Position numbers and translations under genes: made by a program
In this document: positions 1 to 64,000 of the stretch, one piece after another
How the letters are laid out: the number at the start of each line of letters is the position of its first letter
Position numbering within the stretch: the stretch's first letter is position 1
The notes under the pieces: model-generated
Database searches by the model: none
What the model was told of the DNA's origin: nothing
The model's input: only the letters and a program-made list of their open reading frames with translations
NCBI GenBank assembly: GCA_965215615.1
Contig: OZ244068.1
Coordinates: 2,558,504-2,622,503 of the forward strand
DNA from: Vicinamibacteria bacterium
Lineage (GTDB): Bacteria > Acidobacteriota > Vicinamibacteria > Marinacidobacterales > Marinacidobacteraceae
Length of the DNA: 64,000 nt
Direction: 5' to 3'

Positions 1-2
1 CT

Positions 3-233
3 CCCGGCGGCTACACCAGCCTGGAGCGGCACGTCCACACCCACATCGTGATCGGCGCGCGCGGCGAGGGGGTGCTGGTGCTCGGAGGGCAGCGCATGCC
101 GCTCCGCCATCTCGATGTCGCTTCGGTTCGTCCGCTGGAGGCCCACCAGTTGCGAAACGAGACCGAAGAGCCGTTCGGCTTCTTCTGCGTCGTGGACCAC
201 GAGCGCGACCGACCGATGCCCGGCGCGGAATGA
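3..233 (+). CDS. Cupin-domain protein, C-terminal fragment (gene starts upstream of the window)
   Basis: Frame-3 translation reads ...PGGYTSLERHVHTHIVIGARGEGVLVLGG..., a cupin-like G(X)5HXH...G motif region. Stop codon at 231-233. Confidence 0.45.
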   Translation, partial: PGGYTSLERHVHTHIVIGARGEGVLVLGGQRMPLRHLDVASVRPLEAHQLRNETEEPFGFFCVVDHERDRPMPGAE

Positions 234-244
234 CCTGAGCCAGC

Positions 245-410
245 TCGGGTCAATTCGATCTGAACTCAGGTCCATTCCCGACCTGGAGCGGTGCCCTCGA
301 TCCCGATTTCCATGGGAAGCAGAGCCCGGAAAAACGGCTCCCCCTCCCGCGCCCGGAGCTCAGGTCATTTCACCCGGAACTCGGGTCATTTCGCGAAATT
401 CGACCTCCCA
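245..410. repeat. Four imperfect direct repeats of GGTCA(T/A)TTC-like sequence between the cupin gene and the integrase; possible integrase arm-type / att-region sites
   Basis: Copies read gggtcaattcga (~253), caggtccattccc (~276), caggtcatttcac (~372) and cgggtcatttcgc (~394). Tyrosine integrases commonly have clustered arm-type direct repeats beside their att site. Confidence 0.3.
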
Positions 411-450
411 TTCAACACGATGCCAACACCGCCGAAACAATTCGGTGCAG

Positions 451-1698
451 TCAGGATGCTTGCGGGAAGCTGAGTTCGTCGATCCGGTCGGCGATCTGCT
501 GCGCCGGCTCTCGAAGCTGCTCCAGGGTCCACTCCGCCGCGTATCCCTCGGTCACGTCGCCCCGGCTGCTGTGCCCCACGAGTCGCTTGGTCAGGGGCCG
601 GGGCAGCATCAGTTCGCGCTCGGCCACCGAGATGAAGCAGTTCCGGAGCCCGTGGAACCAGAACCGGATTCCTGCTGTCTGTTCGATCCGGAAGTGGAGG
701 TGCTGGAGCTGCTCCATGTGGCCCGATGCGCTCGTCGAGGAGGGAAAGACCCACTCGTCCGGGCCGCGTGCGGCCGCCCGCCGCTGGAGGATCGCGGCGA
801 GCTGACGGGTGAAGGGAAGCACGAGCGGCGCTCCCGATTTGGTGTCTTCGACCCGCAATCTGCCGTTTTCGAAGTCCAGCCGATCCCAACCGAGGCTCAT
901 GATTTCGCCGCGGCGCATCCCGGTGTAAAGCGCGATCCAGAAGATGTCCCGGGTGGACGGTTTGTGGACTTCCGCCTCGATGGCGGCGCGCCAGCGGGGA
1001 AGCACTTCAGACGGCGCGGCGATCTTGCGCCGCACCGGAGGGTGGTAACGGCCACCTCCATCGATCCACTGTTCCACCGGGTTGCGGAGGCTCGCGTGAT
1101 CCACGCACGGGCGGCGATAGACCGATCGCAACAGCGAGATCGCGTGGTTGGCCACCGCCCGGCCATGCCGCTCGGTGATCCGGAAGAAGCGGCCCTCCAC
1201 GTCCTTGCGCTCGATGGCGCTGAGCGGCCGGGAAAGCCAGTCGCTGAAGCAATAGCCCATCTGCCCCCGGTAGAGCGATTCGGTGCTGGGCTTGCGGTTG
1301 GGATTGGCCGCGAGGTAATCGGCGAACGCCTGGTTGAGCGTGGGTATCCGTCGCGCCTCGGCACGCTCCTCCGCCGGATCCTCGCCAGCGGCCACCCGTC
1401 CGAGCAGCTCGCGCGCGAGCTTTCGCGCCCGCACCGGTTCGACCGCTCCGTACCGGCCGATCACGATGCGCCGGTTGGGTGCGTTGCGCCCGCCATTTCC
1501 CGGTCGGTAGTTGACAATGAACGACTTGCAACCCGACGGCTGGACGCGCACGCCGAAGCCGGGCAGCCGGTCGTCCCAGGCGATCCAGGGCTTGGCGCGG
1601 GGGCGCAGCGTCTCCACCTGGCGCTTGCCGAGGCGTTTTTTGACCTTGGCGACGCGTTTACCGCTCGGAGGGCTCATGAGGGCGCGGCAGTCTGACAC
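451..1698 (-). CDS. int: Tyrosine-type site-specific integrase (phage / integrative-element type)
   Basis: 415-aa ORF with an N-terminal DUF4102-like arm-binding region and a C-terminal catalytic region carrying HGLRN...RLVGH...Y motifs typical of tyrosine recombinases. Confidence 0.85.
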   Translation of the reverse strand: MSDCRALMSPPSGKRVAKVKKRLGKRQVETLRPRAKPWIAWDDRLPGFGVRVQPSGCKSFIVNYRPGNGGRNAPNRRIVIGRYGAVEPVRARKLARELLGRVAAGEDPAEERAEARRIPTLNQAFADYLAANPNRKPSTESLYRGQMGYCFSDWLSRPLSAIERKDVEGRFFRITERHGRAVANHAISLLRSVYRRPCVDHASLRNPVEQWIDGGGRYHPPVRRKIAAPSEVLPRWRAAIEAEVHKPSTRDIFWIALYTGMRRGEIMSLGWDRLDFENGRLRVEDTKSGAPLVLPFTRQLAAILQRRAAARGPDEWVFPSSTSASGHMEQLQHLHFRIEQTAGIRFWFHGLRNCFISVAERELMLPRPLTKRLVGHSSRGDVTEGYAAEWTLEQLREPAQQIADRIDELSFPQAS

Positions 1699-1800
1699 GC
1701 CGCAATAGGAATCAACACGGAAATCAACACGGAGAGCCGCGACGCGCCGAATTCCGGCATCTGTTCCAGAAGTGGCCTCTCGCCGCCACGAATTTTGATT
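1698..1800. repeat. Tandem 12-bp direct repeat (aatcaacacgga x2) in the integrase upstream region
   Basis: The sequence aggaatcaacacggaaatcaacacggagagc lies immediately upstream of the int start. It could be a regulatory or recombination-directionality binding site. Confidence 0.2.
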
Positions 1801-1906
1801 TCCTTGACTGCTAAAGGATTGTGGGACAAATGCCGCCCGTCGGGCCGGCCATCCTCCGCTGCATCGTCAGGCTTTCCATCTTGCCCTTGTCCTGGGTGCC
1901 GGTCTC

Positions 1907-3832
1907 GTGCTCTCCGGGTGCGGCGATGATGACGACGATCCGGCTCCCGCTCCGGCCCCTGCGCCTGCCCCCGCTCCTGCGCCTGCTCCCCCCGCTCCCG
2001 AACCGGAGCCCGAGCCTGAGCCTCCCGCTCCTCCGCCGGAGCCCGAGCCCGAACCCGAGCCGTTCGTGATTTCCATGACTCCTCCGATGGCGGACGACGA
2101 CGAGGATTGCCACGGCTACGCGATGTGCCCGGATAAGGGTGACGATAAGGAGACCGCCATGGCGTGGCCGAACGAGCACATGGTGGTCAACAGCTCTCAT
2201 GCGGCGATCATCTCTCCGCATTGGATTGAAGGCGCAAACGGAGTTGGTGTCATGGCTGGCGAAACCAATCATCCGTTCATGAACGTGGAGTGGCATGCGA
2301 AGCAGTCCATTGTCGTGGGGGACGGTGTAACTTTCGTAGCTCACCGGGTGACCATCGGCGCAGGGCAGGAAATGGAGCCGACGGGTGAAATCATGTACAT
2401 CACCTGTGGCCCGTTCGCGTGCTCGGATGCGGCGGTGACACCGCCTTCCGCTCCTGAATCCACTATCGCCAATTCGGCCGCCTGCGAAGGCTGGGATTCC
2501 ACCAGCCTGGAACTCATGGTAGGTGTCATTGATCCCGACGGTGCGATGCTTGATGGCGATAACTCGATCTCCAAGGGTTTTGACCTCGGTTGGGTTTACA
2601 CAGCGAACACGAAGTTCACCGTCAAGCACGACTTCGGCGTGTTCGACCAGTCCGGTGGCGAAGTTGCCAAGGGATCCGACCAGGCGTTGCCTGCCGGACG
2701 GTCGCCTCGCGCGGGAACGGAGAGACGACGGGACATCGTAGATGGCACACGAGTCGTGATTGACGAAGATGGTTGTGGCGACGCAATGCGTAATGCGGCG
2801 GGTTTCGATCTCTACGGTGGCGCGGTCAGCGATCTGAATCATCCGGACAACTGTTTCCGCCTGAGTTCAGAGGCTGACTATCTGAGCCAATACAGCGTCG
2901 AACTGACTCCCAAGGATGCCGGAGTCTCTTGGGGCGAGATCGCCTGGGATGCCTTCAAGGAGCTGAAGTGCGAGGCGAAGACGTTCGTCGCCAGCGAACA
3001 GCTTGACGTGTGCGAACTCCTGGAGGCGGAAGTGGACGAGATCAGCGGCGAAATGAGCGTTGTGCCGGTGGTTGGAGTTACCTCCGGCGACGGTGCGAAC
3101 GGTGTGGACGGCAGTCGGCTGGCGGGTTTCGATCTGGTTCTTCCCATCAACCAGAACCGGTGGACAGCGCTCAACTACTACGACACCACGACACCCCCTG
3201 CAAAAGACACGAACGATCTGTACGACAAAACGCCCATCCGCGAGGGAGGGGACACCGACGACATCAACCAGCGGGGGCGGGTAAATGGCTATACCAATCC
3301 CACGACTGGTAATGATGAACACCGTGTATGGGTCAAGATCAACGACGATGACGGAGACCCGATGTACGGCGACCTCGGCAAGGTTGATGCTTTCGGCACG
3401 ACCGAGCTCGTGGGTCGAGGCAACACCGACCGGACTGTGGCTCCGACCGTAGATACCCGGACCGCCAATAGCCCGGCCGCGTACGGCGGTGACGACCGGG
3501 CCGATAACTACCTCGGTAACAGCGATGCCATGAAGTGTTCCGCTGACGATGGTGGCGAAAAAACCTCGACCACCAACCAGGGCACCGGCATCGCCGCGAA
3601 GGCGCTTTCAGACGGCGACGGCACTCTGTGTGACGCGGAGGACGTCGAGATCGAGACATCCATCACCTTCACCGACGGGATGGGCTTCGAGTGCGCCGTG
3701 GAGCGTACCTACACGCTCACCTGCCAGTGGGACTCGAGCGGCGGACGGAAGGCCGGCACGATCGGCAGTACACGGCCCACTTCCTTGACCCAAAGTGATG
3801 CCGATAACTTTGTCCACTGCACGGTGAGTTGA
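1907..3832 (+). CDS. Secreted / lipoprotein-like hypothetical protein with N-terminal Pro-Ala / Pro-Glu low-complexity linker; Asp/Gly/Cys-rich
   Basis: 641-aa ORF starting at GTG (MLSGCGDDDDDPAPAPAPAP...PEPEPEP...). The in-frame upstream sequence encodes a hydrophobic stretch and lipobox (LALVLGAGLVLSGC) but has no canonical start codon. GC is lower than the window average. A strong terminator follows. Confidence 0.5.
   Translation: MLSGCGDDDDDPAPAPAPAPAPAPAPAPPAPEPEPEPEPPAPPPEPEPEPEPFVISMTPPMADDDEDCHGYAMCPDKGDDKETAMAWPNEHMVVNSSHAAIISPHWIEGANGVGVMAGETNHPFMNVEWHAKQSIVVGDGVTFVAHRVTIGAGQEMEPTGEIMYITCGPFACSDAAVTPPSAPESTIANSAACEGWDSTSLELMVGVIDPDGAMLDGDNSISKGFDLGWVYTANTKFTVKHDFGVFDQSGGEVAKGSDQALPAGRSPRAGTERRRDIVDGTRVVIDEDGCGDAMRNAAGFDLYGGAVSDLNHPDNCFRLSSEADYLSQYSVELTPKDAGVSWGEIAWDAFKELKCEAKTFVASEQLDVCELLEAEVDEISGEMSVVPVVGVTSGDGANGVDGSRLAGFDLVLPINQNRWTALNYYDTTTPPAKDTNDLYDKTPIREGGDTDDINQRGRVNGYTNPTTGNDEHRVWVKINDDDGDPMYGDLGKVDAFGTTELVGRGNTDRTVAPTVDTRTANSPAAYGGDDRADNYLGNSDAMKCSADDGGEKTSTTNQGTGIAAKALSDGDGTLCDAEDVEIETSITFTDGMGFECAVERTYTLTCQWDSSGGRKAGTIGSTRPTSLTQSDADNFVHCTVS
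1929..2060 (+). repeat. Hexanucleotide (ccggct/cccgct; gagccc/gaaccc) tandem repeats encoding the (PA)n/(PE)n linker
   Basis: Directly visible run of (PA)x8 and (PE)x7 codons. Confidence 0.7.
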
Positions 3833-3866
3833 GGCACTTCCCTCCAGACGCTCACCAGTAGAGCGA

Positions 3867-3904
3867 GAACCCCGGGGCCAACCGGCCCCGGGGTTCTTTT
3901 TTTT
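3867..3904 (+). terminator. Rho-independent terminator
   Basis: gaaccccggggcc-aacc-ggccccggggttc perfect 13-bp stem followed by a T9 tract, 35 nt after the stop of the 1907..3832 gene. Confidence 0.65.
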
Positions 3905-3947
3905 GTGGGAGCTACGTGTGAATCTCTCGTAAGATTGAGGAGGAGAA

Positions 3948-4097
3948 ATGATCTCTCCGGAAGCCAAGAAACGCATCTGCGAAATTCTCGAAGCCTGTGC
4001 TCGCAAAAAGCGGACGATCACATATGGCCACTTGGGGGCGGAGTTGCCCGGCTCCATCGCCCCTCATCCCGGATTATTCATGAGAGGCATTCAATAA
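3948..4097 (+). CDS. Small hypothetical ORF (49 aa) in a low-GC patch
   Basis: Preceded by a good RBS (gaggaggagaaATG). The product is MISPEAKKRICEILEACARKKRTITYGHLGAELPGSIAPHPGLFMRGIQ. It may be a remnant of a larger accessory gene. Confidence 0.25.
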   Translation: MISPEAKKRICEILEACARKKRTITYGHLGAELPGSIAPHPGLFMRGIQ

Positions 4098-4287
4098 AGA
4101 CAGAGATAGCTGAAGAGGCGAGATGATGGGGTGAGAGCTGATGCGGGGTAGGTTTTTACGTCGCTGATCCGGCTTGCGCTGGGGTTTTCGAGTGGTCAAC
4201 GGGAGGATTTGGTTCGGAGAGATCGAGAGAATCGGCGTAACGGACACCTCGCCCGGTGAACTGTGGCGTTTTCTTCCAAAAACGGTG

Positions 4288-4635
4288 TCAACCGCATTCC
4301 CAATCGAGTCTGGGAAGCAGAGAGAGGAAGCGGTTCCAGTCGTCGGCCATGTCACGAGAGATGACGAAGGTGATTCTTCTGCCGTGCGTCACCACTCGGG
4401 CCGGTACCTTCAGCACCCGTTCCCGGAAACGCCGGATGCTCCATCCGCGCCGGGTGGATCGCTCCATCAATCGTCGCCCGACATGCAGCACCTGGTAAGC
4501 CAGCAGATGCAGCAGGAACAGCGCCTGGTTCGCGGGATCGACGCGATTCTGCTTCTCCGGGTCCGAGGGTGCTTCCTTGCCGGAACGGGGAGCGGATGAC
4601 AGCAGCACCGACTGCTCCGTCATCAGTTCTCCCAT
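4288..4635 (-). pseudogene. Transposase C-terminal fragment (IS4/IS1380-like DDE transposase tail)
   Basis: ...RFRERVLKVPARVVTHGRRITFVISRDMADDW... resembles the conserved C-terminal end of DDE transposases. There is no upstream catalytic region, and the ORF abuts the IS5 element. Confidence 0.3.
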
Positions 4636-5870
4636 GAAAGGTCTGATTTATTCGGCCAACATGTGAGACAATTTCCTTGTTCGCGATGACGCGAAGAGGA
4701 GATGAACATGAGACAGCAAACACTTGCTGAGGTTGGTTTCGACCGGTATCGCAAGAAGACGCGCCGGGATGTGTTTTTGGAGGAGATGGACCGGGTCGTT
4801 CCGTGGGATGAACTGTTCAAGCTGCTGGGGCCGAAGTACCCGAAAGGGAAGCGCGGCCGTCCTCCGATAGGGCTTGAGCGGATGCTTCGGTTGTATTTTC
4901 TACAGCAGTGGTTCGACCTTTCGGACCCGGCAGCGGAGGAGGCGTTGTATGACTCTCATGCGATGCGACGTTTCGTTGGGATTGACCTTGGGCGTGAACG
5001 GGCGCCGGACGAGACGACGCTGTGCAAGTTCCGGCGTTTCCTGGAGCGGCACGACTTCGGGAGCAAGGTGATGGCAATCGTGCGCGAGCATTTGGAGGCG
5101 CATGGCGTACAAGTGTGCAAAGGGACGATGGTGGATGCGACGATCCTGGCGGCGCCCTCTTCAACGAAGAACAAGGCGCGGTCGCGAGATCCGGAGATGG
5201 GTTCGACGAAGAAGGGGAACCGTTGGCATTTCGGGATGAAGGCACACATCGGAGTGGACTCGAAGACGAAGCAGATTCACTCGGTGGAGGCGACGGCGGC
5301 GAATGTTCACGACTCCCAGGTATTGGGGGCGTTGCTGCACGGCGAGGAGACCCGGATATGGGGAGACAAGGCGTATGTGGGTCAGCGGGAGGTGATTCGT
5401 TCGGTGGCGGCGCGGGCACAGGACTTCACCCTTCGCAAGGCGGCGCGTGGCCGTCCGCTGACCGAGGCGGAGAAACGGGGGAATCGGACGAAGTCGCGGG
5501 TTCGCGCTCGCGTGGAACACCCCTTCCTGGTGATGAAGAAGAAGTTCGGCTTCGAGAAGGTGCGCTATCGAGGATTGGCGAAGAACGCTCATCGGCTCCG
5601 CGTAGTCTGCGCGCTGGTCAACCTCTACACGGCGCGACGACCAGTGTTGGCAGCTCTGCCCGTGTAAGGGAGAAGTGCGTCCACCCTCGCAGGGAGGGTG
5701 AAAATCACTCAGAAACGCTACAAGTGATACCCCAAAACTCTCTGCGAAGGCGCGCATCAGCCTCTCACAGGAGAAGTTTCAAACAGAAACAAGGGCGGTA
5801 TTTGGCGATGTACGTTCTCAGAAGGCCATCAAGCTGAAATCAGGCCCTTGTTCAGACCTTCCGTTCTCCA
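4636..5870 (+). mobile_element. IS5-family insertion sequence (intact transposase; imperfect terminal inverted repeats GAAAGGTCTGA... / ...TCAGACCTTCC)
   Basis: Left end gaaaggtctgattt and right end (reverse complement) ggaaggtctgaaca match at 10-11 of 12 positions. The flanking sequence ttctcc(c)at recurs on both sides. The right end lies inside the IS3 orfA reading frame. Confidence 0.55.
4702..5667 (+). CDS. IS5-family DDE transposase
   Basis: 321 aa. Typical IS5-group motifs are present (…HFGMKAHIGVD…SVEATAANVHD…GDKAYVG…). Confidence 0.85.
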   Translation: MNMRQQTLAEVGFDRYRKKTRRDVFLEEMDRVVPWDELFKLLGPKYPKGKRGRPPIGLERMLRLYFLQQWFDLSDPAAEEALYDSHAMRRFVGIDLGRERAPDETTLCKFRRFLERHDFGSKVMAIVREHLEAHGVQVCKGTMVDATILAAPSSTKNKARSRDPEMGSTKKGNRWHFGMKAHIGVDSKTKQIHSVEATAANVHDSQVLGALLHGEETRIWGDKAYVGQREVIRSVAARAQDFTLRKAARGRPLTEAEKRGNRTKSRVRARVEHPFLVMKKKFGFEKVRYRGLAKNAHRLRVVCALVNLYTARRPVLAALPV

Positions 5871-6156
5871 TGACCAACTGGCCGATCTTGGCTCGCAGCC
5901 CCTCCGGATCGCTCTGCGGATCCACCGCGGCCTCCTTCTCCCCGAAGACATCCGAGGCGTGTCGCAACAGGCGCCGCTTCCAGTCCTGAATCTGGCTCGG
6001 ATGGACCTCGAACTGCTGCGACAGATCGGCCATCGTCCGGTCCTGGCGGAGCGCGGCGAGCGCTACCTTGGCCTTGAAGGCCGCTGAGTGATTACGTCGG
6101 GGGCGACGGGGCATCGGGGACTCCTCCTGGAACTCCAGGTGCGGCTGCCGGTCCAC
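5818..6156 (-). pseudogene. IS3-family transposase OrfA (HTH_Tnp_1), probably truncated at its C-terminus by the IS5 insertion; no orfB present
   Basis: MPRRPRRNHSAAFKAKVALAALRQDRTMADLSQQFEVHPSQIQDWKRRLLRHASDVFG…LRAKIGQLVMEN is a classic IS3 OrfA. The frame then runs into the IS5 terminal repeat (ggaaggtctgaac) instead of the usual ...ENDFL... continuation. No rve-domain orfB follows. Confidence 0.65.
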
Positions 6157-6343
6157 TTAACAGGCTGTGGAAAAACTAACGCGGCATTCGACGAGCGATG
6201 CATCCCGTCTGAACGCTCGCCTGGAGGCTCGCTCTTCGTTGCGATTCGCTCGAAATAGCGCTGCTATTGCTCACTCACGCGCCTTGTCAGCCGGGCGCCT
6301 CACCCGTCTCGGTGCTCACGCCAGTTTATCCACAGCCTGTTAA
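6157..6343. mobile_element. MITE-like non-autonomous element, copy 1 (187 bp including TTAA flanks; 20-bp perfect TIR ttaaCAGGCTGTGGAaAAACT / AGTTTaTCCACAGCCTGttaa)
   Basis: Terminal inverted repeats are visible directly. The same ~179-bp core recurs at 13096..13274. Here it sits between the IS3 left end and the orfA start. Confidence 0.75.
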
Positions 6344-6487
6344 CCGGAGCCGAATTTTGTCCAACCGATGGGGTCCACCTCTGCCTGGGGGATGCGGGTC
6401 ACCCTGCTCGATGCCTTCACCTACGAACCCTGACGCAAAAGCACGGTAGGAAGCCCCGCCCGGGTTTGCCAGCAGTGTGGAGCCGGT

Positions 6488-6946
6488 TCAGGAGCCCGCG
6501 GGCGCTGCCGCCTCGTCGCGGGGCGGCAGCCGATCCAGCAGGATGGCCAAGGTGGCTTCGATCCCGGTGAGTCGCTCCTCGATCCGGGTGACCCGCTCGG
6601 AGAGTTGACCGATCTCCTCATGCATCTCTGTTCGGAGCGCGCCGATCTCCTCATGCATCTCGGTTCGGAGCGCGCCGATCTCCTCATGCATCTCGGTTCG
6701 GAGCGCGCCGATCTCCTCATGCATCTCGGTTCGGAGCGAGCCGATCTCCTCATGCATCTCGGTTCGGAGCGAGCCGATCTCCTCATGCATCTCGGCTCGG
6801 AGGTCGCCGATCTCCCCTCGCACGGTGAGCAGGCTCTGGTTGACCGAGATGAAGCTGAGGGCGGCCGCGCCGATCACGGCGGCGAAGGTCGTCACGAGAG
6901 CCGCCATGAGAGCCGTCACAAGCAGCGTGTCCCGGTGTCTCGCCAT
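6488..6946 (-). CDS. Membrane-anchored protein with six tandem 11-residue (hendecad) repeats RTEMHEEIGAL
   Basis: The ORF track gives a 196-aa frame from 7078. The likely start is the internal Met (MARHRDTLLVTALMAALVTTFAAVIGAAALSFI, one TM helix). This is followed by 6.5 copies of an 11-aa repeat encoded by 33-bp tandem DNA repeats. Confidence 0.5.
   Translation of the reverse strand: MARHRDTLLVTALMAALVTTFAAVIGAAALSFISVNQSLLTVRGEIGDLRAEMHEEIGSLRTEMHEEIGSLRTEMHEEIGALRTEMHEEIGALRTEMHEEIGALRTEMHEEIGQLSERVTRIEERLTGIEATLAILLDRLPPRDEAAAPAGS
6605..6815. repeat. 33-bp tandem repeat x6 (+1 partial): gccgatctcctcatgcatctcggttcggagcgc
   Basis: Near-perfect head-to-tail copies are visible in the sequence. 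They are in frame within the 6488..6946 CDS. Confidence 0.85.
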
Positions 6947-7273
6947 CAGACCGGGTTTTCCGCTTCTCACTGTTCGTCCTTCGCCGATGTCAGTATAGGG
7001 GCCGGAGCGGGTTCCGGGCAAAGGCGTTTCCGCCAGGGTGGGTTCGGAGTGGGTTGCATGGTTGGCCATGCAAATCAAGACGCAAAAACGGAGGGTTTTG
7101 GTGCGTCGTGGCCGAAATTTCCCGAAAAATGTGGAAAACCTGCTCCGGTCGCTCTGGTCGCTTCGCTCCCGCCGCTCCCTCCAGCCGGGGCCGGCACGAT
7201 CAACCCGGAAAGCGCCCCGGAAGTGTCAACTTTTCATATCCCATTTCTGTCCACTTTTTCGAATTCCCATTGA

Positions 7274-7312
7274 CACAAGCCGGGGCGCGACCGCTCGCGG
7301 ACGATCACCGCC
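7274..7312. repeat. 38-bp fragment identical (1 mismatch) to an internal segment of the AAA-ATPase gene at 13578..13615
   Basis: cacaagccggggcg(c/g)gaccgctcgcggacgatcaccgc is present at both loci. Here it lies in non-coding DNA, suggesting a remnant of a deleted paralogue. Confidence 0.4.
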
Positions 7313-7476
7313 TGGGGGATGCGGGGAGTCGCCCCGGGCATCTTCCCGAACTCCGGAAGCCGATTTCGCCCCCCACTTCCGGAATCGAGATCCTCAGCCC
7401 GGCGGATTTTGTGTCAGGCAAAGATTGAACCTTGTCTTGCGAGGCTTGCTGACAAAACTGGAGGAATATGCGGGAT

Positions 7477-7561
7477 GCCGGGGACTCCTCCTGGAATTCC
7501 AGACGCGGCTGCCGGTCCACCTGACCGGATCCGAATTTTGTCCAACCGATGGGATCCACCT
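7477..7561. repeat. Solo IS3-family left-end remnant (IRL plus first ~14 codons of orfA), second copy of the sequence at 6113..6156+6344..6381
   Basis: The ~85-bp match includes ...ggggactcctcctggaattccag.cgcggctgccggtccac... (reverse complement encodes VDRQP(R/H)LEFQEESP) and ccgaattttgtccaaccgatggg(a/g)tccacctc. This copy lacks the MITE. Confidence 0.45.
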
Positions 7562-7657
7562 CAATGGACGCAGGAACGGGCTGACCCCGGAGCATCGTGC
7601 AGACCATTCTCGACGAAGAGTGACGCGCCTCGTCTTCGATCGCGACGGGGAACGCGA

Positions 7658-8791
7658 TCACCGTATGGAGGAGGCAGTCTGATTCGCCATCCGGGAGAAG
7701 TAGTCGGCGTGGCCCGCGAGGATCCGTTCCTCGGCCTCGCGGTTCGGTTCGAGGGACCATTCGCCGGGTTCGCGGGTTCCGCCGAGGAGGATTCCGTCGG
7801 CGCGGGGCATCATGTAGAGGCCTCCCATCAGGGCGATGTATCGCACCTCCGGCTGGGGCAGCAGCACGGTGAGCTGGCCCTTCAGCGGAACGAGCTCCTC
7901 GTCGCCCACCAGATCGCGGGCCCCGATTCCGGTGCAGTTCACGACATGGCGTTCGGCGAGCGAGGCGACCTCGTCGAGAGACCGGAAGTCACGGATGCGG
8001 ATCCGGCCGCCGGCAAGCTGGAAATCCCGCATCACCGCGCCAAGATAGACCGGGGGCTCGATCATCATCGTCGTGTACTGGCGGGCGAACCGGGACGGAA
8101 AGGGATGGGTTCCCGGGGCCAATTCGCGGGAATCGGGGAAGAGGTCGGCCAGCGGATCGGGGCGGGTGCTGCCGCCGAAAGCGACTTCGCTCAGCGCGTA
8201 GTTCGGTAACCAGTACACCCCGTAGCGGCTTCCCACCATGTCCTGGAACATGCGCTGGGAGATGCGGGCCGCCCGCTCGAAGCGGGCTTCGAAGGCGGCG
8301 GTATGGACCCGGGCATCGGAGACCGAATAGGGTCCCCACTGGGCACAGGCCACGTTCGAGGTGGTGCGGGGCGGCAGGTCTTTCGCGTGGATGGTGACCG
8401 CCACGCCGCGATCCTGAAGAAGACGGGCGGTCGCGAGTCCCACCGCGCCGCAGCCGATGACGGCAGCGCGGGCGGGGAGCGGGCCGTCCCGGAGCAACTC
8501 CTCCACCGCGAGAAAGGCGCTGCCCCAGGACAGACTGACTCCCCCTCCTCCGTGGCCATAGTTGTGGACCAGCAGGCGGCCGCCGCCCAGATCTTCGCGC
8601 TCCACCCGGAAGCCGGATGGACGATACGGGCGGAGCCCCGCCACCGTGCGGATGACCCGATCCGGGGAAACCCGAACCGGGGGAAGACGGAAGTCCGGAG
8701 CGGGTCGGGTCGCGGGGGCCGGCCTCCCGGCGCAGGCGGCGACGAGTCCGGGAAACGCGGCGAGCGCGCCGCGGCGAGAGATCGGAGGCAT
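7658..8791 (-). CDS. FAD-dependent oxidoreductase, D-amino-acid oxidase (DAO) family, Tat-signal
   Basis: 377 aa with an N-terminal RRGALAAF twin-arginine motif, a GXGXXG-type dinucleotide-binding region (VIGCGAVGLATA) and a DAO-like C-terminal region. Confidence 0.65.
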   Translation of the reverse strand: MPPISRRGALAAFPGLVAACAGRPAPATRPAPDFRLPPVRVSPDRVIRTVAGLRPYRPSGFRVEREDLGGGRLLVHNYGHGGGGVSLSWGSAFLAVEELLRDGPLPARAAVIGCGAVGLATARLLQDRGVAVTIHAKDLPPRTTSNVACAQWGPYSVSDARVHTAAFEARFERAARISQRMFQDMVGSRYGVYWLPNYALSEVAFGGSTRPDPLADLFPDSRELAPGTHPFPSRFARQYTTMMIEPPVYLGAVMRDFQLAGGRIRIRDFRSLDEVASLAERHVVNCTGIGARDLVGDEELVPLKGQLTVLLPQPEVRYIALMGGLYMMPRADGILLGGTREPGEWSLEPNREAEERILAGHADYFSRMANQTASSIR

Positions 8792-8842
8792 CGGCGTGGG
8801 TTCCCTATACTAGGTGCCTTCCCTTTCGAGGAGGTTCACGGC

Positions 8843-9568
8843 ATGGATCGCAGATTGTTCCTGAAGGCAAGCGCCGCGGTGAGTGCCGCCGGTGTCGTCG
8901 GCGTGAACGATCGGGCGGAAGCGCTCGAACACGAGATGATGCGGCTTCTCGAAGCGCCGGAGCGGCCCCCGCTCGCGAAGGCGGAAGGCGAGGACGCGCT
9001 CTCCGTCATGCCAGAGCGGCCGACGCTCGTGGATTTCTTCGAGCACCGTTTCGCCCCGGCTTCCCACGTGCTCCAAAGCGCCACCCGCGCCCGGAAGTTC
9101 GGCATGAGCGAAGAGATCATCCTCGCCTGCCTGCTCCACGACATCTCGGTCACCAATCTGGTGCGGGCCGACCACGGCTGGTGGTGCGCGCAGATGATCG
9201 AGCCCTACGTCTCCGAGAAAGTGGCGTGGGCGATCCGCTACCACCAGGCGCTGCGGTTCTTCCCGGACCCTTCGGTGGGCTACGAGTATCCGGAGATGTA
9301 CGCGCGGATGTTCGGGGCCGACTACGAGCCGGAGCCGTACCTCAAGGCGGCCCACGAATACGCGAGGAACCACAAGTGGTACATGGAGGCGCGTTCCATC
9401 ACGCTCCACGATGACTACAGCTTCGAGCGGGATGTCGAGGTCTCGATCGATCCGTTCGTGGACATCATCGGCCGACACTTCAAGCAGCCAAGGGAAGGGC
9501 TCGGTTACGACAACAGCCCGACCGCGCACATGTGGCGGACGATGATCAACCCGCGTCGCCGTCTGTGA
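8843..9568 (+). CDS. HD-domain metal-dependent phosphohydrolase/oxygenase-like protein with Tat signal
   Basis: Starts MDRRLFLKASAAVSAAG (Tat motif). Carries H…LLHDI…H…H…D residues of the HD superfamily. The longer ORF-track frame from 8303 overlaps the divergent DAO gene and is rejected. Confidence 0.5.
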   Translation: MDRRLFLKASAAVSAAGVVGVNDRAEALEHEMMRLLEAPERPPLAKAEGEDALSVMPERPTLVDFFEHRFAPASHVLQSATRARKFGMSEEIILACLLHDISVTNLVRADHGWWCAQMIEPYVSEKVAWAIRYHQALRFFPDPSVGYEYPEMYARMFGADYEPEPYLKAAHEYARNHKWYMEARSITLHDDYSFERDVEVSIDPFVDIIGRHFKQPREGLGYDNSPTAHMWRTMINPRRRL

Positions 9569-9570
9569 AG

Positions 9571-10041
9571 ATGAGCCGGTATCGAACTGCCGGCTGCCTC
9601 GTCCTCGGGGTTCTTCTCGCCGGCTGCTCCGCCCGCACTCCGTCCAAGCCGCTTCGGGTGTATGTATATGCGGCTCCGGTCGAGGAGGAAGCGGAAGCGG
9701 CCCGGCTCCACGAGGCACTCGCCACCGTGCGCGAGGCAGTGGACGGGCGCGACCGCTGGTTCCGGTTGGTGGATACCGGCAACGGGTTCGATGTGGGCCT
9801 CCGCCTCATCCGGTACGACATCGACCGCGCGCGGCCGGGCCTCTACGCCGGGGCCATCGAGACGGAGCGCATCCACGCGGTCGAGGGAGTCGCGATCATC
9901 GCCGAGCAGACGGAGCGGTTGACCGGCTTCGACACCCGCGAGGTGGGGTTTTCGCACCTCCAGTTCGCTGCCGGCGACCTCGTCGAAAAGCTGGAGCGCT
10001 ACTGCCGCGAGAACGAGGGCCTGCTCGCCAGGGCCAGGTAA
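9571..10041 (+). CDS. Hypothetical lipoprotein
   Basis: Signal peptide plus lipobox MSRYRTAGCLVLGVLLAGCS. No recognisable domain. Confidence 0.45.
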   Translation: MSRYRTAGCLVLGVLLAGCSARTPSKPLRVYVYAAPVEEEAEAARLHEALATVREAVDGRDRWFRLVDTGNGFDVGLRLIRYDIDRARPGLYAGAIETERIHAVEGVAIIAEQTERLTGFDTREVGFSHLQFAAGDLVEKLERYCRENEGLLARAR

Positions 10042-10269
10042 GGGGAGCGTTACTCGTCCATCAAGTCCAGCAAACCGGCGGTATCGTCGAGATCCACGCC
10101 GGGCTGAAGACCCCGGCCACGGGTGTTGAGCCGCCTCGGTGCCATGGAGCGACGGAGACGGGCCATCCGCTCCCGTGGGGCATCCTCGATCAACGCCTCC
10201 AGGCTGATTCCGAGACTCGCGGCCTCGTCCAGCCGAACCGTAAGCCGCATGGCATCAGCATGGAAGGCA

Positions 10270-11583
10270 TCAGTGCGAGCGGCGGCGCTCCAGCGCCAGA
10301 TAGAGCAGGACCCCTGCCCCGGCGGTGAGGAGCCCGAGGGTGGATTCGACCGGACGCTCCAGGAGCGTGTAGCCGAGAGTCCAGCCGCTCGCCGCGAGGA
10401 AGAACAGCGGAACCCAAGGATAGAGCGGCGTCCGGAAGCGGCCGGGGATCGCGCCTTCCACCCGGTTTCGGCGCAGGACGAACACTCCGGCCACGGTGGC
10501 GGCGGTACAGAGCCCGAGCACGAACCCGGCGTAGAGCAGGATCTGCTCGAAGGTTCCGGAGTAGATCAGGACGAGAGTGAGGCCGGACTGGAGAAAAAGA
10601 GCCCGGTGCGGGACACCGTTCCGGCCCGTTTCGCCGAGCGAGCGGAGGAGCGGCTGGTCTTCTCCCATCGCCCGCACCACCCGCGGGCCGAGGAAGACCA
10701 TCGCGCTTACCGTGGAGGCGAGCACCAGCGCCAGCACCCCGGACATCGCCCGTCCGGCGGCGGGGCCGAGGATCCGCTCGGCGGCGAGATAACCGACTTC
10801 GATCCTTCCGGCGAGTTCTTCGATGGGGACCGCCCGCAGGATGACGAGATTCACCAGCAGATAGAGGACGGTGACCAGCAGGGTTCCCCCGACGAGCGCT
10901 CGCGCGAGGCGTTCCGGACGCTTCAGATCCCCGACGATATAGACGGCGGCGTTCCAGCCGGTGTACGCGTAGGACACATAGACGAGGGACACCGCGAAGC
11001 CGGGAGTGAGGAGCAGCGCGGCATCGCCCGGCAGCGGAGCGACGCTCCGGGCGGCCCCCGAAGCCAGCACTCCCAGAAAGCAGAAGGCCGCGACCAGGAC
11101 GATCTTGATCGCGGTGAGCAGGTTGTTCAGGCCGCTGCCGAAACGGACCGGGAAGGAGTGGGCGACCGTGAAGAGGAGGACCGAGCCGGCGGCGAAGTGG
11201 ACGGCCGGAAGTCCGGGGAAAACCGGCTGGAGATAGGTGGCCATCGCCATCGCGGCGAGTGCGGTGGGCGCGGCGAAGCCCATCGTCGAGGAGAGGCAGC
11301 CGGCCGCGAAACCGGCGGCCGGGTGGAAGGTTCGGCGGAGCAGGGCGTATTCGCCGCCGGAGCGGGGAAGCGCAGCCCCGAGTTCGCCGTAAACGAGCGC
11401 CCCGGAAAGGGCCACCAGACCGCCCACCACCCACAGCAGGAGCGCCGGGAAGGCGGAGGGAACGGCGGCCACCTGGAAGCCGAGGCTCGTGAATACCCCG
11501 GTCCCGATCATGTTCGCCACCACGAACATGGCGGCGGTCCAGATGGAAAGGCCGGAGCGCCCGCCCCCACCTCCTCCGGTCAC
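10270..11583 (-). CDS. APC-family amino acid permease
   Basis: 437 aa with about 12 predicted TM helices. The N-terminal ...NMIGTGVFTSLG... signature is typical of amino-acid/polyamine/organocation transporters. Confidence 0.8.
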   Translation of the reverse strand: MTGGGGGGRSGLSIWTAAMFVVANMIGTGVFTSLGFQVAAVPSAFPALLLWVVGGLVALSGALVYGELGAALPRSGGEYALLRRTFHPAAGFAAGCLSSTMGFAAPTALAAMAMATYLQPVFPGLPAVHFAAGSVLLFTVAHSFPVRFGSGLNNLLTAIKIVLVAAFCFLGVLASGAARSVAPLPGDAALLLTPGFAVSLVYVSYAYTGWNAAVYIVGDLKRPERLARALVGGTLLVTVLYLLVNLVILRAVPIEELAGRIEVGYLAAERILGPAAGRAMSGVLALVLASTVSAMVFLGPRVVRAMGEDQPLLRSLGETGRNGVPHRALFLQSGLTLVLIYSGTFEQILLYAGFVLGLCTAATVAGVFVLRRNRVEGAIPGRFRTPLYPWVPLFFLAASGWTLGYTLLERPVESTLGLLTAGAGVLLYLALERRRSH

Positions 11584-11596
11584 GGTTTCGCGGAGC

Positions 11597-12070
11597 TCAG
11601 CGCGCCGCGATCATGTCGATTTCGAGCAGCGCTCCGAGCGGGATGTCCCTGACCGCCACCGTGGTCCGCGCCGGCGGGATCGCGCCTTCCGGAAAGTAGG
11701 TGGCATAGACCTCGTTCATCGCCGCGAAATCGTTCACGTCCACGAGGAAGACTCCGGCCCGCACCACGTCCTCGAAGCCGAGCCCGGCCTCCGCCAGCAG
11801 CGCCCCGAGGTTCTGCATGACCTGGTGGGTCTGCTCGGTGATTCCGCCCGGAACGAGCCCCTCCCCCTCGTGGTCGAGGGCGATCTGGCCGGCGAGGAAG
11901 ACGAAGCCACCCACATCCACGCCCGCCGAATAGGGGCCGACCGGAGGGATGCGGCCGCTGAGGCGGGTCTTTTCCGGCCCCTGGGCGATGACCACTTCCT
12001 CGGGTTCCGGGGGAGGCGCGCCGCAGGAGAGGAGAGCGGCGAACGGGAGGAAAAGCAGACCTTTGCGCAT
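11597..12070 (-). CDS. ridA: RidA/YjgF-family reactive-intermediate deaminase, lipoprotein signal
   Basis: 157 aa. The YjgF fold signature (…GPYSAGV…FLAGQIA…RTTV…) follows an N-terminal LLSCG lipobox. Confidence 0.75.
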   Translation of the reverse strand: MRKGLLFLPFAALLSCGAPPPEPEEVVIAQGPEKTRLSGRIPPVGPYSAGVDVGGFVFLAGQIALDHEGEGLVPGGITEQTHQVMQNLGALLAEAGLGFEDVVRAGVFLVDVNDFAAMNEVYATYFPEGAIPPARTTVAVRDIPLGALLEIDMIAAR

Positions 12071-12602
12071 GGCGGGATACTACCGGGTCATGTGGACCCA
12101 ACCCGGCACCGACGAGTGCGCTCCCTACTATCTGGACATGATCCGGCTCGTTCCCGACGGGCCGCTTCCGGACCTCGCGCTCGCCGAGATGGACGCGCTG
12201 TCGGCACTCCTCGCCGGAATCGCCGAAGAGGATTCCCGCCGTGGCTACGCGCCGGGCAAGTGGTCCATCCGCGAAGTCGTGGGACACGTCGCCGACACCG
12301 AACGGGTGATGGCGTTCCGGGCGCTCGCGTTCGCTCGCGGGGACCGGTCCCCCCTTCCCTCGATGGAGCAGGACGACTACGCCCGCATCGCCCGTCACGG
12401 CGAACGCCCGCTCGCGTCGCTGGTCGAAGAGCTTCGGGCCGTGCGGAGCGCGACCGTGAGCCTCATGCGCCCGCTCCGCCCGGAGGAGCTCGATCACAAC
12501 GGGGAGGCGAGCGGCTCCCGCTTCACGGTGCGGGCGCTTTGCTACATGACGGTGGGGCACGCCATCCACCACCGGCGCGAGCTCGAAACCCGGTATCTGT
12601 GA
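12069..12602 (+). CDS. DinB/YfiT-like (DinB_2) metal-dependent protein
   Basis: Starts MAGYYRVMWTQ. Carries the conserved His triad region (…VVGHVADTER…MTVGHAIHHRREL…). Its start codon overlaps the divergent ridA start (CATG). Confidence 0.65.
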   Translation: MAGYYRVMWTQPGTDECAPYYLDMIRLVPDGPLPDLALAEMDALSALLAGIAEEDSRRGYAPGKWSIREVVGHVADTERVMAFRALAFARGDRSPLPSMEQDDYARIARHGERPLASLVEELRAVRSATVSLMRPLRPEELDHNGEASGSRFTVRALCYMTVGHAIHHRRELETRYL

Positions 12603-14369
12603 GTGCAATACTCCGGTGCGATACGGTCCTTCAACACGACGGGCCCGGTCGAGCCGGGGGAGCACTACTGCATCTCGCCGCTGGATCGGCTGGAGCTGGA
12701 AGAGGTTCTCGGGCTGATTCGTGGCGAGAAGTACTTCGTCCTCCACGCGCCGCGACAGACCGGAAAGACTTCCACGCTGCTCGCGCTCCGCGACCTGCTG
12801 AACTCGGGTTCCGTCGGGGATTTCCGCTGCGTGTACGCGAGCCTCGAAGCTGGTCGGAACGGGGACGTGGAGCGGGCGATGCGGAGTGTCCTCGGCGAGA
12901 TCGGGGTACGGGCGGAAGACACCCTGGGCGACGAGCTGGTAGAGCGTTCCTGGCCGGAAACCCTGGCTACTGCGGGTCCGGATCGTGCGCTGCGGGCGGT
13001 CCTGGGGCGCTGGGCGGCAGCCGCTCCGAGTCCCCTTGTGCTCTTCCTGGACGAAGTGGACACCCTCACGGGGAACGCGCTCCTTTCGCTGTTAACAGGC
13101 TGTGGAAAAACTAACGCGGCATTCGACGAGCGATGCATCCCGTCTGAACGCTCGCCTAGAGGCTCGCTCTTCGTTGCGTTTCGGTCGAAATAGCGCTGCT
13201 ATGGCTCCCTCACGCGCCTTGTCAGACGGGCGCTTCACCCGTCTCGGTGCTCACGCCAGTTTCTCCACAGCCTGTTAAGCCAGTTGCGGCTCGGTTACGA
13301 GCAGCGCCCGAAACGCTTCCCGCAGTCCGTGGTCCTGTGCGGTCTTCGCGATGTGCGGGATTACCGGGCACCCGGAGTGGCGGGAAGCCCGTTCAACATC
13401 AAGGCGGAGTCGTTGCGGCTCGGCGACTTCGACGAAGCGGAAGTCCGGGAGCTGCTCGGCCAGCACACGGCGGAGACCGGCCAGCGCTTCGACGAAGAAG
13501 CGCTGGAACTGGTGTGGAGCCATACCCAGGGCCAGCCGTGGCTCGTGAACGCCTTGGCCCATGACGCCTGCTTCCGGCACAAGCCGGGGCGGGACCGCTC
13601 GCGGACGATCACCGCAGCCGACATCCGGGATGCCCGCGAGCGGCTGATCCGGCGGCGGGAGACGCACCTCGGGCAGTTGGCGGTGAAGCTCCGCGAGGGC
13701 CGGGTGCGCCGGGTGATTGAGCCGATCCTGAGCGGGACGGCGGGATACGACGCGACGAGCCAGGACATCGAATACACGCGGGATCTGGGGCTCATCGCCC
13801 GGGACGCGCCGATCCGGATCGCCAACCCGATCTACGCGGAAGTGATCCCCCGGGAACTCACGAACGCGATGGAAGAGGGGCTGACGGAGGACACGGCGTG
13901 GTATGCGGACCCGGATGGTGGGTTGCTGCTGGAGAAGCTGATGGGGGCGTTTCAGGAGTTCTTCCGGGAGCACAGCGAGCACTGGGCGGGGCGGTTCGAC
14001 TACGCGGAAGCGGGTCCGCAGTTGATCCTTCAGGGGTTCGTGCATCGGATCGTGAACGGTGGCGGCCGATTGGAGCGGGAGTACGGGATCGGGCGGGGGC
14101 GGATGGACCTTTTGATCGCGTGGCCGCGGGGCAAGGAGGAGGACCAGTTCGTCGTGGAATGCAAGATGGCGGACAAGAGAGCGCACAGGGGAAAGGACCA
14201 CGCGATCGCGGAGGGATTGCGCCAGACGGCGGGCTATCTCGAGCGGCTGGGTTCCCGGATCGGGCACCTGGTGGTCTTCGACCGGGATCCGGAGAAGTCG
14301 TGGGAAGAGAAGATCTACCGGTGCGACGAGGATTACGAGGGGAAGACGATCACCGTCTGGGGGATGTGA
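12603..14369 (+). pseudogene. AAA-ATPase-like (archaeal-ATPase type) protein with C-terminal PD-(D/E)XK nuclease domain, interrupted by a MITE insertion
   Basis: The N-terminal part has Walker A (HAPRQTGKTS) and Walker B (LFLDEVD). The reading frame is broken by the 13092..13278 element. The C-terminal part resumes in the same frame (…FPQSVVLCGLRDVRDY… ; GRMDLLIAWP…FVVECK PD-(D/E)XK motif). Removing 183 bp restores one 590-aa ORF. Confidence 0.75.
13092..13278. mobile_element. MITE-like element, copy 2 (187 bp with TTAA flanks), inserted in the AAA-ATPase gene
   Basis: Same termini (ttaaCAGGCTGTGG…CCACAGCCTGttaa) and ~95% identical core to 6157..6343. Confidence 0.75.
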
Positions 14370-15576
14370 GGGCCGTCCGGGGAATCCGGATCGCGGCCAC
14401 GAGCGAGACCGCGCCCACCGCGGCGCAGGCGAGGGCGAGCGTCACGTAGTCGAAGCGGATGATGAGCGCCCCGGCGGCGATGCTCGCCGCTCCGGCGGAA
14501 GTCCAGTTCCAGGTTTCGGCGACTGCCTGGCGGCGGATCTTCCGCTGCGGATCCTTTCCTTCGGAGAGCAGCGCGCTCGAAGCCACGAAGGCGAGGCACC
14601 ATCCGAGCCCGAGCAGGTAGAGGGCCGCACCGAGCAGCCAGCCGATTTCGGGCGCGGAAGCGGCGACGAGGCCGGAGGCGAGCAGCAGGAAACCGCCCGC
14701 GGCGATCACCGGGCGCTCGGTGAAGCGGTCGCAGAGCATCCCGACCAGCGGAGACAGCAGGAACATGCCGAGCGTGTGAGCACCCATGACCGCGCCGAGC
14801 CCGGAGAGCGAGCCGCCGGTATCCACCACGTGCAGCGGGGTCATGCTCATCAGCAGCACCATCGAGGCCTGGGCCGCAACCAGCGCCAGGATCGCGAGCC
14901 GGTAGCGCGACCGGTTCGCTTCCGGGGCAAAGCGGACGACGGAGGTTTGCGGGCGGGCGCGGCGGAGCGAACGCTGCGCCTTGAGCGCGCGGCTTCGGAA
15001 CAGGAGCAGGCTGGCGCTTCCGAAGAGCAGCCCGGCGAGCAGGTAGGCGAGCGGAATCGCGTCCGGATTCCCGGGGCCGATCGCCAGCTCGATGCCACCG
15101 AAGATCGCCGGCGCACCGAAACTGCCCGCAACCGCCACCCAGACCACGAGGCCGATGGCGCGGCCGCTTCGGTGGGGCGGGACCAGCGCGGCGGCCGCAT
15201 AGCGGGTGAGGTGGTACGCGGCGTGACCGCATCCGACCATCAGAGTGGCGATCAGATACAGGAGGAACGCATCGCCCCGGAAAGCGGCGAAACCGGAGGC
15301 GAGCGCTCCGACGGCGGCGAAGGCGAACCCGCAGGCGAGGGTGTCCGGCCGACCGATTCGCGGGATCCACAGCGACAAAAGCGGCGCGCCGGCAGCGACT
15401 CCGAAGATCAGGAGCGCGCCCGGGCCGCCGATCCAGAGCGAATCGGCCAGGTACCAGGCGGAGACGATCGGGATCGAGATGATGATGAGCAGGTAGGCGG
15501 TCGCGCCCATCGCTGCCGCGCCGAGCAGCGTGAGGAAGGCGCGCGCCGGGCGCAGCGAAGGTTCCAATCCGGTCAA
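14350..15576 (-). CDS. MFS transporter
   Basis: 408 aa with about 12 TM helices and typical MFS loop motifs (…GRIGRPDTL…). Confidence 0.75.
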   Translation of the reverse strand: MTGLEPSLRPARAFLTLLGAAAMGATAYLLIIISIPIVSAWYLADSLWIGGPGALLIFGVAAGAPLLSLWIPRIGRPDTLACGFAFAAVGALASGFAAFRGDAFLLYLIATLMVGCGHAAYHLTRYAAAALVPPHRSGRAIGLVVWVAVAGSFGAPAIFGGIELAIGPGNPDAIPLAYLLAGLLFGSASLLLFRSRALKAQRSLRRARPQTSVVRFAPEANRSRYRLAILALVAAQASMVLLMSMTPLHVVDTGGSLSGLGAVMGAHTLGMFLLSPLVGMLCDRFTERPVIAAGGFLLLASGLVAASAPEIGWLLGAALYLLGLGWCLAFVASSALLSEGKDPQRKIRRQAVAETWNWTSAGAASIAAGALIIRFDYVTLALACAAVGAVSLVAAIRIPRTALTSPRR

Positions 15577-16631
15577 TTCCGGAGGCGGTCGTCGAGATCG
15601 GTGAGAGCCTTTCGTGCCGCCGGCGCAAGGCTCGCTCCGCTGCCGAGCTCCTCGATTTCGCTCGCCGGGAGGCCGAGCCCGGCGGCCTGGGCCCGGATCT
15701 CGTCGAGAGCGTCGTCATCCGGCCCGATCCGCCACGCCCCTTCCACGATGCGGAGTTCGTGGAGATCCGACGCGCTGTCGGACTGGATCCGGTCCCGGTA
15801 GGAGAGCACCTCCGGAAGCACCAGATCGTCGAGCGAGCCCACGACTTCGATAACCGGACGGAAGAGCGTCGTCGAAGGGGCGGGCGACAAGGGCACCGGG
15901 AACCCGGCGACCGCGTCGTGCCAGGACCAGAAGCGGCGGCCCTCCGGCCCCATGCTGACCGCGCGAAGGTACCCGGATGCATCGCGATCCCCGGCCTCGG
16001 TGCGGGCAGTGCGCCGCCGGGCCGCCGCCTCCGGGTCGCCGAGATCCGCCGACAACAGAACGACTCCGTCGAAGGTCTCGTCTTCGGCGGCCGCCGCGTA
16101 GCGTGCGAGCCCTCCTCCCTCGGCATAGCCGAAGAGCAGGGTGCGGTCGGGGTCACGGGTTAGCCGGGGAAAGATCTGATCGAACATCAGACGCGCGAAC
16201 GCTTCGGTGAGCCGGTAGGCATCCGGGCTTGCTCCGAGCCCGGCGCGGTCCACACTGGCCCAGGCGAAACCCTGGTCGAGCGCCCACCAGCCGATCAGGT
16301 CATCCAGCTCGGTCTCCCCGGTTCCGAGGTCCGCGCCGCCTTCGCCGCGACGGATGCCGCCGAGGCCGCGATGCGCCCCGATGACCAGCGTGCCATTCCA
16401 GTCCGGTGGACGCAGGGGATGGCGGAGCACGAAGCGACGCGGCGGCTCGCCGGGCGGCAACCCACGTCCCGGAGGCACGGAAGCGATGATCCCCTGGGTC
16501 ACGAGCGCGTCGCCGTACGCCCTGCCGGGGATCAGGGTCTCCCGGCCGCCGTGGATGTAGAGGTGGAGCCGGGCATCGCAGGCGACGAGGGCCAGCAACA
16601 GGAACGGGAAGAGGGAGCGGGCGCGGCGCAT
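15573..16631 (-). CDS. Secreted hypothetical protein, possible alpha/beta-hydrolase fold, lipoprotein signal
   Basis: Signal peptide with LLALVACD lipobox. Weak hydrolase-like features (…HGG…, …GYAEGGG…). Start overlaps the MFS gene stop by 4 nt. Confidence 0.4.
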   Translation of the reverse strand: MRRARSLFPFLLLALVACDARLHLYIHGGRETLIPGRAYGDALVTQGIIASVPPGRGLPPGEPPRRFVLRHPLRPPDWNGTLVIGAHRGLGGIRRGEGGADLGTGETELDDLIGWWALDQGFAWASVDRAGLGASPDAYRLTEAFARLMFDQIFPRLTRDPDRTLLFGYAEGGGLARYAAAAEDETFDGVVLLSADLGDPEAAARRRTARTEAGDRDASGYLRAVSMGPEGRRFWSWHDAVAGFPVPLSPAPSTTLFRPVIEVVGSLDDLVLPEVLSYRDRIQSDSASDLHELRIVEGAWRIGPDDDALDEIRAQAAGLGLPASEIEELGSGASLAPAARKALTDLDDRLRN

Positions 16632-16886
16632 GAAAAAGTCCCGGAGTTCCTTCGAGACCGGATCAGCCTCATGACGGCTCGCACCGCCGTTTTCTGGTCG
16701 GAACCCCGGGAACTGGTCCGAAAGACCGGATTCCGAAAGGCCCGGAACCTTTTTCAGGCCCTCTAGCCAGTCGGAACCCGGCCGGAAAAATCGTCCGGCG
16801 GTGCTGTCATTTCCGACCTCCCTGTCCGAATTGAAGTCCGAATCGAAGTGCGTGAGGCATGGTTGTATCCGGTGGATCGCCCCGTG

Positions 16887-17936
16887 TCAACCTCGGCGCG
16901 GGGCAGTACACAGGAGCTTCGAGAAGAAGTCCGTCTCGCTCGTGGCCTCGGTGGCCGCGGCAACCACGGCTTCGTCGGAAGCGGCGGCGAGGTCCTTCAT
17001 GCGCTCCGCCGGCCAGCCAGCCGACGAAATCTCGATGTTCCGGGAAGCCAGCATCGTCCGCACCAGCGCCGCACGCCCTTCTACGAACCCTTCCGTGCGT
17101 CCTTCTACGAACCCTTCCGTGCGTCCTTTCGCGAACCCTTCCGCGAGCGTCACGCCGAGCAGCGGATCGTCCTCGGAGCGGGTTCCCTCGCGGTCGCCGA
17201 GCATCCGACCCACCCGTCGCAGCACTTCGGTCGTGGTCGCCGAGATCGTCTTCTCGTTCAGGGCGCGGTGGATTTCGGTCGCCGTCCAGCCCGGAAACGC
17301 CCGGCTCGCTTTCGATTGGACGAACTGGCCCTCCTCCAGCAGGTAGATCCGAAGCTCCGGCCGGAGTCCCGAGCGCCGCCGCGGGAACTCCGCATCCGGA
17401 ACTTCCACCCAAAGCTCCGGAAAGCCCCACTCCTCGTACAGCTTCGCCTTGTCGCGACGGGTGTCCCGGGTGATGTCCACCTCCAGCACCACGTCCGGAT
17501 ACGGATCCCTCCCGACGCTCAGAAACCTCCCGTTCCCGGACACTCGCGAAGGACCCAGGAAGATCAACTGATCGGGGCACATGACGCGCACGAAACCGGT
17601 TGCCGGGTTCCGCACCCGGAGCTGGCCCGAGCCGCCGAAGGCCATCGGAGCACCCCGCACCATCGCGATCCTCTCCGCGAGGACGGCGAGACGCACTCCC
17701 GGTTGCTCGTGGGTGAGGCTCGGCCCATCCTCTGCCATCCAGGCGAGACCCGACTCCGAATCGAAGAACTCGATCTTGCGGTCGTCTTCCGGGAGCGCGT
17801 CGTACTCGGCGAGCGTCATCCGCTGCGACACGCAACCCGCGAACTCCAGCTCCGAAACGGACGACCAGCGCGAACGGCGACGCGCTCGCTTGGAGGCCCT
17901 TTGGGGGGCCTTTTGTGGAGCTACGGCCGTCTCCAT
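16887..17936 (-). CDS. Uma2-family (DUF820) restriction-endonuclease-like protein with C-terminal EG/KG-repeat region and DUF4351-like tail, tandem copy A (349 aa; 3 repeat units)
   Basis: …MTLAEYDALPEDDRKIEFFDSESGLAWMAEDGPSLTHEQ…YPDVVLEVDITRDT…KAKLYEEWGFPELWVEVPDAE… are Uma2 hallmarks. The C-terminus has (GRTEGFVE)x3. The likely true start is the internal MTLAEY Met. Confidence 0.7.
   Translation of the reverse strand: METAVAPQKAPQRASKRARRRSRWSSVSELEFAGCVSQRMTLAEYDALPEDDRKIEFFDSESGLAWMAEDGPSLTHEQPGVRLAVLAERIAMVRGAPMAFGGSGQLRVRNPATGFVRVMCPDQLIFLGPSRVSGNGRFLSVGRDPYPDVVLEVDITRDTRRDKAKLYEEWGFPELWVEVPDAEFPRRRSGLRPELRIYLLEEGQFVQSKASRAFPGWTATEIHRALNEKTISATTTEVLRRVGRMLGDREGTRSEDDPLLGVTLAEGFAKGRTEGFVEGRTEGFVEGRAALVRTMLASRNIEISSAGWPAERMKDLAAASDEAVVAAATEATSETDFFSKLLCTAPRRG
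17077..17148. repeat. 24-bp in-frame tandem repeat (ccttctacgaacccttccgtgcgt) x3 in Uma2 copy A (x2 in copy C at ~19087-19134, x1 in copy B)
   Basis: Visible directly. It encodes the (E)GFVEGRT units. Confidence 0.8.
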
Positions 17937-17938
17937 CG

Positions 17939-18919
17939 CTACCGGAGCCTCGAGAAGAAGTCCGTTTCGCTCGTGGCCGCGGTGGCCGCGGCAACCACGG
18001 CTTCGTCGGAAGCGGCGGCGAGGTCCTTCATGCGCTCCGCCGGCCAGCCAGCCGACGAAATCTCGATGTTCCGGGAAGCCAGCATCGTCCGCACCAGCGC
18101 CGCACGCCCTTTCGCACGCCCTTCCGCGAGCGTCGCGCCGAGCAGCGGATCGTCCTCGGAGCGGGTTCCCTCGCGGTCACCGAGCACCCGACCCACCCGT
18201 CGCAGCACTTCGGTCGTGGTCGCCGAGATCGTCTTCTCGTTCAGGGCGCGGTGGATTTCGATCGCCGTCCAGCCCGGAAACGCCCGGCTCGCTTTCGATT
18301 GGACGAAATGGCCTTCCTCCAAGAGATATATCCGTAGCTCCGGCCGGAGTCCCGAGCGCCGCCGCGGGAACTCCGCATCCGGAACTTCCACCCAAAGCTC
18401 CGGAAAGCCCCACTCCTCGTACAGCTTCGCCTTGTCGCGCCGGGTGTCCCGGGTGATGTCCACCTCCAGCACCACGTCCGGATACGGATCCCTCCCGACG
18501 CTCAGAAACCTCCCGTTCCCGGACACTCGCGAAGGATCCAGGAAGATCAACTGATCGGGGCACATGACGCGCACGAAACCGGTTGCCGGGTTCCGCACCC
18601 GGAGCTGGCCCGAGCCGCCGAAGGCCATGGGAGCACCCCGCACCATCGCGATCTGTTGCGCGAGGACGGCGAGACGCACTCCCGGCTGCTCGTGGGTGAG
18701 GCTCGGCCCATCCTCTGCCATCCAGGCGAGACCCGACTCCGAATCGAAGAACTCGATCTTGCGGTCGTCTTCCGGGAGCGCGTCGTACTCGGCGAGCGTC
18801 ATCCGCTGCGACACGCAACCCGCGAACTCCAGCTCCGAAACGGACGACCAGCGCGAACGGCGACGCGCCCGCTTGGAGGCCCTTTGGGGGGCCTTTTGTG
18901 GAGCTACGGCCGTCTCCAT
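17939..18919 (-). CDS. Uma2-family endonuclease-like protein, tandem copy B (326 aa; 1 repeat unit)
   Basis: About 97% identical to copy A. Its start codon lies 3 nt from the stop of copy C, and its own stop lies 3 nt from the start of copy A. Confidence 0.7.
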   Translation of the reverse strand: METAVAPQKAPQRASKRARRRSRWSSVSELEFAGCVSQRMTLAEYDALPEDDRKIEFFDSESGLAWMAEDGPSLTHEQPGVRLAVLAQQIAMVRGAPMAFGGSGQLRVRNPATGFVRVMCPDQLIFLDPSRVSGNGRFLSVGRDPYPDVVLEVDITRDTRRDKAKLYEEWGFPELWVEVPDAEFPRRRSGLRPELRIYLLEEGHFVQSKASRAFPGWTAIEIHRALNEKTISATTTEVLRRVGRVLGDREGTRSEDDPLLGATLAEGRAKGRAALVRTMLASRNIEISSAGWPAERMKDLAAASDEAVVAAATAATSETDFFSRLR

Positions 18920-18921
18920 CG

Positions 18922-19923
18922 CTACCGGAGCCTCAGGAAGAAGTCCGCCTCGCTCGTGGCACCGGTGGCCGCGGCCACGACGGCTTCGTCGGAAGCGGCG
19001 GCGAGATCTCTCATCAGGTCTGCCGACCAGCCAGCCGACGAAACCCCGATGTTCCGCGAAGCCAGCATCGTCCGCACCAGCGCCGCACGCCCTTCTACGA
19101 ACCCTTCCGTGCGTCCTTTCGCGAACCCTTCCGCGAGCGTCACGCCGAGCAGCGGATCGTCCTCGGAGCGGGTTCCCTCGCGGTCGCCGAGCATCCGCCC
19201 CACCCGTCGCAGCACTTCGGTCGTGGTCGCCGAGATCGTCTTCTCGTTCAGGGCGCGGTGGATTTCGATCGCCGTCCAGCCCGGAAACGCCCGGCTCGCT
19301 TTCGATTGGACGAACTGGCCCTCCTCCAAGAGATAGATCCGAAGCTCCGGCCGGAGTCCCGAGCGCCGCCGCGGGAACTCCGCATCCGGAACTTCCACCC
19401 AAAGCTCCGGAAAGCCCCACTCCTCGTACAGCTTCGCCTTGTCGCGACGGGTGTCCCGGGTGATGTCCACCTCCAGCACCACGTCCGGATACGGATCCCT
19501 CCCGACGCTCAGAAACCTCCCGTTCCCGGACACTCGCGAAGGATCCAGGAAGATCAACTGATCGGGGCACATGACGCGCACGAAACCGGTTCCCGGGTTC
19601 CGCACCCGGAGCTGGCCCGAGCCGCCGAAGGCCATGGGAGCACCCCGCACCATCGCGATCTGTTGCGCGAGGACGGCGAGACGCACTCCCGGCTGCTCGT
19701 GGGTGAGGCTCGGCCCATCCTCTGCCATCCAGGCGAGACCCGACTCCGAGTCGAAGAACTCGATCTTGCGGTCGTCTTCCGGGAGCGCGTCGTACTCGGC
19801 GAGCGTCATCCGCTGCGACACGCAACCCGCGAACTCCAGCTCCGAAACGGACGACCAGCGCGAACGGCGACGCGCCCTTTCGGGAACCACCGCCGCGTCC
19901 ACTACCGCCACCACTCCAGCCAT
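18922..19923 (-). CDS. Uma2-family endonuclease-like protein, tandem copy C (333 aa; 2 repeat units; divergent N- and C-termini)
   Basis: Same family hallmarks. The N-terminus is MAGVVAVVDAAV… instead of METAVAPQ…. The ORF-track extension to 20049 is rejected. Confidence 0.65.
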   Translation of the reverse strand: MAGVVAVVDAAVVPERARRRSRWSSVSELEFAGCVSQRMTLAEYDALPEDDRKIEFFDSESGLAWMAEDGPSLTHEQPGVRLAVLAQQIAMVRGAPMAFGGSGQLRVRNPGTGFVRVMCPDQLIFLDPSRVSGNGRFLSVGRDPYPDVVLEVDITRDTRRDKAKLYEEWGFPELWVEVPDAEFPRRRSGLRPELRIYLLEEGQFVQSKASRAFPGWTAIEIHRALNEKTISATTTEVLRRVGRMLGDREGTRSEDDPLLGVTLAEGFAKGRTEGFVEGRAALVRTMLASRNIGVSSAGWSADLMRDLAAASDEAVVAAATGATSEADFFLRLR

Positions 19924-19988
19924 GCGGCGATGGTAGCGGATTCCGCTGCATCCTCCGCGATACGCTGCCCGCCCGGAGGTTGCCCCTG

Positions 19989-21701
19989 ATGATGCGAGCC
20001 CTTTTCCCCTTGTTGCTTCTGGTCGCCGCCGGCTGTTCCGGGCCCGCACCGGAGCCCGCCGACCTGGTCCTGCTCTCCGGCAAGGTGGTCACCGTGGATC
20101 CGGAGCGCCCGGAGGCCGAAGCGCTGGCCGCCCGTGGCGGGCGGATCGTGGCCGTCGGCGAGGATCGGGAAATCGAGGACTACATCGGCCCGGACACCGA
20201 GGTGGTGGACCTCGAAGGTCGGCTCGCGATCCCCGGGCTCATCGAGGGACACGGGCACTTCATGGGCATCGGCCGGGCGCAAATGATCCTGAAACTGGGC
20301 GAAGCCGCCAACTGGAACGGGATCGTGGAGATGGTGGCGGAGGCAGCCGCCGAGGCGCCGGCGGGAAGCTGGATCGAAGGACGCGGCTGGCACCAGGAGA
20401 AATGGGACGAACTGCCGGGCGGCGCGGTGGACGGGATGCCGCACCATCTGGGCCTCTCCGAAATCTCGCCGGAACACCCGGTGCTGCTCGGCCACGCGAG
20501 CGGCCATGCGGCGTTCGCCAACGCGCTCGCGATGGAGCTGGCGGGCATCGGGCCGGATACTCCCGATCCGCCGGGAGGCACGATCGTGCGGGACGCGGAC
20601 GGCAATCCGACCGGTGCGCTCCGCGAGACCGCGCAGGGACTGGTCGCGCGCGCCCGGAACCGGGCCATGGCGGAGCGGAGCGAAGCGGAGATACGGGCGG
20701 AGAGAGAGCTTCAGCTCCAGCTCGCGGCGGAGGAGTCGCTCCGCAAGGGGATCACCAGCTTCCACGATGCCGGATCCAGCTTCGCCCTCATCGACTTCTT
20801 CCGGGAGACGGCGGAAGCAGGCGAGCTGCCGGTCCGGCTCTACGTCATGGTGGGGGGAGAATCCAACGAAGAGCTGGACCGGCGGCTTCCCGACTACCTC
20901 ATGGCGAACGGAGCGGACGGGCACCTCACCGTGCGGTCCATCAAGCGGTTCATGGACGGGGCCCTCGGTGCCCACGGTGCCTGGCTGCTCGAACCCTATG
21001 ACGACATGCCGGAGAGCGTCGGGCTCGTGATCGACGAGGTCGAAGAGATCGAGGAGACCGCCCGGATCGCCATCCGGCACGGTTTCCAGGTGGCCACCCA
21101 CGCGATCGGCGACCGGGGCAACCGGGAAGTATTGGACCTCTACGAACGCGCTTTCGGACAGGAGGGGGCCATCGGCCGCGATCTGCGGTTCCGGATCGAG
21201 CACTCCCAGCACATCCACCCCGACGACATCCCGCGCTTCGGGGAGCTCGGGGTGATCGCTTCGATGCAGGCGGTGCACGCCACTTCCGACGGCCCGTGGG
21301 TTCCGGAAAAACTCGGGGAAGAGCGGGCTGCGAGCGGAGCCTACGTCTGGCGGTCGCTGCTCGACACGGGGGCGGTGGTCGCGAACGGAACCGACGCTCC
21401 GGTCGAGGATGTGGACCCGATCCCGAGCTTCCACGCGACGGTCGCCCGCCGCCTCGCCGACGGGAGCCAGTTCTATCCGGAACAGGCGCTTTCCCGGGAA
21501 GAAGCCCTGTATTCGTACACGATGGCGAACGCCTTCGCCGCTTTCGAGGAAGACGTGAAGGGCAGCCTGACCCCCGGAAAATATGCCGACATTACGGTCC
21601 TCAGCCGGGACATCATGACCATCCCGGAGGAAGAGATCCCCGGAACGACGGTGTGGATGACGATCGTCGGGAGCGAGATCCGGTACCTTGCGGAACCGTG
21701 A
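19989..21701 (+). CDS. Amidohydrolase-family (amidohydrolase_3 / YtcJ-like) metal-dependent hydrolase, lipoprotein
   Basis: MMRALFPLLLLVAAGCS signal plus lipobox with a GGAGG RBS 9 nt upstream. Carries …GLIEGHGHFMG… (HxH metal-binding motif) and …HAIGDRGN…. Confidence 0.8.
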   Translation: MMRALFPLLLLVAAGCSGPAPEPADLVLLSGKVVTVDPERPEAEALAARGGRIVAVGEDREIEDYIGPDTEVVDLEGRLAIPGLIEGHGHFMGIGRAQMILKLGEAANWNGIVEMVAEAAAEAPAGSWIEGRGWHQEKWDELPGGAVDGMPHHLGLSEISPEHPVLLGHASGHAAFANALAMELAGIGPDTPDPPGGTIVRDADGNPTGALRETAQGLVARARNRAMAERSEAEIRAERELQLQLAAEESLRKGITSFHDAGSSFALIDFFRETAEAGELPVRLYVMVGGESNEELDRRLPDYLMANGADGHLTVRSIKRFMDGALGAHGAWLLEPYDDMPESVGLVIDEVEEIEETARIAIRHGFQVATHAIGDRGNREVLDLYERAFGQEGAIGRDLRFRIEHSQHIHPDDIPRFGELGVIASMQAVHATSDGPWVPEKLGEERAASGAYVWRSLLDTGAVVANGTDAPVEDVDPIPSFHATVARRLADGSQFYPEQALSREEALYSYTMANAFAAFEEDVKGSLTPGKYADITVLSRDIMTIPEEEIPGTTVWMTIVGSEIRYLAEP

Positions 21702-22090
21702 CGCGGATCGGGGTCTATGGAACCCTCAAGCGGGGAGAAGCGAACGCGCGGCTCCTCCGCGGGGCGCGCTTCGTGGGTGGCACGAAGGTCCACGCGCCTT
21801 ACCGGCTCCACGGAAACCGTGAATACCCGATGCTCACACCGAGTGCGGAGATCCATCCGCTCTTCGTCGAAATCTACCTGGTGGACCGGCCGCTGCTCGA
21901 AGCGCTCGACCGCTTCGAAGGGCGTTTCGGCTACCGCCGGGTCACAGTGATGCCCGAAGGGGGTGAGACGCCGCTCGACCTCTACGTCCACCCGGGGCCT
22001 CCGCCTCCGGGATTCGAGCCGAAACCGGAGGGCGACTGGAACGGGGATCCCCCGGCTTTCGCGGAAGCGCTGCGGCGGGTGAGCCGGTAG
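21698..22090 (+). CDS. Gamma-glutamylcyclotransferase-like (AIG2/GGCT fold) protein
   Basis: GTG start overlapping the preceding stop (GTGA). The N-terminal IGVYGTLKRGE is a GGCT-family signature. Confidence 0.6.
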   Translation: MTRIGVYGTLKRGEANARLLRGARFVGGTKVHAPYRLHGNREYPMLTPSAEIHPLFVEIYLVDRPLLEALDRFEGRFGYRRVTVMPEGGETPLDLYVHPGPPPPGFEPKPEGDWNGDPPAFAEALRRVSR

Positions 22091-22102
22091 CATCCCGCGC
22101 CC

Positions 22103-22936
22103 ATGCGACTCACCACTCTCGAACTTGCGGACGGCCGTGCTCTCGCCGAAGCGGGCAGCGACGGCTCCTTCCGGCTGCTCGACCCGTCCTTCGGGGGCGA
22201 TCTCGCTGCGCTGCTCGCAAAAGGAGAGCGACCCGGGGCGGGCCGCGACCCGGTGGAGGGTTTCCGCTTCGCCCCGCTGATCCCCCGGCCGGGGGCGATC
22301 TGGTGCGTGGGCCTGAACTACGAGGACCACCGCCTCGAAACCGGCCGTGCCAAGGCCGACTGGCCGACCCTTTTCACCCGGTTCCCGGTCTGCCTCGTCG
22401 GGCACCGGGAAAAACTGGTCGCGCCCGAGGCCTCGGAGCAACTGGACTACGAGGGAGAACTCGCGGTCGTCATCGGGAAGCCCGGCCGCCACATCGAGGA
22501 GGCCAAAGCACTCGACCACGTGGCGGGATATGCCTGTTTCAACGATGCCTCTGTCCGGGATTTCCAGTCGCACAGCAGCCAGTTCGGGCCGGGAAAGAAC
22601 TTCTGGCGCACCGGCGCTTTTGGTCCCTGGCTCGTGACCGCCGACGAAATCCCGGACCCGCAGACGCTCGCCATCGAGACCCGGTTGAACGGCGAGGTCA
22701 TGCAGCAAAGCCACACCAGCCGGATGACCTGGACGGTTCGCGAACTCATCGCCTACCTCTCGCGAATCACTCCGCTTCAGACCGGAGACGTGATCGCGAC
22801 CGGGACTCCGTCCGGGGTGGGAGTCGCCCGCGACCCGCAGGTATTCCTGCGGCCGGGTGACCGGGTGGAAGTGGAGATCGAGGGAATCGGAGTGCTCGCG
22901 AACGGCGTGGTGGCAGAACGAGACGCGATTCAGTAG
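22103..22936 (+). CDS. Fumarylacetoacetate-hydrolase (FAH) family protein (2-keto-4-pentenoate hydratase / oxaloacetate decarboxylase-like)
   Basis: 277 aa. FAH-family motifs are present (…IWCVGLNYEDH…EGELAVVIG…NDASVRDFQ…GDVIATGTPSGVG…). Confidence 0.8.
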   Translation: MRLTTLELADGRALAEAGSDGSFRLLDPSFGGDLAALLAKGERPGAGRDPVEGFRFAPLIPRPGAIWCVGLNYEDHRLETGRAKADWPTLFTRFPVCLVGHREKLVAPEASEQLDYEGELAVVIGKPGRHIEEAKALDHVAGYACFNDASVRDFQSHSSQFGPGKNFWRTGAFGPWLVTADEIPDPQTLAIETRLNGEVMQQSHTSRMTWTVRELIAYLSRITPLQTGDVIATGTPSGVGVARDPQVFLRPGDRVEVEIEGIGVLANGVVAERDAIQ

Positions 22937-23919
22937 CCGAGCTTCGTCCGGACCCGGTTCCGGAGCGGCTTCCCGGCGAGGTAGCGGGCCAGGTTCCCGA
23001 ACGCGATCCGGAACACCAGCGGGACGTAGTTCTCGATGTCATCGGCTCCCACGTGGGGGGTCAGAATCAGGTTCGGCGCGTCCCAGAGCGGGCCCTCCGG
23101 AGGGTGCGGCTCCGGCCATGCCACGTCGAGGAACGCGCCCCCCAGTTGGCCGGAGCGGAGCGCCTCGACGAGCGCCGGCTGCGCGATGAGCCGGCCGCGG
23201 CCCAGATTCACCACCCCGGCTCCCCGCGGCAGCAGCGCGATCTCCGCCGCACCGAGAAGCCCTTCGGTCTCGGCGGTGAGCGGCGCGGCGAGGATCACGA
23301 AGTCGGCTTCCGGAAGCACGGCGCGGAGTTCCGGGAAGGCGTGTACCCGATCCGCCAGACGGTGAGGGCGCAGCGTTCGCCGCACTCCCAGCACCCGCAT
23401 CCCCAGTGTTTTTGCGGCGCGGGCCGCGCCGGTCCCGACCGCGCCGAGGCCGACGACGAGGGCTGTCCGTCCCGGCAGGGTTCCCGTCTGGATCTTCGCC
23501 CACTTCCGCTCCCGCTGATACTCGATCAAGCGCGGCAGCTTCGTGAAGAGGGCGACGAGCGCCATCAGCGTGTATTCGAAGGATTTACCGGTGTGGACCC
23601 CGCTCGCGTTCGTGAGCCGCACTCCGGGAGGAAGCCAGTCGAGCGGATACAGATGATCCACACCGGCCCCGATGAGCTGGATCCATCGGAGACGGGGAGC
23701 CCGGGTTTCGAGATCCGGTCGCGGAAATTTCCAGCCGATGAGCACTTCGGCATCGCGGACCCCGCGGAGGAATCCATCCTCGCCATCGGAGAACGAGGGG
23801 ACGAGGCGCTCGAAGGTCTCCGGAAACTCGCGCCCGACGGCCTCGAACCGGGCGCGATCCAGTTTGTAGTGTCTCGACTCGGAAGCGTCGCTCGCCAAGT
23901 GAACCCTGAGAACCGTCAT
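22930..23919 (-). CDS. D-isomer-specific 2-hydroxyacid dehydrogenase (NAD-binding)
   Basis: Starts MTVLRVH. Carries an NAD-binding GLGAVG motif and catalytic R/E/H region (…LTPHVG…). The ORF-track start at 23979 is rejected. Confidence 0.8.
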   Translation of the reverse strand: MTVLRVHLASDASESRHYKLDRARFEAVGREFPETFERLVPSFSDGEDGFLRGVRDAEVLIGWKFPRPDLETRAPRLRWIQLIGAGVDHLYPLDWLPPGVRLTNASGVHTGKSFEYTLMALVALFTKLPRLIEYQRERKWAKIQTGTLPGRTALVVGLGAVGTGAARAAKTLGMRVLGVRRTLRPHRLADRVHAFPELRAVLPEADFVILAAPLTAETEGLLGAAEIALLPRGAGVVNLGRGRLIAQPALVEALRSGQLGGAFLDVAWPEPHPPEGPLWDAPNLILTPHVGADDIENYVPLVFRIAFGNLARYLAGKPLRNRVRTKLGY

Positions 23920-23969
23920 GCCCGATCGGGCGAAGGGTATCCGGTGCCGGTTTCCGGCAGAATGCCCGC

Positions 23970-25709
23970 ATGACCCCAACCGAAACCTCCCGACTCGCCT
24001 CCAATCGCCGCCGCTTCCTCGCCGGGCTCTCGGCGCTCGGGCTCGGCTCCACCCTGCTTCCCGGAACGCTCACCGCCTGCGCCGGGGAAGCTTCCGAAGT
24101 CACGATGGACATGCTCCGGAAGGCGCAGTCGCTCGCCGGGCTCTCGTTCACCGACGAAGAGCTCGCCCCGGTCCTCGAACGGCTGAACCGGGAAACCAGC
24201 TTCGTGGACAGTTTCCGGGCGAACCGGGTTCCCGAGCTCGGGAACCACGAACCTCCGTCGTTCGTTTTCGACCCGCTGCCTCCGGGGAAGACGGTGCCGG
24301 CGACCCGGGCCGGGATACGTCCTTCGCGGCCCGAAGAACCCCGGCCGGCCACCGACGAGGATCTCGCCTACCTGCCGGTGACCCACCTCGCCCGGCTGAT
24401 CGAAAAACGCGAGGTGACCTCCACCGAGCTGACCCGCATCTATCTGGATCGCCTCCGGCGCTTCGATCCGGAGCTTCACTGCGTCGTCCAGTTGACCGAG
24501 GAGATCGCGCTGCGGCAGGCGGCGCAGGCGGACGAAGAGATCGCCGCCGGCGACTACCGCGGCCCCCTTCACGGGATCCCGTGGGGAGCGAAGGATCTGC
24601 TCGCGGTGCGGGGCACGAAGACCACCTGGGGCGCTTCGCCCTACCGGGAGCGGGAAATCGACGAAGATGCCACCGTCTTCCGGAAGCTGACCGAGGCCGG
24701 AGCGGTGCTGGTCGCGAAGCTCACGATGGGAGCGCTGGCCCAGGGCGACCGCTGGTTCGGCGGACGGACCCGCAACCCGTGGAACCCCGAGCAGGGTTCG
24801 AGCGGCTCTTCGGCCGGATCCGGTTCGGCGACGGCGGCAGGCCTCGTCGGATTTGCGATCGGCACCGAGACCCGCGGCTCCATCATCTCCCCTTCGACCC
24901 GGAACGGAGTGACCGGACTCCGCCCGACCTTCGGGCGGGTGAGTCGGGCGGGGGCGATGACGCTCTCCTGGACGATGGACAAGATCGGCCCGATGTGCCG
25001 GAGCGCCGAGGACTGCGCTCTGGTACTCGACGCGATTCGTGGAGAAGACGGCCTCGACCGCGCGGTTCGCGACCCCGGCTTTTCCTGGGACGCACAAGCC
25101 GACCCCACCGCGCTCCGGGTCGCCTACGACCGGGAGCAGGTCGAAGACGGGATCGAGGACGACCCCGACGCTCCCGGGCGGGTCGCAGCGAGGCGGGCGA
25201 GCCAGGCCAACACCCGGGCCGCCATCGAGGTACTTCGCGGGTTCGGGGTCTCTCCCGTTCCGCTCGACCTTTCGAACTTCGGCTCGGAGCATCTCGATTT
25301 CGTGCTGGTCACCGAATCGGCCGCTGCCCACGACGCACTCACCCTCAGCGGCGACGACCTGATGATGAAGGAGTCGCCCGAAGAGAGCAGTTGGCCGGAC
25401 AGCTTCCGGCAGCACCGCTTCGTCCCCGCCGTCGAATACATCCAGGCGATGCGGATCCGCACCCGGATCATGCAGCAGTTCGACGAAGTGCTCGGAGATT
25501 TCGACGTGGTGATCGGCTCGCGGCTCGGGCTCACCAACCTGACCGGTCACCCGGAGATATCCCTGCCGAACGGCTACCACGAGGGATCGCCGACCAGTCT
25601 GCGCCTGACCGGCCGGCTCTACGGAGACACCGAAATCCTGACACTCGCCCACGCCTACCAGCAGGCCACTGATTTCCACGAGCGCCGGCCGCCCGGTTTC
25701 GGGAATTGA
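23970..25709 (+). CDS. Amidase-signature family amidase with Tat signal
   Basis: Twin-arginine motif SNRRRFLAGLSALGLG. Carries the amidase-signature stretch GGSSGSSAGSGSATAAGLVGFAIGTETRGSIISP and the Ser-cisSer-Lys catalytic context. Confidence 0.8.
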   Translation: MTPTETSRLASNRRRFLAGLSALGLGSTLLPGTLTACAGEASEVTMDMLRKAQSLAGLSFTDEELAPVLERLNRETSFVDSFRANRVPELGNHEPPSFVFDPLPPGKTVPATRAGIRPSRPEEPRPATDEDLAYLPVTHLARLIEKREVTSTELTRIYLDRLRRFDPELHCVVQLTEEIALRQAAQADEEIAAGDYRGPLHGIPWGAKDLLAVRGTKTTWGASPYREREIDEDATVFRKLTEAGAVLVAKLTMGALAQGDRWFGGRTRNPWNPEQGSSGSSAGSGSATAAGLVGFAIGTETRGSIISPSTRNGVTGLRPTFGRVSRAGAMTLSWTMDKIGPMCRSAEDCALVLDAIRGEDGLDRAVRDPGFSWDAQADPTALRVAYDREQVEDGIEDDPDAPGRVAARRASQANTRAAIEVLRGFGVSPVPLDLSNFGSEHLDFVLVTESAAAHDALTLSGDDLMMKESPEESSWPDSFRQHRFVPAVEYIQAMRIRTRIMQQFDEVLGDFDVVIGSRLGLTNLTGHPEISLPNGYHEGSPTSLRLTGRLYGDTEILTLAHAYQQATDFHERRPPGFGN

Positions 25710-25776
25710 TTCGGGGGCTGATCCGAAAACGGTTGTCGTCCCGGATCGCGGCCGCGACTGTCATACTTCCCCCACC

Positions 25777-26934
25777 ATGGACGAAACCCCCACCATTCTC
25801 GTCGTGGACGACGAGCCGGATCTCGAATTCCTGATCCGTCAGCGCTTCCGCCGGGACATACGCCGGGAGCGTCTGCGGTTCGTGTTCGCACAGGACGGAA
25901 TCCAGGCGCTCGAAGCGCTCGAACAGCACGAGGAAATCCAGCTCATCATGACGGACATCAACATGCCGCGCATGGATGGGCTGACCCTGCTGGACGAACT
26001 GAAAGGCCGGCCGCGGGTGCGTGCGGTCGTGGTTTCCGCCTACGGCGACATGAGGAACATCCGCACGGCGATGAACCGGGGGGCGTTCGATTTCATCACC
26101 AAGCCGATCGACTTCCAGGATCTCGAACTCACGCTGGAAAAAAGCCTCCGGCACGTTGCGATGCTCAGCGAGGCGGTGGCCCACCGCAAACGGCTCTCGG
26201 CGATCCACGAGGAGCTGCGGGTCGCGCGCAAGATGCAACTGTCCATCCTTCCGCAGAACTTCCCGAAGACCGATACCTGCCTCACCCACGCGGTCATGAC
26301 TCCGGCCCAGGACGTGGGCGGGGATTTCTACGATGTCTTCCCGCTTCCCGAAGACCGGATCGGTGTCGTGATCGCCGATGTCTCCGGAAAGGGAGTCCCG
26401 GCGGCGCTCTTCATGATGGTGAGCCGGACCCTCCTGAAGGGGCACGCCATCGGAGGCCTCGATCCGGCGCGGGTACTCGAACAGGTGAACAACGGACTCA
26501 GCGAAGACAACGAATCCCAGATGTTCGTCACCCTGCTCTACGGAGTGGTGGACGCGGACGGCCTGTTCACCTTTGCGAACGCCGGCCACTGTCCGCCTTT
26601 CCTCATGCATCAGGGAAAGGATCCCCGTCCGCTGCCCCTGACCTCCGGCGTGGCCCTCGGTGTCGTACCCGGCCTGTCCTACTCGCTCGACACGGTGCAG
26701 CTCGAACCGGGAGACCGGCTGTTCCTGTACACGGACGGAGTGCCGGAAGCCGAGCGTCCCGATAACTCCCTGTTCGAGGAAGACCGGCTGCGCGAGGCTC
26801 TGGCCGGAGTCGGCGATGCGAGCCCCGAGGGGGTCAACAGCGCTGTCGTCGAGGCCGTCCGGGAGTTCACCGGTGGCGAACATCAGTCGGACGACATCAC
26901 CTGCCTGACGCTTGCTTACCGGGGCGACCGGTGA
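25777..26934 (+). CDS. Response regulator (REC) fused to PP2C/SpoIIE-type Ser/Thr phosphatase
   Basis: N-terminal ILVVDDEPD…LIMTDINMPRMDG (REC) is followed by a PP2C-like region with metal-binding Asp-rich motifs (…VIADVSGKG…FLYTDG…). Confidence 0.8.
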   Translation: MDETPTILVVDDEPDLEFLIRQRFRRDIRRERLRFVFAQDGIQALEALEQHEEIQLIMTDINMPRMDGLTLLDELKGRPRVRAVVVSAYGDMRNIRTAMNRGAFDFITKPIDFQDLELTLEKSLRHVAMLSEAVAHRKRLSAIHEELRVARKMQLSILPQNFPKTDTCLTHAVMTPAQDVGGDFYDVFPLPEDRIGVVIADVSGKGVPAALFMMVSRTLLKGHAIGGLDPARVLEQVNNGLSEDNESQMFVTLLYGVVDADGLFTFANAGHCPPFLMHQGKDPRPLPLTSGVALGVVPGLSYSLDTVQLEPGDRLFLYTDGVPEAERPDNSLFEEDRLREALAGVGDASPEGVNSAVVEAVREFTGGEHQSDDITCLTLAYRGDR

Positions 26935-28097
26935 TCCGAAAGGCGGCCGGACTCCTCCTGTTCGCCGGCTTCCTGCCAGGGAGCGTCGCGGGACAGGAGC
27001 CGGGCGCGCGCGGGGTGAACGCCGAACGAATCCTCTTCGGCCAGTCGGCGGCGCTCAGCGGGCCGGCTTCGGCGCTTGGACAAGGGATGCGACTCGGCAT
27101 CCGCGCTGCTTTCGAAGAAGTGAACCGGAGCGGCGGAATCGCCGGGAGACGGCTGGAGCTCGTCTCGCTGGACGACGGCTACCAGCCGGAACGTGCGCTC
27201 GAAAACACCCGGCAGCTCATCCAGGAAGAAGAGGTCTTCGCGCTGATCGGGCCGGTGGGGACGCCGACCTCGCTCGCTGCCGAGCCGGCGGCGGCCGAAG
27301 CCGGTATCCCGTACATCGCGCCGTTCACCGGTGCCGAGTTCCTCCGCGACTCCGATCTCGCGAGGACCACGGTGAACGTCCGCGCCTCCTACTACCAGGA
27401 GACCGGCGAGGCGGTGGATCGGCTCATCGGCGATCTGGGCTACTCCCGTTTTGCGGTCCTCTACCAGAACGATTCGTTCGGGCGCGCCGGCCTGACCGGT
27501 GTCGAGCGGGCGCTGACCCGCAACGGGCTCGCCCTCGTCGCGAAGGCATCCTTTCCGCGAAACTCGACCTCGGTCAAGACGGCGCTCGTGACGCTTCGCC
27601 GCGCCCGGCCGGAGGCGGTCATCATGATCGGTGCCTACGACCCGGTGGGGGCGTTCGTCCAGTGGTCGCGGCGCATCGGGTTCGAGCCGACTTTCCTGAC
27701 GATTTCCTTCGTGGGCAGCGCGGCGCTCGCCGACCGGCTGGGGCCGGATGGACGGGGCATCCTCATCACCCAGGTGGTTCCCCTGCCTTCCGACACCGAG
27801 TTCTCGCTGACCCGTCAGTACAAGAGCGCTCTCGAGCGGGTGGATTCGGACGAAGCCGGAGATCTGGTCTCTCTCGAGGGCTACCTCGCGGGACGGCTGG
27901 TGGCGGAAGTGCTCGAAGCGTGCGGCGAAGACCTGACTCCATCCCGCTTTCTCGCCGAAGTGGTCTCGGTGAGCCGCTTCAATCTGGGGGGGTTCACCCT
28001 CCGGTACGGGACGGAAGACAACCAGGGCTCCGATCGGGTCTTTCTCACCCGGATCGAAGCCAACGGGACGCTGGCCGCCCTGAGCCGGCTCCGGTGA
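26931..28097 (+). CDS. Periplasmic binding protein (type 1, branched-chain amino-acid-binding-like) with signal peptide
   Basis: 388 aa with LivJ/PBP1-like architecture. It is translationally coupled (ATGA) to the upstream regulator and lies just upstream of the histidine kinase. Confidence 0.7.
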   Translation: MIRKAAGLLLFAGFLPGSVAGQEPGARGVNAERILFGQSAALSGPASALGQGMRLGIRAAFEEVNRSGGIAGRRLELVSLDDGYQPERALENTRQLIQEEEVFALIGPVGTPTSLAAEPAAAEAGIPYIAPFTGAEFLRDSDLARTTVNVRASYYQETGEAVDRLIGDLGYSRFAVLYQNDSFGRAGLTGVERALTRNGLALVAKASFPRNSTSVKTALVTLRRARPEAVIMIGAYDPVGAFVQWSRRIGFEPTFLTISFVGSAALADRLGPDGRGILITQVVPLPSDTEFSLTRQYKSALERVDSDEAGDLVSLEGYLAGRLVAEVLEACGEDLTPSRFLAEVVSVSRFNLGGFTLRYGTEDNQGSDRVFLTRIEANGTLAALSRLR

Positions 28098-28116
28098 AGC
28101 ACCGACAAGGAACCCG

Positions 28117-30468
28117 ATGACCCGCGACCTGGCTCCCGACGAGCCTGAGGAGATGAAGGAAGAGAAAGCGAAAACCGCGGACAACCCCGAAGAGGAGGAT
28201 TTCGAGGAAGAAGAGGAAGGTTTCGGGGACGAGGACGACTTCGAGGACGAGGTACACGAAGAAGACGACGACGAACACCGGCTCCCGATCCGGCGGCGGG
28301 TCGGGTTCCAGATTTCGCTTGGGTTCGGCTCCGCGGTCGCCATGACCGTGGCGGCAAGCGCGGTTGCCTGGTTCGGATTCTTCCGGGTCGGCTCGCTTCA
28401 GCGGGAAATCAACGAGGAGTACGTGCCTGCCCTGACCACTGCGGTGCACGTGGCGCAGGAAGTCACGACGCTCGCCGGGGCCGCGCCGCGTCTCGTGGTG
28501 GAAGCGCAGGCCGCGAACATCGCCGGACAAGTCGAAACCATGAACCCGTCGGATGCCCCGGTGGAACTCGATCTCATGGAGTCGGCGGCCCGGATGATCG
28601 AAATCTCGAGCCAGCTTCCCCAGAACGAGCGCAGCGCCGGCCTCTTCTCCTTCGTCGAAGATCTCGCCGACAACCTGCGCAACATCCAGTTCTCGGTCAA
28701 CGAGAGCATCGCTCTCCAGGAATCGCTTCGTGAAATCCAGGAGCAGAACGCGCTTCTGGCGCGCCAGTGGAATGAAGAAGTCCGCCCGCCACTCGACGAC
28801 CAGATCTTCTACATGGCCACCGGCCTTCGGAATCTCGACGACTCTCCGGCACCCCTCTTCCAGCGCGGAGCGGAGGCCGAACTCGTCCGACTGCAGGCAC
28901 TGAGCACGCTGGAGTCCCGCGGCAATGTCGCGCTCGGGCTGATCAGCGACGCAGTCGTCCAGCCCGACCCCCAACTGATCTCCACGGTCGAAGAGCGGTT
29001 CTGGGCCGCGACGACCGAAGCGGGGAGCGCTTTCGACGTGATCGGGGATACCGATGACCTCGACCGGCTGCGCTCGATCCACCAGGCTGTCCTCGATCTC
29101 GGCGAAGGAGAGAACGGTGTTTTCGAAATTCGCCGCCGCTACCTCGCCGAACTCCGCTCCCAGCAGGCCTATCTGCTGCGGAACCAGGAGGTCACCGAAT
29201 CGCTGGAGGGTGTCGTCGCGGCGCTCACCACCGGGCTCGAGAACGATGCCCTGGTCGCGACCGAAGCCTCGGAGGCGGCGCTCGATCTGGGCCGGACCCT
29301 CCTGCTCGCGTTGAACGTTCTGGTGATCACGAGCTCGGCGCTCATCCTCTGGCTGTTCATCGGAAGGTTCTTGGTGCGAAGGCTGAACAACCTGTCACGG
29401 GTCATGCGGCGCATGGCCGGGGGAGATCTCGAAACGAAGGTCCGGGTCCGGGGGCAGGACGAGATCGGGAAGATGGCGGAGGCGCTCGAAGTGTTCCGCC
29501 AGAACGCGCTGGAGGTGCAGCGGCTCAACCTGGTCGAAGAGCTGCTCGCCCGGGAGGAAAAACAGAAGCACGAGCTCGAGAAGACGCTCGGCGACCTCGA
29601 AAAGGCGCAGGACCAGATGGTCATGCAGGAGAAGCTGGCTTCGCTCGGCCAGCTCACCGCCGGCATCGCTCACGAGATCAAGAACCCGCTCAACTTCGTC
29701 AACAACTTCGCGGAGCTGTCCGGCGGGCTGCTCGAAGACCTCAACGAAGAACTGGACACGGTCAGGGAGCTGGTTCCGGAAGAAACGCGGGAAGAGATCG
29801 CCTCCATCCGTGAGGATCTGTCGAGCAACCTGGAGCGGATCAACCATCACGGCAAGCGTGCCAGCTCGATCGTGTACGGGATGCTCGAACACTCCCGGAA
29901 GGAAGCGGGCGCGATGCGGCCCACCGACATCAACGCCATGCTGGAGGAATACGTGGCCCTCGCTTTCCATTCGATGCGCGCCGTGGACACCCGGTTCCAG
30001 ATGACCATCGACAAGGAACTCGCGGAGGACGTGGGCGAAGTCGAGGCAGTGCCGCAGGATCTGAGCCGGGTGTTCCTGAACATCGTCACGAACGCCTGCC
30101 AGGCCACTTTCGAGCGGCAACTCGCGCCGGGTGCCCCGCCGAGCTACCAGCCGCTCCTGCGTGTCAGCAGCCGGCGCGAAAACGGGAACGTGGAAGTGCG
30201 GATACGGGACAACGGCCCGGGCATCCCCGAAGACGCTCTCGCAAAGGTTTTCGAGCCGTTCTTCACCACCAAGGACACCGACAAGGGCACCGGCCTCGGC
30301 CTGTCGCTTTCCCACGACATCATCCGCAGCCACGGCGGGACCCTGACGGTGAACTCCACCGTCGGAGAAGGTGCCGAGTTCGTCGTGACGCTACCGACCC
30401 ACTCCCGACTGGCCGCGACCAAGGACGAATCCGGAGAAGCGGGGGAGCAGCCGGCGGCGGAGGGCTGA
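28117..30468 (+). CDS. Sensor histidine kinase (large periplasmic/sensor region, HAMP, HisKA, HATPase_c)
   Basis: Carries an H-box (…AGIAHEIKNPLNFV…) and N/G1/G2 boxes (…NIVTNACQA…DNGPGIP…GTGLGLSLS…). A TM segment is followed by a HAMP-like RFLVRRLNNLSRVMRRMAGGDLE. Confidence 0.85.
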   Translation: MTRDLAPDEPEEMKEEKAKTADNPEEEDFEEEEEGFGDEDDFEDEVHEEDDDEHRLPIRRRVGFQISLGFGSAVAMTVAASAVAWFGFFRVGSLQREINEEYVPALTTAVHVAQEVTTLAGAAPRLVVEAQAANIAGQVETMNPSDAPVELDLMESAARMIEISSQLPQNERSAGLFSFVEDLADNLRNIQFSVNESIALQESLREIQEQNALLARQWNEEVRPPLDDQIFYMATGLRNLDDSPAPLFQRGAEAELVRLQALSTLESRGNVALGLISDAVVQPDPQLISTVEERFWAATTEAGSAFDVIGDTDDLDRLRSIHQAVLDLGEGENGVFEIRRRYLAELRSQQAYLLRNQEVTESLEGVVAALTTGLENDALVATEASEAALDLGRTLLLALNVLVITSSALILWLFIGRFLVRRLNNLSRVMRRMAGGDLETKVRVRGQDEIGKMAEALEVFRQNALEVQRLNLVEELLAREEKQKHELEKTLGDLEKAQDQMVMQEKLASLGQLTAGIAHEIKNPLNFVNNFAELSGGLLEDLNEELDTVRELVPEETREEIASIREDLSSNLERINHHGKRASSIVYGMLEHSRKEAGAMRPTDINAMLEEYVALAFHSMRAVDTRFQMTIDKELAEDVGEVEAVPQDLSRVFLNIVTNACQATFERQLAPGAPPSYQPLLRVSSRRENGNVEVRIRDNGPGIPEDALAKVFEPFFTTKDTDKGTGLGLSLSHDIIRSHGGTLTVNSTVGEGAEFVVTLPTHSRLAATKDESGEAGEQPAAEG

Positions 30469-30475
30469 TTCGCCG

Positions 30476-30800
30476 TCAGAAGGCCGCCGTCGGCCGCGAC
30501 CAAATCCCGGCGCCGAGCACCTGAAATCCTTCGCGTTCTGCCGCAAGAGACAGGTTCCGATCCAGAGAAACGAACACGAGGTGGCCTCCGATCTGATTCT
30601 GGATAGCGAGACAGCAGCGCGCAACGGATGCCTGGCAAGCAGCAACTCCGCCCGCAGGCGCACACCCGGGACATCGCCAACTTCGTCCCATGCGCTGGCC
30701 AGCGAGTCGAGCCGCTGCAGCATCGTGCGCCGATCTTCGCGAGTGAGGGTTCCTTCTCGCGAGCGGCGCTCAACAGCGCTCGTGATCTCTACCCGTGTCC
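30476..30800 (-). pseudogene. VapC-like PIN-domain toxin, degraded by two frameshifts
   Basis: PIN-like segments occur in three different frames: …RDSSALVAL… (N-terminal motif), …LDSLASAWDEVGDVPGV… (middle) and …CLAIQNQIGGHLVFVSLDRNLSL… (C-terminal). No single ORF longer than 110 aa remains. Confidence 0.45.
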
Positions 30801-30844
30801 AGATCCAGGTGACAACGCGACGAGCGCCGACGAATCCCGGTACC

Positions 30845-31117
30845 TCACACGCGGTCCTTGCGATCTTCGGTGATGGCTTGCGACAGGTTCGCCCCAGGAA
30901 TATCCAGAGGAGGCAGGCTGAGGAATTCCGCCATGCTCCCTTTCCCTCGCTTCAGAAGCCCTTCCGCGATCAGCCGCCGCCGCACGTCATCCCGATTGGG
31001 GGCCGGTGGCACAAGCCGCGCCACCGGAGCGCCCCGGTGAAGCACCTGGATCTCGTCGCCGCACTGCACCCGGCGCACATATCGTGAGAGGTTCGCCTTC
31101 CATTCGGAGATGGACAT
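30845..31117 (-). CDS. Phd/YefM-family type II antitoxin (apparently intact)
   Basis: MSISEWKANLSRYVRRVQCGDEIQVLHRGAPVARLVP matches the Phd/YefM N-terminal domain. Confidence 0.55.
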   Translation of the reverse strand: MSISEWKANLSRYVRRVQCGDEIQVLHRGAPVARLVPPAPNRDDVRRRLIAEGLLKRGKGSMAEFLSLPPLDIPGANLSQAITEDRKDRV

Positions 31118-31174
31118 GGTGACCTACCAAGTCAAAACAGGTTCTGAAGCGCTCTCCCGGAGCGGGGCTTCGAC

Positions 31175-32839
31175 TCAGAAGGTCGGGCTCGTGAGAACCA
31201 CATCGGCCCGCGCCCAGGCGCGCAGAAAGCGGCGCTCGACCCGCTCCGCTTCGTCTATGCGACCCTGTTCCCGGAGCGACTGCAGCAGGCCGTAGAGCGA
31301 CCAGCCGTTCTCCGGCCAGCGGGCGAGATCCTCGCGGAACGCCACTTCGGCGTGATCCGGGTGGCCCGCCTCGAGAAACGCCGCACCGAGCGCCTGCCGC
31401 ATCGGCATGTACCAGGGCGGAGGCTCGGAGTAGGCGAGGTTGTCCTGGATGTGGATGGCTTCCTCGATCAGCGGGATCGCGCCCTCCGGATCTCCGGACC
31501 GCCGGGCGATATCGGCCTCCAGCGCGACCGCCGCGAGCCGCAGCATGTCCGCGGCGGAAACCCGGCCCATCCCCGGCAGATTTTCGTCGGCGGCGATCGC
31601 CGCCACCGACTTGCGGTGCTCTTCGGCAGCCTCCGGATTCCCGGTGGCCGAATGCGCGAGCCCCCTCGCGTAGTGCCAGATGGCGGTCTCGAAGAGGTAT
31701 TCGGCACGTGGGGCCGGCTCGTTCAGGATGTTGTCCCAGTTGCCGAAACGGGCCTCCGCGAACAGCGGGATGGAAAGGAAGAACTGGGGACGCGAGGAAC
31801 TCTCGATCCGGTTCGGGTTCGACTGGACGCGCACCTTGTCGCGGAGCTTGTAGGCCTGTTGCAGGGCGACGGCGCTCCGTCCCTCGAACTGGGCGGCCGA
31901 CCACGCGAAGTGGACGTTGTGCTGATACGAGCCGACCGGATACCGACCTTCCTGGTCCGGCATCCCGATGTAGAGCTCATCCACAGCCGCGGCATCGAGG
32001 TTGAAATCCGCCGCCTCGTCGTAGTTCCCGGTCTGGATCAGGATGTGCGAACCCATGTGGACGAGATGGGCCGCGCCCGGCATGGTCCCGGGAAGGCGGC
32101 GGGCGTACGAAACCGCCCGGCCCACGTCGTCGGATGCCTCCACCGCGTGGATGTAGTAGTGGATCGCGCCCGGATGGGTGGGGTCCATGTCGAGAGCGCG
32201 CTCGAGCTGGCCGACCAGCCAGTCGGTCCCGTCGGTAAGCGGCTTCCCTTCGTCATCCCAGTAGTCCCAGCGCGTCGTGTTCATGAACGCGGCGGCGGCC
32301 AGCACCTGGATGTCCAGGTCGTCCGGCCAGGCTTCGGCCAGAGCGCGGGCTTTCTCGTAGTACGCCTTGTCGAGCGGGTCGCGCTCCGAAGCAGGATCCT
32401 CGGCGTAGCGCGCGGCGAGCGTCTCGATCATCGCCTGCTCTTTCGGGGTGGCGGAACCGGCCAGTTCCTGCGCCCGGTCGATCGCCTCCCAGGCGGTCCG
32501 GAGCTGATCCTCCGGCGGCGAACCCTGGTTCAGGTAGGGACCGTAGGCGAGCGCCCGGCCCCAGTGGACCATCGGCACGTCCGGATCGAGACGGGCCGCC
32601 TCGTCGAAGGAGCGACGGGCTTCCGCCATCCAGAACGCGTACACGAGCCGGAGCCCCTGATCGAAGTACTTTTGCCCCATCTCCGAAATCCCGCTCACCG
32701 GGTACTCCACTTCTCCGAGCCGCTCGTGGAGCGGGACCATGAGATCGGTCGCGGTCTCCTCCTCGGCGAAGGCATGAGCGCCGAACGAGGCCGCGAGAGC
32801 GAGGGCGATGAGCGATTTATGGAACGATTTGCGAAACAT
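31175..32839 (-). CDS. Secreted hypothetical protein with TPR-like repeats
   Basis: Signal peptide MFRKSFHKSLIALALAASFGAHA. Helical repeat-rich, with no catalytic motif recognised. Confidence 0.45.
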   Translation of the reverse strand: MFRKSFHKSLIALALAASFGAHAFAEEETATDLMVPLHERLGEVEYPVSGISEMGQKYFDQGLRLVYAFWMAEARRSFDEAARLDPDVPMVHWGRALAYGPYLNQGSPPEDQLRTAWEAIDRAQELAGSATPKEQAMIETLAARYAEDPASERDPLDKAYYEKARALAEAWPDDLDIQVLAAAAFMNTTRWDYWDDEGKPLTDGTDWLVGQLERALDMDPTHPGAIHYYIHAVEASDDVGRAVSYARRLPGTMPGAAHLVHMGSHILIQTGNYDEAADFNLDAAAVDELYIGMPDQEGRYPVGSYQHNVHFAWSAAQFEGRSAVALQQAYKLRDKVRVQSNPNRIESSSRPQFFLSIPLFAEARFGNWDNILNEPAPRAEYLFETAIWHYARGLAHSATGNPEAAEEHRKSVAAIAADENLPGMGRVSAADMLRLAAVALEADIARRSGDPEGAIPLIEEAIHIQDNLAYSEPPPWYMPMRQALGAAFLEAGHPDHAEVAFREDLARWPENGWSLYGLLQSLREQGRIDEAERVERRFLRAWARADVVLTSPTF

Positions 32840-32860
32840 GATTCCCTCCCTTTGACCCGG

Positions 32861-33811
32861 TCAGTTGCCGGGGCGGAGCTGCTCGAGGAGCTCCATGACA
32901 GTGCCCGCCTGCGCGTTCTCCGGATCCAGCTCCAGGAACCGCTCGAACGCGGCAACCGCAGCTTCGTTGTCCTCGAGCCGGGCGTTCAGCATTCCGAGCT
33001 GGAAGTACGCGGCGGCAAAATCGGGGTCCACCTCGGTGGCCTTCAAGAAGAACTGCTCGGCGGATTCGTCGTTTTCCGAGTTGCTCGCGAAGACGGCGTA
33101 GTTGAAAAGGGTGACCGCATCGTTCTCGATGAGGTCCATCACCTGGTCGTAGGTGGCCATCGCCTGCTCCCACTCCTGCATGTTCCCGTACATGGCGGCT
33201 ACCGAAAGGAGCCCTTCGCGCATCGAGGGGTCGAGTTCCGCCGCTTTCTGGTAGGCATCGATGGCTTCGAGGGAATTCCCGCCCTGCTGGTAGGCGGAAG
33301 CGAGGTTGAACCAGGCGGGGCCGGAATCGGGAACCAGCTCGAGAAACGCCCGGAATCCTTCCGCGGCGCGGTCGTAGTCCTGTTCGCCAAAGGCGGCCTG
33401 CGCTTCCTGGAGGTGGAAGTCGGCCTCCGCCGCCTGTTGCTGGCTGAGCACCCCTTCCGGCAACGGGGTCATGGTCTGGTTGATGAGCGCCGGCGCGCCC
33501 CCCACGGTGACGAACACCTGGAGCGGTTCGTAGCCTTCGAGCTCGAAGCTGACCCGGTAGTTGCCGAGCCGCACTCCGGCACGCGTGAAGCGCCCGTCCT
33601 GGTTCGTGGTGGCGCTCGTGCGACCGCCTCCGCCGTCGGCCATTTCGAGAGTCACCTCGACACCTTCGAGCGGCTGCCCTTCCGGGTCGGTGATCTGGCC
33701 GCGCACGGCACTGCGCTGGGCGAGAGCCGGAGCGGCGAGCAGGAGGGCGAGCGTCAGGAGGGGAAAAACCCGCCGCGAACGTTTCAGGCAATGGTGAGAC
33801 ACGACAAGCAA
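32861..33811 (-). CDS. Secreted protein with carboxypeptidase-regulatory-like (Ig/transthyretin-like) domain followed by TPR repeats
   Basis: Signal peptide, then …VRGQITDPEGQPLEGVEVTL…TNQDGRF… (CarboxypepD_reg-like), then several TPR-like AxxAxxxY/F repeats. Confidence 0.5.
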   Translation of the reverse strand: MLVVSHHCLKRSRRVFPLLTLALLLAAPALAQRSAVRGQITDPEGQPLEGVEVTLEMADGGGGRTSATTNQDGRFTRAGVRLGNYRVSFELEGYEPLQVFVTVGGAPALINQTMTPLPEGVLSQQQAAEADFHLQEAQAAFGEQDYDRAAEGFRAFLELVPDSGPAWFNLASAYQQGGNSLEAIDAYQKAAELDPSMREGLLSVAAMYGNMQEWEQAMATYDQVMDLIENDAVTLFNYAVFASNSENDESAEQFFLKATEVDPDFAAAYFQLGMLNARLEDNEAAVAAFERFLELDPENAQAGTVMELLEQLRPGN

Positions 33812-33973
33812 TCCTCCGGTGCTCTCGACGGAATCCGAACCGCGGATTCTACCGCCTCGCCGCCGATTTCCGGTATCGTCCGCAGCGTGGCCTGCACGCT
33901 TGACACCGCGGTAGCAGCGGAGCGGATCGTCGCCGCCCTGTAAGCGCGGGCGCTACGGCTCCTCGCGCCTCCT

Positions 33974-34546
33974 TCAGCTTCCCTCCGCCAGGTCCTCGCC
34001 AAGTGCCGCCCGCTGGTCGGGCGTGAGCCCCGCTTCCTGCTCCAGTCCGGGCAGATCGCAGCCGACCGCCGCCGGAACCGCGCCTCCGGTGTCGAAGCGG
34101 AGGTACTGCACCGAGGAGACGCGGTCTTCCCCGACCTGGCGCGGGTCGTATTCAGCGGGGCGACGACTCCCGTCGGGGAGCCGGACGTAGAGCCTCCCGA
34201 CGATCCCCTTCCACTCGCGGAGCAGCCGGTCCCGCGCCGCCACATCGGCGATCTCGATGAGCAGGGTGGCACCGAGCCCGCCGGCGCGGCCGAGAAGCTC
34301 GTTGTAGGTCGCGAGTTCGTGCTGGATGTCCGCTTCCCGTACGATCCGTTCGGCGCGCACCATTTCGAGCACCTGGTAGCGAATCGTCTCGTGATTCTCG
34401 AAGAGGAAGGTGAGGTGCTCCCCGAGGTGCACCCGCCGGCGGTTCTTCGCGGCCATCGCCGAGGCGCGGATGCGGTCCCGCTGGTCGGCGTAGGTCTCGA
34501 AATCGAGAATCTCGTCCCGGCGCACCGGGAAACGGGCTTCGGTCAT
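33974..34546 (-). CDS. DUF3501-family protein (partner of CCG-domain Fe-S oxidoreductase)
   Basis: 190 aa starting [16 protein letters not shown]. Start overlaps the upstream stop (ATGA). The long ORF-track frame 33974..35665 is rejected. Confidence 0.5.
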   Translation of the reverse strand: MTEARFPVRRDEILDFETYADQRDRIRASAMAAKNRRRVHLGEHLTFLFENHETIRYQVLEMVRAERIVREADIQHELATYNELLGRAGGLGATLLIEIADVAARDRLLREWKGIVGRLYVRLPDGSRRPAEYDPRQVGEDRVSSVQYLRFDTGGAVPAAVGCDLPGLEQEAGLTPDQRAALGEDLAEGS

Positions 34547-35940
34547 TCGGATTCCGGGCTCGCGGGTGGGTCCAGCTTCGTCGGGAACCCATCCTCGCGG
34601 TAGGCCCGCGCCAGCAGGGTCATCGGGTGCATCGGGCGCTTGCCGGCGTGCTGCTCGAACTGGATGGCGGCGAGCGGACAGTCGGTGGCCCAGTAGTCCG
34701 CCTCCGCTTCCTGCATCGAGTCGAAAGCCTTCTGTCCGGCCCGCCGCGAGGCTTCGAAGCCCTCGACCTTCATCGCCCAGGTGCCGTCGTGGCCCGAACA
34801 CTCCATGGTGGCGACCGGGGTGACTCCGGGGATCTTGCGGATCAGGTCCCGCGCCCGGAACCCCGACCCCTGCGCCCGCAGGTGGCAGGGAGCGTGGTAG
34901 GCGACCCGCCCGCCGGGAGTGGATCGGAAGCCGGTATCGAAGCGAGGCTCGCGGCGGAGGCTCCACAGGTGCTCCGAGGGATCGCGGACCGCGTCCGCGA
35001 GGCGGGCTGCGCGCTCCCGATCCGGGCGATCCACGAGCGTCGGATATTCCTTGCGCATCAGCATCGAGCAGGTGGGGTTCACCGCCAGCACCCGGGCACC
35101 GGCCTCCACATAGGGAGTGAGGAGATCGAGATTCTGGCGCGCCGATGCCCGAACCCGGTCGAGATCGCCCGCCTCCCACCCCGGCATGCCGCAGCACGAA
35201 AGGCCGGGGACGCAGTCCACCGAAACCTGGTTCCGGTCCAACACTTCGAGGGTGTCCAGGCCGATCTCCGGCTCGTTGTTCTGCACGTAGCAAGTGGGGA
35301 AAAGCACCGCTTCCTGTTCTCCGGGAGGCCTCGGGGCGGGGCGACTCCGGGCAGCCCAGTCGTCGAAACACTCCCGCGCGAACGGAGGCATCTGCTTTTC
35401 GCGGTGGATCCCCGCCAGCTTTTCCATGCAGTAGCGGGCCGGGGGAGTGTTCTGGAGAACGGTCAGGGCCACCGGAAGCCGCCGCTGCATCTTCCCGGCG
35501 CGATCCGGGTCGGTCAGCAGCGCGTCCCGAAGGCCGTCCCGCCCTCGCGGCGGTGACTCGCGGCGGCGGATAGCGGCGTGGCGATGGACCAGCTTCGGAA
35601 AATCGAGCTGGAACTCGTGACCCTTCCCCGGCGTGTACGGGCAGGTGAACTCGCACTGCTTGCACTGGAAGCAGCCCGCCATGACCTGGTTCTGCTCGCC
35701 TTCGGACAGGTCACGGGCCTCGCCCTCCCGGTTCTCGTCGATGATCTGGAAGAGGTCGCGGAACGAGTCGCAGTACTTGAAGCACATCCGACACCCGTGG
35801 CAGATGTCGAAGGCCCGGTCCATCTCCCGGCGCAGGCTCCCGGGGTCGAAATAGACCGGATCGAGCGGGTCGTAACTCAGATCCGGGCCGGGCAACACCG
35901 AGGGCGGCGCACCTTTTCGGGGGCCGCCGGAGACACCCAC
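34543..35940 (-). CDS. (Fe-S)-binding oxidoreductase with two 4Fe-4S motifs and CCG domains (GlpC/HdrD/LutA-like)
   Basis: CxxCxxC-type motifs ([11 protein letters not shown]; [12 protein letters not shown]) and CCG-like motifs (CCGMPGW; [10 protein letters not shown]). The start is uncertain; a GTG at 35940 is chosen to avoid overlap with the rubrerythrin gene. Confidence 0.65.
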
Positions 35941-35944
35941 CGAA

Positions 35945-36364
<420 letters not shown>

Positions 36365-36467
36365 GTGTCTCCCTCGTGTTTGCGGGACGCGCAGCGCCCC
36401 GAAAATCGCAGCCCGACGCGTCGGACGCCGGAACGAACCGCAGTATAGGCGACCGGATTCCGCGATA

Positions 36468-37703
36468 ATGGACCCCATGGGAGACAAGCCGCCTATGGCA
36501 CGGGGTCGCCGGGAGGTTCTGGCCGGAATCGCCGGAGCGGGAATCGCCAAAATCGCCGGTGGGCAACCTCGTCCGCGAGCACCGGAGGATCCCACGAAGA
36601 TGCAGGGCCGGGTTCCGAGCCCGGTCGGCACGAGGTCTTCGTTCGAAACCCCGGAGCGGCTGGTGGGCAGTCTCGAACCGTCGTCCGCCTCGCGCACGCC
36701 GCTTTCCTATCTCCAGGGAGTCGTGACTCCGGCCGATCTCCATTTCGAGCGCCACCACGGCGGTGTCCCGAACATCGATCCGGAGCGCTGGGAGCTTCTC
36801 ATCCACGGGATGGTGGAAAGGCCGACCACCTTCCGGCTCGAGGATCTGAAGCGGTTTCCGGCCGAATCGCAGCTCCGGTTTCTCGAGTGCTCCGGAAACG
36901 GCGGGACGGCCTACCAGAACCGGGGCCGGCGACGCGGCATGAGCCCGCAACAAATGGACGGCCTCACCAGCACCAGCGAGTGGACCGGCGTTCCGCTCAA
37001 GCTGATCTTCCGGGAAGTGGGGGCGCTCCCGGAAGCGACCTGGTTTCTCGCGGAGGCCATGGATGCAGCGGTGATGACCCGCTCGATCCCCATGGAGAAG
37101 GCCTGGGACGACGCGATTCTCGCTTACGGCCAGAACGGCGAACCGCTGCGCCCCGAGCAGGGATACCCGGTCCGGCTGTTCCTGCCCGGCTGGGAGGGGA
37201 ACGCCTCGGTGAAATGGCTACGACGGCTCGAGCTTTCCGACCGGCCTTTCATGACCCGGGAAGAGACCTCGAAGTACACCGACCCGCTCCCCGGCGGCAA
37301 GGCGCGCATGTTCAGCTTCACCATGGACGCGAAATCCCTCATCACGTCGCCCGCCTGGCCCGAGCGGCTCGGCGGTCCCGGTTGGCGGGAGATTCGCGGA
37401 CTGGCCTGGACGGGGCGGGGCCGGATCACCCGGGTCGAAATCTCGACAGACGGCGGAGAGACCTGGGAGGATGCCGATCTCCAGGAGCCGGTGCTGCCGA
37501 AGTGCCACGTGCGCTTCCGGAAGATGTGGAACTGGCGTGGCGAGCAGGCGACGCTCGTGAGTCGCGCCACCGACGAGACCGGCTACCGGCAACCCACCCG
37601 GGCCGAACTCCACGCAGCGCGGGGTGACTATCCCCGCTACCACTACAACCAGCTCCGGCCCTGGCGGGTGGAGCCGGACGGGCAGGTCTTCTTTGTCGGG
37701 TAG
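36468..37703 (+). CDS. sorA: Sulfite-oxidase-family molybdopterin oxidoreductase (SorA-like sulfite dehydrogenase), Tat signal
   Basis: Tat motif ARGRREVLAGIAG. Molybdopterin-binding region (…FLECSGNGG…) with the conserved Cys, and a C-terminal dimerisation domain. The start is ambiguous (36468 to 36495). Confidence 0.7.
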   Translation: MDPMGDKPPMARGRREVLAGIAGAGIAKIAGGQPRPRAPEDPTKMQGRVPSPVGTRSSFETPERLVGSLEPSSASRTPLSYLQGVVTPADLHFERHHGGVPNIDPERWELLIHGMVERPTTFRLEDLKRFPAESQLRFLECSGNGGTAYQNRGRRRGMSPQQMDGLTSTSEWTGVPLKLIFREVGALPEATWFLAEAMDAAVMTRSIPMEKAWDDAILAYGQNGEPLRPEQGYPVRLFLPGWEGNASVKWLRRLELSDRPFMTREETSKYTDPLPGGKARMFSFTMDAKSLITSPAWPERLGGPGWREIRGLAWTGRGRITRVEISTDGGETWEDADLQEPVLPKCHVRFRKMWNWRGEQATLVSRATDETGYRQPTRAELHAARGDYPRYHYNQLRPWRVEPDGQVFFVG

Positions 37704-38385
37704 GTCGGCACCGTCGCTGGTCCTGCTGCTGATCGCCTGCTCGGGAGCACCGGAGGCCACCGAAGAAGAGCCTCCGCCGCGGAGAACGCTCCCCGAGCCG
37801 GCACTCCACCCGGCGATGCCCGGACTTTTGACTGCCGGGGAGCGGGCCGCGCTCGACGAAAGCCGGAAGCGGGCGCTCGACTCGCTCGCCGGGGTCCCCG
37901 AATTCGGCTTCGGCGAACCGGCGACCCCGGAACGGATCGCGCTCTGGGATATCGAGATCGGCCCCGATGGCACCGGGCTGCCCCCCGGTTCGGGAAGCGT
38001 CGAACGCGGCCAGGATCTCTACCGGCTGCAGTGCGTCCAGTGCCACGGGCTCCGCGGCGAGGGGGCGGAGTTCGAAGCGCTGGCCGGCAGAACTCCGGAA
38101 GACCGATTCCCCTTTTCTGAGGATCGGCGCTGGCCGATCACGGTAGGCAGCTACTGGCCCTACGCGACGACGCTTTTCGACTATATCCGGCGCGCCATGC
38201 CGCAGGCTGCACCGGGGACGCTCCCCGCTCAGGATGTCTATGCGCTGACCGCCTTCATCCTCCATCTGAACGGAATCCTGTCGGCCGGGGACGTTCTCGA
38301 CCAGGACTCCCTGCCCCGGATCGTCATGCCGGCCCGCGACCGCTTCGTCCGCGACGACCGCCGGGGCGGGCCGGAGGTGCGGTAG
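37693..38385 (+). CDS. sorB: Cytochrome c (SorB-like), lipoprotein-type signal
   Basis: Single haem-binding motif CVQCHG. Proposed TTG start gives MSGRSAPSLVLLLIACSG (lipobox) and overlaps the sorA end. The ORF-track ATG at 37624 is an alternative. Confidence 0.55.
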   Translation: MSGRSAPSLVLLLIACSGAPEATEEEPPPRRTLPEPALHPAMPGLLTAGERAALDESRKRALDSLAGVPEFGFGEPATPERIALWDIEIGPDGTGLPPGSGSVERGQDLYRLQCVQCHGLRGEGAEFEALAGRTPEDRFPFSEDRRWPITVGSYWPYATTLFDYIRRAMPQAAPGTLPAQDVYALTAFILHLNGILSAGDVLDQDSLPRIVMPARDRFVRDDRRGGPEVR

Positions 38386-38397
38386 CGGGGGGCGGCC

Positions 38398-39270
38398 ATG
38401 ATTCGAACTCTCGTCAACGTGGACGGGCAGATCGGGCCGGCTTCCGGGGCGTGGATCCGGCCGACGGATCGCGGTTTCCTCTATGGGGAGGCGGTGTACG
38501 AAAACCTCCGGACCTATGGGGGCAAACCTTTTCTGCTGGGCCGGCACCTGGAGCGGCTCCGCCGTTCGGCGGCCTTCCTCGGGGTCGAAATCCCGGCATC
38601 CGACGGGGAGATCGCCGAGCGCATCCGGAAGACCCGGGATGCCGTGGAGGACGGGGACGATGTCTCGCTCCGGCTGATCCTGACCGCCGGCCCGCCCGAA
38701 GGCGGCCCGTCGCTCGTGATCCTGGTCCGGCGGCTCGCGTCGCCGTCCCCGGAGGCGTTCCGGGAAGGAGTGGGCGTGTTGCTCTCCGACTGGATTCGGG
38801 CGACCCCTTTCGGGATCCCGGCGCATGTGAAGACGACGAACCTGCTCGGAGGGCAACGCGCGGTCCGCGAAGCAAAGGCTCTCGGGGCCGAAGAAGCCAT
38901 CCTCCGCGACACCCGCGGACGACTCGCCGAAGGAGCCACCTCGAACCTTTTTCTCGTTTCCGGCGGAACAGTTCGCACTCCCGCCGCCGAGGGGGACCTC
39001 CTCCCCGGCATCACCCGCGAACTCACCCTGAACGTCCTCGACGAACTCGCGATCCCCTGCGAAGAAACGGATCTCCCGGGAGATGCTCTTGCTTCCGCTG
39101 ACGAAGCGTTCCTGACCTCGTCGTCACGCGAGGTGCTCCCGATCGCCTGGTGGACATCCGGCGACGGCATCCGGGCTCCGGTCGGGAGCGGCCGGCCCGG
39201 CCCGCAGACGCTCGCGGCTCTGGCCGGATATCGCGCAGCGCTCGGCCGGATCCTCGCGAAAGGCGGGTGA
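38398..39270 (+). CDS. Aminotransferase class IV (branched-chain amino-acid aminotransferase / 4-amino-4-deoxychorismate lyase family)
   Basis: 290 aa with fold-type IV PLP-enzyme motifs (…RHLERLRRSA…, …EGATSNLF…, …GITR…). Confidence 0.7.
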   Translation: MIRTLVNVDGQIGPASGAWIRPTDRGFLYGEAVYENLRTYGGKPFLLGRHLERLRRSAAFLGVEIPASDGEIAERIRKTRDAVEDGDDVSLRLILTAGPPEGGPSLVILVRRLASPSPEAFREGVGVLLSDWIRATPFGIPAHVKTTNLLGGQRAVREAKALGAEEAILRDTRGRLAEGATSNLFLVSGGTVRTPAAEGDLLPGITRELTLNVLDELAIPCEETDLPGDALASADEAFLTSSSREVLPIAWWTSGDGIRAPVGSGRPGPQTLAALAGYRAALGRILAKGG

Positions 39271-39298
39271 TATCTTCCGGGGCCGGGAGAAAACGACC

Positions 39299-39706
39299 AT
39301 GAAACAGATTCTCAGCCAGTATTCGGACTATTCGTATGCGCTCCTACGCATCGTGGCCGGCTTCCTGTTCTTTCTGCACGGTGCCCAGAAATTCGGCTGG
39401 ATCGGGGATCGCGTCCCCGCGAACATCGCCTCGCTCATCGGGATCGCCGGCCTCATCGAGATCGTCGCCGGAGCGGCGATCCTCATCGGCCTCTTCACCG
39501 GCATCGCCGCGTTCCTTTCGTCCGGCATGATGGCGGTGGCGTATTTCATGGTGCACTTCCCGACCGGTCTCTGGCCGCTCCAGCGCGTGGAGGGGGTCGG
39601 CAGCGGCGGCGAACTCGCCCTGGTCTATTGCTTCCTGTTCTTCTTCATCGCGATGAAGGGCAGCGGGAGGTGGAGCGTGGACGACATGGTTTTGACGGAG
39701 GACTAA
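39299..39706 (+). CDS. DoxX-family membrane protein
   Basis: …YALLRIVAGFLFFLHGAQKF… DoxX signature; four TM helices. Confidence 0.75.
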   Translation: MKQILSQYSDYSYALLRIVAGFLFFLHGAQKFGWIGDRVPANIASLIGIAGLIEIVAGAAILIGLFTGIAAFLSSGMMAVAYFMVHFPTGLWPLQRVEGVGSGGELALVYCFLFFFIAMKGSGRWSVDDMVLTED

Positions 39707-39738
39707 CAAAAATCTGTGGCTATGGCTACAATTAGCGG

Positions 39739-40137
39739 ATGCGCACCGTCCCCGCCGGAAAGTTCAAGGACACCTGCCTGAAGACCCTCGACCAGGTCGC
39801 GACTGATCGAAAACCGGTCGTCATCACCAAGTGGGGCCGCCCGGTGGCCCGGCTGGTTCCGGTTCCCGAGCCCACCGCCGACCGTGTCCAGGAACCCATG
39901 GCGGACTCCGGGAACGAAACCTCAGCCACCGACCGTCTCCGCGCGGCCGCCGAGGCGCGCGGCATGACCCCCGAAACGCTGCTCGACGAGATGCTGAACG
40001 CCTACACGCGCCCCCGGATCACTCGGGAAATGGCCGAACGGGCGATGAAAGTCAAGGGGTATGCCGGAGGCGGCGGCAACCTCGCCGAGAACCACGACGA
40101 GGAATACGCGCTGGCAATCGAGGAGCGGTGGAAGTGA
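39739..40137 (+). CDS. Phd/YefM-family type II antitoxin
   Basis: …KFKDTCLKTLDQVATDRKPVVITKWGRPVARLVPV… N-terminal Phd fold. Stop overlaps the VapC start (GTGA). Confidence 0.65.
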   Translation: MRTVPAGKFKDTCLKTLDQVATDRKPVVITKWGRPVARLVPVPEPTADRVQEPMADSGNETSATDRLRAAAEARGMTPETLLDEMLNAYTRPRITREMAERAMKVKGYAGGGGNLAENHDEEYALAIEERWK

Positions 40138-40568
40138 CGCTTCCGGTATTCGTGGACGCGTCCGCGCTCATGAGTCTCTTCGACAAGGAGGACGAGCGGC
40201 ACGAGGAGGCTCGCCGAACCTGGCGGCAACTGGTGAGGGGCTCCGTCATCAGCACCCGGGACCTCGTCACGCATCACGAGGTGGTCGCGAAATCGAGCGC
40301 CTTGCTGGCCCGCCGGTTCGGCTTCGAGGCCCAGCGGGATCTCTTCGAGAAACTCCTGCCGGTGGTGCGGATCGTCTGGATCACCGAAGAACTCCACGAA
40401 CGGGCCCGGGCGGCGTTCCTCGCCGAATCCCGGAGGAAATTCTCCTTCGTGGACTGCCTCTCCTTCGAGGTGATGCGCTCCGAACGAATCCATCACGCGT
40501 TCGCCTACGACCGGCACTTCAGCGAAAACGGATTCCCCCCGCCGCCGGAATCGGAAACAGCATCTTGA
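40134..40568 (+). CDS. vapC: VapC-family PIN-domain toxin
   Basis: GTG start. VFVDASALMSLF… and …FVDCLSFEVM… carry PIN acidic residues. Confidence 0.75.
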   Translation: MTLPVFVDASALMSLFDKEDERHEEARRTWRQLVRGSVISTRDLVTHHEVVAKSSALLARRFGFEAQRDLFEKLLPVVRIVWITEELHERARAAFLAESRRKFSFVDCLSFEVMRSERIHHAFAYDRHFSENGFPPPPESETAS

Positions 40569-41029
40569 AGACGCTCTACCTCGCGAATCCCTACGGGTTC
40601 TCCGGACAGCAGCGGGCCGGGCCGCTCCCGGAGCTGGTCCGGGCACTCGAGGCACTCGGGGCGGAGGTCTGGGAGCCCTTCGCCCGCAACAACCAGATCA
40701 ACCGGGCAGAGTCCGGCTGGGCCTACCGGATCGGCCGGGCGGATCTCCGCGATGTCCGCGATGCCGACGGCATCTTCGCGGTGGTGAACGGCTGCCCGCC
40801 CGACGAGGGAGTGATGGTCGAGCTGGGCATGGCGATCGCCTGGGAGAAGCCGGTCTTCCTGTTCCGCGACGACTTCCGGCGCTCCACCGACAGCGAGGAA
40901 TACCCGCTGAACCTGATGCTCTTCACCGGGCTTCCGGAGCGCGATTGGCGGGATTTCTGGTACGAATCGGTTGCCGAACTGGCCGACCCGAAGAAGGCTC
41001 TGACCCGCTGGCTCCGGGAAGCGGACTGA
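40565..41029 (+). CDS. Nucleoside 2-deoxyribosyltransferase-like protein
   Basis: Proposed TTG start overlapping the vapC stop. MKTLYLANPYGFS… is typical of the N-deoxyribosyltransferase family; …VNGCPPDEGVMVELGMA… matches its conserved Glu region. Confidence 0.5.
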   Translation: MKTLYLANPYGFSGQQRAGPLPELVRALEALGAEVWEPFARNNQINRAESGWAYRIGRADLRDVRDADGIFAVVNGCPPDEGVMVELGMAIAWEKPVFLFRDDFRRSTDSEEYPLNLMLFTGLPERDWRDFWYESVAELADPKKALTRWLREAD

Positions 41030-41030
41030 G

Positions 41031-41840
41031 TCAGGCGAGCGCGAGAAACCCGTCGAACACCCGGGTGACCGGCCCCTCCATGACCGGGGCATCGCCCGAG
41101 AGGTCTATGTGGACGAGTTCGCCGCTCTCCATCCGGACCAGGACCGCTTCGGGCCAGCCGAAGAACTGGTGGGCCACCGTCACCACCGCGGTCGCCCCGG
41201 TTCCGCAGGCGAGACACTCGGCTTCGACACCGCGCTCGTAGGTCCGGAGCCGAATCTCCCCGGCCGCTTCGTCGAGCGCGATGAAGTTCGCGTTCGCCCC
41301 CTTCGGAAACGCCGGGTCGCGGCGGATCGCCCGGCCGCGAGCGATCACATCCACCTCCCGGACCGACTCCACCACCTCGATGGCGTGGGGAACCCCCACC
41401 TCCAGCGCGAAGAGATCCGCTTCGCCACCGGGGATTCCGGAGAGGCGGACCCGGCGCACCGGGGTCGGCTGCGCCATCACCACCCGCGCCGAAGCACCAC
41501 CCGAAAGCACCTCGGCGGAAAGCACCCCGGCCGGAGTCACGAGCCGCTGCCGGTCGTGAGCCGCGCCGATCTCCCGGGCGAACACCGCCGCGCAGCGGGT
41601 TCCGTTGCCGCAGAGCTCGCCCTCGCTCCCGTCGGCGTTGTAGTACCGCATCCGGTAGTCCGCGGAGCCCTCGCCGGGTTCGATCAGGATCAGCCCGTCG
41701 GCCCCGATATCCAGCTTCCGCCGGGTCACCCGCCGGGCGAAATCCGCCTTTGCCGGCTCGGTGAGAACCCCCTCGCGGTTGTCCACGAGGACGAAGTCGT
41801 TCCCCGCCCCCTGCATCTTCACGAAGCGAATCTGGTTCAT
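41031..41840 (-). CDS. dapF: Diaminopimelate epimerase
   Basis: 269 aa. MNQIRFVKMQGAGNDFVLVD… and …GNGTRCAA… (active-site Cys73-like) and …ACGTGA… (second Cys). The ORF-track frame extending to 43016 is rejected. Confidence 0.85.
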   Translation of the reverse strand: MNQIRFVKMQGAGNDFVLVDNREGVLTEPAKADFARRVTRRKLDIGADGLILIEPGEGSADYRMRYYNADGSEGELCGNGTRCAAVFAREIGAAHDRQRLVTPAGVLSAEVLSGGASARVVMAQPTPVRRVRLSGIPGGEADLFALEVGVPHAIEVVESVREVDVIARGRAIRRDPAFPKGANANFIALDEAAGEIRLRTYERGVEAECLACGTGATAVVTVAHQFFGWPEAVLVRMESGELVHIDLSGDAPVMEGPVTRVFDGFLALA

Positions 41841-44065
41841 GGTCGAATCCTGGCTACGGCCTCTTCCCGGGGGATCACCGTCCCGATGCGGGCCACCGGG
41901 ACTCCGGCGGCTTCGAGCGCCCCGAGATACCGCGTCTCCGCCTCGCCCGATGCGCCGACCAGCAGGCCGCCGGCAGTCTGGGGATCGAAGAGCAGCTCGA
42001 AGCGGGGATGCTTTTCCGCTCCACCTTCCGCGGTGATCGCACGGATCACCTTGCGGTTTTGCGGGTGGGCGGTGCTCCGGAGACCGCCCGCGAGCAGCGC
42101 CTCCGCGCCCGGAAGCGCGGGAAGCGCGCCGGCTTCGATCTCCGCCGAAACTTCGCTCGCCCGGAGCATCTCGGCCAGATGGTTCATCAGCCCGAACCCG
42201 GTGACATCGGTCGCGGCGGCGAGTCCGGCATCCACGGCGGTGCGGGCGGCGACGGCGTTCGGATCCTCCATCTGCGAAGTCGCAGCGGAGAGCCACGCCC
42301 CGCGCCCCTGCCCCAGCATGATGCCGCGCAGTACGACCCCGGTCCCGAGGCGCTTGGTCAGGTAGAGGCCGTCGCCGGGACGAAGGCCGCCGAGGGTCAG
42401 GAGCCGATCCCCGATGGGATGGCCTTCCACCGAAAAGCCCACGGTGAGCTCCGGCCCCACCGTGGTGTGCCCGCCGAGCAGCGCCACCCCGAGCGAATCG
42501 AAGAGCGAACGCGCCCCGGCGAGGACTTGAAAGAGCGTCTCCTCCTGCTGCTCCGGAGTCTCGTCGGCGGGAAGGTTGACGAGCGCATTCGCGTAGCGGG
42601 GTTCCGCGCCGGTCGCAAAGAGATCGGAAAGCGCGTTCGCCGCCGCAGCCCGCCCCATCAGCCAGCGGTCGCCGCGGAACGCCCGGAACCAGTCCACGCT
42701 CGTGACCACCAGGTCGCCCTTCGGAGTCCGGAACGCCGCCGCATCGTCCGGAGCGTCGAGACCGAGCTCCACTCCGACAGACGCACCCGGCCCGATTTCC
42801 TCCGAAAGACGCGAGAGCGCCCGGTCGAGGGTGGTCTGGCCGGCCTTCGCCGCGCAGCCTCCGCAGACCATCGAGGCCATTTCCGACCGATCCATCGCCG
42901 CGAACTCGCCAGCGGGTTCGCCCGCCTCGTCGAGAACCTGGAATTTCTCCATGAACTTCCGGTCGATCCGGTCCTTGAGCCGCATGATCCGGGTTCCGCC
43001 GAACGAAAGGCCCCACTTGGCCCCGAGTGCAGTTCCATCTCCGAGGTTCAGCAGCGTCAGGAAATCGCTCTGCGGCCGGTAGCTGCGGAGCGGCTTTCCG
43101 GCGACGATCCGCCGCAGGTTTTCGGCGACGAAGGGCCCCTGGCGCACCGCATAGACCCCCGCCTTCGGGGTCTTCGGCCAGTCCTCGAGCGTCGCGCAGT
43201 CGCCCACCGCGAAGATGTGGTCGTCGCCCTTCGTCTGGAGCGTCGGCCGGGTGAGCACGAAGCCGCGCCCGTCGAGCGGCAGTCCCGAGCCCTCGAAAAG
43301 GCCGTGACTCCCCGCCCCCACCGCCCAGACGAGGGTGTCTGCCGGGATTTCCTCACCCCCCCGAAGCTCCACGGCCGTCCCGGTGGCGCGGCGCACCTCG
43401 ACCCCGGTGCGAATCCGGATGCCACGCGCCTCCGCCGCCCGCCGGGCGCGCTTCGCGAGCGACGCGGGAAACCCGGGAAGGATCTCCGGGAGCGCCTGGA
43501 GCAGGGTGACCCGGAGCGGCAGATCCCCCTCCCGAAGAAGCCGCTCGCGGATCGTGAACGCGAGCTCCACTCCCCCGGCACCACCACCGGCGATCACCAC
43601 CTCGAAAGGCTCCTTCTTGCCGGAAAGGTAGTTGTGCGAAAGCGTCTCGATCTCACGCACCAGCCGCGAGATCGGCCGGGTCGCGACCGCGTGTTCGCGG
43701 ATCCCCGGCAGATCGAGCCCCGCCACCGTGCTCCCGACATCGAAGCTCACGAAGTCGTAGGCGAGCGGTGCCCGATTCTCGAAGAGCACCCGCCGGCGAA
43801 CCGGATCCACCCCGGTCGCCGGGCAGAGGATCACCTCCGCCCCGGCGAGAGCCGCGAGCGGGACCACGTCTATTTCGAGTTCGGAAGCCCGGTATTGCCC
43901 GGCGACGAACCCGGGAACCATCCCCGAATAGACGGCAACCGGAACATCGAGAACGACCGTCACCCGGGCCTCGCGCCAGGGGCGCATCATCATTCCCCGC
44001 AGCACCTGGACGTGCGAGTGCCCGCCGCCGACCAGTACGACGTGCGGCGCGTTCTCCGATTCCAT
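41837..44065 (-). CDS. selD: Fusion protein: NADH-dehydrogenase-like FAD/NAD(P)-binding oxidoreductase (N-terminal) + selenide, water dikinase SelD (C-terminal, Cys form)
   Basis: N-terminal VVLVGGGHSH…IAGGGAGGVELA (two Rossmann GxGxxG). C-terminal …MVCGGCAAKAG… (SelD Cys motif) and AIR-synthase-related fold motifs (…DAAAF…, …ALLGGHTT…). Start overlaps the dapF stop (ATGA). Confidence 0.75.
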   Translation of the reverse strand: MESENAPHVVLVGGGHSHVQVLRGMMMRPWREARVTVVLDVPVAVYSGMVPGFVAGQYRASELEIDVVPLAALAGAEVILCPATGVDPVRRRVLFENRAPLAYDFVSFDVGSTVAGLDLPGIREHAVATRPISRLVREIETLSHNYLSGKKEPFEVVIAGGGAGGVELAFTIRERLLREGDLPLRVTLLQALPEILPGFPASLAKRARRAAEARGIRIRTGVEVRRATGTAVELRGGEEIPADTLVWAVGAGSHGLFEGSGLPLDGRGFVLTRPTLQTKGDDHIFAVGDCATLEDWPKTPKAGVYAVRQGPFVAENLRRIVAGKPLRSYRPQSDFLTLLNLGDGTALGAKWGLSFGGTRIMRLKDRIDRKFMEKFQVLDEAGEPAGEFAAMDRSEMASMVCGGCAAKAGQTTLDRALSRLSEEIGPGASVGVELGLDAPDDAAAFRTPKGDLVVTSVDWFRAFRGDRWLMGRAAAANALSDLFATGAEPRYANALVNLPADETPEQQEETLFQVLAGARSLFDSLGVALLGGHTTVGPELTVGFSVEGHPIGDRLLTLGGLRPGDGLYLTKRLGTGVVLRGIMLGQGRGAWLSAATSQMEDPNAVAARTAVDAGLAAATDVTGFGLMNHLAEMLRASEVSAEIEAGALPALPGAEALLAGGLRSTAHPQNRKVIRAITAEGGAEKHPRFELLFDPQTAGGLLVGASGEAETRYLGALEAAGVPVARIGTVIPREEAVARIRP

Positions 44066-44130
44066 ACCTCCGAAACTAGCATCCCGCCTCCCCCTCGTCC
44101 ATACAATCCCGGCAGCCGGGAGGTACAGCC

Positions 44131-45696
44131 ATGCGGCGCACAACCACCATCGGACTCGCCGTTCTGACGGCGCTCCTCGCCGCTTGCGGAGGCGGAGAGG
44201 AGCCGTTCGAGGAGCAACCCTGCGGAGAGGGCATGAGCCTGAACGAATGCCTCGTCTTCCGGGCGGCCCAATACGAGATCCCGACCGAGCGCGTTCCGCC
44301 GCCCGGCGGGATGGACCCCGACCTCTGGATCGAGCACGAGGCTGCCGGCTTCGCCAAGGTGCTCTGTTCGGCGGTGTTCCTGACCGGACTCGAGTTCGAG
44401 GACGCGCAGGAGCAGATCGGCGGATTCACCTCCCGCTACGCCTACCGCGACCGGCTCACCGGGCGCGAGATCGATATGGAGAACCAGCGGATCCACATCA
44501 CGACCGACACCGGGGTGACCCGCACCGCCATGCTCCACGGCGACCAGGGCTGCGTGAGCCTGCCGAAGGGCGAGGACGCGCCGTTCTACGAGACGGTTCC
44601 GGTGACCTCGATGGTGGACATGGATGCCCCGTGGCCGATGGGAGACATGCTCCCGGACGAGCCGCTCCCCGAGGACGTGGACGCGGAAATGCTCGAAGCG
44701 GCGCTGGACGCGGCCTTCGAGCCGGATGCCATGACCCTCGCCTTCGTGGTGCTCCACCGCGGGCGGCTCGTCGCCGAGCGCTACCGGGAGGAGAGCGGCA
44801 TCACCAAGGACACCCCGCTCGAAAGCTGGTCCATGAACAAGAGCCTCTCGGCGACGCTGCTCGGCATCCTCATCCAGCAGGGGGTCTATAGCCTCGACCA
44901 GCCCGCCCCGATCGCTTCGTGGCACGAAGATCCGGAGGACGTGCGCGGGACCATCCGCATCCGCGACATCCTGAACATGTCGAGCGGCCTCCGCTGCGTG
45001 AACGCCGGCGATCCGGAATACGACGAGGCCGCGCACGGCTACCCGGACCACCTCTATCTCTACACCGGGACGGTGGATTCGCACATCTGGGCCACCGAGC
45101 GGCCGGCGCAGTGGCCACCGGGCGTGATCGGCCGCTACCGCAACTGCGACCCGGTGCTCACCAACCACATCGTGCGGATGGGCGTCGAAGGCCGGAACGA
45201 GAACTACCACCAGTTCGCGCAGACCCACCTGTTCGACAGGATCGGCGTGGCCCGGTTCGTCGCCGAAGCCGACCCCTACGGCAACTTCCTGCTGAACGGC
45301 TACGGCTTCGGCAGCGGACGGGCCTGGGCGCGGCTCGGCCAGCTCTACCTCGACGGCGGCATGGCCCCGAACGGCGAGCGGGTGCTCTCCGAGGAGTTCG
45401 TCCGGTTCGCGACTTCGGTGGCCCCTTCGTGGGAGAACGACGGACGGCCGATCTACGGCGGCCTGATCTGGATCAACAACCCGCCGCGCGGCGGGGAGAA
45501 GCGCTTCCCGGCGCTGCCGAACAGCAGTTACAGCTTCGCCGGCGCGGGCGGCCAGAGCACCATCATCGTTCCCGAACACGACATGGTCATCGCCCGGCTC
45601 GGGCTTTACCAGGGTTCGCTCGACGGGAGCGCGAACCGCGCCCTTCAGAACGCGCTTGGCCTCCTGGTCGAGGCCATTCCGGAGAACACCAACTGA
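44131..45696 (+). CDS. Serine hydrolase, beta-lactamase/transpeptidase-like fold, lipoprotein
   Basis: LTALLAACGG lipobox. SxxK-like …SWSMNKS… and a downstream …YxN…-type region. Confidence 0.6.
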   Translation: MRRTTTIGLAVLTALLAACGGGEEPFEEQPCGEGMSLNECLVFRAAQYEIPTERVPPPGGMDPDLWIEHEAAGFAKVLCSAVFLTGLEFEDAQEQIGGFTSRYAYRDRLTGREIDMENQRIHITTDTGVTRTAMLHGDQGCVSLPKGEDAPFYETVPVTSMVDMDAPWPMGDMLPDEPLPEDVDAEMLEAALDAAFEPDAMTLAFVVLHRGRLVAERYREESGITKDTPLESWSMNKSLSATLLGILIQQGVYSLDQPAPIASWHEDPEDVRGTIRIRDILNMSSGLRCVNAGDPEYDEAAHGYPDHLYLYTGTVDSHIWATERPAQWPPGVIGRYRNCDPVLTNHIVRMGVEGRNENYHQFAQTHLFDRIGVARFVAEADPYGNFLLNGYGFGSGRAWARLGQLYLDGGMAPNGERVLSEEFVRFATSVAPSWENDGRPIYGGLIWINNPPRGGEKRFPALPNSSYSFAGAGGQSTIIVPEHDMVIARLGLYQGSLDGSANRALQNALGLLVEAIPENTN

Positions 45697-45697
45697 C

Positions 45698-46819
45698 ATG
45701 AAGAAAACAGCAACCTTCGCCTTCCTCTCCGCCCTGCTCGGCGGCGGCTCCCAACCGCTTCAGGCGGCGGACACCCTCCCGCTCGAAGCGCTCACCCTGC
45801 CCCCCGGATTCGAGATCTCGATCTGGGGCCGCATCCCCGGTGCCCGCTCCCTTGCCCGCGGCGAGAACGGGACCATCTTCATCGGCACCCGCAGCGCCGA
45901 GGGGAGCGTCTATGCGCTCCGCGACAACGACGGCGACGGCGAAGCGGACGAGCTCCACACCCTCGACGAGGACCTGTTCATGCCGAACGGGATCGCGGTA
46001 CAGGGCGGGGCGCTCTACGTGGCCGAGGTGAACCGCATCCTCCGCTTCGACGACATCGAGTCGCGCCTCGCCGACCCGGGCGAGCCGGTGGTGGTCACGG
46101 ACGAACTTCCCGACATGCGCCACCACGGCTGGAAGTACCTCGCCTTCGGCCCCGACGGCAAGCTCTACTTCAACATCGGCGCTCCCTGTAACCGCTGCGA
46201 CTCGCGCGACCCGCTCTTCGCCTCGATCACCCGCATGAACGCGGACGGAACCGGAATCGAACCGGTGGCGCTCGGCGTCCGGAACTCGGTCGGCTTCGCC
46301 TGGCACCCGGAAACTGGCCATCTCTGGTTCACCGACAACAACGCCGACTGGCTCGGCGACGACAACCCGCCCGGCGAGATGAACATCCTCACCGAGGAAG
46401 GCCAGCACTTCGGCTACCCCTACTGCCACGCCATGAACAGCCCCGACCCGTGGTACCAGCAGGACGGCGCGTGCGACGACTACGAACCCCCGACCCAGGA
46501 GCTCGGCCCCCACGTCGCCGCCCTCGGGATGCTCTTCTACCAGGGCGACCAGTTCCCCGAGAAGTACCACGGCCAGGCCATCGTCGCGGAACACGGCTCG
46601 TGGAACCGCACCGAGCGCATCGGCTACCGCCTCACCCTGGTCACCACCGAGAACGGGGTAGCCACCGGCTACGAGGACTTCGTCACCGGCTGGATTGGCG
46701 CACCCGAAGAACGCGCCTGGGGCCGCCCGGTGGACGTGCTCGAACTCCCGAACGGCGAGATCCTGGTATCCGACGACCGCGCGGACGTGATCTACCGGAT
46801 CTGGTACCCCGGGGAGTGA
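45698..46819 (+). CDS. PQQ-dependent soluble sugar (aldose) dehydrogenase (YliI/Asd-like)
   Basis: Start is MKKTATFAFLSALLGG (signal). Six-bladed beta-propeller motifs (…NGIAV…, …HHGWKYLAFGPDGKLYF…, …FGYPYC…). Confidence 0.75.
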   Translation: MKKTATFAFLSALLGGGSQPLQAADTLPLEALTLPPGFEISIWGRIPGARSLARGENGTIFIGTRSAEGSVYALRDNDGDGEADELHTLDEDLFMPNGIAVQGGALYVAEVNRILRFDDIESRLADPGEPVVVTDELPDMRHHGWKYLAFGPDGKLYFNIGAPCNRCDSRDPLFASITRMNADGTGIEPVALGVRNSVGFAWHPETGHLWFTDNNADWLGDDNPPGEMNILTEEGQHFGYPYCHAMNSPDPWYQQDGACDDYEPPTQELGPHVAALGMLFYQGDQFPEKYHGQAIVAEHGSWNRTERIGYRLTLVTTENGVATGYEDFVTGWIGAPEERAWGRPVDVLELPNGEILVSDDRADVIYRIWYPGE

Positions 46820-46874
46820 CAGCCTTCGCCATTCTCATTCTATTTTCCTCAATCCTCAAACAAGGAACGATCCG

Positions 46875-48731
46875 ATGACCCACTCCGCTCCTCCTCTGAA
46901 GCCCATTGACGGCGAACCGCGCAGTATTCGTGCGCTCTTGAGTGAAGCCAAATATTCCGTTGACTACTACCAGCGTGAATACAGATGGGAAACCAAGCAC
47001 ATTGACGAACTACTCGCCGATCTAGTCAACAAATTTAGGGAGAGCCACATCGCGGGTAACCCACGAGGTTCGCACAAAAATTATGACCACTACTTTCTTG
47101 GGTCTATCATCGTATGCGGAATAAATCAGAAGAAATTTCTTGTTGATGGTCAACAAAGAATCACGACCCTAACGCTTCTTCTCATTTTTCTGAGGCATGC
47201 ACTCGAAGAAGCCGAAGATAAGGGAGAACTCGATCCGCTAATCCGGTCCAGAGTCGCCGGTGTGCGTTCATTCAATCTGAATGTTGACGAACGGACACCT
47301 TGCATGGAAGCTCTTTTTGACCAAACTCCACACCCAGATCCGCCACCTTCGGATTCAGTGGAGAATATTTTGGCTCGATATCAGGATCTGACCGAGTTGT
47401 TCCCTGACAACTTACTCCATGAATCTCTTCCTCTGTTCGTAGACTGGCTCCTCGATAACGTACACATGATCGAAATCGTGACGTACTCGGATGCCGATGC
47501 ATATACCATTTTCGAAACCATGAACGACCGTGGCCTATCATTGACACCCTCCGAAATGCTGAAGGGCTATCTCTTAAAGAGTATCGACATCGAAAAAAGA
47601 ATAGAAGCCAATAACGCATGGCGATCTCGCTTTCGACGACTTGGAGAACTCGGGAAAGGAGAAGGAGCGGAGGCGGTCAAAGCACTGTTGCGGAGCCAAT
47701 ATGCGTTGACGATTCGGGAGCGGAAGAGCAACGCAGAGCCTCGAGACTTTGACCTCATCGGTACAGAATTTCATCGATGGGTCCGGCGCCAGAAGGATCA
47801 CATCGGCCTACGAGTCAACGATGATTTTTTTCTTTTCATCACACGAGAATTCGAATACTACGGAAGCTGGTACGAAAGACTCCGACGTGCTGGAGATACC
47901 CTCACTGAGGGCTTGGAGTGTGTGCATTTCAACGCTCAGCATAGATTTACCCTTCAGTATCCGCTTCTTCTTTCACCGATCAGACTGAGTGACGATGAAT
48001 GCGATGCGCTTCGTAAAGTTCGCATCGTAGCATCTTTCCTTGATATCTTTATCTGTAGGAGAATATGGAATTGGAGATCAATCGATTATTCGACCATGCA
48101 GTATGCGATGTTCTCTGTCATGAAGAAGATTCGTGCGAAATCTATCGAGGAACTACTTCTGGTTCTTGGTCAAAGATTAGATGAGGAAAAAGAAACATTC
48201 GCGAAGAGTGATTGGAACGCTAGTTTTGGACTTCATGGAACTAATGGCCCGCGAATCCACCGCCTCTTGGCAAGAATGACAGATTATGTCGAAACCGCCT
48301 CCGGTCAGCAATCACGCTATGCCGAATACGCACGACGTGGGCATGGTGGCTACGAAATCGAACACATTTGGGCCGATCATGCGGATCTCCACAAGAACGA
48401 GTTTCGACACTCTAGCGAATTTGCCGAATATCGAAACCGAATTGGAGGCTTGCTTCTTCTTCCCAAGAGTTTCAATGCAAGCTACGGAGATCTTCCATAC
48501 GATAAGAAACGGGATCACTACTTAAAGCACAATCTGCTCGCACAGAGTCTCCATGAGAAGGCATACGAACGAGATCCAGGTTTCCTGAAATTCATCGAGC
48601 GGACCGGATTGGAATTTCGACATCACAAGAATTTTGGGCGAGAAGACCTTGATGCCCGGCAAGAGCTGTACCGGCAGTTGGCAGCCAAGGTTTGGGATCC
48701 GAATCGGCTCAAGGAGGAAATGGACGACTGA
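46875..48731 (+). CDS. GmrSD-like type IV restriction enzyme family protein (N-terminal DUF262/ParB-like NTPase domain with DGQQR motif + C-terminal DUF1524 His-Me finger nuclease)
   Basis: …LVDGQQRITTL… (DUF262) and …YEIEHIWADHADLH… (DUF1524 H-N-H-like). The gene and 55 bp upstream are about 48-50% GC against a ~70% background. Confidence 0.8.
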   Translation: MTHSAPPLKPIDGEPRSIRALLSEAKYSVDYYQREYRWETKHIDELLADLVNKFRESHIAGNPRGSHKNYDHYFLGSIIVCGINQKKFLVDGQQRITTLTLLLIFLRHALEEAEDKGELDPLIRSRVAGVRSFNLNVDERTPCMEALFDQTPHPDPPPSDSVENILARYQDLTELFPDNLLHESLPLFVDWLLDNVHMIEIVTYSDADAYTIFETMNDRGLSLTPSEMLKGYLLKSIDIEKRIEANNAWRSRFRRLGELGKGEGAEAVKALLRSQYALTIRERKSNAEPRDFDLIGTEFHRWVRRQKDHIGLRVNDDFFLFITREFEYYGSWYERLRRAGDTLTEGLECVHFNAQHRFTLQYPLLLSPIRLSDDECDALRKVRIVASFLDIFICRRIWNWRSIDYSTMQYAMFSVMKKIRAKSIEELLLVLGQRLDEEKETFAKSDWNASFGLHGTNGPRIHRLLARMTDYVETASGQQSRYAEYARRGHGGYEIEHIWADHADLHKNEFRHSSEFAEYRNRIGGLLLLPKSFNASYGDLPYDKKRDHYLKHNLLAQSLHEKAYERDPGFLKFIERTGLEFRHHKNFGREDLDARQELYRQLAAKVWDPNRLKEEMDD

Positions 48732-48736
48732 CTTCT

Positions 48737-50707
48737 TTGTTCTCCTCTACTCGGTGGCCACTTTTGGGCTGGCTCACGGTCCTCCTCGGCATCGCAGGAC
48801 CCGCCGTCGCCCAGGACCGCGCCCCCGGTGAGTGGCCGCACTACGCCGCCGATCTCGCGTCCACCCGCTATTCGCCGCTGGACCAGATCCACGCCGGCAA
48901 CGTCCATGAGCTCGGGATCGTCTGGCGGTGGAACTCGCGCAACTACGGGCCGCGGGTGGATTCGAACCTCCGCACCACGCCGATCATGCTGGACGGGGTG
49001 CTCTATGTGACCGCAGGTTCCCGGCGGGCGGCCATCGCGATCGATGCGGCCACCGGGGAGACGCTCTGGAGCTTCCGGCTGGATGAGGGCAAGCGCGGCG
49101 AATCGGCACCCCGCGCCACTTCGGGCCGGGGGCTCGCCTTCTGGAGCGACGGAGAAGCGGCCAGGGCTTTTCTGGTGACTCCCGCCTACCAGCTCGCCGC
49201 CCTCGATGCCGCCACCGGGAAGCCGATCCCGGGCTTCGGGCTCGACGGCATGGTGGATCTCCGGCGTGATCTCGGGCGCGAGGTGGACCTCGAGACGGCG
49301 CGGATCGGAGCCGGTTCGCCACCCACGGTCGTCGGGGACGTGATCGTGGTGGGCGCGGCGCTCGTGAGTGGCAGCGCTCCGCCCTCGCCGGAGAATGCGC
49401 CGGCTCCGGTCCGGGGCTACGACGCCCGCAGCGGCGAGCTCCTCTGGACCTTCCACACGATCCCCCGCGAGGGTGAATTCGGGAACGACACCTGGGAGAA
49501 CGACAGTTGGCGCTTCACCGGGAACACCGGGGTCTGGGCGTGGATGAGCGCCGACCCCGAACTCGGCCTCGTCTATCTGCCCACAGAAGCGCCCACCGGG
49601 GACTACTACGGGGGGCACCGGCCCGGCGACAACCTGTTCAGCCAGAGCATCGTCGCGCTCGACGTGCGCACCGGCGAGCGGAAGTGGCACTACCAGACGG
49701 TCCACCACCCGATCTGGGACTACGACCTCCCGACCGCGCCGGTGCTGCTGGACCTGACGGTGGACGGCGAGGAGATTCCGGCGCTGGCGCAGGTCACGAA
49801 GCAGGGGTTCACCTTCGTCTTCGACCGCCGGACCGGCGAACCGGTCTGGCCGATCGAGGAACGCCCGGTCCCGGCGAGCGAGGTTCCGGGTGAACGGACT
49901 GCCCCGACCCAGCCGTTCCCGACCCGGCCGCCGCCGTTCCATCGTCAGGGAGTCAGCGAGGACGACCTGCTGGACTTCACGCCCGAACTCCGCGAGGAGG
50001 CGCTCGCCATCTCCAGGTTCTACACGCTCGGGCCGCTCTTCACCCCGCCGACGCTGATGGTGGAGCGCGGCAACCGGGGCACGATCACGGTGCCCGGCGC
50101 GCTCGGCGGAGCGAACTGGCCGAGCGTGGCCGCCGACCCGGAGACCGGCATCCTCTATGTCTCCACCGGGCTCGACGTGAACATCCTCGGCCTCGAACAC
50201 GACCCGGACCGCTCCACCATGGATTACGTCCAGGGCTCGCGCCGGGCGATCCGCCTTCCGCGCGGCGGCGGCCCCCAGGGACTGCCGCTGCTGAAGCCGC
50301 CGTGGGGCCAGATCACCGCGCTCGACCTGAACCGGGGCGAGATCCTCTGGCAGATCGAAAACAGCGACACTCCGGAGTGGGTGCGGGAGCACCCCGCGCT
50401 CGAAGGCATCGAACTCGGGCGCACCGGCCAACCCGACCGCGGCGGCCTGCTGGTGACGAAAACACTCCTCTTCGCCGGCGAAGGCAGCGGCATGTTCGCC
50501 GCCTATGGCTCCGGCGGCCCCATGTTCCGCGCCCACGACAAGGCCACCGGCGAGATCCTCTGGGAGTTCGAGCTGCCCGCGAACCAGTCCGGAACCCCGA
50601 TGAGTTACCTGGTGGACGGCCGCCAGTTCGTCGTCGTCGCGGTGGGCGCTCCCGGCCGTCCGGGCGAGTTCGTCGCCCTCGCGCTGCCCGAACAGACTCC
50701 GGAATAG
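48737..50707 (+). CDS. PQQ-dependent (quinoprotein) alcohol/glucose dehydrogenase family, signal peptide
   Basis: Proposed TTG start giving MFSSTRWPLLGWLTVLLGIAGPAVAQ. Eight-bladed propeller W-motif repeats (…YSPLDQI…, …WSF…, …YDLPTAPVLLD…). Confidence 0.75.
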   Translation: MFSSTRWPLLGWLTVLLGIAGPAVAQDRAPGEWPHYAADLASTRYSPLDQIHAGNVHELGIVWRWNSRNYGPRVDSNLRTTPIMLDGVLYVTAGSRRAAIAIDAATGETLWSFRLDEGKRGESAPRATSGRGLAFWSDGEAARAFLVTPAYQLAALDAATGKPIPGFGLDGMVDLRRDLGREVDLETARIGAGSPPTVVGDVIVVGAALVSGSAPPSPENAPAPVRGYDARSGELLWTFHTIPREGEFGNDTWENDSWRFTGNTGVWAWMSADPELGLVYLPTEAPTGDYYGGHRPGDNLFSQSIVALDVRTGERKWHYQTVHHPIWDYDLPTAPVLLDLTVDGEEIPALAQVTKQGFTFVFDRRTGEPVWPIEERPVPASEVPGERTAPTQPFPTRPPPFHRQGVSEDDLLDFTPELREEALAISRFYTLGPLFTPPTLMVERGNRGTITVPGALGGANWPSVAADPETGILYVSTGLDVNILGLEHDPDRSTMDYVQGSRRAIRLPRGGGPQGLPLLKPPWGQITALDLNRGEILWQIENSDTPEWVREHPALEGIELGRTGQPDRGGLLVTKTLLFAGEGSGMFAAYGSGGPMFRAHDKATGEILWEFELPANQSGTPMSYLVDGRQFVVVAVGAPGRPGEFVALALPEQTPE

Positions 50708-50717
50708 GCTTCGCCCC

Positions 50718-51116
50718 ATGAAACAGTTCCTGATCCAACAGCGCGAATCGGCGTACGCGCTGCTCCGCATCGTCGCCGGCTTCGGATTCGTTTGCCACGG
50801 AGTCGTGGCCGTCAGCTTCCTGCTGGGCGAGGGAACTCCGTACTCCCCGGCGTGGCTCTACAACTCCGCCGGGATCATCGAGCTCGTGACCGGCCTGCTG
50901 GTCATGGTGGGGTGCCTGACGCGACCGGCCGCCTTCCTCGCGTCCGGAACCATGGCGGTGGCCTATTTCTACGCGCACCAGCCGGACGGCCTGCTCCCGA
51001 TCCAGAACGGCGGCGAACTGGCGATGGTGTATTCCTTCGTGTTCCTGCTGCTCGCCACCGGCGGCTCCGGCAAGTGGAGCCTCGAGGCCTGCTGCGCTCC
51101 GAGGAAAAAAAGCTAA
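50718..51116 (+). CDS. DoxX-family membrane protein (paralogue of 39299..39706)
   Basis: …YALLRIVAGFGFVCHG…; four TM helices. Confidence 0.7.
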   Translation: MKQFLIQQRESAYALLRIVAGFGFVCHGVVAVSFLLGEGTPYSPAWLYNSAGIIELVTGLLVMVGCLTRPAAFLASGTMAVAYFYAHQPDGLLPIQNGGELAMVYSFVFLLLATGGSGKWSLEACCAPRKKS

Positions 51117-51193
51117 CCGAACCAGAAACGAAAGCCGTGGCGACAGACCACATTTGGGCATCGAAGTGACATCGCATACGCTATCATTTCGGC

Positions 51194-51628
51194 ATGAGAG
51201 TCGTCGTGGACACGAACGTCATCGTTGCCGCGTTGGGAAGCCCTGACGGTGCCAGTCGCGAAGTTCTCCGACGCTGCCTTCATGGTTCCTATGCCCCGCT
51301 CATCGGAGAGACTCTCTTCTGGGAGTACGAATCCGTACTCCGACGGGAGGAGCCCTTCGCCAAATCCAGAGCCTCGCCAGCGGAGCGCAACGCCCTCTGG
51401 GCAGCCTTGGCGAGCCGCTGCGAGTGGATTCGAGTGCGCTACCTCTGGCGTCCGAACCTGCCCGACGAAGGAGACGACCACATCATGGAATTGGCGCTGG
51501 CGGGTGGGGCCCAAGCGATCATCACCTACAACACAGCCGACTTTCGGGGCGGCGATCTGCTGTTTCCACAGGTACGGATCGTGACTCCCACCACGCTGAT
51601 CACGGAGAACTCAACATGGCGACCTTGA
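51194..51628 (+). CDS. PIN-domain toxin (PIN_3 / TIGR00305-like, toxin-first orientation)
   Basis: MRVVVDTNVIVAAL… and …DDHIMELALAGGAQAIITYNTADF… carry PIN acidic residues. Confidence 0.65.
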   Translation: MRVVVDTNVIVAALGSPDGASREVLRRCLHGSYAPLIGETLFWEYESVLRREEPFAKSRASPAERNALWAALASRCEWIRVRYLWRPNLPDEGDDHIMELALAGGAQAIITYNTADFRGGDLLFPQVRIVTPTTLITENSTWRP

Positions 51629-51873
51629 CCGTCCGAATCCCCGACGACACCCACGCGCGCGTCAAGAATCTGGCGCGCCACCGCGGCATGAGCGTGAACC
51701 GCCTGATGGAGGAACTGAGCGTGATTGCCGTTACCCAGCACGATGCCGAGATGCGCTTCAGGGCCTTGGCCGTGCGCGGGTCCAAAGAGGAAGGGCTCGC
51801 GATTCTCGAGAAGCTCGACCGTGCCTTCACCGCCGGGCGTTCCGGAAACCCGCAGATGGAATCCCGAACATGA
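51616..51873 (+). CDS. Ribbon-helix-helix (CopG/ParD-like) antitoxin
   Basis: MATLTVRIPDDTHARVKNLARHRGMSVNRLMEEL is a canonical RHH beta-strand plus two helices. Overlaps the PIN gene by 13 nt and the downstream HD gene by 4 nt (ATGA). Confidence 0.6.
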   Translation: MATLTVRIPDDTHARVKNLARHRGMSVNRLMEELSVIAVTQHDAEMRFRALAVRGSKEEGLAILEKLDRAFTAGRSGNPQMESRT

Positions 51874-52439
51874 CCCGCGACGAGGCCTGGGCGCACCTGA
51901 CCGCCTGGTGCGAGACCGATTCGCTCCGGAAGCACGCCCGCTCGGTAGAGATCGTGATGCGCGCCGCCGCCTCGCGCTACGGCGGCCCCGACGACGACCC
52001 GGAGGTCTGGGGAATCGCCGGGATGCTCCACGATGCCGACTACGAGAAGTGGCCGGAGGACCATCCGAACCGCATCGTCGCCTGGCTGCGCGAGCGCGGC
52101 GAAGAGGAACTCGCCTACGCGATCTCGGGGCACTACACCAAGTGGAACGTCCCGCTGAAGTCGCAAATGGACAAGGCGCTCCTCGCCTGCGACGAACTCA
52201 CCGGGTTCATCGTGGCCTGCTGCCTCGTGCGACCCGAGGGCGTTTCGACGCTCGGAGCGCGCAGCGTGAAGAAGAAGCTCAAGGACAAGGCGTTCGCCGC
52301 CAAGGTGGAGCGCCACGAGTGCCGGTTCGGTGCCGAACTGCTGGGAGTGGAGATCGGCGAGCACATCGACTTCATCATCGGCGCGCTCCGCCCCCACGCA
52401 GAGGAACTCGGGATCACCGGCCGGGTGCTGGCCCCCTGA
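51870..52439 (+). CDS. HD-domain metal-dependent phosphohydrolase (small, ~190 aa)
   Basis: H…HD…H…D pattern (…RKHARSVE…GMLHDADYEKW…ISGHYTKW…LLACDELTG…). Confidence 0.6.
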   Translation: MTRDEAWAHLTAWCETDSLRKHARSVEIVMRAAASRYGGPDDDPEVWGIAGMLHDADYEKWPEDHPNRIVAWLRERGEEELAYAISGHYTKWNVPLKSQMDKALLACDELTGFIVACCLVRPEGVSTLGARSVKKKLKDKAFAAKVERHECRFGAELLGVEIGEHIDFIIGALRPHAEELGITGRVLAP

Positions 52440-53620
52440 TGCTGACGGAGGCCGAACTCGGGGCCCTGTTGGCCGAAGAGTCGGATCGCGTGGAGATGAC
52501 GACCTCCACGAAGAACACCGACAAGTTCGGAGAAGCTGTCTGCGCGTTCGCGAACGACTTCCCGAACCACCGGCAACCCGGATACCTGCTGGTCGGCGTG
52601 GACGACAACGGAAGAGCCACCGGACTCGCAATCACCGATCAGCTTCTCCGTTCCCTGTCCGACCTGCGCTCCAACGTGAATCTGGAGCCCATCCCCGCCA
52701 TCACGGTCCGCAAGGCTTCGCTGCCGGAAGGCGACGTGGCCGTCGTGGAAGTCACGCCCTCCGATCTTCCTCCGGTCCGCTACAAGGGGCGTATCTGGAT
52801 TCGGATCGGCCCCTCCCGCCGGCAGGCGAATCGGCAGGAAGAGCGGACCCTGGTCGAAAAGCGCACCGGCTGGCAAAAGCCTTTCGATTTGCTGCCTCGG
52901 CCCGAAGCAACGCTCGACGACCTGGTGACGGATCTGTTCCGGGTCACCTACCTGCCTCGTGCCGTGACCCGCGACGTACTCCTCGAGAACGACCGGGATT
53001 TGACCGAGCAACTGGCTTCTCTTCGCTTCTACGACATCGAGACCCGTTCGCCGACCCATGCCGGCTTGCTGCTTTTTGCCAAGGACCCCTTGCTCTGGCT
53101 ACCGGGTGCCTATCTGCACATGGTGCGCTGGACCGGTGACACCATGGCGAGTGAGCCGGATTGGGAGCGACGTTTTCGCGGGGACCTGCTGTCCTTGTTG
53201 CGCGATCTGGACAACTTCGTTTCCCTCCCGACTCGTCCGCGGCCCGTCGCGGCCACAACACTGGGCGAGCACGATCTGACCGACTATCCGCACACGGCAA
53301 TCCGGGAACTCCTGCTCAACGCGATCATGCATCGCACTTACGAATCGAACGCCCCGGTGCGATTCAACTGGTTCCGGGATCACATCGAAATCCAGAGCCC
53401 GGGCGGGCTTTACGGCATGGCATCTCGGGAGAATTTTCCGCGACAGACCGACTACCGCAATCCGGTACTGGCGGAAGCGATGGCCAACCTCGGATACGTC
53501 AACCGTTTCGGGCGCGGAGTCATACGAGCGCAGCAGGCGCTGACAGAGAACGGGAATCCTCCGGCCGAGTTCGCTTTCGATCCCGGACACGTTCTCGTGA
53601 CGCTGCGCAAGACATCATGA
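52439..53620 (+). CDS. AlbA_2 (Schlafen-like putative DNA-binding) + HATPase_c_4 two-domain ATP-binding protein
   Basis: N-terminal …EESDRVEMTTSTKNTDKFGEAVCAFANDFPNHRQPGYLLVGVDDNGRATG… (AlbA_2). C-terminal …AIRELLLNAIMHRTYESNAPVRFNWFRDHIEIQSPGGLYGM…RNPVLAEAMANLGYVNRFGRGV… (HATPase_c_4). Start overlaps the HD stop by 1 nt. Confidence 0.65.
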   Translation: MLTEAELGALLAEESDRVEMTTSTKNTDKFGEAVCAFANDFPNHRQPGYLLVGVDDNGRATGLAITDQLLRSLSDLRSNVNLEPIPAITVRKASLPEGDVAVVEVTPSDLPPVRYKGRIWIRIGPSRRQANRQEERTLVEKRTGWQKPFDLLPRPEATLDDLVTDLFRVTYLPRAVTRDVLLENDRDLTEQLASLRFYDIETRSPTHAGLLLFAKDPLLWLPGAYLHMVRWTGDTMASEPDWERRFRGDLLSLLRDLDNFVSLPTRPRPVAATTLGEHDLTDYPHTAIRELLLNAIMHRTYESNAPVRFNWFRDHIEIQSPGGLYGMASRENFPRQTDYRNPVLAEAMANLGYVNRFGRGVIRAQQALTENGNPPAEFAFDPGHVLVTLRKTS

Positions 53621-54597
53621 AGACCGTCGCGTTCTTCAACAACAAGGGCGGTGTCGGCAAGACTTCCCTCGTCCACCATCTGTCCCACATGTACGCGGAG
53701 CTCGGGGCCAGCGTGATCGCCGCCGATCTGGATCCCCAGGCGAACCTGACATCCATGTCTCTCCCGGAAAATCGTCTGGAAGAGATATGGCCCGAAGGCG
53801 AGCATCGGGACAGCATCCTGGGGGTGATTTCTCCCATTCTGAAAGGGATGGGCGATATTGGCGAAGCAACCATCCAGGAGCTCTCGCCTCGACTGGGACT
53901 GATCGCCGGCGACCTGGGGCTCTCCCGTTTCGAATCACGGCTCTCGTCCGCGTGGCCCGAATGCATGAGTGGAGAGGAAGCGGCGTTCCGCGTGGAATCA
54001 GCGTTCTACCGGATGATCCAGGATGCGGCGCTCCGGCGGCAGGCGGACATGGTGCTCATGGACATCGGCCCGAATCTCGGGGCGGTCAACCGGGCCGCCA
54101 TCCTCGCGGCGGACTACGTCGTCTTTCCGCTGGCACCCGATCTGTTTTCGCTACAGGGGCTCGAAAACCTTGGCCCCACCCTGGCTTCCTGGCGACTCGA
54201 GTGGAAGGACCGCCTTGAGCGTGCGCCGAATGGATTGAGGCTTCCGCGTGGCGAGATCGCTCCCGCAGGTTACGTCGTGATGCAGCACGCGATCCGGCTT
54301 GGCCGACCGGTCCAGGCTTACGAAAAGTGGATGCATCGCATCCCAGGCGTGTACCAGAAGGAGATACTCGGGACATCTTCTTCCGAGCAGGCCTCGGAGA
54401 CCGACGCCCATCGGCTCTCTACCCTGAAGCACTACCGAAGCCTCATGCCGATGGCACAAGACGCGCGCAAACCGATGTTCCATCTCACTCCCGCCGATGG
54501 CGCCCTCGGCGCACATACCTATGCGGTGCAGGACTGCTACGACGACTTCGAGCGACTCGCCGGGGCCATCGCAGCGCAATGCGGCATCTCCTGGTGA
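53617..54597 (+). CDS. ParA/MinD-family P-loop ATPase with ~100-aa C-terminal extension
   Basis: Deviant Walker A MKTVAFFNNKGGVGKTS, a Walker A' Asp region (…ADLDPQANLT…) and Walker B (…MVLMDIGP…). Start overlaps the upstream stop (ATGA). Confidence 0.7.
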   Translation: MKTVAFFNNKGGVGKTSLVHHLSHMYAELGASVIAADLDPQANLTSMSLPENRLEEIWPEGEHRDSILGVISPILKGMGDIGEATIQELSPRLGLIAGDLGLSRFESRLSSAWPECMSGEEAAFRVESAFYRMIQDAALRRQADMVLMDIGPNLGAVNRAAILAADYVVFPLAPDLFSLQGLENLGPTLASWRLEWKDRLERAPNGLRLPRGEIAPAGYVVMQHAIRLGRPVQAYEKWMHRIPGVYQKEILGTSSSEQASETDAHRLSTLKHYRSLMPMAQDARKPMFHLTPADGALGAHTYAVQDCYDDFERLAGAIAAQCGISW

Positions 54598-54667
54598 AGC
54601 AGATCCAGTTTTTCCTCCTGGAACCGGCGCAGCTTGAAGAGCCGCCGCACGAGTTTCCAGGGTCTCT

Positions 54668-54844
54668 TTACTGTTCGATCCCTCTTTCCCACGTCTGGTG
54701 CCAGGATGTCAACTCGGCGAAGATGAAGAAAAGGACAGCGTTTTGCGGCTCGCCATCCATGAGACAACCGATCGCCACCAGCGTCCACAGGAGTGGGAGG
54801 AGGACCACGCCGCGGTTCAGCAACTGCCACAATTTCTTGAACAT
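54668..54844 (-). CDS. Small (58 aa) hydrophobic protein, low GC
   Basis: MFKKLWQLLNRGVVLLPLLWTLVAIGCLMDGEPQNAVLFFIFAELTSWHQTWERGIEQ has one clear TM helix and an AAAGGAA RBS 7 nt upstream. The ~350-bp patch is ~50% GC. It is convergent with the ParA-like gene. Confidence 0.3.
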   Translation of the reverse strand: MFKKLWQLLNRGVVLLPLLWTLVAIGCLMDGEPQNAVLFFIFAELTSWHQTWERGIEQ

Positions 54845-55012
54845 CAGAATTCCTTTCATGGATTGCATACCACGCATGAAGCGTGACATATGAGGACACC
54901 CTTCCATTTGTCTCTCTCGGACCTGCTCGCAACCTGACCCGTGGATCACTCCGAGACGAGCGCCCGGCCCAGCGACCCTTGCGTACTACATTTTTACTAC
55001 AATGAAGGCGAT

Positions 55013-55312
55013 ATGGCGATCAACCTCACCCACCGGCCGGACCTCGAAGAGCGCATCGAGCGATTGGCCTCCCGGTTCGGAATGAACGGACGAGGCCGCA
55101 AGACCGCGATCATCGAAAGAGCCCTTTCCGCGCTCGAAGAGGAGATGCCGCGCATGTCTCCAGAGGAGATCGTGGAGTCGCTCGAAGCCTTTGGCCGCGA
55201 TGCGGCACGGGTGACCGAAGAGTTGGCCGGAGATCCGGATCTCGATCACGCGAAACCGCTCTCCCAAACCCTCCAGGATGCGCTCTACGACGAGCAGGGC
55301 TTGCCGAAGTGA
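55013..55312 (+). CDS. vapB: VapB-type antitoxin (RHH / Rv0623-like family)
   Basis: MAINLTHRPDLEERIERLASRFGMNGRGRKTAIIERALSAL… Overlaps the downstream vapC (GTGA). Confidence 0.55.
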   Translation: MAINLTHRPDLEERIERLASRFGMNGRGRKTAIIERALSALEEEMPRMSPEEIVESLEAFGRDAARVTEELAGDPDLDHAKPLSQTLQDALYDEQGLPK

Positions 55313-55725
55313 TCGTCGTGGACACATCGGCGATCCTCGCGATCCTCCAGCGAGAGCCCGAAGCTCCTCGCTTTCGACGCGCCATTGCGGAAGCCGGAGT
55401 GGCGCTGGTCTCCGCGGGCACTGCCGTGGAGCTCGCCGCAATGGTCACCGCCAGACCCGGGAGCCTTCGCGAAGAAGCCAAGGACTTTCTGCGTCTGCCG
55501 TTCGTGCGGATCGAGCCGGTCACGGCGGCACAAGCCGATCGAGCTGCCGATGGCTTTTCGAGCTGGGGCAAGGGACACCACCCGGCAGGCCTGAACTTCG
55601 GGGACATGTTCGCCTACCTTCTCGCGCGCGACCGAGGGCTCCCCCTCCTCTTCAAGGGCAACGATTTCGTCCATACGGAGGTGGAGAGCGCGCTCGCAGG
55701 CGAAGGAAGCGGGCGGGGCGACTGA
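55309..55725 (+). CDS. vapC: VapC-family PIN-domain toxin
   Basis: MIVVDTSAILAIL… and …NFGDMFAYLLAR… carry PIN catalytic acidic residues. Confidence 0.75.
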   Translation: MIVVDTSAILAILQREPEAPRFRRAIAEAGVALVSAGTAVELAAMVTARPGSLREEAKDFLRLPFVRIEPVTAAQADRAADGFSSWGKGHHPAGLNFGDMFAYLLARDRGLPLLFKGNDFVHTEVESALAGEGSGRGD

Positions 55726-55999
55726 CCGGACCGGCGCGATCAGACAGCCAGCGGGTCTTGGGTCGTTTCGCGGTCCTTCAGTGTGGCCCGCAGCCGGTCC
55801 ACCACGATCCCGTGCCTCGATTCTGTGTCCCCGGTTGGCAATTCGAGAACCGTATCCACGGATGTCTCCGCCATGAGCATCAAAGTAGTAGCTGGTGTAC
55901 ATCGAATCCTTCCCGCTCCGTCAACGGTGTTGCGGAGAGTAGGGAACCGGTGCGTCAGAGCGCGTCATCCCCTCGTGACGCGCTGCCGGAGCAGGCGGG

Positions 56000-57595
56000 T
56001 CAGGCGAGGGCCGGGGACGCGAGCTTTTCGAGGTTTGCCTCGAACATCCCCTGGAGTTGCCGGGCCTTCCTGTCGTAGGCCTCCGGGTCTTCCCACGTCC
56101 CGCGCGGATCGAGAACCTCGGCGGGGACTCCGGGACAGGCGCGGGGAACTCCCAGCCCGAAGACCGGGTCCGGGGCGTATCCGGAATCATCCACGCTGCC
56201 ATCGAGGGCGGCGCTCACAAGCGCCCGGGTGAGCCCGAGCGGCATCCGGTCGGCGACGCCGGCGGGGCCGCCGCTCCATCCCGTGTTGACGAGGTAGCAG
56301 CGGACGTCGTTCTCGCGGATGCGTTTTCCGAGCAGCTCGGCATAGACCTCCGGGCGGCGGGTCATGAACGGCGCGCCGAAACAGGGGCTGAAGGTCGCCT
56401 GCGGCTCTTCGATGCCGCGCTCGGTTCCGGCCACCTTCGCGGTGTAGCCGGACAGGAAGTGATGCATCGCCTGCTCCGGAGTCAGCCGGGAGATCGGCGG
56501 CAGCACCCCGAAAGCGTCGGCGGTGAGCATCAGCACCACCCGGGGGTGGCCTCCGGTGCCCGTTCGAGAGGCGCTCGGGATGTGGGTGACCGGGTAGGAA
56601 GCGCGGGTGTTCTCGGTGAACTCGGCGCTGTCCAGATCCAGCCGGCGGGTCTCGCCCCGGACCACCACGTTCTCGAGGATCGTCCCGAAGCGGCGGGTGG
56701 TGGCGTAGATCTCCGGCTCGCCGGTACGCGAGAGCCGGATGACCTTGGCATAGCAGCCACCCTCGAAGTTGAAGACTCCCTCCGGTCCCCAGCCGTGCTC
56801 GTCGTCCCCGACCAGGGTACGGTGCGGGTCGGCCGAGAGCGTCGTCTTGCCGGTTCCCGAGAGCCCGAAGAAGATCGCCAGATCATCGGGATCTTCGCCG
56901 TGGTTCGCGGCGCAGTGCATCGGCAGCACGTCGCGCTCCGGCATCAGCCAGTTCATCACCGAGAACACCGATTTCTTGATCTCGCCGGCGTAAGCGGTTC
57001 CCCCGATGAGGATCTCCCGCCGCTCGAAGTTGACCACCACGAAGACCTCGGAGCGGGTGCCGTCCTGGTCGGGAGCGGCCCGGAACTGGGGTGCCGCGAT
57101 CACCGTGAACTCCGGATGGTGCTCTTCGAGGGCCTCCGATTTCCGGGTCCGCACGAACATGTTGCGCGCGAAGAGGTTCTGCCAGGCGGTGGTGGTGATC
57201 ACCCGGATCGGGAGCTGGTAGTCCGGATGGGCCCCGACGTGGCAGTCCTGGACGAAGAGCTCCCGGTTCTGGAGGTAGGCCGTGAGCCGCCAGCGGAGCC
57301 GCTCATACCGCTCGCGGGAGAACGGCCGGTTGTGTGTTCCCCACCACACTTCGGGGTCGGTCTCCGGGCCGCCCACCACGTACTTGTCCTGGGGCGAGCG
57401 GCCGGTGAACTCCCCGGTGCGGACCACGATAGGGCCGCCGTGGGCGAGGATCGCCTCCCCGCGGAAGACCGCCTCCTGGGTCAGCGCCGGGGTGGAGAGA
57501 TTCCAGTGAACCCGGCGGGGATAGCGAATTCCGGCGAGCGAGAGCCCATGGCGACTGGGCGCAAATCCGAGGTGTTCGGTTTCGAGGTGGTGCAA
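56000..57595 (-). CDS. pckA: Phosphoenolpyruvate carboxykinase (ATP)
   Basis: 531 aa, collinear with E. coli PckA (…TGRSPQDKY…, kinase-1a GLSGTGKTTLS, …GDDEHGW…, …FEGGCYAK…). Confidence 0.9.
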   Translation of the reverse strand: MHHLETEHLGFAPSRHGLSLAGIRYPRRVHWNLSTPALTQEAVFRGEAILAHGGPIVVRTGEFTGRSPQDKYVVGGPETDPEVWWGTHNRPFSRERYERLRWRLTAYLQNRELFVQDCHVGAHPDYQLPIRVITTTAWQNLFARNMFVRTRKSEALEEHHPEFTVIAAPQFRAAPDQDGTRSEVFVVVNFERREILIGGTAYAGEIKKSVFSVMNWLMPERDVLPMHCAANHGEDPDDLAIFFGLSGTGKTTLSADPHRTLVGDDEHGWGPEGVFNFEGGCYAKVIRLSRTGEPEIYATTRRFGTILENVVVRGETRRLDLDSAEFTENTRASYPVTHIPSASRTGTGGHPRVVLMLTADAFGVLPPISRLTPEQAMHHFLSGYTAKVAGTERGIEEPQATFSPCFGAPFMTRRPEVYAELLGKRIRENDVRCYLVNTGWSGGPAGVADRMPLGLTRALVSAALDGSVDDSGYAPDPVFGLGVPRACPGVPAEVLDPRGTWEDPEAYDRKARQLQGMFEANLEKLASPALA

Positions 57596-60450
57596 GTGCG
57601 ATCTCCGGTTCCGGCCGGAGAATCGCCCGGCCGCTCAAGCCCGGCATCGTAGCCCGCGAAGCCGGGCCGCTTCTTCGATTCGCGCCCTGCGGTCTGGGTC
57701 GCCAGCTCCCCAGCGAGCCGGTCCCGATCCTCGAGGAAGCCGAGCACTTCGGCCCGCTCCCGAACGAGGGCGAAATCGGCGGGGGTCAGTCGCCCGGAAT
57801 CGAGAATCACGGGCGGAGCCTCACCCCCGAAGAACACCTCCCAGGCCCGCGCCACCCGAGGGCGGTCCAGATAATCGAAGGTCGCGTGGAACAGGAACCG
57901 GCGCGCCACCGCCGGATCGAGATGGTCTCGCAGGTTGGTGGTGAACACGTACGGCAGATCGTGGACCTCCAGTTGGCTCAACAGTTCGTTCGCCTGGCTC
58001 GTTTCCCACGAACGAACATGATCCCGCCGATCCCCAAGCAGCGAATCGGCCTCGTCGAGAATCAGGAACGCACGCCGCTCCCGGGCTTCGGCGAACATCC
58101 TGGCGATGTTCTGCTCGTTCTCGCCCACCCACTTGCTGAGAAGGTCGGAGGCACGCCGGACCATGGGATCCATCCCCATCCGCTTCGCCAGTTGCTTCGC
58201 GAACTCGGATTTCCCGGTTCCCGAGGGGCCGTCCAGCAGGATGCCCATCCGGCGGGGGCCGAGAGCCACGACCCGGTCCGCGAGATCGGCCAGATCCCGA
58301 TCGGCGCTCACCAGCGAGAAGTCGTAGTTCTCGACCGGTTTCGCTTCCGCCACCCGCGACCCGCGGCGAAGGCGGGATTTCTGCTCGACCGAGCGCCGGA
58401 GTGCGTCTTCTCCTCCGCCGGTGAAGGCCGCGACCCGGGCCGCGTTTCCGACCTGCCGGGGGGTGATCCGCGGGTTCGCCGCCAGTTCGCGGACGAATTC
58501 CGGGGACGGAACCCCGCTCTTCTCGGTGAGAATCCCCCGGAACATCTCCTCGCGGGTGGCGGCGGACAGGTTCCGGAATTCGAGAGACAGGGTGAACCGG
58601 TCCAGCAACTGGGGAAACACCATGCGGAGAACCTCGATCTCGTTGGCGGTGAACAGGATCGGCACCGGAGCCTGCTCCAGCAGATCGTTCAGCCACTGCT
58701 TGGATTCATCGAGAATCTCTTCGAGTTCGTCGAAGAGAAGGAAGGCACCCGGTTCGTCGGCAAGTGCCTCGCAGGCGAAACGAAGACTCACCGGCCGAGC
58801 AACGGTGAGACGGGCATCGGTGCCCTGCTCGCGCTTTCCCACCGAGTAGAGAGTCGCTCCCGCCTCGGCGGCCAGCGAGTGGCAGAACTCGGTCTTGCCG
58901 CAACCGGGCGGCCCATAGGCGAGAAAGCTCACCCCCCGCACCGCGGCGGCATCTCCCCGGCGGCGCGCATCCAGCGCGTTCCGGAACACCCCGAGAACGT
59001 CCTTACCCGGGTCGCCCAGGTGCCCGAAGGCCTTCCACGGAAGTTGCGCCCGAACCGGGGGGCCGAGACGGGGCCGGGCGATCTGGCAGGACACGGTGCG
59101 CTCGTGGCGCTCGGCGAACCGGCGGATGTCCTCCGCCGAACCCCCGATCAGACGGGAGGACCGGATCGCCGGTTCGATGAGACCCGGAGGACACTCGAGA
59201 TCGTCGGCGAGAAAGCCGGCGAGACTCTCGGCGGACGATTCGTCGAGCGAATCGAGACCGCTCTTCCGCACCATGCTGAGCGCGACGCTCCGCCGTCGGG
59301 ACGGGCTGTGCGCCTTGAAGCGGATGGTCAGATCGAACCGCCGCAACAGCGCTTCGTCGAAGTCCTCGAGACTGTTCACCGTGAAGATCGCCGGGACCGA
59401 GAGTTCCTCGAGAAGCTGGAGACTGTGGCGACGGCGGCCCTCGCTGGTCTGGAGAAGATCCTCGGCCTCGTCGCAGAGAATCACCGCCTCCGGATCGCTC
59501 CGGAGCAGGACATCGGCAGCGCGAAGGCGATTGCGGTACGCGGCCGGGCTATCGGAGTCCCGCGAGGTGGACTCTTCCCGCCGCTCGCGGGGGTCATCTC
59601 CGCCGCTGATGTCATGGGCGCGCCCCGAGGCTGCCTTGGCAAGTGCCTTCGAGAACTGGGTCTTTCCGGTTCCCGCCCGCCCGTAGAGCAGGATGCGGGC
59701 GCTCTCGCGCTTCTCGACGGCAGCCGACAGCAGGCGGAAGGCGTCCTCCCGTTCGCCGAGATGGTCGAAGTCCTCCAGCTCGAGAAGCGGCTCGGAAGCG
59801 AGAGGCGCGATACGGGTTCCCAGCTCGTCCTCATCGCGGACCGGCGGCTCATAGATCCGATCCAGCCAGTCGTCGGTGTAGTTGCGCGGCTCGGCGCCCT
59901 CCGCTCCCCATGCCGAAGCGTCGGCAAGACCGAGAGCCGAGAGGCGGCGAAGCCCCTTCTCCACAGCGGTCCGGGAGATCCCGAGAACGGTCGCGGTGGC
60001 ATCCAGCCCGTTGCCGTGGGACTCCTGGACGGCATCCCAAAACGTCTCGACCGGACCGCGACGGCGATAGATGCGGGCCAGTTCCAGCAGGGCGTGGCAC
60101 GACTCATCGAGACGAAACCGGCGCGCCACCACTCCGGTGGCTTCGGCTTCGCGGCTCGCCGGAGGTGCCGGCCGGAGTGAGGCCTCGACCTCCTCCCGCA
60201 TGGTCTTCAGAAACGCCCGGGCGCGCCCCCTGGGGAAGCCGTCCCGCTCGCGGCGCGGGCCGAACTTCTTCTCGAAGCGCTTCTCCCAGCTTCCGGCCCC
60301 GATATCCTTGGTCTCGTCAAAGTTGCTATTGATCCAGTCGAGAAGCGCGGCCGCGAGGGGCCCGTCGTTCCGGGCCGCCACCAGCGCGTTCCGGAAATAC
60401 CGGCGGGAGAGGTAGTGGTCGTAGGCGTTTCTTCCGTGTTTCTGTTTCAT
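57481..60450 (-). CDS. Large ATPase with three tandem classic AAA+ modules and an N-terminal sigma-70-region-4-like HTH
   Basis: Three Walker A motifs (GRAGTGKTQ; GPPGCGKTE; GPSGTGKSE), each followed by Walker B hhhhDE (ILCDEAE; LLFDELE; LILDEAD) and LLRRF / LLDRF / VARRF second-region-of-homology motifs. The N-terminus has …LDATATVLGISRTAVEKGLRRLSALGL…. The 3' end overlaps the pckA start by 115 nt. Confidence 0.7.
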   Translation of the reverse strand: MKQKHGRNAYDHYLSRRYFRNALVAARNDGPLAAALLDWINSNFDETKDIGAGSWEKRFEKKFGPRRERDGFPRGRARAFLKTMREEVEASLRPAPPASREAEATGVVARRFRLDESCHALLELARIYRRRGPVETFWDAVQESHGNGLDATATVLGISRTAVEKGLRRLSALGLADASAWGAEGAEPRNYTDDWLDRIYEPPVRDEDELGTRIAPLASEPLLELEDFDHLGEREDAFRLLSAAVEKRESARILLYGRAGTGKTQFSKALAKAASGRAHDISGGDDPRERREESTSRDSDSPAAYRNRLRAADVLLRSDPEAVILCDEAEDLLQTSEGRRRHSLQLLEELSVPAIFTVNSLEDFDEALLRRFDLTIRFKAHSPSRRRSVALSMVRKSGLDSLDESSAESLAGFLADDLECPPGLIEPAIRSSRLIGGSAEDIRRFAERHERTVSCQIARPRLGPPVRAQLPWKAFGHLGDPGKDVLGVFRNALDARRRGDAAAVRGVSFLAYGPPGCGKTEFCHSLAAEAGATLYSVGKREQGTDARLTVARPVSLRFACEALADEPGAFLLFDELEEILDESKQWLNDLLEQAPVPILFTANEIEVLRMVFPQLLDRFTLSLEFRNLSAATREEMFRGILTEKSGVPSPEFVRELAANPRITPRQVGNAARVAAFTGGGEDALRRSVEQKSRLRRGSRVAEAKPVENYDFSLVSADRDLADLADRVVALGPRRMGILLDGPSGTGKSEFAKQLAKRMGMDPMVRRASDLLSKWVGENEQNIARMFAEARERRAFLILDEADSLLGDRRDHVRSWETSQANELLSQLEVHDLPYVFTTNLRDHLDPAVARRFLFHATFDYLDRPRVARAWEVFFGGEAPPVILDSGRLTPADFALVRERAEVLGFLEDRDRLAGELATQTAGRESKKRPGFAGYDAGLERPGDSPAGTGDRTCTTSKPNTSDLRPVAMGSRSPEFAIPAGFTGISPPRR

Positions 60451-60582
60451 GAGAGGGAAGACTAGGGACAGCCCGTGTCAACTTGCGACACCCCTCGAAA
60501 CGGCCTGACGATTTGTCGGATTCTCGGCCTTCCGCATATAGTCGGCGGTTCCGCCTTCGTGCGCGAGTCAAGGAGAGGACAG

Positions 60583-61944
60583 ATGCCAAAAAACATGTGG
60601 TTCAACCGCAGGATGTTCTTGAAGGGTGCCGGCGCGACCGCGCTTACCGGTGCCGTGACCGGCGGCGCTTCGTTCGCGCGGCCGGCGGCTCCGCCCCAGG
60701 GTGGCGGCGGGATGTTCGATTTCGACACGCCGTACGACCGCTGGGATACCGACAGCAACAAGTGGGATCTCATCGGGGAAACCTACGGCCGGGACAAGCT
60801 CCAGTTCGCGATGGGCGTGGCTGACATGGACTTCAAGTGTGCTCCGGCCATCACCGAGGCGCTTCAGAAGCGGGTCGCTCACGAGAACTGGGGCTACCTC
60901 CACATGCCGAAGGACTTCTTCCCGGCGATCCAGGACTGGAACCGGACCCGCCACGGGCTCGAAATCAACCCCGACCTGATGGCGCTCTCGGACGGTGTCC
61001 ATCCGGCGCTGATCGCGGCTCTCAAGGCGCTCACCCGGCCCGGCAGCAAGATCCTGCTCACCACCTCCACCTACAGCGGTTTCTACACCGACCTGCGGGA
61101 ATCCAGCACGCTGGCCGAGGAGAGCCCCCTCATCGTCGAGAACGGGGTGCATCGGTTCGACTTCGACGACATCGCGTCGCGGATTTCGCACGACACCGAC
61201 GCGCTGATCCTCTGCAATCCACAGAACCCGACCGGTAACTGCTGGTCGCCGGAGGATCTGATGCGGCTGGGGCAGCTCTGTCTGGAACGGCGGGTGGTGG
61301 TACTGGCCGACGAAATCCACTGCGACTTCGTGACCAGGGGGAACAAGTACACCCCGTTCGCGACTCTGCCCGATGAGGATGTGGTGCGGAACAGCATGAC
61401 CTTCCAGTCGGCGAGCAAGACCTTCAGCCTGGCTGCCATGAAGATCGCCTGGTTCCACACGACGAACCCCGAGTTCTTCGAGAAGACCCAGGAACAGCAC
61501 ATGGAGCAGACCAACACCCTGGGAGTCGTCGCCACCCACGCCGCGCTCCGGGGCGGTGCCGACTGGCTCGACCAGTTGCTCGTCTATCTCGACGGCAACC
61601 ACGATTTCGTCGAGCAGTACATCCGGGAGAACATCCCGAAAATCAAGTACACCAAGGCGCAGGGCACCTACCTCGCCTGGCTGGACGTGGCCGGCCTCGC
61701 CGACGCGATCGATGCCAGGGGGAGATGGGAGAAGGCCATGGAGGAGGAACCGGATGCGGTGGTCCCGCACACTCCCGAGCGCATGATCACTCGCTGGCTC
61801 GTGGAGAACGCCGGGGTCTATACGAACTCCGGATCGAGCTACGGGCCGGGCGGCGAGAACCACATACGGATGAACCTCGGCACCTCCCGGCAGGTCATCC
61901 GAATGGCCCTCGACAACATCGCCGAAGCCGTGAACGCCCTGTAA
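60583..61944 (+). CDS. PLP-dependent aminotransferase class I/II, MalY/PatB-type C-S lyase family, Tat signal
   Basis: AGGAGAGGA RBS. MPKNMWFNRRMFLKGAGATAL Tat motif. …SASKTFSLAAMKIAW… (PLP-Lys region) and …NPQNPTGN…. Confidence 0.7.
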   Translation: MPKNMWFNRRMFLKGAGATALTGAVTGGASFARPAAPPQGGGGMFDFDTPYDRWDTDSNKWDLIGETYGRDKLQFAMGVADMDFKCAPAITEALQKRVAHENWGYLHMPKDFFPAIQDWNRTRHGLEINPDLMALSDGVHPALIAALKALTRPGSKILLTTSTYSGFYTDLRESSTLAEESPLIVENGVHRFDFDDIASRISHDTDALILCNPQNPTGNCWSPEDLMRLGQLCLERRVVVLADEIHCDFVTRGNKYTPFATLPDEDVVRNSMTFQSASKTFSLAAMKIAWFHTTNPEFFEKTQEQHMEQTNTLGVVATHAALRGGADWLDQLLVYLDGNHDFVEQYIRENIPKIKYTKAQGTYLAWLDVAGLADAIDARGRWEKAMEEEPDAVVPHTPERMITRWLVENAGVYTNSGSSYGPGGENHIRMNLGTSRQVIRMALDNIAEAVNAL

Positions 61945-61952
61945 CGCTCGCG

Positions 61953-62228
61953 ATGCGCCGCCGCGAGTTCGCCGCACTGGCTGCTGCGACGACGGCAGGT
62001 GCGCTCTGGCAGCAGGCGTGCGCGGAGGTGGAGGAATCGGGTCAGGTTTCCCCTGAAACCGCCCGCACCCTGCTCGACCACCAGGGCCCTCGTGGCATCT
62101 ACGAAGACCCGGCGGAACTCGATCGCCTGCGCCGCGCCATCGCCAGCATGGTGGAAGTCCAGCGGACGCTCCGGGAGTTTCCCCTCGACCCGGACGAACC
62201 GCCGGTGACCATCTTCCGGCGCGGCTGA
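61953..62228 (+). CDS. Small (91 aa) Tat-signal protein immediately upstream of an amidase lacking its own signal
   Basis: MRRREFAALAAATTAGALWQQACA… with a twin-arginine motif. The amidase starts 5 nt downstream. Confidence 0.45.
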   Translation: MRRREFAALAAATTAGALWQQACAEVEESGQVSPETARTLLDHQGPRGIYEDPAELDRLRRAIASMVEVQRTLREFPLDPDEPPVTIFRRG

Positions 62229-62232
62229 ACCG

Positions 62233-63702
62233 GTGGACGAAAACACCTTCTTCCTCACGGTCGCCGAGCTTGCGGCCGGCCTGGAGAGAGGGGATTTCAC
62301 TTCGGTCGAACTCACCGAGGCGTACCTCGACCGGGCGGAGGAGCTGGACCCGCCTCCCTTCGAGCTGCCGAGCGAGCCACGCGAGGACCACGGCGGCAAG
62401 CTCGCCACCATGGTTACGATCGCCCGGGACCACGCGCTTGAGACGGCCGAACGCGCCGACCGGGAACGCGCCTCGGGAAACACGCGGAGCCTCCTCCACG
62501 GCATCCCCTACGGAGTGAAGGATCTGCTGGATACGAGAGGCATCCGCACCACCTGGGGATCGGGGATCTTCCGCGACCGGATCCCCGAGCGCGATGCGGC
62601 CGTGGTCGAGCGGCTGGAAGCAGCCGGCGCGGTGCTGATGGCCAAGAACAGTCTCGGGGAGTTCGCCGGCGGCAACACGAGTTCGGCGCTCAACCCGTGG
62701 AAGCTCGACCGCACCAGCTTCGGCTCTTCGAGCGGGACCGTTGCGGCCGCGGTGGCGGGCCTGATGGGCTTCGGAATCGGCACCGAGACCGGCGGTTCCA
62801 TCGTCTTTCCGGCTTCAGCGGTGGGTGCTTCGGGGCTTCGTCCCACCTTCGGCCGGGTGAGCCGGTTCGGCTGCATGGCGCTTTCGTGGAGCCTCGACAA
62901 GATCGGGCCGGTGGGCCGCTCCGCCGAGGACTGCGGCCACATCCTCGAACAGATCGCGGGACCGGACCCACAGGACACTTCGACCGCCGGGGAGCCGTTC
63001 GTTTTCCGGGCCGATCCCGGTTCGATGCGGGGGCGTCGCCTCGGGGTCCATCGCGCCGAGTTCCTGCTCTCGCAGTCGGAGGCCACCCGCCTGGCATTCG
63101 AGGAAGCGCTCGATGTCTTCGCCCGGATGGGCATCGAAGTCGAGGACATCGAGTTGCCGCTCTTCCCCACCGGGGCACTTTTCACGACCATCGTGACCGT
63201 CGAGAGTGGGACCAACTTCAAGTCGCTCTTCGATGACGGCAGCGCCGCGCGGATGTTCTCGTTCAACGAGGACCGGCGCGCCGGCTGGATGGCGGGGCGG
63301 ATGCTGCCCGCCGCCGATTACCTGACCGCCCAGCGCATCCGAAACCAGCTCGTGAGAGAGGCAGATGCGATCCTCTCGCGCTACGACGCGGTGATCGCGC
63401 CCACCTGGCCGAACGGCGCGGCGCTCCGGGAAGTCCGGGACGGCTGGCCGATCCCGGCCCGCAACGAATGGGAGCCGCCGGGCGAAGTGAGCGAAAGCAC
63501 GCCGCGCCTCAACTACATCGCGAACCTCGTCGGCCACCCCGGACTCGCGATCCCCTGCGGCTTCGACGAGGACGGCCTCCCGCTCTCGCTCCAGATCGTC
63601 GGCTCGCCCATGGACGACCAGGCGGTGCTGGACTTCGGGATGGCCTTCCAGCGCGAGACCGACTGGCACCGGCGGCGGCCGCCGTATCCGTGGCGGGCGT
63701 AG
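62233..63702 (+). CDS. Amidase-signature family amidase (no signal peptide)
   Basis: GTG start. …GGSSGTVAAAVAGLMGFGIGTETGGSIVFPAS… is the amidase signature, with the catalytic Lys/Ser-cisSer context. Confidence 0.8.
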   Translation: MDENTFFLTVAELAAGLERGDFTSVELTEAYLDRAEELDPPPFELPSEPREDHGGKLATMVTIARDHALETAERADRERASGNTRSLLHGIPYGVKDLLDTRGIRTTWGSGIFRDRIPERDAAVVERLEAAGAVLMAKNSLGEFAGGNTSSALNPWKLDRTSFGSSSGTVAAAVAGLMGFGIGTETGGSIVFPASAVGASGLRPTFGRVSRFGCMALSWSLDKIGPVGRSAEDCGHILEQIAGPDPQDTSTAGEPFVFRADPGSMRGRRLGVHRAEFLLSQSEATRLAFEEALDVFARMGIEVEDIELPLFPTGALFTTIVTVESGTNFKSLFDDGSAARMFSFNEDRRAGWMAGRMLPAADYLTAQRIRNQLVREADAILSRYDAVIAPTWPNGAALREVRDGWPIPARNEWEPPGEVSESTPRLNYIANLVGHPGLAIPCGFDEDGLPLSLQIVGSPMDDQAVLDFGMAFQRETDWHRRRPPYPWRA

Positions 63703-63743
63703 GCCTCGCTCACGACCGCCAGATCATCGGGGGGCGCACCCGA

Positions 63744-64000
63744 TCAACTGCCTGAGAACTTTTTTGCCAGCTTCTCGAGTGATCCCGTAGGCAACGCGAT
63801 CCAACCTTCCCGCTCAGCGGCATCTTCCATGCCGTCCGGAATCGGCTCGACGAGTTTCTCGTCCACCATGAGCGCAACCAATGCGGAGGCAAGCGCATCC
63901 ACGACATGGTCGCTCCTGAGAGCCTGTCTTTTGAGATCCCGTGCCTCGGTGCGATTCAACAGATCGCCTGCCACATCCGCGCACACTTCAGCGTCCTTTT
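63744..64000 (-). CDS. Hypothetical protein, C-terminal part (gene continues beyond the window end); possible RNase-H-like/YqgF-like fold
   Basis: …DLLNRTEARDLKRQALRSDHVVDALASALVAL… loosely resembles the C-terminal helix of RuvC/YqgF-like nucleases. This is very tentative. Confidence 0.25.
   Translation of the reverse strand, partial: KDAEVCADVAGDLLNRTEARDLKRQALRSDHVVDALASALVALMVDEKLVEPIPDGMEDAAEREGWIALPTGSLEKLAKKFSGS

Follow-up and report, generated by a model that had tools for sequence, protein, structure and literature searches.

A 179-bp repeat with inverted ends and 4-bp target duplications in a Vicinamibacteria genome: a probable MITE, one copy of which splits an ATPase gene

A sequence of 187 bp occurs twice, in the same orientation, in the 64,000-nucleotide stretch of Vicinamibacteria DNA that we analysed (referred to as the window): copy A at 6157-6343, among the remains of insertion sequences, and copy B at 13092-13278, inside a gene. 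This arrangement raises the question of whether the repeat is a mobile element and, if so, to which class it belongs, how it selects its target and which type of enzyme moves it. Both copies have the form TTAA-CAGGCTGTGGAAAAACT...AGTTTATCCACAGCCTG-TTAA with a core of 179 bp. When they were aligned, we counted 8 mismatches over 187 bp (95.7% identity), and the similarity ended precisely at the outer TTAA, beyond which the flanks were unrelated. The first-pass annotation of this DNA had described a recurrence of equal length with an interior identity of about 95% and TTAA on each side of both copies, and these statements proved to be correct. Its perfect terminal inverted repeat (TIR) of 20 bp could not be reproduced. 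Instead, the TIR comprises 17 bp with 16 matching positions (CAGGCTGTGGAaAAACT vs. CAGGCTGTGGAtAAACT; copy B has g at the mismatch position) and is perfect for 11 bp from the tip, or for 15 bp if the palindromic TTAA is included. The end motif CAGGCTGTGGAWAAACT (up to three mismatches) was present four times in the 64-kb window, compared with 0.11 expected occurrences, and none of 100 shuffled sequences reached this number. The nhmmer profile of the repeat family described below recovered the two copies and no third one in the 64 kb. The number of two is thus right for the window, but not beyond it, where the element is a member of a very large, structured repeat family. The insertion of copy B had also been called recent, which holds in a relative sense, the two copies being 4% apart. 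The only internal ORF of the element encodes 58 amino acids, and its homologs are solely ORFs read through other element copies. A DnaA box in the TIR (TTATCCACA) is found in the subfamily of the window; it is not conserved in relatives (TGCTGAAAA, TGGTGAAAC) and is probably coincidental.

Copy B is located at the codons Leu-Leu-Ser of an ATPase/putative nuclease gene. When we deleted positions 13096-13278 (183 bp, the core plus one TTAA), the two halves fused in frame, as had been claimed, to a single ORF of 527 amino acids reading ...GNALLSLLSQLRLGYEQRPKRF.... The restored protein aligned end to end with thousands of homologs without a gap at the junction, and it was colinear with P0001 (the closest, 97% identity), P0002, P0007 and others. 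As for the original label AAA-ATPase/PD-(D/E)XK, the first half is well founded, since AAA_22 and AAA_35 scored above their cut-offs in the restored protein, whereas the only sign of the second half is a sub-threshold PDDEXK_9 match (E = 0.0069, residues 429-484). PADLOC did not assign the disrupted ATPase to any defence system. The empty site was identified in two relatives (L001, 93% nucleotide identity; L113, 89%), which lack the element and carry one 4-mer, TTGA, where the window carries two. No intact ortholog bearing the element was encountered; the homologs are without this sequence. Copy B has evidently been inserted into a gene that is intact apart from it, and the annotation should show 12603-14369 as one gene broken by a mobile element and not as two genes. 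The simplest reading of its target is that a synonymous change from TTG to TTA created the site before the insertion took place.

Copy A resides in a cluster of dead or mobile elements (3.9-7.6 kb), which is missing from the syntenic relative L001. This cluster consists of a C-terminal fragment of IS1380 (4288-4635), a complete IS5-family element with the ends GAAAGGTCTGA / GGAAGGTCTGAAC, an orfA remnant and a solo IS end; the IS1380 fragment lies 1.5 kb and the IS5-family element 290 bp from the repeat. Copy A was found about 35 bp within the end of the orfA remnant and 43 bp upstream of the likely ATG of the truncated orfA. The position first assigned to it, between the terminal repeat and the orfA start of an IS3-family remnant, is accurate, but the IS3 assignment is weakly supported: HTH_Tnp_1 passes its cut-off, whereas the IS3 model (E = 2.5e-5) stays below its own. 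A paralogous IS end (7479-7562) shows 93-95% identity to the left and to the right of the insertion point and reads a single CTGA in place of TTAA-core-TTAA. All three unfilled sequences (the two orthologous sites of copy B and the paralog of copy A) read YTGA, not TTAA, and since this applies to both window sites, the insertions require earlier mutations that created TTAA. Both copies are best read as insertions, with empty sites for each. The small copy number in the window is all that would speak for the opposite notion that no insertion occurred and that we are dealing with a chance repeat or a gene-native sequence. An identity of 96% over 187 bp against unrelated flanks, homologs without the sequence and 41 further family copies elsewhere leave this notion practically no probability, and on the sequence comparisons we regard it as already refuted. 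The coordinates of all features are summarized in Table 1. Elsewhere in the window, a low-GC island at 47-49 kb contains a GmrSD gene and no transposase.

Table 1. Positions of the two element copies and of the features surrounding them in the window
Feature	Positions	Strand	Evidence and remarks
Copy A, left target-site duplication (TTAA)	6157..6160	.	Read directly; unfilled paralog 7479-7562 has one 4-mer (CTGA)
Copy A, 179-bp core	6161..6339	+	TIRs 6161-6177 and 6323-6339; nhmmer family profile E = 4.5e-50
Copy A, right target-site duplication (TTAA)	6340..6343	.	Read directly
Copy B, left target-site duplication (TTAA)	13092..13095	.	Single TTGA in L001 and L113 at the same codon position (CTG TTG AGC)
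Copy B, 179-bp core	13096..13274	+	TIRs 13096-13112 and 13258-13274; nhmmer E = 3e-50
Copy B, right target-site duplication (TTAA)	13275..13278	.	Read directly
AAA-ATPase gene	12603..14369	+	AAA_22/AAA_35, weak C-terminal PDDEXK_9; interrupted by copy B, leaving ORFs 12603-13193 and 13284-14369
Transposase orfA remnant (HTH_Tnp_1; IS3-like)	5818..6156	-	Leader holds copy A; 3' end truncated by the IS5-family element
End segment of this IS remnant on the far side of copy A	6344..6381	-	95% identical to 7524-7562
Paralogous 84-bp IS end without element (unfilled copy A site)	7479..7562	-	GGTCCAC CTGA CCGG
IS5-family insertion sequence	4636..5862	+	Transposase 4702-5667; NF033581 332.8 bits (cut-off 140)

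The target preference of the element can be judged from other sequences with similar ends. An exact-match scan of species-representative genomes for TTAA plus TIR yielded 15 hits and a metagenome scan for TAA plus TIR 69 hits. The interior of the window element was shared by none of these 15 genome and 69 metagenome hits, and when they were compared by blastn, little aligned past the 20-22-nt ends (at most 46 nt at 84%, at one locus). An inverted partner end was located within 500 bp in 40 of the 69 metagenome loci, and in these loci and in several genomes (Nitrospirales, Terriglobales, Desulfobacteraceae, two Pseudomonas and one 'Deltaproteobacteria' MAG) it lay 83-442 bp away. The partner ends (CAGGATGCTGAAAAAG, CAGGGTGCTGAAAAAG, CAGGCTGCGGAAAAA, CAGGCCGTTGAAAAACG) belong to short elements that have the end motif CAGG.TG..GAAAAA in common across phyla. 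Other end-motif hits (Paenibacillus, phage contigs) were DnaA-box clusters that chance to contain TGTGGAWAA. The same explanation applies to viral-contig hits of the TIR pattern, which are not element copies, and three further scans of viral contigs, one with a related end motif and two with interior motifs, gave nothing.

Inspection of the flanks of 25 independent insertions indicated identical 4-mers in 16 of them, 15 times CTAA and once TTAA. Because CTAA is non-palindromic, the 15 CTAA pairs are direct repeats and not extensions of the TIRs. The base that begins the left flank was associated with the one that begins the right flank (Fisher p = 0.0055, 25 insertions), with 17 C/C, 4 T/T and 4 discordant outer/inner combinations. 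Elements outside the query selection were flanked twice by CTAG/CTAG and once by TTAG/TTAG. Since relatives carry CTAA, CTAG, TTAG and TCAA, the element is not TTAA-specific. From the TTAA target duplication postulated at the outset, the 4-bp duplication can be retained and the specificity for TTAA must be dropped. Judging from these flanks, YTAR is the target, used in either orientation and duplicated over 4 bp. IS5 targets YTAR as well, making 4-bp duplications.

The same data bear on the idea that the element is a MITE of the IS630/Tc1-mariner type, for which the true duplication would be TA, the ends ACAGG...CCTGT and the target NTAN. In fact, the sequence TTAA allows the reading T-TA-A, the tip ACAGG presumably resembles mariner-type ends, and a variant in the relative L105 fits a TA duplication with GGAGCC ends. 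However, a 2-bp duplication predicts no co-variation between the base outside TA on the left and the base inside on the right, and it is this pair of bases that is associated in the 25 insertions. The same trend was seen in the lineage family, and neither a DDE_3 nor an IS630 gene was observed. We consider a mariner-type origin very improbable. The eukaryotic piggyBac superfamily, which is TTAA-specific and has the ends CCC...GGG, is alike in the TTAA duplication seen at both window copies, but it differs in the flanks of the relatives (CTAA, CTAG, TTAG, TCAA), in the ends, which are not CCC...GGG here, and in the bacterial host. A set of short elements in Nitrospirales, Terriglobales, Desulfobacteraceae and Pseudomonas is defined by CAGG.TG..GAAAAA and a YTAR duplication, and finding their transposase is a well-posed problem.

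Relatives of the interior became accessible with the 58-amino acid ORF as probe. An indexed protein search with this ORF returned one weak match (P0123), whereas an ORF profile run against 1.84 billion protein representatives gave 102 matches at E <= 1e-3, of which 39 reached E <= 1e-10. Many of the 102 representatives contain 2-4 tandem units per ORF or carry the unit as N- or C-terminal tail, and dozens of 'hypothetical proteins' in the databases are read-throughs of the 179-bp repeat. On the DNA level, we analysed the loci L105-L110, which are long metagenome-assembled contigs from related uncultured bacteria, with a GC content close to that of the window. Here, 41 nhmmer hits, nearly all intergenic, were counted in about 117 kb, a number that gives no genome-wide density since the contigs were picked for carrying the repeat. 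In five of these six relatives' loci, all selected as carriers, the repeat is dense in intergenic DNA and often forms tandem or mosaic arrays. Compared with these dense loci, the window has few copies (2 in 64 kb) and L001 has none (22 kb).

The unit is exactly 179 bp long in L106, L107, L108 and L110. Some family units measure 197-198 bp owing to an 18-nt insert in one arm, and the overall range is 169-198 bp. The family ends (CAGCCTGTGGTGAAACCC...) equal the window TIR at 13 of 18 positions, and the TIR core CAGSCTGTGG is conserved across the family. The flanks in this lineage resemble YTAR, although decay is frequent (TCAA/TCAA, TTAA/TCAA three times, CTAG/CTAA, TTAA/TTAG). A further filled/empty pair is formed by L108, where 197 bp are bordered by CTAG and CTAA (15270-15466), and L107, which has a single TTAG at 18850, in the SMC stop codon. 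Three whole units joined by CTCG make up L106 9995-10559, and runs of left-arm or right-arm half-units occupy L106 761-1843. Such arrays, with internal junctions of the types CAAA..TTCA and CTCG, look like products of recombination or duplication rather than of transposition. In the searchable literature, no account of the end motif or of the family was found, the matches being unrelated primers and one unrelated paper, and a family with a fixed 179-bp unit has apparently not been described previously.

An abundant intergenic family with mosaic arrays would also be compatible with a REP/BIME- or PATE-like repeat that is moved as single-stranded DNA by an HUH enzyme (RAYT or IS200/IS605-type). 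In that case, the right tetranucleotide would be borne by the element and would mimic a duplication, and empty-site comparisons cannot tell the two apart when both tetranucleotides are identical. The strand-specific stability of the hairpin (see below) and the lack of a DDE partner in the window and the fetched loci fit as well. However, an element-borne tetranucleotide should stay constant, whereas the 4-mer varies (CTAA, TTAA, CTAG, TTAG, TCAA) and still matches between left and right. Moreover, TTAG occurs in the orientation in which most copies have CTAA, the terminal inverted repeats are clear, and no Y1 or RAYT gene was present in the gene table of any fetched locus. Movement by an HUH enzyme is hardly to be expected on this evidence.

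An autonomous element with the same ends was found neither in the window, nor in about 0.6 Mb of fetched loci, nor among the long ORF-carrying proteins, ten of which were inspected and contained no transposase domain. The earlier statement that the window holds no cognate transposase stands. Its one IS5-family element, the transposase of which has plasmid relatives of the IS5/ISKpn26 types, was rejected as partner, since a comparison of the TIR with IS5-type ends, which had been recommended, gave no match between the TIR and the ends of this element (GGAAGGTCTGAAC). IS1380 was discarded as source of the ends because it is of the CCCG type (TIR of a Stenotrophomonas IS1380, CCCGTCTTATTCACGAG; putative end of the window fragment, CCCGGTGAAC). 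ISAs1/H-repeat elements were discarded as well: ISAs1 ends read CAGGG and H-repeat duplications comprise 8-10 bp, and the ends of the E. coli H-repeat next to yhhI (CAGGGAAAGAT / CAGGGCAAGAT) are different. A tblastn search of all fetched loci with the IS5 transposase gave nothing, and all pairs of YTAR-flanked inverted repeats detected at a spacing of 0.6-3 kb were unrelated. One such pair, in L039, was checked and encloses a large ORF without transposase features. No recognisable transposase was encoded by ORFs adjoining lone end-motif hits.

With respect to its class, the element shares the general properties of MITEs: it is shorter than about 500 bp, bounded by TIRs and non-coding, it makes a duplication with single-site empty loci, and many dispersed copies exist. 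Every structural hallmark of a MITE is present except a demonstrated autonomous partner. The term 'MITE-like' had been introduced with the first-pass annotation, and the small size, the TIRs, the lack of coding capacity, the 4-bp target duplication and the empty sites for both copies all bear it out. As regards mobilisation by an IS5 enzyme, we observed the YTAR target with a 4-bp duplication, which lies within the 2-4 bp to be expected, but no ends matching an IS5 element that bears a transposase. The element resembles IS5-derived bacterial MITEs and the related eukaryotic PIF/Harbinger-Tourist pairing in being short, non-coding and TIR-bounded, with a YTAR-type target and a small fixed duplication. 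Its ends (CAGSCTGTGG...) are unlike those of the IS5-group element of the window and of E. coli IS5. It behaves like an IS5-type MITE, and derivation from a known IS5 element cannot be assigned because the ends differ.

Taken together, we consider it probable that the element is a non-autonomous DNA transposon of the cut-and-paste type, a MITE, most likely moved in trans at 4-bp YTAR-type sites. According to this scenario, a transposase encoded elsewhere would bind the two ends, probably at the terminal core of about 10 nt (CAGSCTGTGG), and would insert the element at a 4-bp YTAR-type site via 4-bp staggered cuts, as IS5-family enzymes do. Repair of the stagger would duplicate the 4-mer, which is TTAA at both window sites. 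That a DDE transposase acts in trans and chooses its targets in the manner of the IS5 family is inferred, and so is any role of the hairpin described below. Several observations do not fit the MITE account easily. The flanking 4-mers in relatives often differ by one base, the unfilled homologs of both window sites are YTGA and not TTAA, the array junctions resemble recombination or duplication, and the outer stem of the hairpin past the first 10 bp varies more than the interior, an unusual pattern for ends that function solely as transposase sites. The general understanding of MITEs is not changed by these data.

The whole element is an imperfect palindrome and, when transcribed or single-stranded, is predicted to fold into a stem of about 46 bp with a branched tip. 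RNA folding had been proposed as a check, and each copy indeed folded into one long hairpin. For copy A, the calculated energy was -71 kcal/mol (plus strand) vs. -93.1 kcal/mol (minus strand; z = -7.3), and for copy B -76.9 kcal/mol (plus strand) vs. -100.6 kcal/mol (minus strand; z = -9.4). For the consensus fold, nine diverse family members were aligned on the minus strand. This alignment contained 62 pairs with 95.7% of the cells paired and compensatory changes at 24 pairs. None of 500 shuffles reached the observed values for any of the measures, and slid controls were 34-41% paired. The consensus energy was -106.8 kcal/mol on the minus strand vs. -78.8 kcal/mol on the plus strand. All 18 members that we folded had the more stable structure on the minus strand, with a mean difference of 16 kcal/mol, but the members are related and do not represent 18 independent tests. 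We treat this strand preference as real in terms of predicted stability, although it is unexplained.

These results raise the possibility that a structured RNA or single-stranded DNA hairpin, acting, for example, in mRNA processing or stability, as terminator, as antisense or in protein binding, is the main reason for the persistence of the family, and that transposition only accounts for its spread. This explanation overlaps with the MITE account without excluding it, and we consider it unlikely. It draws on the strong covariation, which includes interior helices that no transposase needs, on the lower energy of the minus strand and on an invariant G.U pair at alignment columns 44/139. On the other hand, any palindromic DNA in which subfamilies originate from fold-back or arm conversion will also give apparently compensatory changes. 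When wobble-pair columns were counted symmetrically, 18 were obtained for the minus and 8 for the plus strand (p ~0.08), the plus strand has three invariant U.G pairs, and the interrelatedness of the folded members applies here, too. Searches of Rfam 15 gave no match for window positions 5500-14500 at E <= 1 except one chance lncRNA elsewhere, and none for L106 at E <= 0.5. No promoter- or terminator-like site was found, and the orientation of the element to neighbouring genes (8 co-directional vs. 3 in a biased sample) indicated no clear bias.

The L105 variant is of particular relevance in this context. In one interior arm, 40 of 40 bases are unchanged, whereas on both sides 12 of the 22 terminal nucleotides have been exchanged, with the termini still pairing. 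Because the interior is retained almost base for base while the exchanged 22-nt termini still pair, the interior might be read as a functional, strand-specific RNA or single-stranded DNA module (stem of about 46 bp, conserved wobble pairs, branched tip) carried on interchangeable transposon ends. We consider this reading distinctly unlikely. If it were true, the hairpin itself would be under selection, and instead of plain selfish DNA, the family would represent a mobile RNA with a regulatory or processing role. With its conserved strand-biased hairpin, the family is a reasonable candidate for examining a function at the RNA level.

Hairpin-forming intergenic repeats are known from other bacteria. 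Correia/NEMIS repeats of Neisseria and ERIC/IRU repeats of enterobacteria are TIR-bounded intergenic sequences of 100-160 bp that are co-transcribed, form long RNA hairpins and occasionally occur in genes; Correia elements duplicate TA. The present element is similar as a hairpin-forming intergenic repeat that is occasionally located within genes, but there is no sequence relationship, and we know of no reports on head-to-tail mosaic arrays of half-units for Correia/NEMIS or ERIC/IRU. REPs are 20-40 nt long and have neither TIRs nor target duplications, and REP/BIME and REPIN sequences are mobilised by RAYTs. Copy number, intergenic location, hairpin and mosaic clusters are alike here, but the 179-bp unit has a TIR and a duplication, no RAYT was present in the gene tables of the loci, and no sequence is shared with BIMEs. 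Neighbours in the related loci include GWxTD, TonB-receptor and LptFG.

Both insertions in the window are bounded by TTAA on both sides (left-hand copies at 6157-6160 and 13092-13095), whereas all three unfilled homologous sites carry YTGA. The latter are CTGA at 7520-7523 of the window and TTGA at about 10566-10569 of L001 and about 968-971 of L113, two loci of relatives with an intact ATPase gene. This difference could reflect either a mutation that created the target or some feature of the mechanism. In relatives, we also found three flank pairs that combine TTAA with TCAA.

To these flanking data we can add a solo end-like sequence (CAGYYTGTGG...GTCGGGCAAG), which is located directly beside the insertion site in two loci of related bacteria. 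Since it is present both where the site is filled (L108, 15466-15500) and where it is empty (L107, 18850-18880), these data suggest that sites of the YTAR type, the 4-bp target duplication of the family, are favored as targets when they adjoin existing ends. Such a preference would aid array formation. Many of the 102 representative "proteins" matched by the profile of the element's ORF are read-throughs of the element or of element arrays, and repeat-encoded C-terminal tails were found on an EF-G fragment and a thioesterase from public databases (P0152, P0148).

In many of the metagenome elements of about 200 bp from other phyla (L014, L038, L040, L041, L063, L074 and others), the end motif occurs a third time, in the interior. 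This internal copy is found some 75 bp in from the left end and shares the orientation of that end, with CGCG or CACG instead of YTAR at its flanks. Some family members carry, in either arm, an 18-20-nt module with the sequence CCCAGTTCTCCCGGTGGGGG or the complementary sequence, which leads to units of 197-198 bp, and a counterpart in the opposite arm is not always present.

The TIR of the element includes the DnaA-box consensus, TTATCCACA at one end and TTTTCCACA at the other (6327-6335 and 6166-6174 of the window). The TIR query also retrieved oriC-like DnaA-box clusters of Paenibacillus and paired boxes on phage contigs (loci L008, L013, L017-L033). The box in the TIR is probably a coincidence because it is not conserved in related elements.

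Features of the window and examples of family members with the 18-20-nt module
Feature	Position	Strand	Remark
IS1380 C-terminal fragment	4288-4635	minus	one side of the IS5-family element
Complete IS5-family element	4636-5862		4626-5871 with flanking repeats
Truncated orfA	5818-6156	minus	other side of the IS5-family element
ORF, 196-aa protein	6488-7078	minus	contains 33-bp tandem repeat (6576-6839)
Type IV restriction-like gene	within 46875-48731		GmrSD_N and GmrSD_C; low-GC island
Module example, L106	7476-7672		
Module example, L106	1040-1700		
Module example, L108	15270-15466		
Module example, L110	3004-3201		

The IS5-family element is surrounded by an imperfect direct repeat of 9/10 bp (left GTTCTCCCAT, right GTTCTCCAT), and elements of the IS5 subgroup would not usually produce a duplication of 9-10 bp. 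The tandem repeat of the 196-aa ORF consists of about eight units and encodes the 11-residue repeat EMHEEIGxLRT. DNA homologous to this region (L001, 7707-8095 and 9671-10044) adjoins the intact ATPase gene, and thus the neighborhood is rearranged.

The low-GC island with the GmrSD gene (48-53% GC vs. 66%) was probably acquired horizontally. A tandem array of three roughly 1-kb units, which are 87-98% identical, occupies 16910-19406; their minus-strand genes are paralogs with a length of about 350 aa.

Follow-up and report, generated by a model that had tools for sequence, protein, structure and literature searches.

A tandem array of three Uma2-type genes distinguished by the length of a strain-variable helical repeat

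The presence of three almost identical genes, placed head to tail on the minus strand of the 64,000-nucleotide stretch of DNA analysed here (the window), raises the question of whether they are genuine paralogues and, if so, what an array of putative nucleases with unequal numbers of an internal 24-bp repeat might do. A first-pass annotation had regarded them as diverged tandem copies of a Uma2 (DUF820) gene, forming an amplifiable and possibly phase-variable locus.

The existence of three co-linear copies (Table 1) is confirmed by the ORF listing, a repeat finder and a three-way DNA alignment, with start-to-start distances of 983 and 1007 nt. At the protein level copy 2 is 97% and copy 3 is 94% identical to copy 1. 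Each copy has approximately 20–30 differing sites, including the previously cited substitutions (AERIAMV versus AQQIAMV, FLGPSRV versus FLDPSRV), and the copies also differ in repeat number (3, 1 and 2 units in copies 1, 2 and 3, as first counted) and, as already noticed, at both ends. The METAV head is homologous to the N-termini of the family, conservation extends to the segment W.PVS.LEF.GC upstream of Met40, and the positional orthologue of copy 3 in a sister strain (LA) is called from the same ATG. Copy 1 has an extended C-terminus, since other sequence takes the place of the array-internal TAG where the array ends on its 3' side; the sister-strain copy LC has the same ending.

Table 1. 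Positions of the array and its parts in the window
Feature	Position	Strand	Remarks
Array 5' region	19898–19979	-	56-nt spacer to divergently transcribed amidohydrolase gene; imperfect 16-bp hairpin with copy-3 start codon in loop
Copy 3 (first gene of array)	18922–19923	-	333 aa from ATG; own N-terminal head MAGVVAVVDAAVVPE; 2 repeat units; divergent tail allele
Predicted Uma2 domain, copy 3	19303–19824	-	equivalent of copy 1 domain
24-bp repeat, copy 3	19084–19131	-	2 units
Junction dinucleotide, copy 3 stop/copy 2 ATG	18920–18921	-	CG, read from sequence
Copy 2	17939–18919	-	326 aa; head METAVAPQKAPQRASK; 1 repeat unit (EGRAKGRA)
Predicted Uma2 domain, copy 2	18296–18817	-	equivalent of copy 1 domain
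24-bp repeat, copy 2	18101–18124	-	1 unit
Junction dinucleotide, copy 2 stop/copy 1 ATG	17937–17938	-	CG, read from sequence
Copy 1 (last gene of array)	16887–17936	-	349 aa; 3 repeat units; extended C-terminus (…FFSKLLCTAPRRG)
Predicted Uma2-type PD-(D/E)XK nuclease domain, copy 1	17313–17834	-	residues ~35–208; Pfam, secondary structure, Foldseek
VNTR, copy 1	17070–17141	-	3 x 24 bp; EGFAKGRT-EGFVEGRT-EGFVEGRA; G at every fourth residue; within long predicted helix 258–298
Post-repeat tail, copy 1	16890–17069	-	end of long helix and three short helices (310–318, 321–330, 334–344)

The spacer between each stop codon and the next start, first given as 3 nt, is in fact the dinucleotide CG, and the minus strand reads ...CGG TAG CG ATG GAG... 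at the junction. The same TAG-CG-ATG arrangement is found in the sister strain at the corresponding locus and in a second array of its genome. Translational coupling between the array genes is plausible because just 2 nt separate each stop from the next start, and the three genes most likely constitute one operon. No sigma-70 consensus was found in the 5' region of the array, and the fold of the hairpin there is not significant compared with shuffled sequences (z -1.4). A structured RNA or a terminator at the junctions was considered and rejected: the junctions fold no better than shuffles, terminator-like sites are no more frequent than in shuffled sequence and are absent from the junctions, and searches of the window against Rfam and for tRNAs gave no matches.

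Decisive information on the reality of the array comes from the sister strain, whose independent assembly carries the locus on a 2.9-Mb contig (L001); the flanks of the two strains match at 99.4% identity across 9.7 kb. The sister strain has not a single gene there, one of the outcomes envisaged when the locus was first described, but likewise three copies, joined by identical junctions. The numbers of repeat units are 2, 1 and 3 here (copies 3, 2 and 1) and 6, 4 and 5 in the sister strain, and all six alleles are in frame. The array is therefore no assembly artefact but a genuine three-gene tandem array of diverged paralogues, as the three-way alignment also indicates, and the 24-bp repeat is a true VNTR. 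Since the unit is in frame, its gain or loss shifts the length of a helix by 8 residues and does not switch the gene on or off, so that the suggestion of phase variation has to be abandoned. The same holds for amplification: both strains have three copies, and variation lies instead in repeat number and in sequence, via gene conversion. We also considered the rule that paralogues always differ in repeat number. It holds in both strains, which is not significant for 3 + 3 copies, and it is violated at two other loci, L073 and L080; at the former, four of the seven copies have one repeat length.

Substitutions in all copies follow a coding pattern, and pN/pS in their core is 0.06–0.27; the copies are under purifying selection. 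They also exchange sequence by gene conversion. Strain-specific substitutions are common to the paralogues, and the average distance between paralogues of one strain is smaller than that between positional orthologues of the two strains. The exchange extends to the second array elsewhere in the genome: the tail of copy 3 differs at only 6 of 168 positions from a copy in the second array of the sister genome (L082), compared with 18–19 differences from other array copies. This second array also shares bordering sequence, approximately 22 nt on the upstream and approximately 40 nt on the downstream side.

The N-terminal domain of the array proteins belongs to Uma2/DUF820, as first proposed, an assignment that is borderline by Pfam and clear by fold. 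Copies 1, 2 and 3 score 26.9, 27.5 and 28.3 bits against PF05685, that is, only at the threshold (the gathering cut-off is 27 bits and copy 1 falls just below it); nearly all homologues carry the PF05685 annotation in precomputed form. A profile search matched PDB 9y1l at E 1.5e-5, and the AlphaFold2 model of copy 1 (pLDDT 88) was aligned by Foldseek with the DUF820 structures 6okh, 1wdj and 3ot2 (E 1.1e-6 to 5.5e-5, probability 1.00, target TM 0.61–0.66). An alignment of the putative catalytic residues, whose lack was named at the outset as a ground for refutation, points in the same direction. Among 115 members, E56, H76, D122, D154, D158 and R160 are invariant and E152 nearly so; the core positions, invariant or nearly so, are H76/E77 in helix 1, D122 (hPD), E152-V-D154, D158 and R160, and D122 and E152 align with the EPD and VEI motifs of 9y1l. 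According to the model, the protein consists of a short basic N-terminal extension, the Uma2 nuclease domain, two short helices, a long repeat helix and a small three-helix bundle, the last two being made up of the C-terminal 110 residues. The G-x-x-x-G repeats lie inside the single long predicted helix and belong, in this lineage, to a four-residue type organised as 8-residue/24-bp units. Such a periodicity is typical of helix–helix packing, not of a rigid spacer.

To our knowledge, no function has been assigned to Uma2/DUF820, although it is among the very large nuclease families of bacteria; many-copy expansions per genome have been reported in cyanobacteria (PMC9403480; PMC3424549). The architecture described here defines a large unnamed subfamily of more than 1500 clusters in metagenome-assembled genomes (MAGs) of four phyla. 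At least 1523 homologues are 45–60% identical over the full length, and they occur in MAGs of Acidobacteriota, Gemmatimonadetes, Gammaproteobacteria and Spirochaetia, often with several members per genome. The tail profile alone retrieved 416 representative clusters at E≤1e-3, and the conserved post-repeat tail was found, in the cases inspected, only behind this Uma2 domain. The repeat region ranges from 10 to 66 residues across the family, in 4-residue steps. More than one copy within 6 kb was present at 14 of 80 loci, with a maximum of seven (L073).

Genomic context does not serve as support for a defence role. The neighbours of the array are metabolic genes, with no defence island around it within the window, and those in other genomes are heterogeneous (raw counts of 128 Pfam families among 140 proteins, PIN in only six) and include some transposases or integrases. 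Indirect hints at toxicity or anti-phage activity are limited to weak PADLOC matches to the Uma2-like candidate defence gene PDC-S17 and to the occasional PIN or mobile-element neighbours.

The best guide to a possible role is provided by the Rpn proteins, PD-(D/E)XK toxins in which a long helix carries four-residue repeats, more or fewer of them depending on the strain; these proteins interact only at equal repeat numbers, and their arrays arise by tandem direct duplication (PMC10400941; PMC10400984). With moderate confidence, we propose that the locus is a tandem array of Uma2-subfamily nucleases that evolves in concert, with a dimerisation helix of variable length and a role in conflict or defence. 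On this view, the array arose when a unit of almost exactly one gene was duplicated in tandem, and its copies evolve in concert by gene conversion, both within the array and with the second array. Slippage or unequal exchange makes the 24-bp repeat grow and shrink, and thereby gives each paralogue and strain its own helix length. By analogy with Rpn, the variable helix may act as an oligomerisation surface whose length decides which partners pair, so that co-expressed paralogues of unequal length would form separate homodimeric nucleases. The rapid change of helix length could then be the mark of a genetic conflict, for instance defence against phages or the control of a toxin. Anatomy, family membership, VNTR behaviour, purifying selection and gene conversion are observed here, and we infer by analogy that the proteins act as nucleases, dimerise via the repeat helix and have a defence or conflict role; they are possibly conflict or defence nucleases with a length-coded dimerisation helix.

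Several other explanations deserve consideration. The Rpn parallels apply equally to a gene-within-gene toxin–antitoxin, in which a short C-terminal product would silence the full-length nuclease only at matching repeat number. Copies 1 and 3 contain an in-frame ATG (Met245) 20 codons ahead of the repeats, where copy 2 has GTG, a spacing like the 8–20 residues reported for RpnS (PMC10400941). However, Met245 is private to these two copies: 82 of 115 members have Ala there, and a Met anywhere in the 35 residues before the repeats occurs in only 23 of 115. The conserved Val242 codon shows no enrichment of GTG relative to five control Val positions, no clear Shine-Dalgarno was seen on reading the sequence upstream of the Met245 site, and the 80 loci contained no stand-alone tail genes. 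Some short database matches at first seemed to be orphan tails, but the two on readable contigs turned out to be a frameshifted gene (L084) and scattered Uma2 fragments on a contig of 2x coverage (L083); the remaining short or odd-length tail matches look like fragments, judged by sequence only. We therefore regard an internal inhibitor of this type as unlikely. An equally low probability is given to a molecular ruler, where helix length would set the distance between the nuclease and a bundle that might bind DNA, and 8-residue steps would shift the cleavage position or the target spacing. This would suit the position of the repeats, in an unbroken predicted helix that separates two folded parts, and the quantised length changes of 4 or 8 residues per step; a precedent is offered by the TAEL repeats of EcoR124I/II HsdS (PMC10400941). 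Yet no DNA-binding fold or HTH match is detectable in the bundle, and the glycine periodicity fits packing between helices better than a rigid spacer.

The copies might also result from the genes' own activity, as selfish elements resembling homing genes or transposons, with the arrays reflecting their mobility. The multi-copy distribution of the family, dispersed across genomes of four phyla, the duplication of almost exactly one gene, the common sequence bordering the second array and the transposases or integrases among some neighbours would agree with this. Against it, the array has neither terminal inverted repeats nor target-site duplications, its site is identical in the two strains and the flanks are conserved, purifying selection acts on all copies, and PD-(D/E)XK proteins are not known as autonomous transposases (PMC10400941); we find mobility of this kind improbable. 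The misassembly of one gene into three, to which the high identity of the copies could point, is least probable of all, to the extent of being negligible: it would have to account for the differing sites, unequal repeat numbers and distinct ends, for other repeat numbers in an independent assembly and for coding-type substitutions in every copy.

The concerted array of length-coded nucleases thus remains our preferred explanation. A bolder extension of it, which we put forward tentatively and consider rather doubtful, is that these proteins represent a second class of PD-(D/E)XK conflict nucleases that was assembled independently, with a repeat-length 'bar code' on a dimerisation helix, mutually insulated tandem paralogues of different length and possibly a non-AUG internal product as cognate inhibitor. 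If true, the bar-code reading would show that the Rpn principle is not confined to one family and provide a first mechanistic handle on Uma2. Apart from Rpn, we know of no system described so far where the partner specificity of a toxic nuclease is set by a hypervariable four-residue repeat in a helix. Its recurrence on another nuclease scaffold would suggest that this is a general means, evolved more than once, of diversifying toxic nucleases and insulating them, in view of the more than 1500 protein clusters in four phyla, the arrays, the strain-level repeat variation and the gene conversion. The window is in this respect a compact natural experiment, as three presumably co-expressed paralogues differing mainly in helix length make the bar-code idea directly testable.

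Comparison with known systems places the array between several of them. Canonical Uma2/DUF820 proteins (TT1808, 1wdj; Ava_3926, 3ot2; 6okh; 9y1l) have the restriction-endonuclease-like fold and the conserved core in common with the array proteins, but they are single-domain proteins of approximately 180–190 residues, to which the array subfamily adds the W.PVS.LEF.GC segment at the N-terminus and a C-terminal module of about 140 residues with the variable repeat helix. A variable number of Gly residues at every fourth position is also found in the helices of FliH/YscL and Yae1/Lto1, and Yae1_N and FliH gave weak HMM matches that coincide exactly with the repeat, owing to its G-x-x-x-G periodicity; this likeness is at motif level only (E 0.002–0.15 in low-complexity sequence), and the proteins and their functions are unrelated. 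As in simple-sequence contingency loci, an intragenic tandem repeat differs in copy number between closely related strains, but here the 24-bp unit is always in frame, and it is protein length that changes, not expression that is switched.

The nuclease domain differs from that of Rpn (YhgA-like; RpnL-RpnS; PDB 7TH0), being Uma2 (PF05685) instead of Transposase_31 (PF04754); none of the three copies matched PF04754 at E≤1, whereas RpnA and two homologues scored approximately 300 bits with the same library. The DUF4351-like tail proposed at first could not be substantiated, and homology of the tail to RpnS (PF27070/DUF4351, 7TH0) is not demonstrable: with the limit relaxed to E≤10, Pfam DUF4351 still matched none of 48 tails, RpnS was not among the matches when PDB sequences were searched with a profile, hhalign against Rpn tails gave P=0.036 and a probability of 1.4%, and Foldseek did not return RpnA-S 7TH0 for a tail-only model of low overall confidence (pLDDT 68.5, below 50 for residues 1–41). 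The post-repeat region is approximately twice as long as in Rpn, with three further helices, and the array family is also set apart by its 8-residue/24-bp repeat unit and by having neither a conserved internal start nor stand-alone tail genes. Nevertheless, both groups place a C-terminal helical domain behind a PD-(D/E)XK nuclease, and the first helix of that domain is long and carries repeats of four residues, among which G, E, R or K are frequent. Even the local patterns are similar (EGxxxG...ALRIARTML.DGI in Rpn tails, EGxxEGRAALVRTMLASRNI in the array, with the common core EGxxxG...A(L)xxARTML..G(I/V)). In both, repeat number varies between strains and paralogues, and the genes are multi-copy, patchily distributed and arranged in arrays formed by tandem duplication that lack transposon ends. 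The resemblance to Rpn is thus one of architecture and behaviour, not of demonstrable homology, and as such it is a strong parallel.

The locus is best read as a tandem array of co-evolving putative nucleases of the Uma2 type whose C-terminal helix diversifies rapidly in length. The ORF list, a repeat finder and alignment of the three units with MAFFT bear out the three co-linear minus-strand copies of the first-pass annotation, and the copy-specific substitutions cited there are present in the sequences. The observation is thus confirmed but for one small point: both junctions read ...CGG TAG CG ATG GAG... on the minus strand, and the stop-to-start spacer is therefore 2 nt (CG), not 3 nt. Successive starts lie 983 and 1007 nt apart. 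With copy 1, copy 2 shares 97% and copy 3 shares 94% protein identity. The counts of 24-bp units were reproduced by two approaches (see table).

Positions of the array, its repeats and other features (window coordinates unless stated)
Feature	Position	Strand	Size	Remarks
Copy 1 (last gene)	16887-17936	-	349 aa	
Copy 2	17939-18919	-	326 aa	
Copy 3 (first gene)	18922-19923	-	333 aa	
24-bp in-frame repeat, copy 1	17070-17141	-	3 units	Tandem Repeats Finder and direct inspection
24-bp in-frame repeat, copy 2	18101-18124	-	1 unit	Tandem Repeats Finder and direct inspection
24-bp in-frame repeat, copy 3	19084-19131	-	2 units	Tandem Repeats Finder and direct inspection
11-bp tandem duplication AAAGGCCCCCC	~17895-17918 and ~18878-18901	-	2.2 copies	codes for PQKAPQRA
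Imperfect hairpin	~19898-19940	-	16 bp	copy-3 start codon in loop
AAA_22/AAA_16 ATPase ORF	12603-13193	+		
ORF without Pfam match	13284-14369	+	361 aa	
GmrSD-family type IV restriction enzyme	46875-48731	+	618 aa	GmrSD_N E 1e-31, GmrSD_C E 2e-10
L082, second array	8001-9871		two copies of the gene	sister genome, 2.78 Mb
L084, split family member	2294-3276		235-aa Uma2 ORF + 91-aa tail ORF	1.76-Mb long-read contig

Upstream of Met40, the start chosen for some homologues by some gene callers, the segment R-W-x-P-V-S-x-L-E-F-x-G-C is kept family-wide at the protein level, and the head METAVAPQKAP has homologous N-termini in the family, such as MAIAVEPARAP and MRGVAPAEAE, which argues that the annotated ATGs are likely to be the true starts. 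The unit of duplication corresponds almost exactly to a single gene. The 11-bp duplication occurs in both internal copies, within the N-terminal head, makes a small GGCCC/GGGCC hairpin and is missing at the L082 junction. At the hairpin around the start of copy 3, part of the N-terminal head is complementary to the 5' leader in inverted orientation; as a whole, the fold of this region was not significant against shuffles (z -1.4). A search for a promoter consensus gave no match, terminator-like sites were not above shuffle expectation, with none at a junction, and the junction RNA folds showed nothing unusual.

Looking up the exact protein of the closest database match led to a 2.9-Mb contig of a sister strain (locus L001), whose flanks are 99.4% identical to those of the window across 9.7 kb. 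The orthologous site holds a three-copy array, not a single copy, bounded likewise by an amidohydrolase gene on one side and a 352-aa gene and an MFS transporter gene on the other, with identical junctions. The unit counts of copies 3, 2 and 1 are 6, 4 and 5 there, against 2, 1 and 3 in the window. Hence the array is real, not an assembly artefact, and arose before the two strains diverged, and its repeat is genuinely a VNTR, as had been proposed; the accompanying idea of phase variation is not supported, the units being 24 bp long and in frame. About 700 bp of the window (9570-10269, against L001 17293-18033) is unalignable between strains otherwise 98-99% identical, which suggests a local replacement.

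The window's contig, of 3.0 Mb, bears at least one further paralogue (P0002, from cluster look-ups), and in the sister genome a second array of two copies, L082, lies 2.2 Mb from L001. Its junction is also TAG-CG-ATG, and its flanks match those of the window array over about 22 nt upstream and about 40 nt downstream. Genes next to it include glyoxalase-family, TonB-type outer-membrane protein, AAA_16/AAA_22 ATPase and DUF4062 genes.

In the core (codons 21-262), pN/pS by Nei-Gojobori counting was 0.06-0.27 for nearly every pair; all copies are therefore under purifying selection. Paralogues of the same strain are on average closer (pS 0.005-0.032 in L001, 0.038-0.062 in the window) than positional orthologues across strains (0.051-0.070), and four sites in 40 bp are strain-specific, each fixed in the three copies of a strain (window EEGQFVQSK, with H for Q in copy 2, versus EEGRFAQSK in L001). 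The array thus evolves in concert. Over its last 168 nt, copy 3 has 18-19 differences from each of the other array copies and only 6 from the first copy of L082, whereas its L001 orthologue has the common tail; gene conversion therefore operates between loci as well.

The assignment to Uma2 is supported. Pfam Uma2 (PF05685) matches residues 43-180 with 26.9, 27.5 and 28.3 bits, i.e. at the 27-bit cut-off; an NCBIfam scan of the array proteins gave nothing useful. The family profile matched 9y1l among PDB sequences ('putative restriction endonuclease domain-containing protein', E 1.5e-5), whose EPD and VEI motifs align with D122 and E152. In an AlphaFold2 model (115 sequences, mean pLDDT 88) the N-terminal domain resembles the DUF820 crystal structures 6okh, 1wdj and 3ot2 (Foldseek E 1e-6 to 5e-5, probability 1.0). 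E56, H76, D122, D154, D158 and R160 are invariant in the 115 homologues, and E77, D148 and E152 nearly so. The nuclease domain is followed by two helices (219-227 and 233-250), then by a long one (258-298) in which the repeats lie (266-289 in copy 1), and finally by three short helices (310-344). Weak motif-level matches of the repeat to Yae1_N and FliH arise because Gly recurs at every fourth residue (EGFV-EGRT...).

The subfamily comprises at least 1523 homologous proteins in a word-indexed search; the best 120 of these share 45-60% identity over more than 80-98% of their length, and in them the stretch that separates the conserved motif GTGPDDDPLL from the helix LVRAxLxxRGI is 10-66 residues long and varies in four-residue steps. 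A tail-only profile searched against 1.84 billion representatives matched 416 clusters at E<=1e-3, of which 189 reached E<=1e-10. When species-representative genomes were scanned, members turned up in MAGs with the labels Vicinamibacteria/Acidobacteriota, Gemmatimonadetes, Gammaproteobacteria and Spirochaetia, and a genome commonly had several; the names of many member records resemble what we take to be sponge-holobiont MAG sets. More than one copy occurs within 6 kb at 14 of 80 loci, and adjacent copies frequently, not always, differ in repeat length. Far larger than the window array are two from Spirochaetia (MAG contig CBDBOG010000001.1), L073 (2940-12938; seven copies in a row) and L080 (five), each same-strand and within 13 kb, with repeat regions of 18-42 residues. 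In the literature searched, we found no paper linking Uma2 to such repeats.

The genes might also encode a short product from an internal start, since an in-frame ATG (Met245; GTG in copy 2) lies 20 codons upstream of the repeats in copies 1 and 3. At this position 82 of 115 homologues have Ala, and only 23 of the 115 have any Met in the 35 residues preceding the repeats; GTG usage at the conserved Val242 is no higher than at five control valines, and no orphan tail ORF occurs among 80 loci. The internal product therefore appears unsupported, though non-AUG initiation may yield one. Among short matches of the representative search, L084 is a gene frameshifted by two homopolymer indels, the result of sequencing error or else a pseudogene, and illustrates how false 'stand-alone tails' enter protein databases; L083 is a contig of 2x coverage on which fragments of Uma2 lie scattered, and the remaining short or odd-length matches look like fragments from their sequences.

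In the window the array adjoins metabolic genes (amidohydrolase, GGACT, FAA hydrolase, 2-hydroxyacid dehydrogenase, MFS transporter) and the unannotated 352-aa gene, whose leader resembles a signal peptide; its GC content is that of its surroundings. At about 45 other loci, 140 neighbour proteins fall into 128 Pfam families, among them PIN (6), DDE transposase (2) and integrase (2); no partner gene is thus conserved, and the family is only faintly associated with variable regions. PADLOC returned weak matches (E 3e-4 to 8e-3) of the Uma2 core to PDC-S17, a candidate defence system made up of a single gene. Elsewhere, the GmrSD-family gene, flanked by a GSDH-like gene and a PQQ dehydrogenase in the window's only low-GC stretch (0.48-0.53 vs ~0.67), is probably a horizontally acquired defence gene. 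The ATPase ORF and the 361-aa ORF look like one gene split in two; 12765-14243 is missing from L001 and is therefore a strain-specific indel; it lies 2.5 kb downstream of the array.

The closest parallel is with the toxic Rpn PD-(D/E)XK nucleases, which are inhibited by RpnS, a short C-terminal product of an internal start (Zhong et al., PMC10400941). The long first helix of RpnS contains four-residue repeats whose count varies widely across strains, partners interact only at equal repeat number, rpn arrays originate by tandem direct duplication, and one Rpn gives phage protection (Zhong et al., PMC10400941); according to a commentary, repeat variation would insulate several rpn copies within one cell (PMC10400984). 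The Rpn homologues we retrieved differ in length in steps of four, and an Rpn tail such as EAGFQKGWLEGLQEG...EALRIARTMLADGID is very similar to EGFAKGRTEGFVEG...RAALVRTMLASRNIE of the window proteins. The proposed DUF4351 homology is not supported: none of 48 tails matched DUF4351, RpnS was not matched among PDB sequences, and hhalign against Rpn tails, which now carry PF27070 in the protein database, aligned exactly the 25 expected columns, yet with P=0.036 and a probability of 1.4%. Foldseek with a tail-only model did not return 7TH0 (RpnS); this model is of low confidence overall (mean pLDDT 68.5; <50 for residues 1-41, 82-88 for residues 50-105). Given these results, and a nuclease domain from a different Pfam family, the locus does not belong to the Rpn family; it may work like an Rpn, and its build at least is that of one. 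From this analogy we infer that the repeat helix may act as a determinant of partner specificity or oligomerisation in a conflict-type nuclease.

Follow-up and report, generated by a model that had tools for sequence, protein, structure and literature searches.

Within the window, the 64,000-nucleotide stretch of DNA analysed here, five open reading frames are present on the plus strand, as the initial annotation had listed them. The cluster and the segment downstream of it are composed of the following features:

51194..51628, plus strand: PIN_3-family toxin, 144 aa, first gene of a separately inserted toxin-antitoxin cassette (Pfam PIN_3, TIGR00305)
51616..51873, plus strand: ribbon-helix-helix (RHH) protein, 85 aa, presumed antitoxin of the PIN gene (Pfam RHH_1, HicB)
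51870..52439, plus strand: HD-superfamily hydrolase, 189 aa, core gene resident in the local DoxX-HD operon, outside the conserved module (Pfam HD, synteny)
52439..53620, plus strand: gene 1 of the conserved pair, predicted standalone Schlatpase, 393 aa (Pfam PF04326 and PF13749)
53617..54597, plus strand: gene 2 of the conserved pair, ParA/Soj-type deviant-Walker-A ATPase, 326 aa (Pfam AAA_31)
52424..55995, no strand assigned: accessory segment downstream of HD, carrying the pair, a small minus-strand ORF with no assignment and a VapB/VapC pair (blastn synteny, GC)
55013-55725: the VapB/VapC pair on the accessory segment

At each of the four junctions of the cluster, as read from the sequence, the start of one gene overlaps the end of the one before it. 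The RHH gene starts with an ATG at 51616, upstream of the PIN stop codon TGA (51626-51628), giving a 13-nt overlap; RHH and HD have an ATGA in common at 51870-51873; the HD stop codon TGA (52437-52439) and the ATG of the AlbA gene (52439-52441) have a single A in common; and an ATGA at 53617-53620 belongs to both the AlbA and the ParA-like gene. Neither a promoter-like site nor a plus-strand terminator-like site was found inside the five-gene cluster, which, together with the overlaps, makes co-transcription of the five genes plausible. The cluster also has no Rfam match and no repeat array. The GmrSD gene (46875..48731) and the VapBC pair named as neighbours in the initial annotation are both real; the pair here has GmrSD and two toxin-antitoxin pairs around it. 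The GC content of the accessory segment is 0.60-0.65 vs 0.68-0.70 in the flanks.

Pfam searches returned the same domain types that had been assigned before. The PIN protein matches PIN_3 with an E-value of 1.7e-21 and exceeds the cut-off of TIGR00305 ("putative TA toxin, PIN family"). The RHH protein matches RHH_1, HicB and FitA-like models, all at about 3e-4, the first two just above their cut-offs and FitA-like_RHH below it (20.4 bits vs 27). The HD assignment is borderline (E = 1.5e-4, 22.4 bits vs a cut-off of 22), and the protein has no match in PADLOC.

The tight packing of these genes had been read as a single defence system. In such a system PIN/RHH would serve as the trigger or as a reserve, HD would be a nuclease or would hydrolyse nucleotides, and sensor and motor would be the AlbA-ATPase and ParA-like proteins. 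The four overlaps and the uninterrupted cluster speak for this idea, whereas comparison with other genomes speaks strongly against it. In the syntenic relatives L092, L093 and L021, the HD gene occupies the same position, and the DoxX-HD operon ends with HD and lacks both PIN/RHH and GmrSD; in L092 and L093, HD is coupled directly to DoxX through an ATGA. The PIN/RHH segment of the window (51105-51868), which carries both genes, has no counterpart in any of these three relatives by blastn. L093 also lacks AlbA/ParA and VapBC; there, HD is followed by a methyltransferase gene and PEPCK, and blastn finds nothing matching 52424-55995 of the window. L092 retains a decayed copy, with no more than ~336 nt from the start of gene 1 and ~138 nt from the end of gene 2 still present, and the HD-AlbA overlap is absent even in L092 and L021, where a gap of 20-30 nt separates the two genes. 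Among 80 species loci with other copies of the pair, HD accompanies it at one and no PIN/RHH homologue lies near it at any. HD homologues from Acidobacteriota, Planctomycetota and Deltaproteobacteria show 73-97% identity. HD is far more conserved than the pair, and its homologues occur mostly in non-defence contexts, including unrelated ones (L094-L096).

Because of this synteny, the contexts of HD, its single co-occurrence and the absence of PIN/RHH elsewhere, the five-gene "operon" resolves into one gene that was resident and two cassettes acquired independently of each other. Three unrelated pieces make up this mosaic, placed side by side by repeated insertion at one spot of a conserved operon: PIN and RHH are an ordinary toxin-antitoxin cassette that was inserted separately, and HD is a housekeeping-type hydrolase that was in place before the insertions. 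The resident gene and the two cassettes may be co-transcribed, but they do not form a functional system, and we find a five-gene system scarcely credible. The proposed triplet of HD, AlbA_2/HATPase_c_4 and ParA-like genes likewise does not recur as a unit in other genomes, and the idea of one coupled unit survives only in part: the overlaps are real, but of the four junctions only that between AlbA and ParA is conserved elsewhere. GmrSD, PIN/RHH, the pair and VapBC mark the local neighbourhood as an insertion hotspot for accessory genes.

Genes 1 and 2, by contrast with the five-gene arrangement, do form a conserved unit. In a search from the ParA-like protein, 78 of 80 species genomes, spread over many bacterial phyla and the Methanosarcinales (archaea), had a Schlafen gene directly upstream. 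The reverse test, from the Schlafen gene, placed a ParA-like gene directly downstream at 15 of 15 testable metagenome loci. A 4-nt ATGA/GTGA overlap between the stop codon of gene 1 and the start codon of gene 2 is kept in 81 of 86 loci, and one natural fusion joins SLFN, GHKL and ParA-like parts in a single chain (P0374). Pairwise identity in one protein tracks that in the other (r = 0.65, Mantel p = 0.001), although this correlated divergence may be due to co-inheritance alone. The two genes are thus obligately paired; they constitute an autonomous, horizontally mobile two-gene module. No named PADLOC system matches the pair, and we found no description of a Schlafen nuclease-ATPase paired with a ParA-like protein in the literature. 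What stands of the undescribed defence module that the initial annotation had suggested is therefore this pair, conserved, coupled and found in defence-type neighbourhoods, and not its five-gene scope.

Gene 1 is, judged by its domains, a standalone "Schlatpase" (SLFN nuclease plus GHKL ATPase). An N-terminal Schlafen/AlbA_2 nuclease domain (residues 14-131; SLFN_AlbA_2, PF04326, E = 2e-17) is joined through a linker to a GHKL-type ATP-binding domain at the C-terminus (residues 305-389; HATPase_c_4, PF13749, E = 6.3e-16), and Pfam detected neither an HTH nor a sensor domain. In PADLOC, gene 1 matches nothing beyond the SLFN/GHKL portions of SLFN-pAgo and Aga proteins, the SLFN-pAgo model aligning to residues 13-326. 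At least 75 of 76 diverse homologues retain residues E14, E19, N39 and D40 of the nuclease domain and N294, H298, R299, G322, G326, G352, G358 and G360 of the GHKL part; residue 290 differs between subfamilies, with E in that of the window and Q in the other. The spacing of the GHKL E-x3-N motif equals that of E314/N318 in RzAgo (bioRxiv 10.64898/2026.05.29.728809). The lysine of the canonical Ex4(E/D)xK motif is replaced by threonine in the window's subfamily, and nuclease activity is therefore not assured. The AlphaFold model of gene 1 has a pLDDT of 47, too low to be used.

Gene 2 matches Pfam AAA_31 (E = 1.4e-26), CbiA and MipZ, and carries a deviant Walker A motif, KGGVGKT, at residues 10-16. 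All 76 homologues have K10, T16, D37, D39, Q41, N43 and D149, and 74 of them have K15. Together with E14, E19 and N294 of gene 1, the catalytic-type residues K10, K15 and D149 (at least 74/76) support intact active sites in both proteins. A C-terminal extension of ~130 aa, which canonical ParA lacks, is also conserved and includes a conserved block from S275 to H300. The full-length solved homologue 3PG5 (DIP2308) is found by sequence (E = 7.6e-29) and is the top Foldseek match, with Soj and ParA structures as the next-best folds. The GHKL part of gene 1 is similar to PDB 3LMM, an AlbA-GHKL-like structure that we take to be DIP2311, from the same genome region as DIP2308. Among the relatives of gene 2 are fusions to a RES toxin domain (P0471), one protein encoded near a caspase/GHKL-like one (L081), and single genes in prophage immunity or integrase-adjacent slots; distant full-length relatives occupy the prophage immunity region of ST160/SE1 and E. 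coli prophages.

The ParA fold and its intact ATPase motifs raise the possibility that the pair positions or regulates DNA in a non-defence role, the AlbA_2/GHKL protein acting as an adaptor of ParB type or as a transcription factor, or is a remnant of plasmid partition. AlbA_2/HATPase_c_4 proteins are indeed often annotated as DNA-binding proteins or regulators. However, no ParB gene or centromere-like repeat was found with the pair, in agreement with the initial annotation, and no close relative exists among 72,556 plasmids (best match, 35% identity). The gene order is opposite to that of par operons, gene 2 scores far under the NCBIfam cut-offs for ParA, RepA and SopA, its relatives include fusions to RES toxins, and gene 1 has conserved nuclease-type glutamates but no HTH of the kind seen in regulator-type Schlatpases. 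We regard this role as very unlikely.

Genomic neighbourhoods bear on two further explanations. The pair lies within Hma-type helicase-methylase-ATPase operons at about ten loci, either with HmaA and HmaB on its two sides or next to HmaB, HmaC or PLD-helicase genes; it also adjoins AAA_21+RloB (AbiL/RloB) and is found near AbiLi, PbeA and NOV_C/TmtA genes. Most of its immediate neighbours are housekeeping genes (gyrA, recA, tRNA synthetases, catalase). The position between helicase and methylase genes would suit a backup effector of restriction-like systems (Hma, BREX-related, type I R-M) that fires upon their inhibition and has no activity of its own, which is how Schlafen-kinase genes in BREX and related loci have been interpreted, as backup suicidal effectors (PMC12839542). 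Within 8 kb of most copies, including that in the window, there are nevertheless no Hma or BREX genes, so the pair can persist, and probably act, alone; a purely accessory role is quite unlikely.

Alternatively, the pair could be an addiction module resembling a toxin-antitoxin system, in which a toxic Schlatpase is kept neutralised at all times by the ParA-like protein and the main effect is stabilisation of genomic islands rather than phage sensing. This would agree with a small, tightly coupled two-gene cassette whose positions are patchy and variable and adjoin other toxin-antitoxin pairs, and with decayed copies that have lost both genes (L092) or only the nuclease, with ParA kept (L024, L027). 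The repeated presence of the pair inside restriction-like operons, an ATPase unusually elaborate for an antitoxin, and the P0374 fusion, which a labile-antitoxin mechanism would not predict, weigh on the other side, and we consider addiction as the main function unlikely. The two roles are not exclusive, as many defence systems act as toxin-antitoxin pairs.

For the mosaic as a whole, we lean, with slightly better than even confidence, toward an autonomous mobile module that most likely serves as an anti-phage abortive-infection system with the ParA-like protein as its sensor or regulator. We infer the nuclease activity and its substrate, a two-protein complex, the trigger and a phage phenotype as follows. 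The GHKL domain of gene 1 would bind ATP and promote oligomerisation, thereby assembling the Schlafen nuclease site, which would cleave tRNA or another RNA and halt translation. Sensing and control would come from the ParA-like ATPase, gene 1 itself having no sensor domain, and translational coupling would fix the ratio of the two proteins. An ATP-dependent ParA-like dimer may either keep the nuclease inactive or license it, changing state upon encounter with a phage signal, for example foreign DNA or a protein of the phage.

The closest parallel for gene 1 is SLFN-pAgo (RzAgo of Runella zeae), in which PF04326 is likewise followed by PF13749 and the E-x3-N motif is shared. Its Schlatpase supradomain drives ATP-dependent tRNA cleavage; most Schlatpases are small standalone proteins, no conserved partner is reported for SLFN-pAgos, and ParA is not mentioned (bioRxiv 10.64898/2026.05.29.728809). 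Gene 1 differs in lacking the Argonaute core and therefore a sensor that depends on a guide; the sensor or regulator proposed here is a separate ParA-like ATPase. Prokaryotic Schlafens defend against phage through tRNA cleavage, and "Slfn + HisKinase" is the commonest architecture class (34% of the survey), although neither of two such fusions tested in E. coli was among the two constructs that gave defence (Nat Microbiol 2026, PMC13056530). In at least 1017 taxa, BREX and related loci contain embedded Schlafen-minimal-kinase genes (PMC12839542). RorSlfn5 and EcoSlfn7 (PMC13056530) resemble gene 1 in their Schlafen nuclease domain with conserved glutamates and their association with defence islands, but have a sensor (Ig-like or DUF262) fused in cis, which gene 1 lacks. 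Compared with single-gene Schlafens, the window's subfamily has T for the motif lysine and always has a ParA-like gene alongside.

In PARIS (AriA/AriB) and AbiL/RloB, an ATPase partner is combined with a nuclease effector, a tRNA nuclease in PARIS, and systems of these types occur as cargo in BREX and restriction-modification loci. The pair follows the same ATPase-plus-nuclease logic, a resemblance in design only and not membership: the folds are unrelated (ABC/AAA_21 and Toprim vs ParA/SIMIBI and Schlafen plus GHKL), and PADLOC matches the pair to neither. Gene 2 shares the deviant Walker A signature lysine, Walker A' and Walker B with the ATPases of ParABS and Soj-Spo0J, whereas the pair has no ParB or parS-like repeats and is not on plasmids, and gene 2 has the additional C-terminal module. 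PDB 3PG5 from Corynebacterium diphtheriae is the only solved protein that matches gene 2 nearly end to end, including most of the extension, at ~22-30% identity; it is a structural-genomics entry with no function or partner recorded. GiPD474 of the Gifsy-1 prophage, ~360 aa long, belongs to the ParA/MinD-like AAA_31 ATPases and carries an additional, uncharacterised domain; it is encoded in the prophage immunity region and confers broad phage resistance by experiment (AEM 2025, PMC12724215). It and gene 2 are both ParA/MinD-like AAA_31 ATPases, any homology beyond the ParA core being putative; GiPD474 acts as a single gene with no Schlafen partner, whereas gene 2 is paired with a Schlatpase.

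The initial annotation had proposed five consecutive genes as one candidate defence module. The corresponding open reading frames are as follows:

51194-51628, plus strand, PIN_3 gene (ORF and Pfam)
51616-51873, plus strand, RHH gene (ORF and Pfam, only just over threshold)
51870-52439, plus strand, HD gene (ORF and Pfam, only just over threshold)
52439-53620, plus strand, SLFN_AlbA_2 + HATPase_c_4 gene, the Schlatpase or gene 1 (ORF and Pfam)
53617-54597, plus strand, ParA-like AAA_31 gene, gene 2 (ORF and Pfam)

The overlapping stop and start codons of these same-strand ORFs were confirmed when all four junctions were read directly: PIN and RHH overlap by 13 nt, the RHH stop and HD start share ATGA, the HD TGA ends on the A (52439) with which the Schlatpase ATG begins, and the Schlatpase stop and ParA-like start share another ATGA. 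Every domain assignment was backed by Pfam, marginally so for HD and RHH. Inside the cluster, we found neither a promoter-like site nor a plus-strand terminator-like site, and no Rfam family or repeat array. The window's PIN and RHH genes have both domains and the 13-nt overlap with the toxin first, an order atypical for type II modules of the VapBC kind, in which the antitoxin usually comes first.

With each GTDB species represented by one genome, a scan yielded at least 536 ParA-like relatives, and the five window proteins were run by tblastn against the best 80 loci. A Schlatpase gene lies directly upstream of the ParA-like gene in 78 of these 80 loci at 40–68% identity, and the two exceptions are a locus with no room at the contig edge and a Symploca sp. 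locus (L081) with a different upstream protein. PIN and RHH accompany the last two genes (52439-54597, hereafter the pair) in 0/80 loci and HD does so in 1/80, and one relative keeps HD without the pair. The neighbourhood comparison, which the initial annotation had named as the check on its own proposal, thus went against both the five-gene block and the HD + AlbA_2/HATPase_c_4 + ParA triplet as conserved units, and we reject the reading of the five genes as a single system despite their four codon overlaps.

Three syntenic relatives that carry HD (L021, L092, and L093) bear on how the cluster arose. The HD family is 73–97% identical across phyla, is annotated solely as 'predicted hydrolase, HD superfamily', and has homologues in non-defence contexts. 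A backbone of Pyr_redox/AIRS, beta-lactamase, GSDH, PQQ, DoxX, and HD genes is common to the window and two close relatives, in both of which DoxX and HD overlap by ATGA. The following window segments are missing from relatives by blastn:

46820-48801, GmrSD, GC 0.48-0.53, missing from all three relatives
51105-51868, PIN + RHH, missing from all three relatives
52424-55995, the pair, a small ORF, and VapBC, missing from L093

From these absences, HD is a resident gene, and no fewer than three separate insertions built up the cluster. The insertion carrying the GmrSD type IV restriction gene (618 aa) falls exactly between GSDH and PQQ, and its low GC against ~0.68 around it, together with its absence from the three relatives, marks it as a separate and recent acquisition. 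At the next site, the PIN + RHH cassette (51105-51868 versus L093:5976-6000) replaced the DoxX/HD ATGA junction exactly, such that the RHH stop now makes the identical ATGA overlap with the HD start and DoxX gained a different, shorter 3' end. In L093, a methyltransferase gene and then PEPCK come after HD. In L092 (6590-7292), blastn recovers only ~336 nt from the 5' end of the Schlatpase gene, annotated as a 163-aa AlbA_2 protein, and ~138 nt from the 3' end of the ParA-like gene; this copy of the pair has decayed through internal deletion. HD precedes the pair in L021, a Vicinamibacteraceae MAG and the single locus among the 80 with HD beside the pair. Just downstream of its ParA-like gene is a second HD 3' end (L021:9112-9250, ~138 nt, 83% identical to window 52286-52423), so that a full HD gene lies on one side of the pair and a 3' piece of HD on the other; the pair was probably acquired via recombination within HD. 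The junction between HD and the Schlatpase gene is a gap rather than an overlap in both L092 and L021. A functional unit cannot be defined from stop/start overlaps by themselves; in this cluster they link two cassettes of separate acquisition to a housekeeping gene. A mobile element with terminal repeats was also considered for the pair and rejected, as the flanking direct or inverted repeats in the window are only chance-length matches.

Several other features of the region were recorded. Between the ParA-like gene and VapB are small minus-strand ORFs of 93–103 aa (54537-54949), one with two hydrophobic stretches; the 103-aa ORF (54537-54848, minus strand) has no Pfam family and no counterpart beside other copies of the pair. 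A 989-aa protein with three AAA+ ATPase modules (Pfam AAA in three stretches) is encoded just past PEPCK on the minus strand (57481-60450). The window's own ENA record, ERZ25072448 (L001), is an exact match except in the Schlatpase gene (52439-53617), whose product is 99.5% identical and differs by ~2 residues, and a gene with a Mu-type transposase C-terminal domain is found farther on in that record (20479 onward).

The pair itself is widely distributed and well defined. A protein search with the ParA-like query gave thousands of matches; the best 120 are all ~330 aa and 64–100% identical over their full length. The best 80 loci of the genome scan span Acidobacteriota, Planctomycetota, Verrucomicrobiota, Nitrospirota, Nitrospinota, several classes of Proteobacteria, Myxococcota, Chloroflexota, Cyanobacteriota, Bacteroidota, Bacillota, Actinomycetota, candidate phyla, and two Methanosarcinales archaea, with the ParA-like protein kept at 54–66% identity to that of the window from Acidobacteriota to Methanosarcinales (tblastn). 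The overlap between the Schlatpase stop and the ParA-like start is exactly 4 nt in 81/86 loci. In the reverse direction, the Schlafen alignment was used to scan metagenomes, yielding 18 loci, and the ParA-like gene is downstream in all 15 with downstream sequence. Across pairs of homologues, identity in one protein tracks identity in the other (r=0.65, Mantel p=0.001), which may be explained by simple joint inheritance. Among 1.84 billion library representatives, the ParA-like protein matches 518 clusters formed at 50% identity (E<=1e-30), and one metagenomic representative (P0374, 731 aa) carries SLFN_AlbA_2, HATPase_c_4, and ParA-like domains cleanly fused in one chain in the gene order of the pair, with a linker of ~13 residues. 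A second apparent fusion (P0485, 690 aa) was set aside as a probable frameshifted pseudogene because its middle is arginine-rich and looks out of frame.

Gene 1 carries PF04326 at residues 14-131 (2e-17) and PF13749 at residues 305-389 (6.3e-16), both over the gathering scores. With this SLFN nuclease plus GHKL ATPase supradomain, for which the name 'Schlatpase' was introduced (bioRxiv 10.64898/2026.05.29.728809), we assign it by sequence as a standalone Schlatpase. The supradomain occurs in 58.6% of 103,533 prokaryotic SLFN proteins, and most Schlatpases are small, with no further domain or just an HTH (bioRxiv 10.64898/2026.05.29.728809). Conservation was scored over 76 diverse homologues. 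E14 and E19 are each present in 75/76, and N39, D40, N294, H298, R299, and the glycine-box residues G322, G326, G352, G358, and G360 in at least 75/76. The GHKL Mg-ATP residues and glycine boxes are present as assigned by motif spacing rather than from a structure; the spacing of E290-x3-N294 equals that of E314 and N318 in RzAgo, which hold the gamma-phosphate and Mg (bioRxiv 10.64898/2026.05.29.728809). The AlphaFold2 model (pLDDT 47, pTM 0.28) was too poor for fold comparison.

Close inspection of the alignment revealed two co-varying types. The catalytic Schlafen nuclease motif is Ex4(E/D)xK (PMC13056530), and its lysine position is T21 in 39 of the 76 homologues, the window included, and K in the other 37; E290 is replaced by Q in the sister subfamily. 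The codons concerned are:

52499-52501, residue 21
53306-53308, residue 290
53501-53503, residue 355

The homologues divide into T21/E290/N355 (n=39, including the window) and K21/Q290/Q355 (n=37), and this three-way co-variation is perfect, with zero mixed types (loci L001-L089). The window type therefore has the GHKL catalytic glutamate without the Ex4(E/D)xK lysine, and the sister type has the reverse.

In gene 2, the K10-GGVG-K15-T16 motif, the Walker A' residues D37/D39, and the Walker B residue D149 are each kept by 74–76 of the 76 homologues; a conserved C-terminal block that is absent from canonical ParA follows. The model of the protein is mediocre (pLDDT 62, pTM 0.71) and was used only for the nearest folds: Foldseek placed 3PG5 first, then Soj, ParA, and McdA. 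Among solved structures, only 3PG5, the uncharacterised DIP2308 of C. diphtheriae, is related over the full length. Motifs and predicted fold together place gene 2 among the ParA/MinD deviant Walker A ATPases, a class that might suggest a partition or regulatory role for the pair. This alternative is poorly supported. The protein scores well under every NCBIfam partition-ATPase cut-off (ParA_partition, 60.7 bits vs 180; RepA, 55 vs 348), and no close relative was found on 72,556 plasmids, where the best match is 35% identical. The lack of a ParB or centromere partner reported in the initial annotation was borne out, with no ParB-like neighbour gene and no centromere-like repeat arrays. On the low scores, the plasmid result, and the missing arrays, we rejected a ParABS partition remnant.

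When all ORFs around 83 loci were clustered, just three neighbour families recurred: the HmaA SNF2 helicase, the HmaB DUF1156 methylase, and the HmaC DUF499 ATPase. In four loci (L033, L034, L063, L074), HmaA and HmaB lie on either side of the pair and on its strand, and in three (L045, L050, L061) it lies between a methylase and a helicase; Hma genes flank it only in ~10 loci other than the window, and none of the three surrounds the pair in the window. BREX and BREX-related (DUF499) loci with embedded Schlafen-minimal-kinase genes have been described in at least 1017 taxa, the genes being read as backup suicidal effectors and a ParA partner going unmentioned (PMC12839542). The corresponding rival, in which the pair would be a backup effector dependent on restriction-like systems, draws on the Hma-flanked copies, but most copies, the window's included, have no Hma or BREX genes within 8 kb; the pair is a cargo of Hma/BREX-related loci, not a component. 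Other immediate neighbours are mixed, including some AbiLi/RloB, PbeA, and NOV_C/TmtA genes and many housekeeping genes (gyrA, recA, tRNA synthetases, catalase); one copy adjoins IS elements, RadC, and a methylase, and another adjoins AAA_21+RloB and an integrase, with a Schlatpase gene that overlaps the ParA-like start in each case. Among the IMG/VR viral contigs scanned, the pair was present on only two. By raw neighbour counts, the pattern resembles that of a small mobile accessory cassette favouring defence loci. In one locus (L031:4883-8502), the pair is followed by an 818-aa AAA_21/AAA_15/SMC-type ATPase and then by a second, divergent Schlatpase (24% identical), a second kind of ATPase and Schlatpase pairing.

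Alongside the observed pairing, coupling, intact motifs, fusion, and contexts, the best-supported reading is that the pair would be a two-gene abortive-infection module. The Schlatpase would be the effector, undergoing ATP-driven oligomerisation and then cleaving RNA, probably tRNA. The ParA-like protein, made in a fixed ratio to the Schlatpase, would provide the sensing or switching function missing from gene 1, presumably acting in a complex with it upon a trigger, and the pair would be expected to confer a phage phenotype. A toxin-antitoxin-like addiction module is a rival reading that is compatible with abortive infection. At 2.2 kb, the pair is small and therefore directly testable, as one of many candidate systems.

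Some ParA-like relatives have no Schlafen gene beside them. Distant full-length prophage relatives are 25–40% identical (hhalign 99.6% probability over 313 columns). One follows the c2 repressor, with a DUF3024 gene, in the P22-like Salmonella phage ST160 (L090:3515-5068; also SE1), and another directly follows an XRE repressor in an E. coli EC11 prophage (L097:4001-5077), both ~26% identical to the window protein. The slot after a CI-type repressor is where temperate phages typically place extra genes expressed in the lysogen. Such a repressor-adjacent gene is present in 109/5426 complete E. coli genomes (~2%), and further prophage relatives adjoin integrases. Experiments have shown that GiPD474, a ParA/AAA_31-like protein from the immunity region of Gifsy-1, confers broad resistance to phages (PMC12724215). 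The solo E. coli gene after the XRE repressor differs from GiPD474 in accession and Walker A position, and the link is therefore unproven. Two more relatives are associated with other domains: P0471 (545 aa) is a full-length relative whose Walker A is degenerate (HGAVGTT) and whose C-terminus is a RES toxin domain (Pfam 2.1e-13), and L081, the sole genome locus with upstream room and no Schlafen gene, encodes 1.4 kb upstream of its ParA-like gene (7944-9014) a 651-aa protein (4625-6580) with a caspase (Peptidase_C14) domain, a region weakly GHKL-like, and pentapeptide repeats.

These relatives raise the tentative and rather doubtful possibility that ParA-like ATPases with this C-terminal extension form a large, unrecognised family of immune sensors or switches controlling swappable toxic effectors. 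If so, the effectors would be the Schlatpase in trans or fused (P0374), RES (P0471), and the caspase/GHKL-like protein (L081), and some members would act alone as prophage immunity-region genes (ST160/SE1, E. coli, possibly GiPD474). Sensor-less Schlafens, the commonest prokaryotic class, would then be inactive singly since the ParA-like partner is the sensor.

Schlafen nucleases were shown to be anti-phage effectors in 2026; the validated ones carry a sensor in cis, and the Slfn-HisKinase fusions assayed gave no protection (PMC13056530). A Schlafen with a small GHKL ATPase and no sensor is the most abundant architecture, with no trigger known. An obligate ParA-like partner, co-translated and occasionally fused, would supply a candidate sensor or switch for these proteins and give ParA-family ATPases a role beyond positioning DNA and protein cargo, and the pair may explain the apparent inactivity of sensor-less Schlafens. 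As the initial annotation had proposed, the arrangement corresponds to no named system: PADLOC-DB v2.0.0 gave no full-length match to the models of one system, with the Schlatpase matching only the SLFN/GHKL portions of the pAgo and Aga models, the ParA-like protein only ~40 Walker A residues of PDC-M28B and, weakly, mad8, and PIN, RHH, and HD nothing. The AlbA_2/HATPase_c_4 + ParA pair is not described in the literature searched, including work on AAA_31, DUF3024, and ParA-like proteins in prophage defence. The obligate partner and its coupling are likewise absent from that literature and from PADLOC v2, as are the fusion and the division into two co-varying subfamilies; already known are prokaryotic Schlafen defence and the Schlatpase supradomain (both from 2026 work) and their embedding in BREX-like loci.
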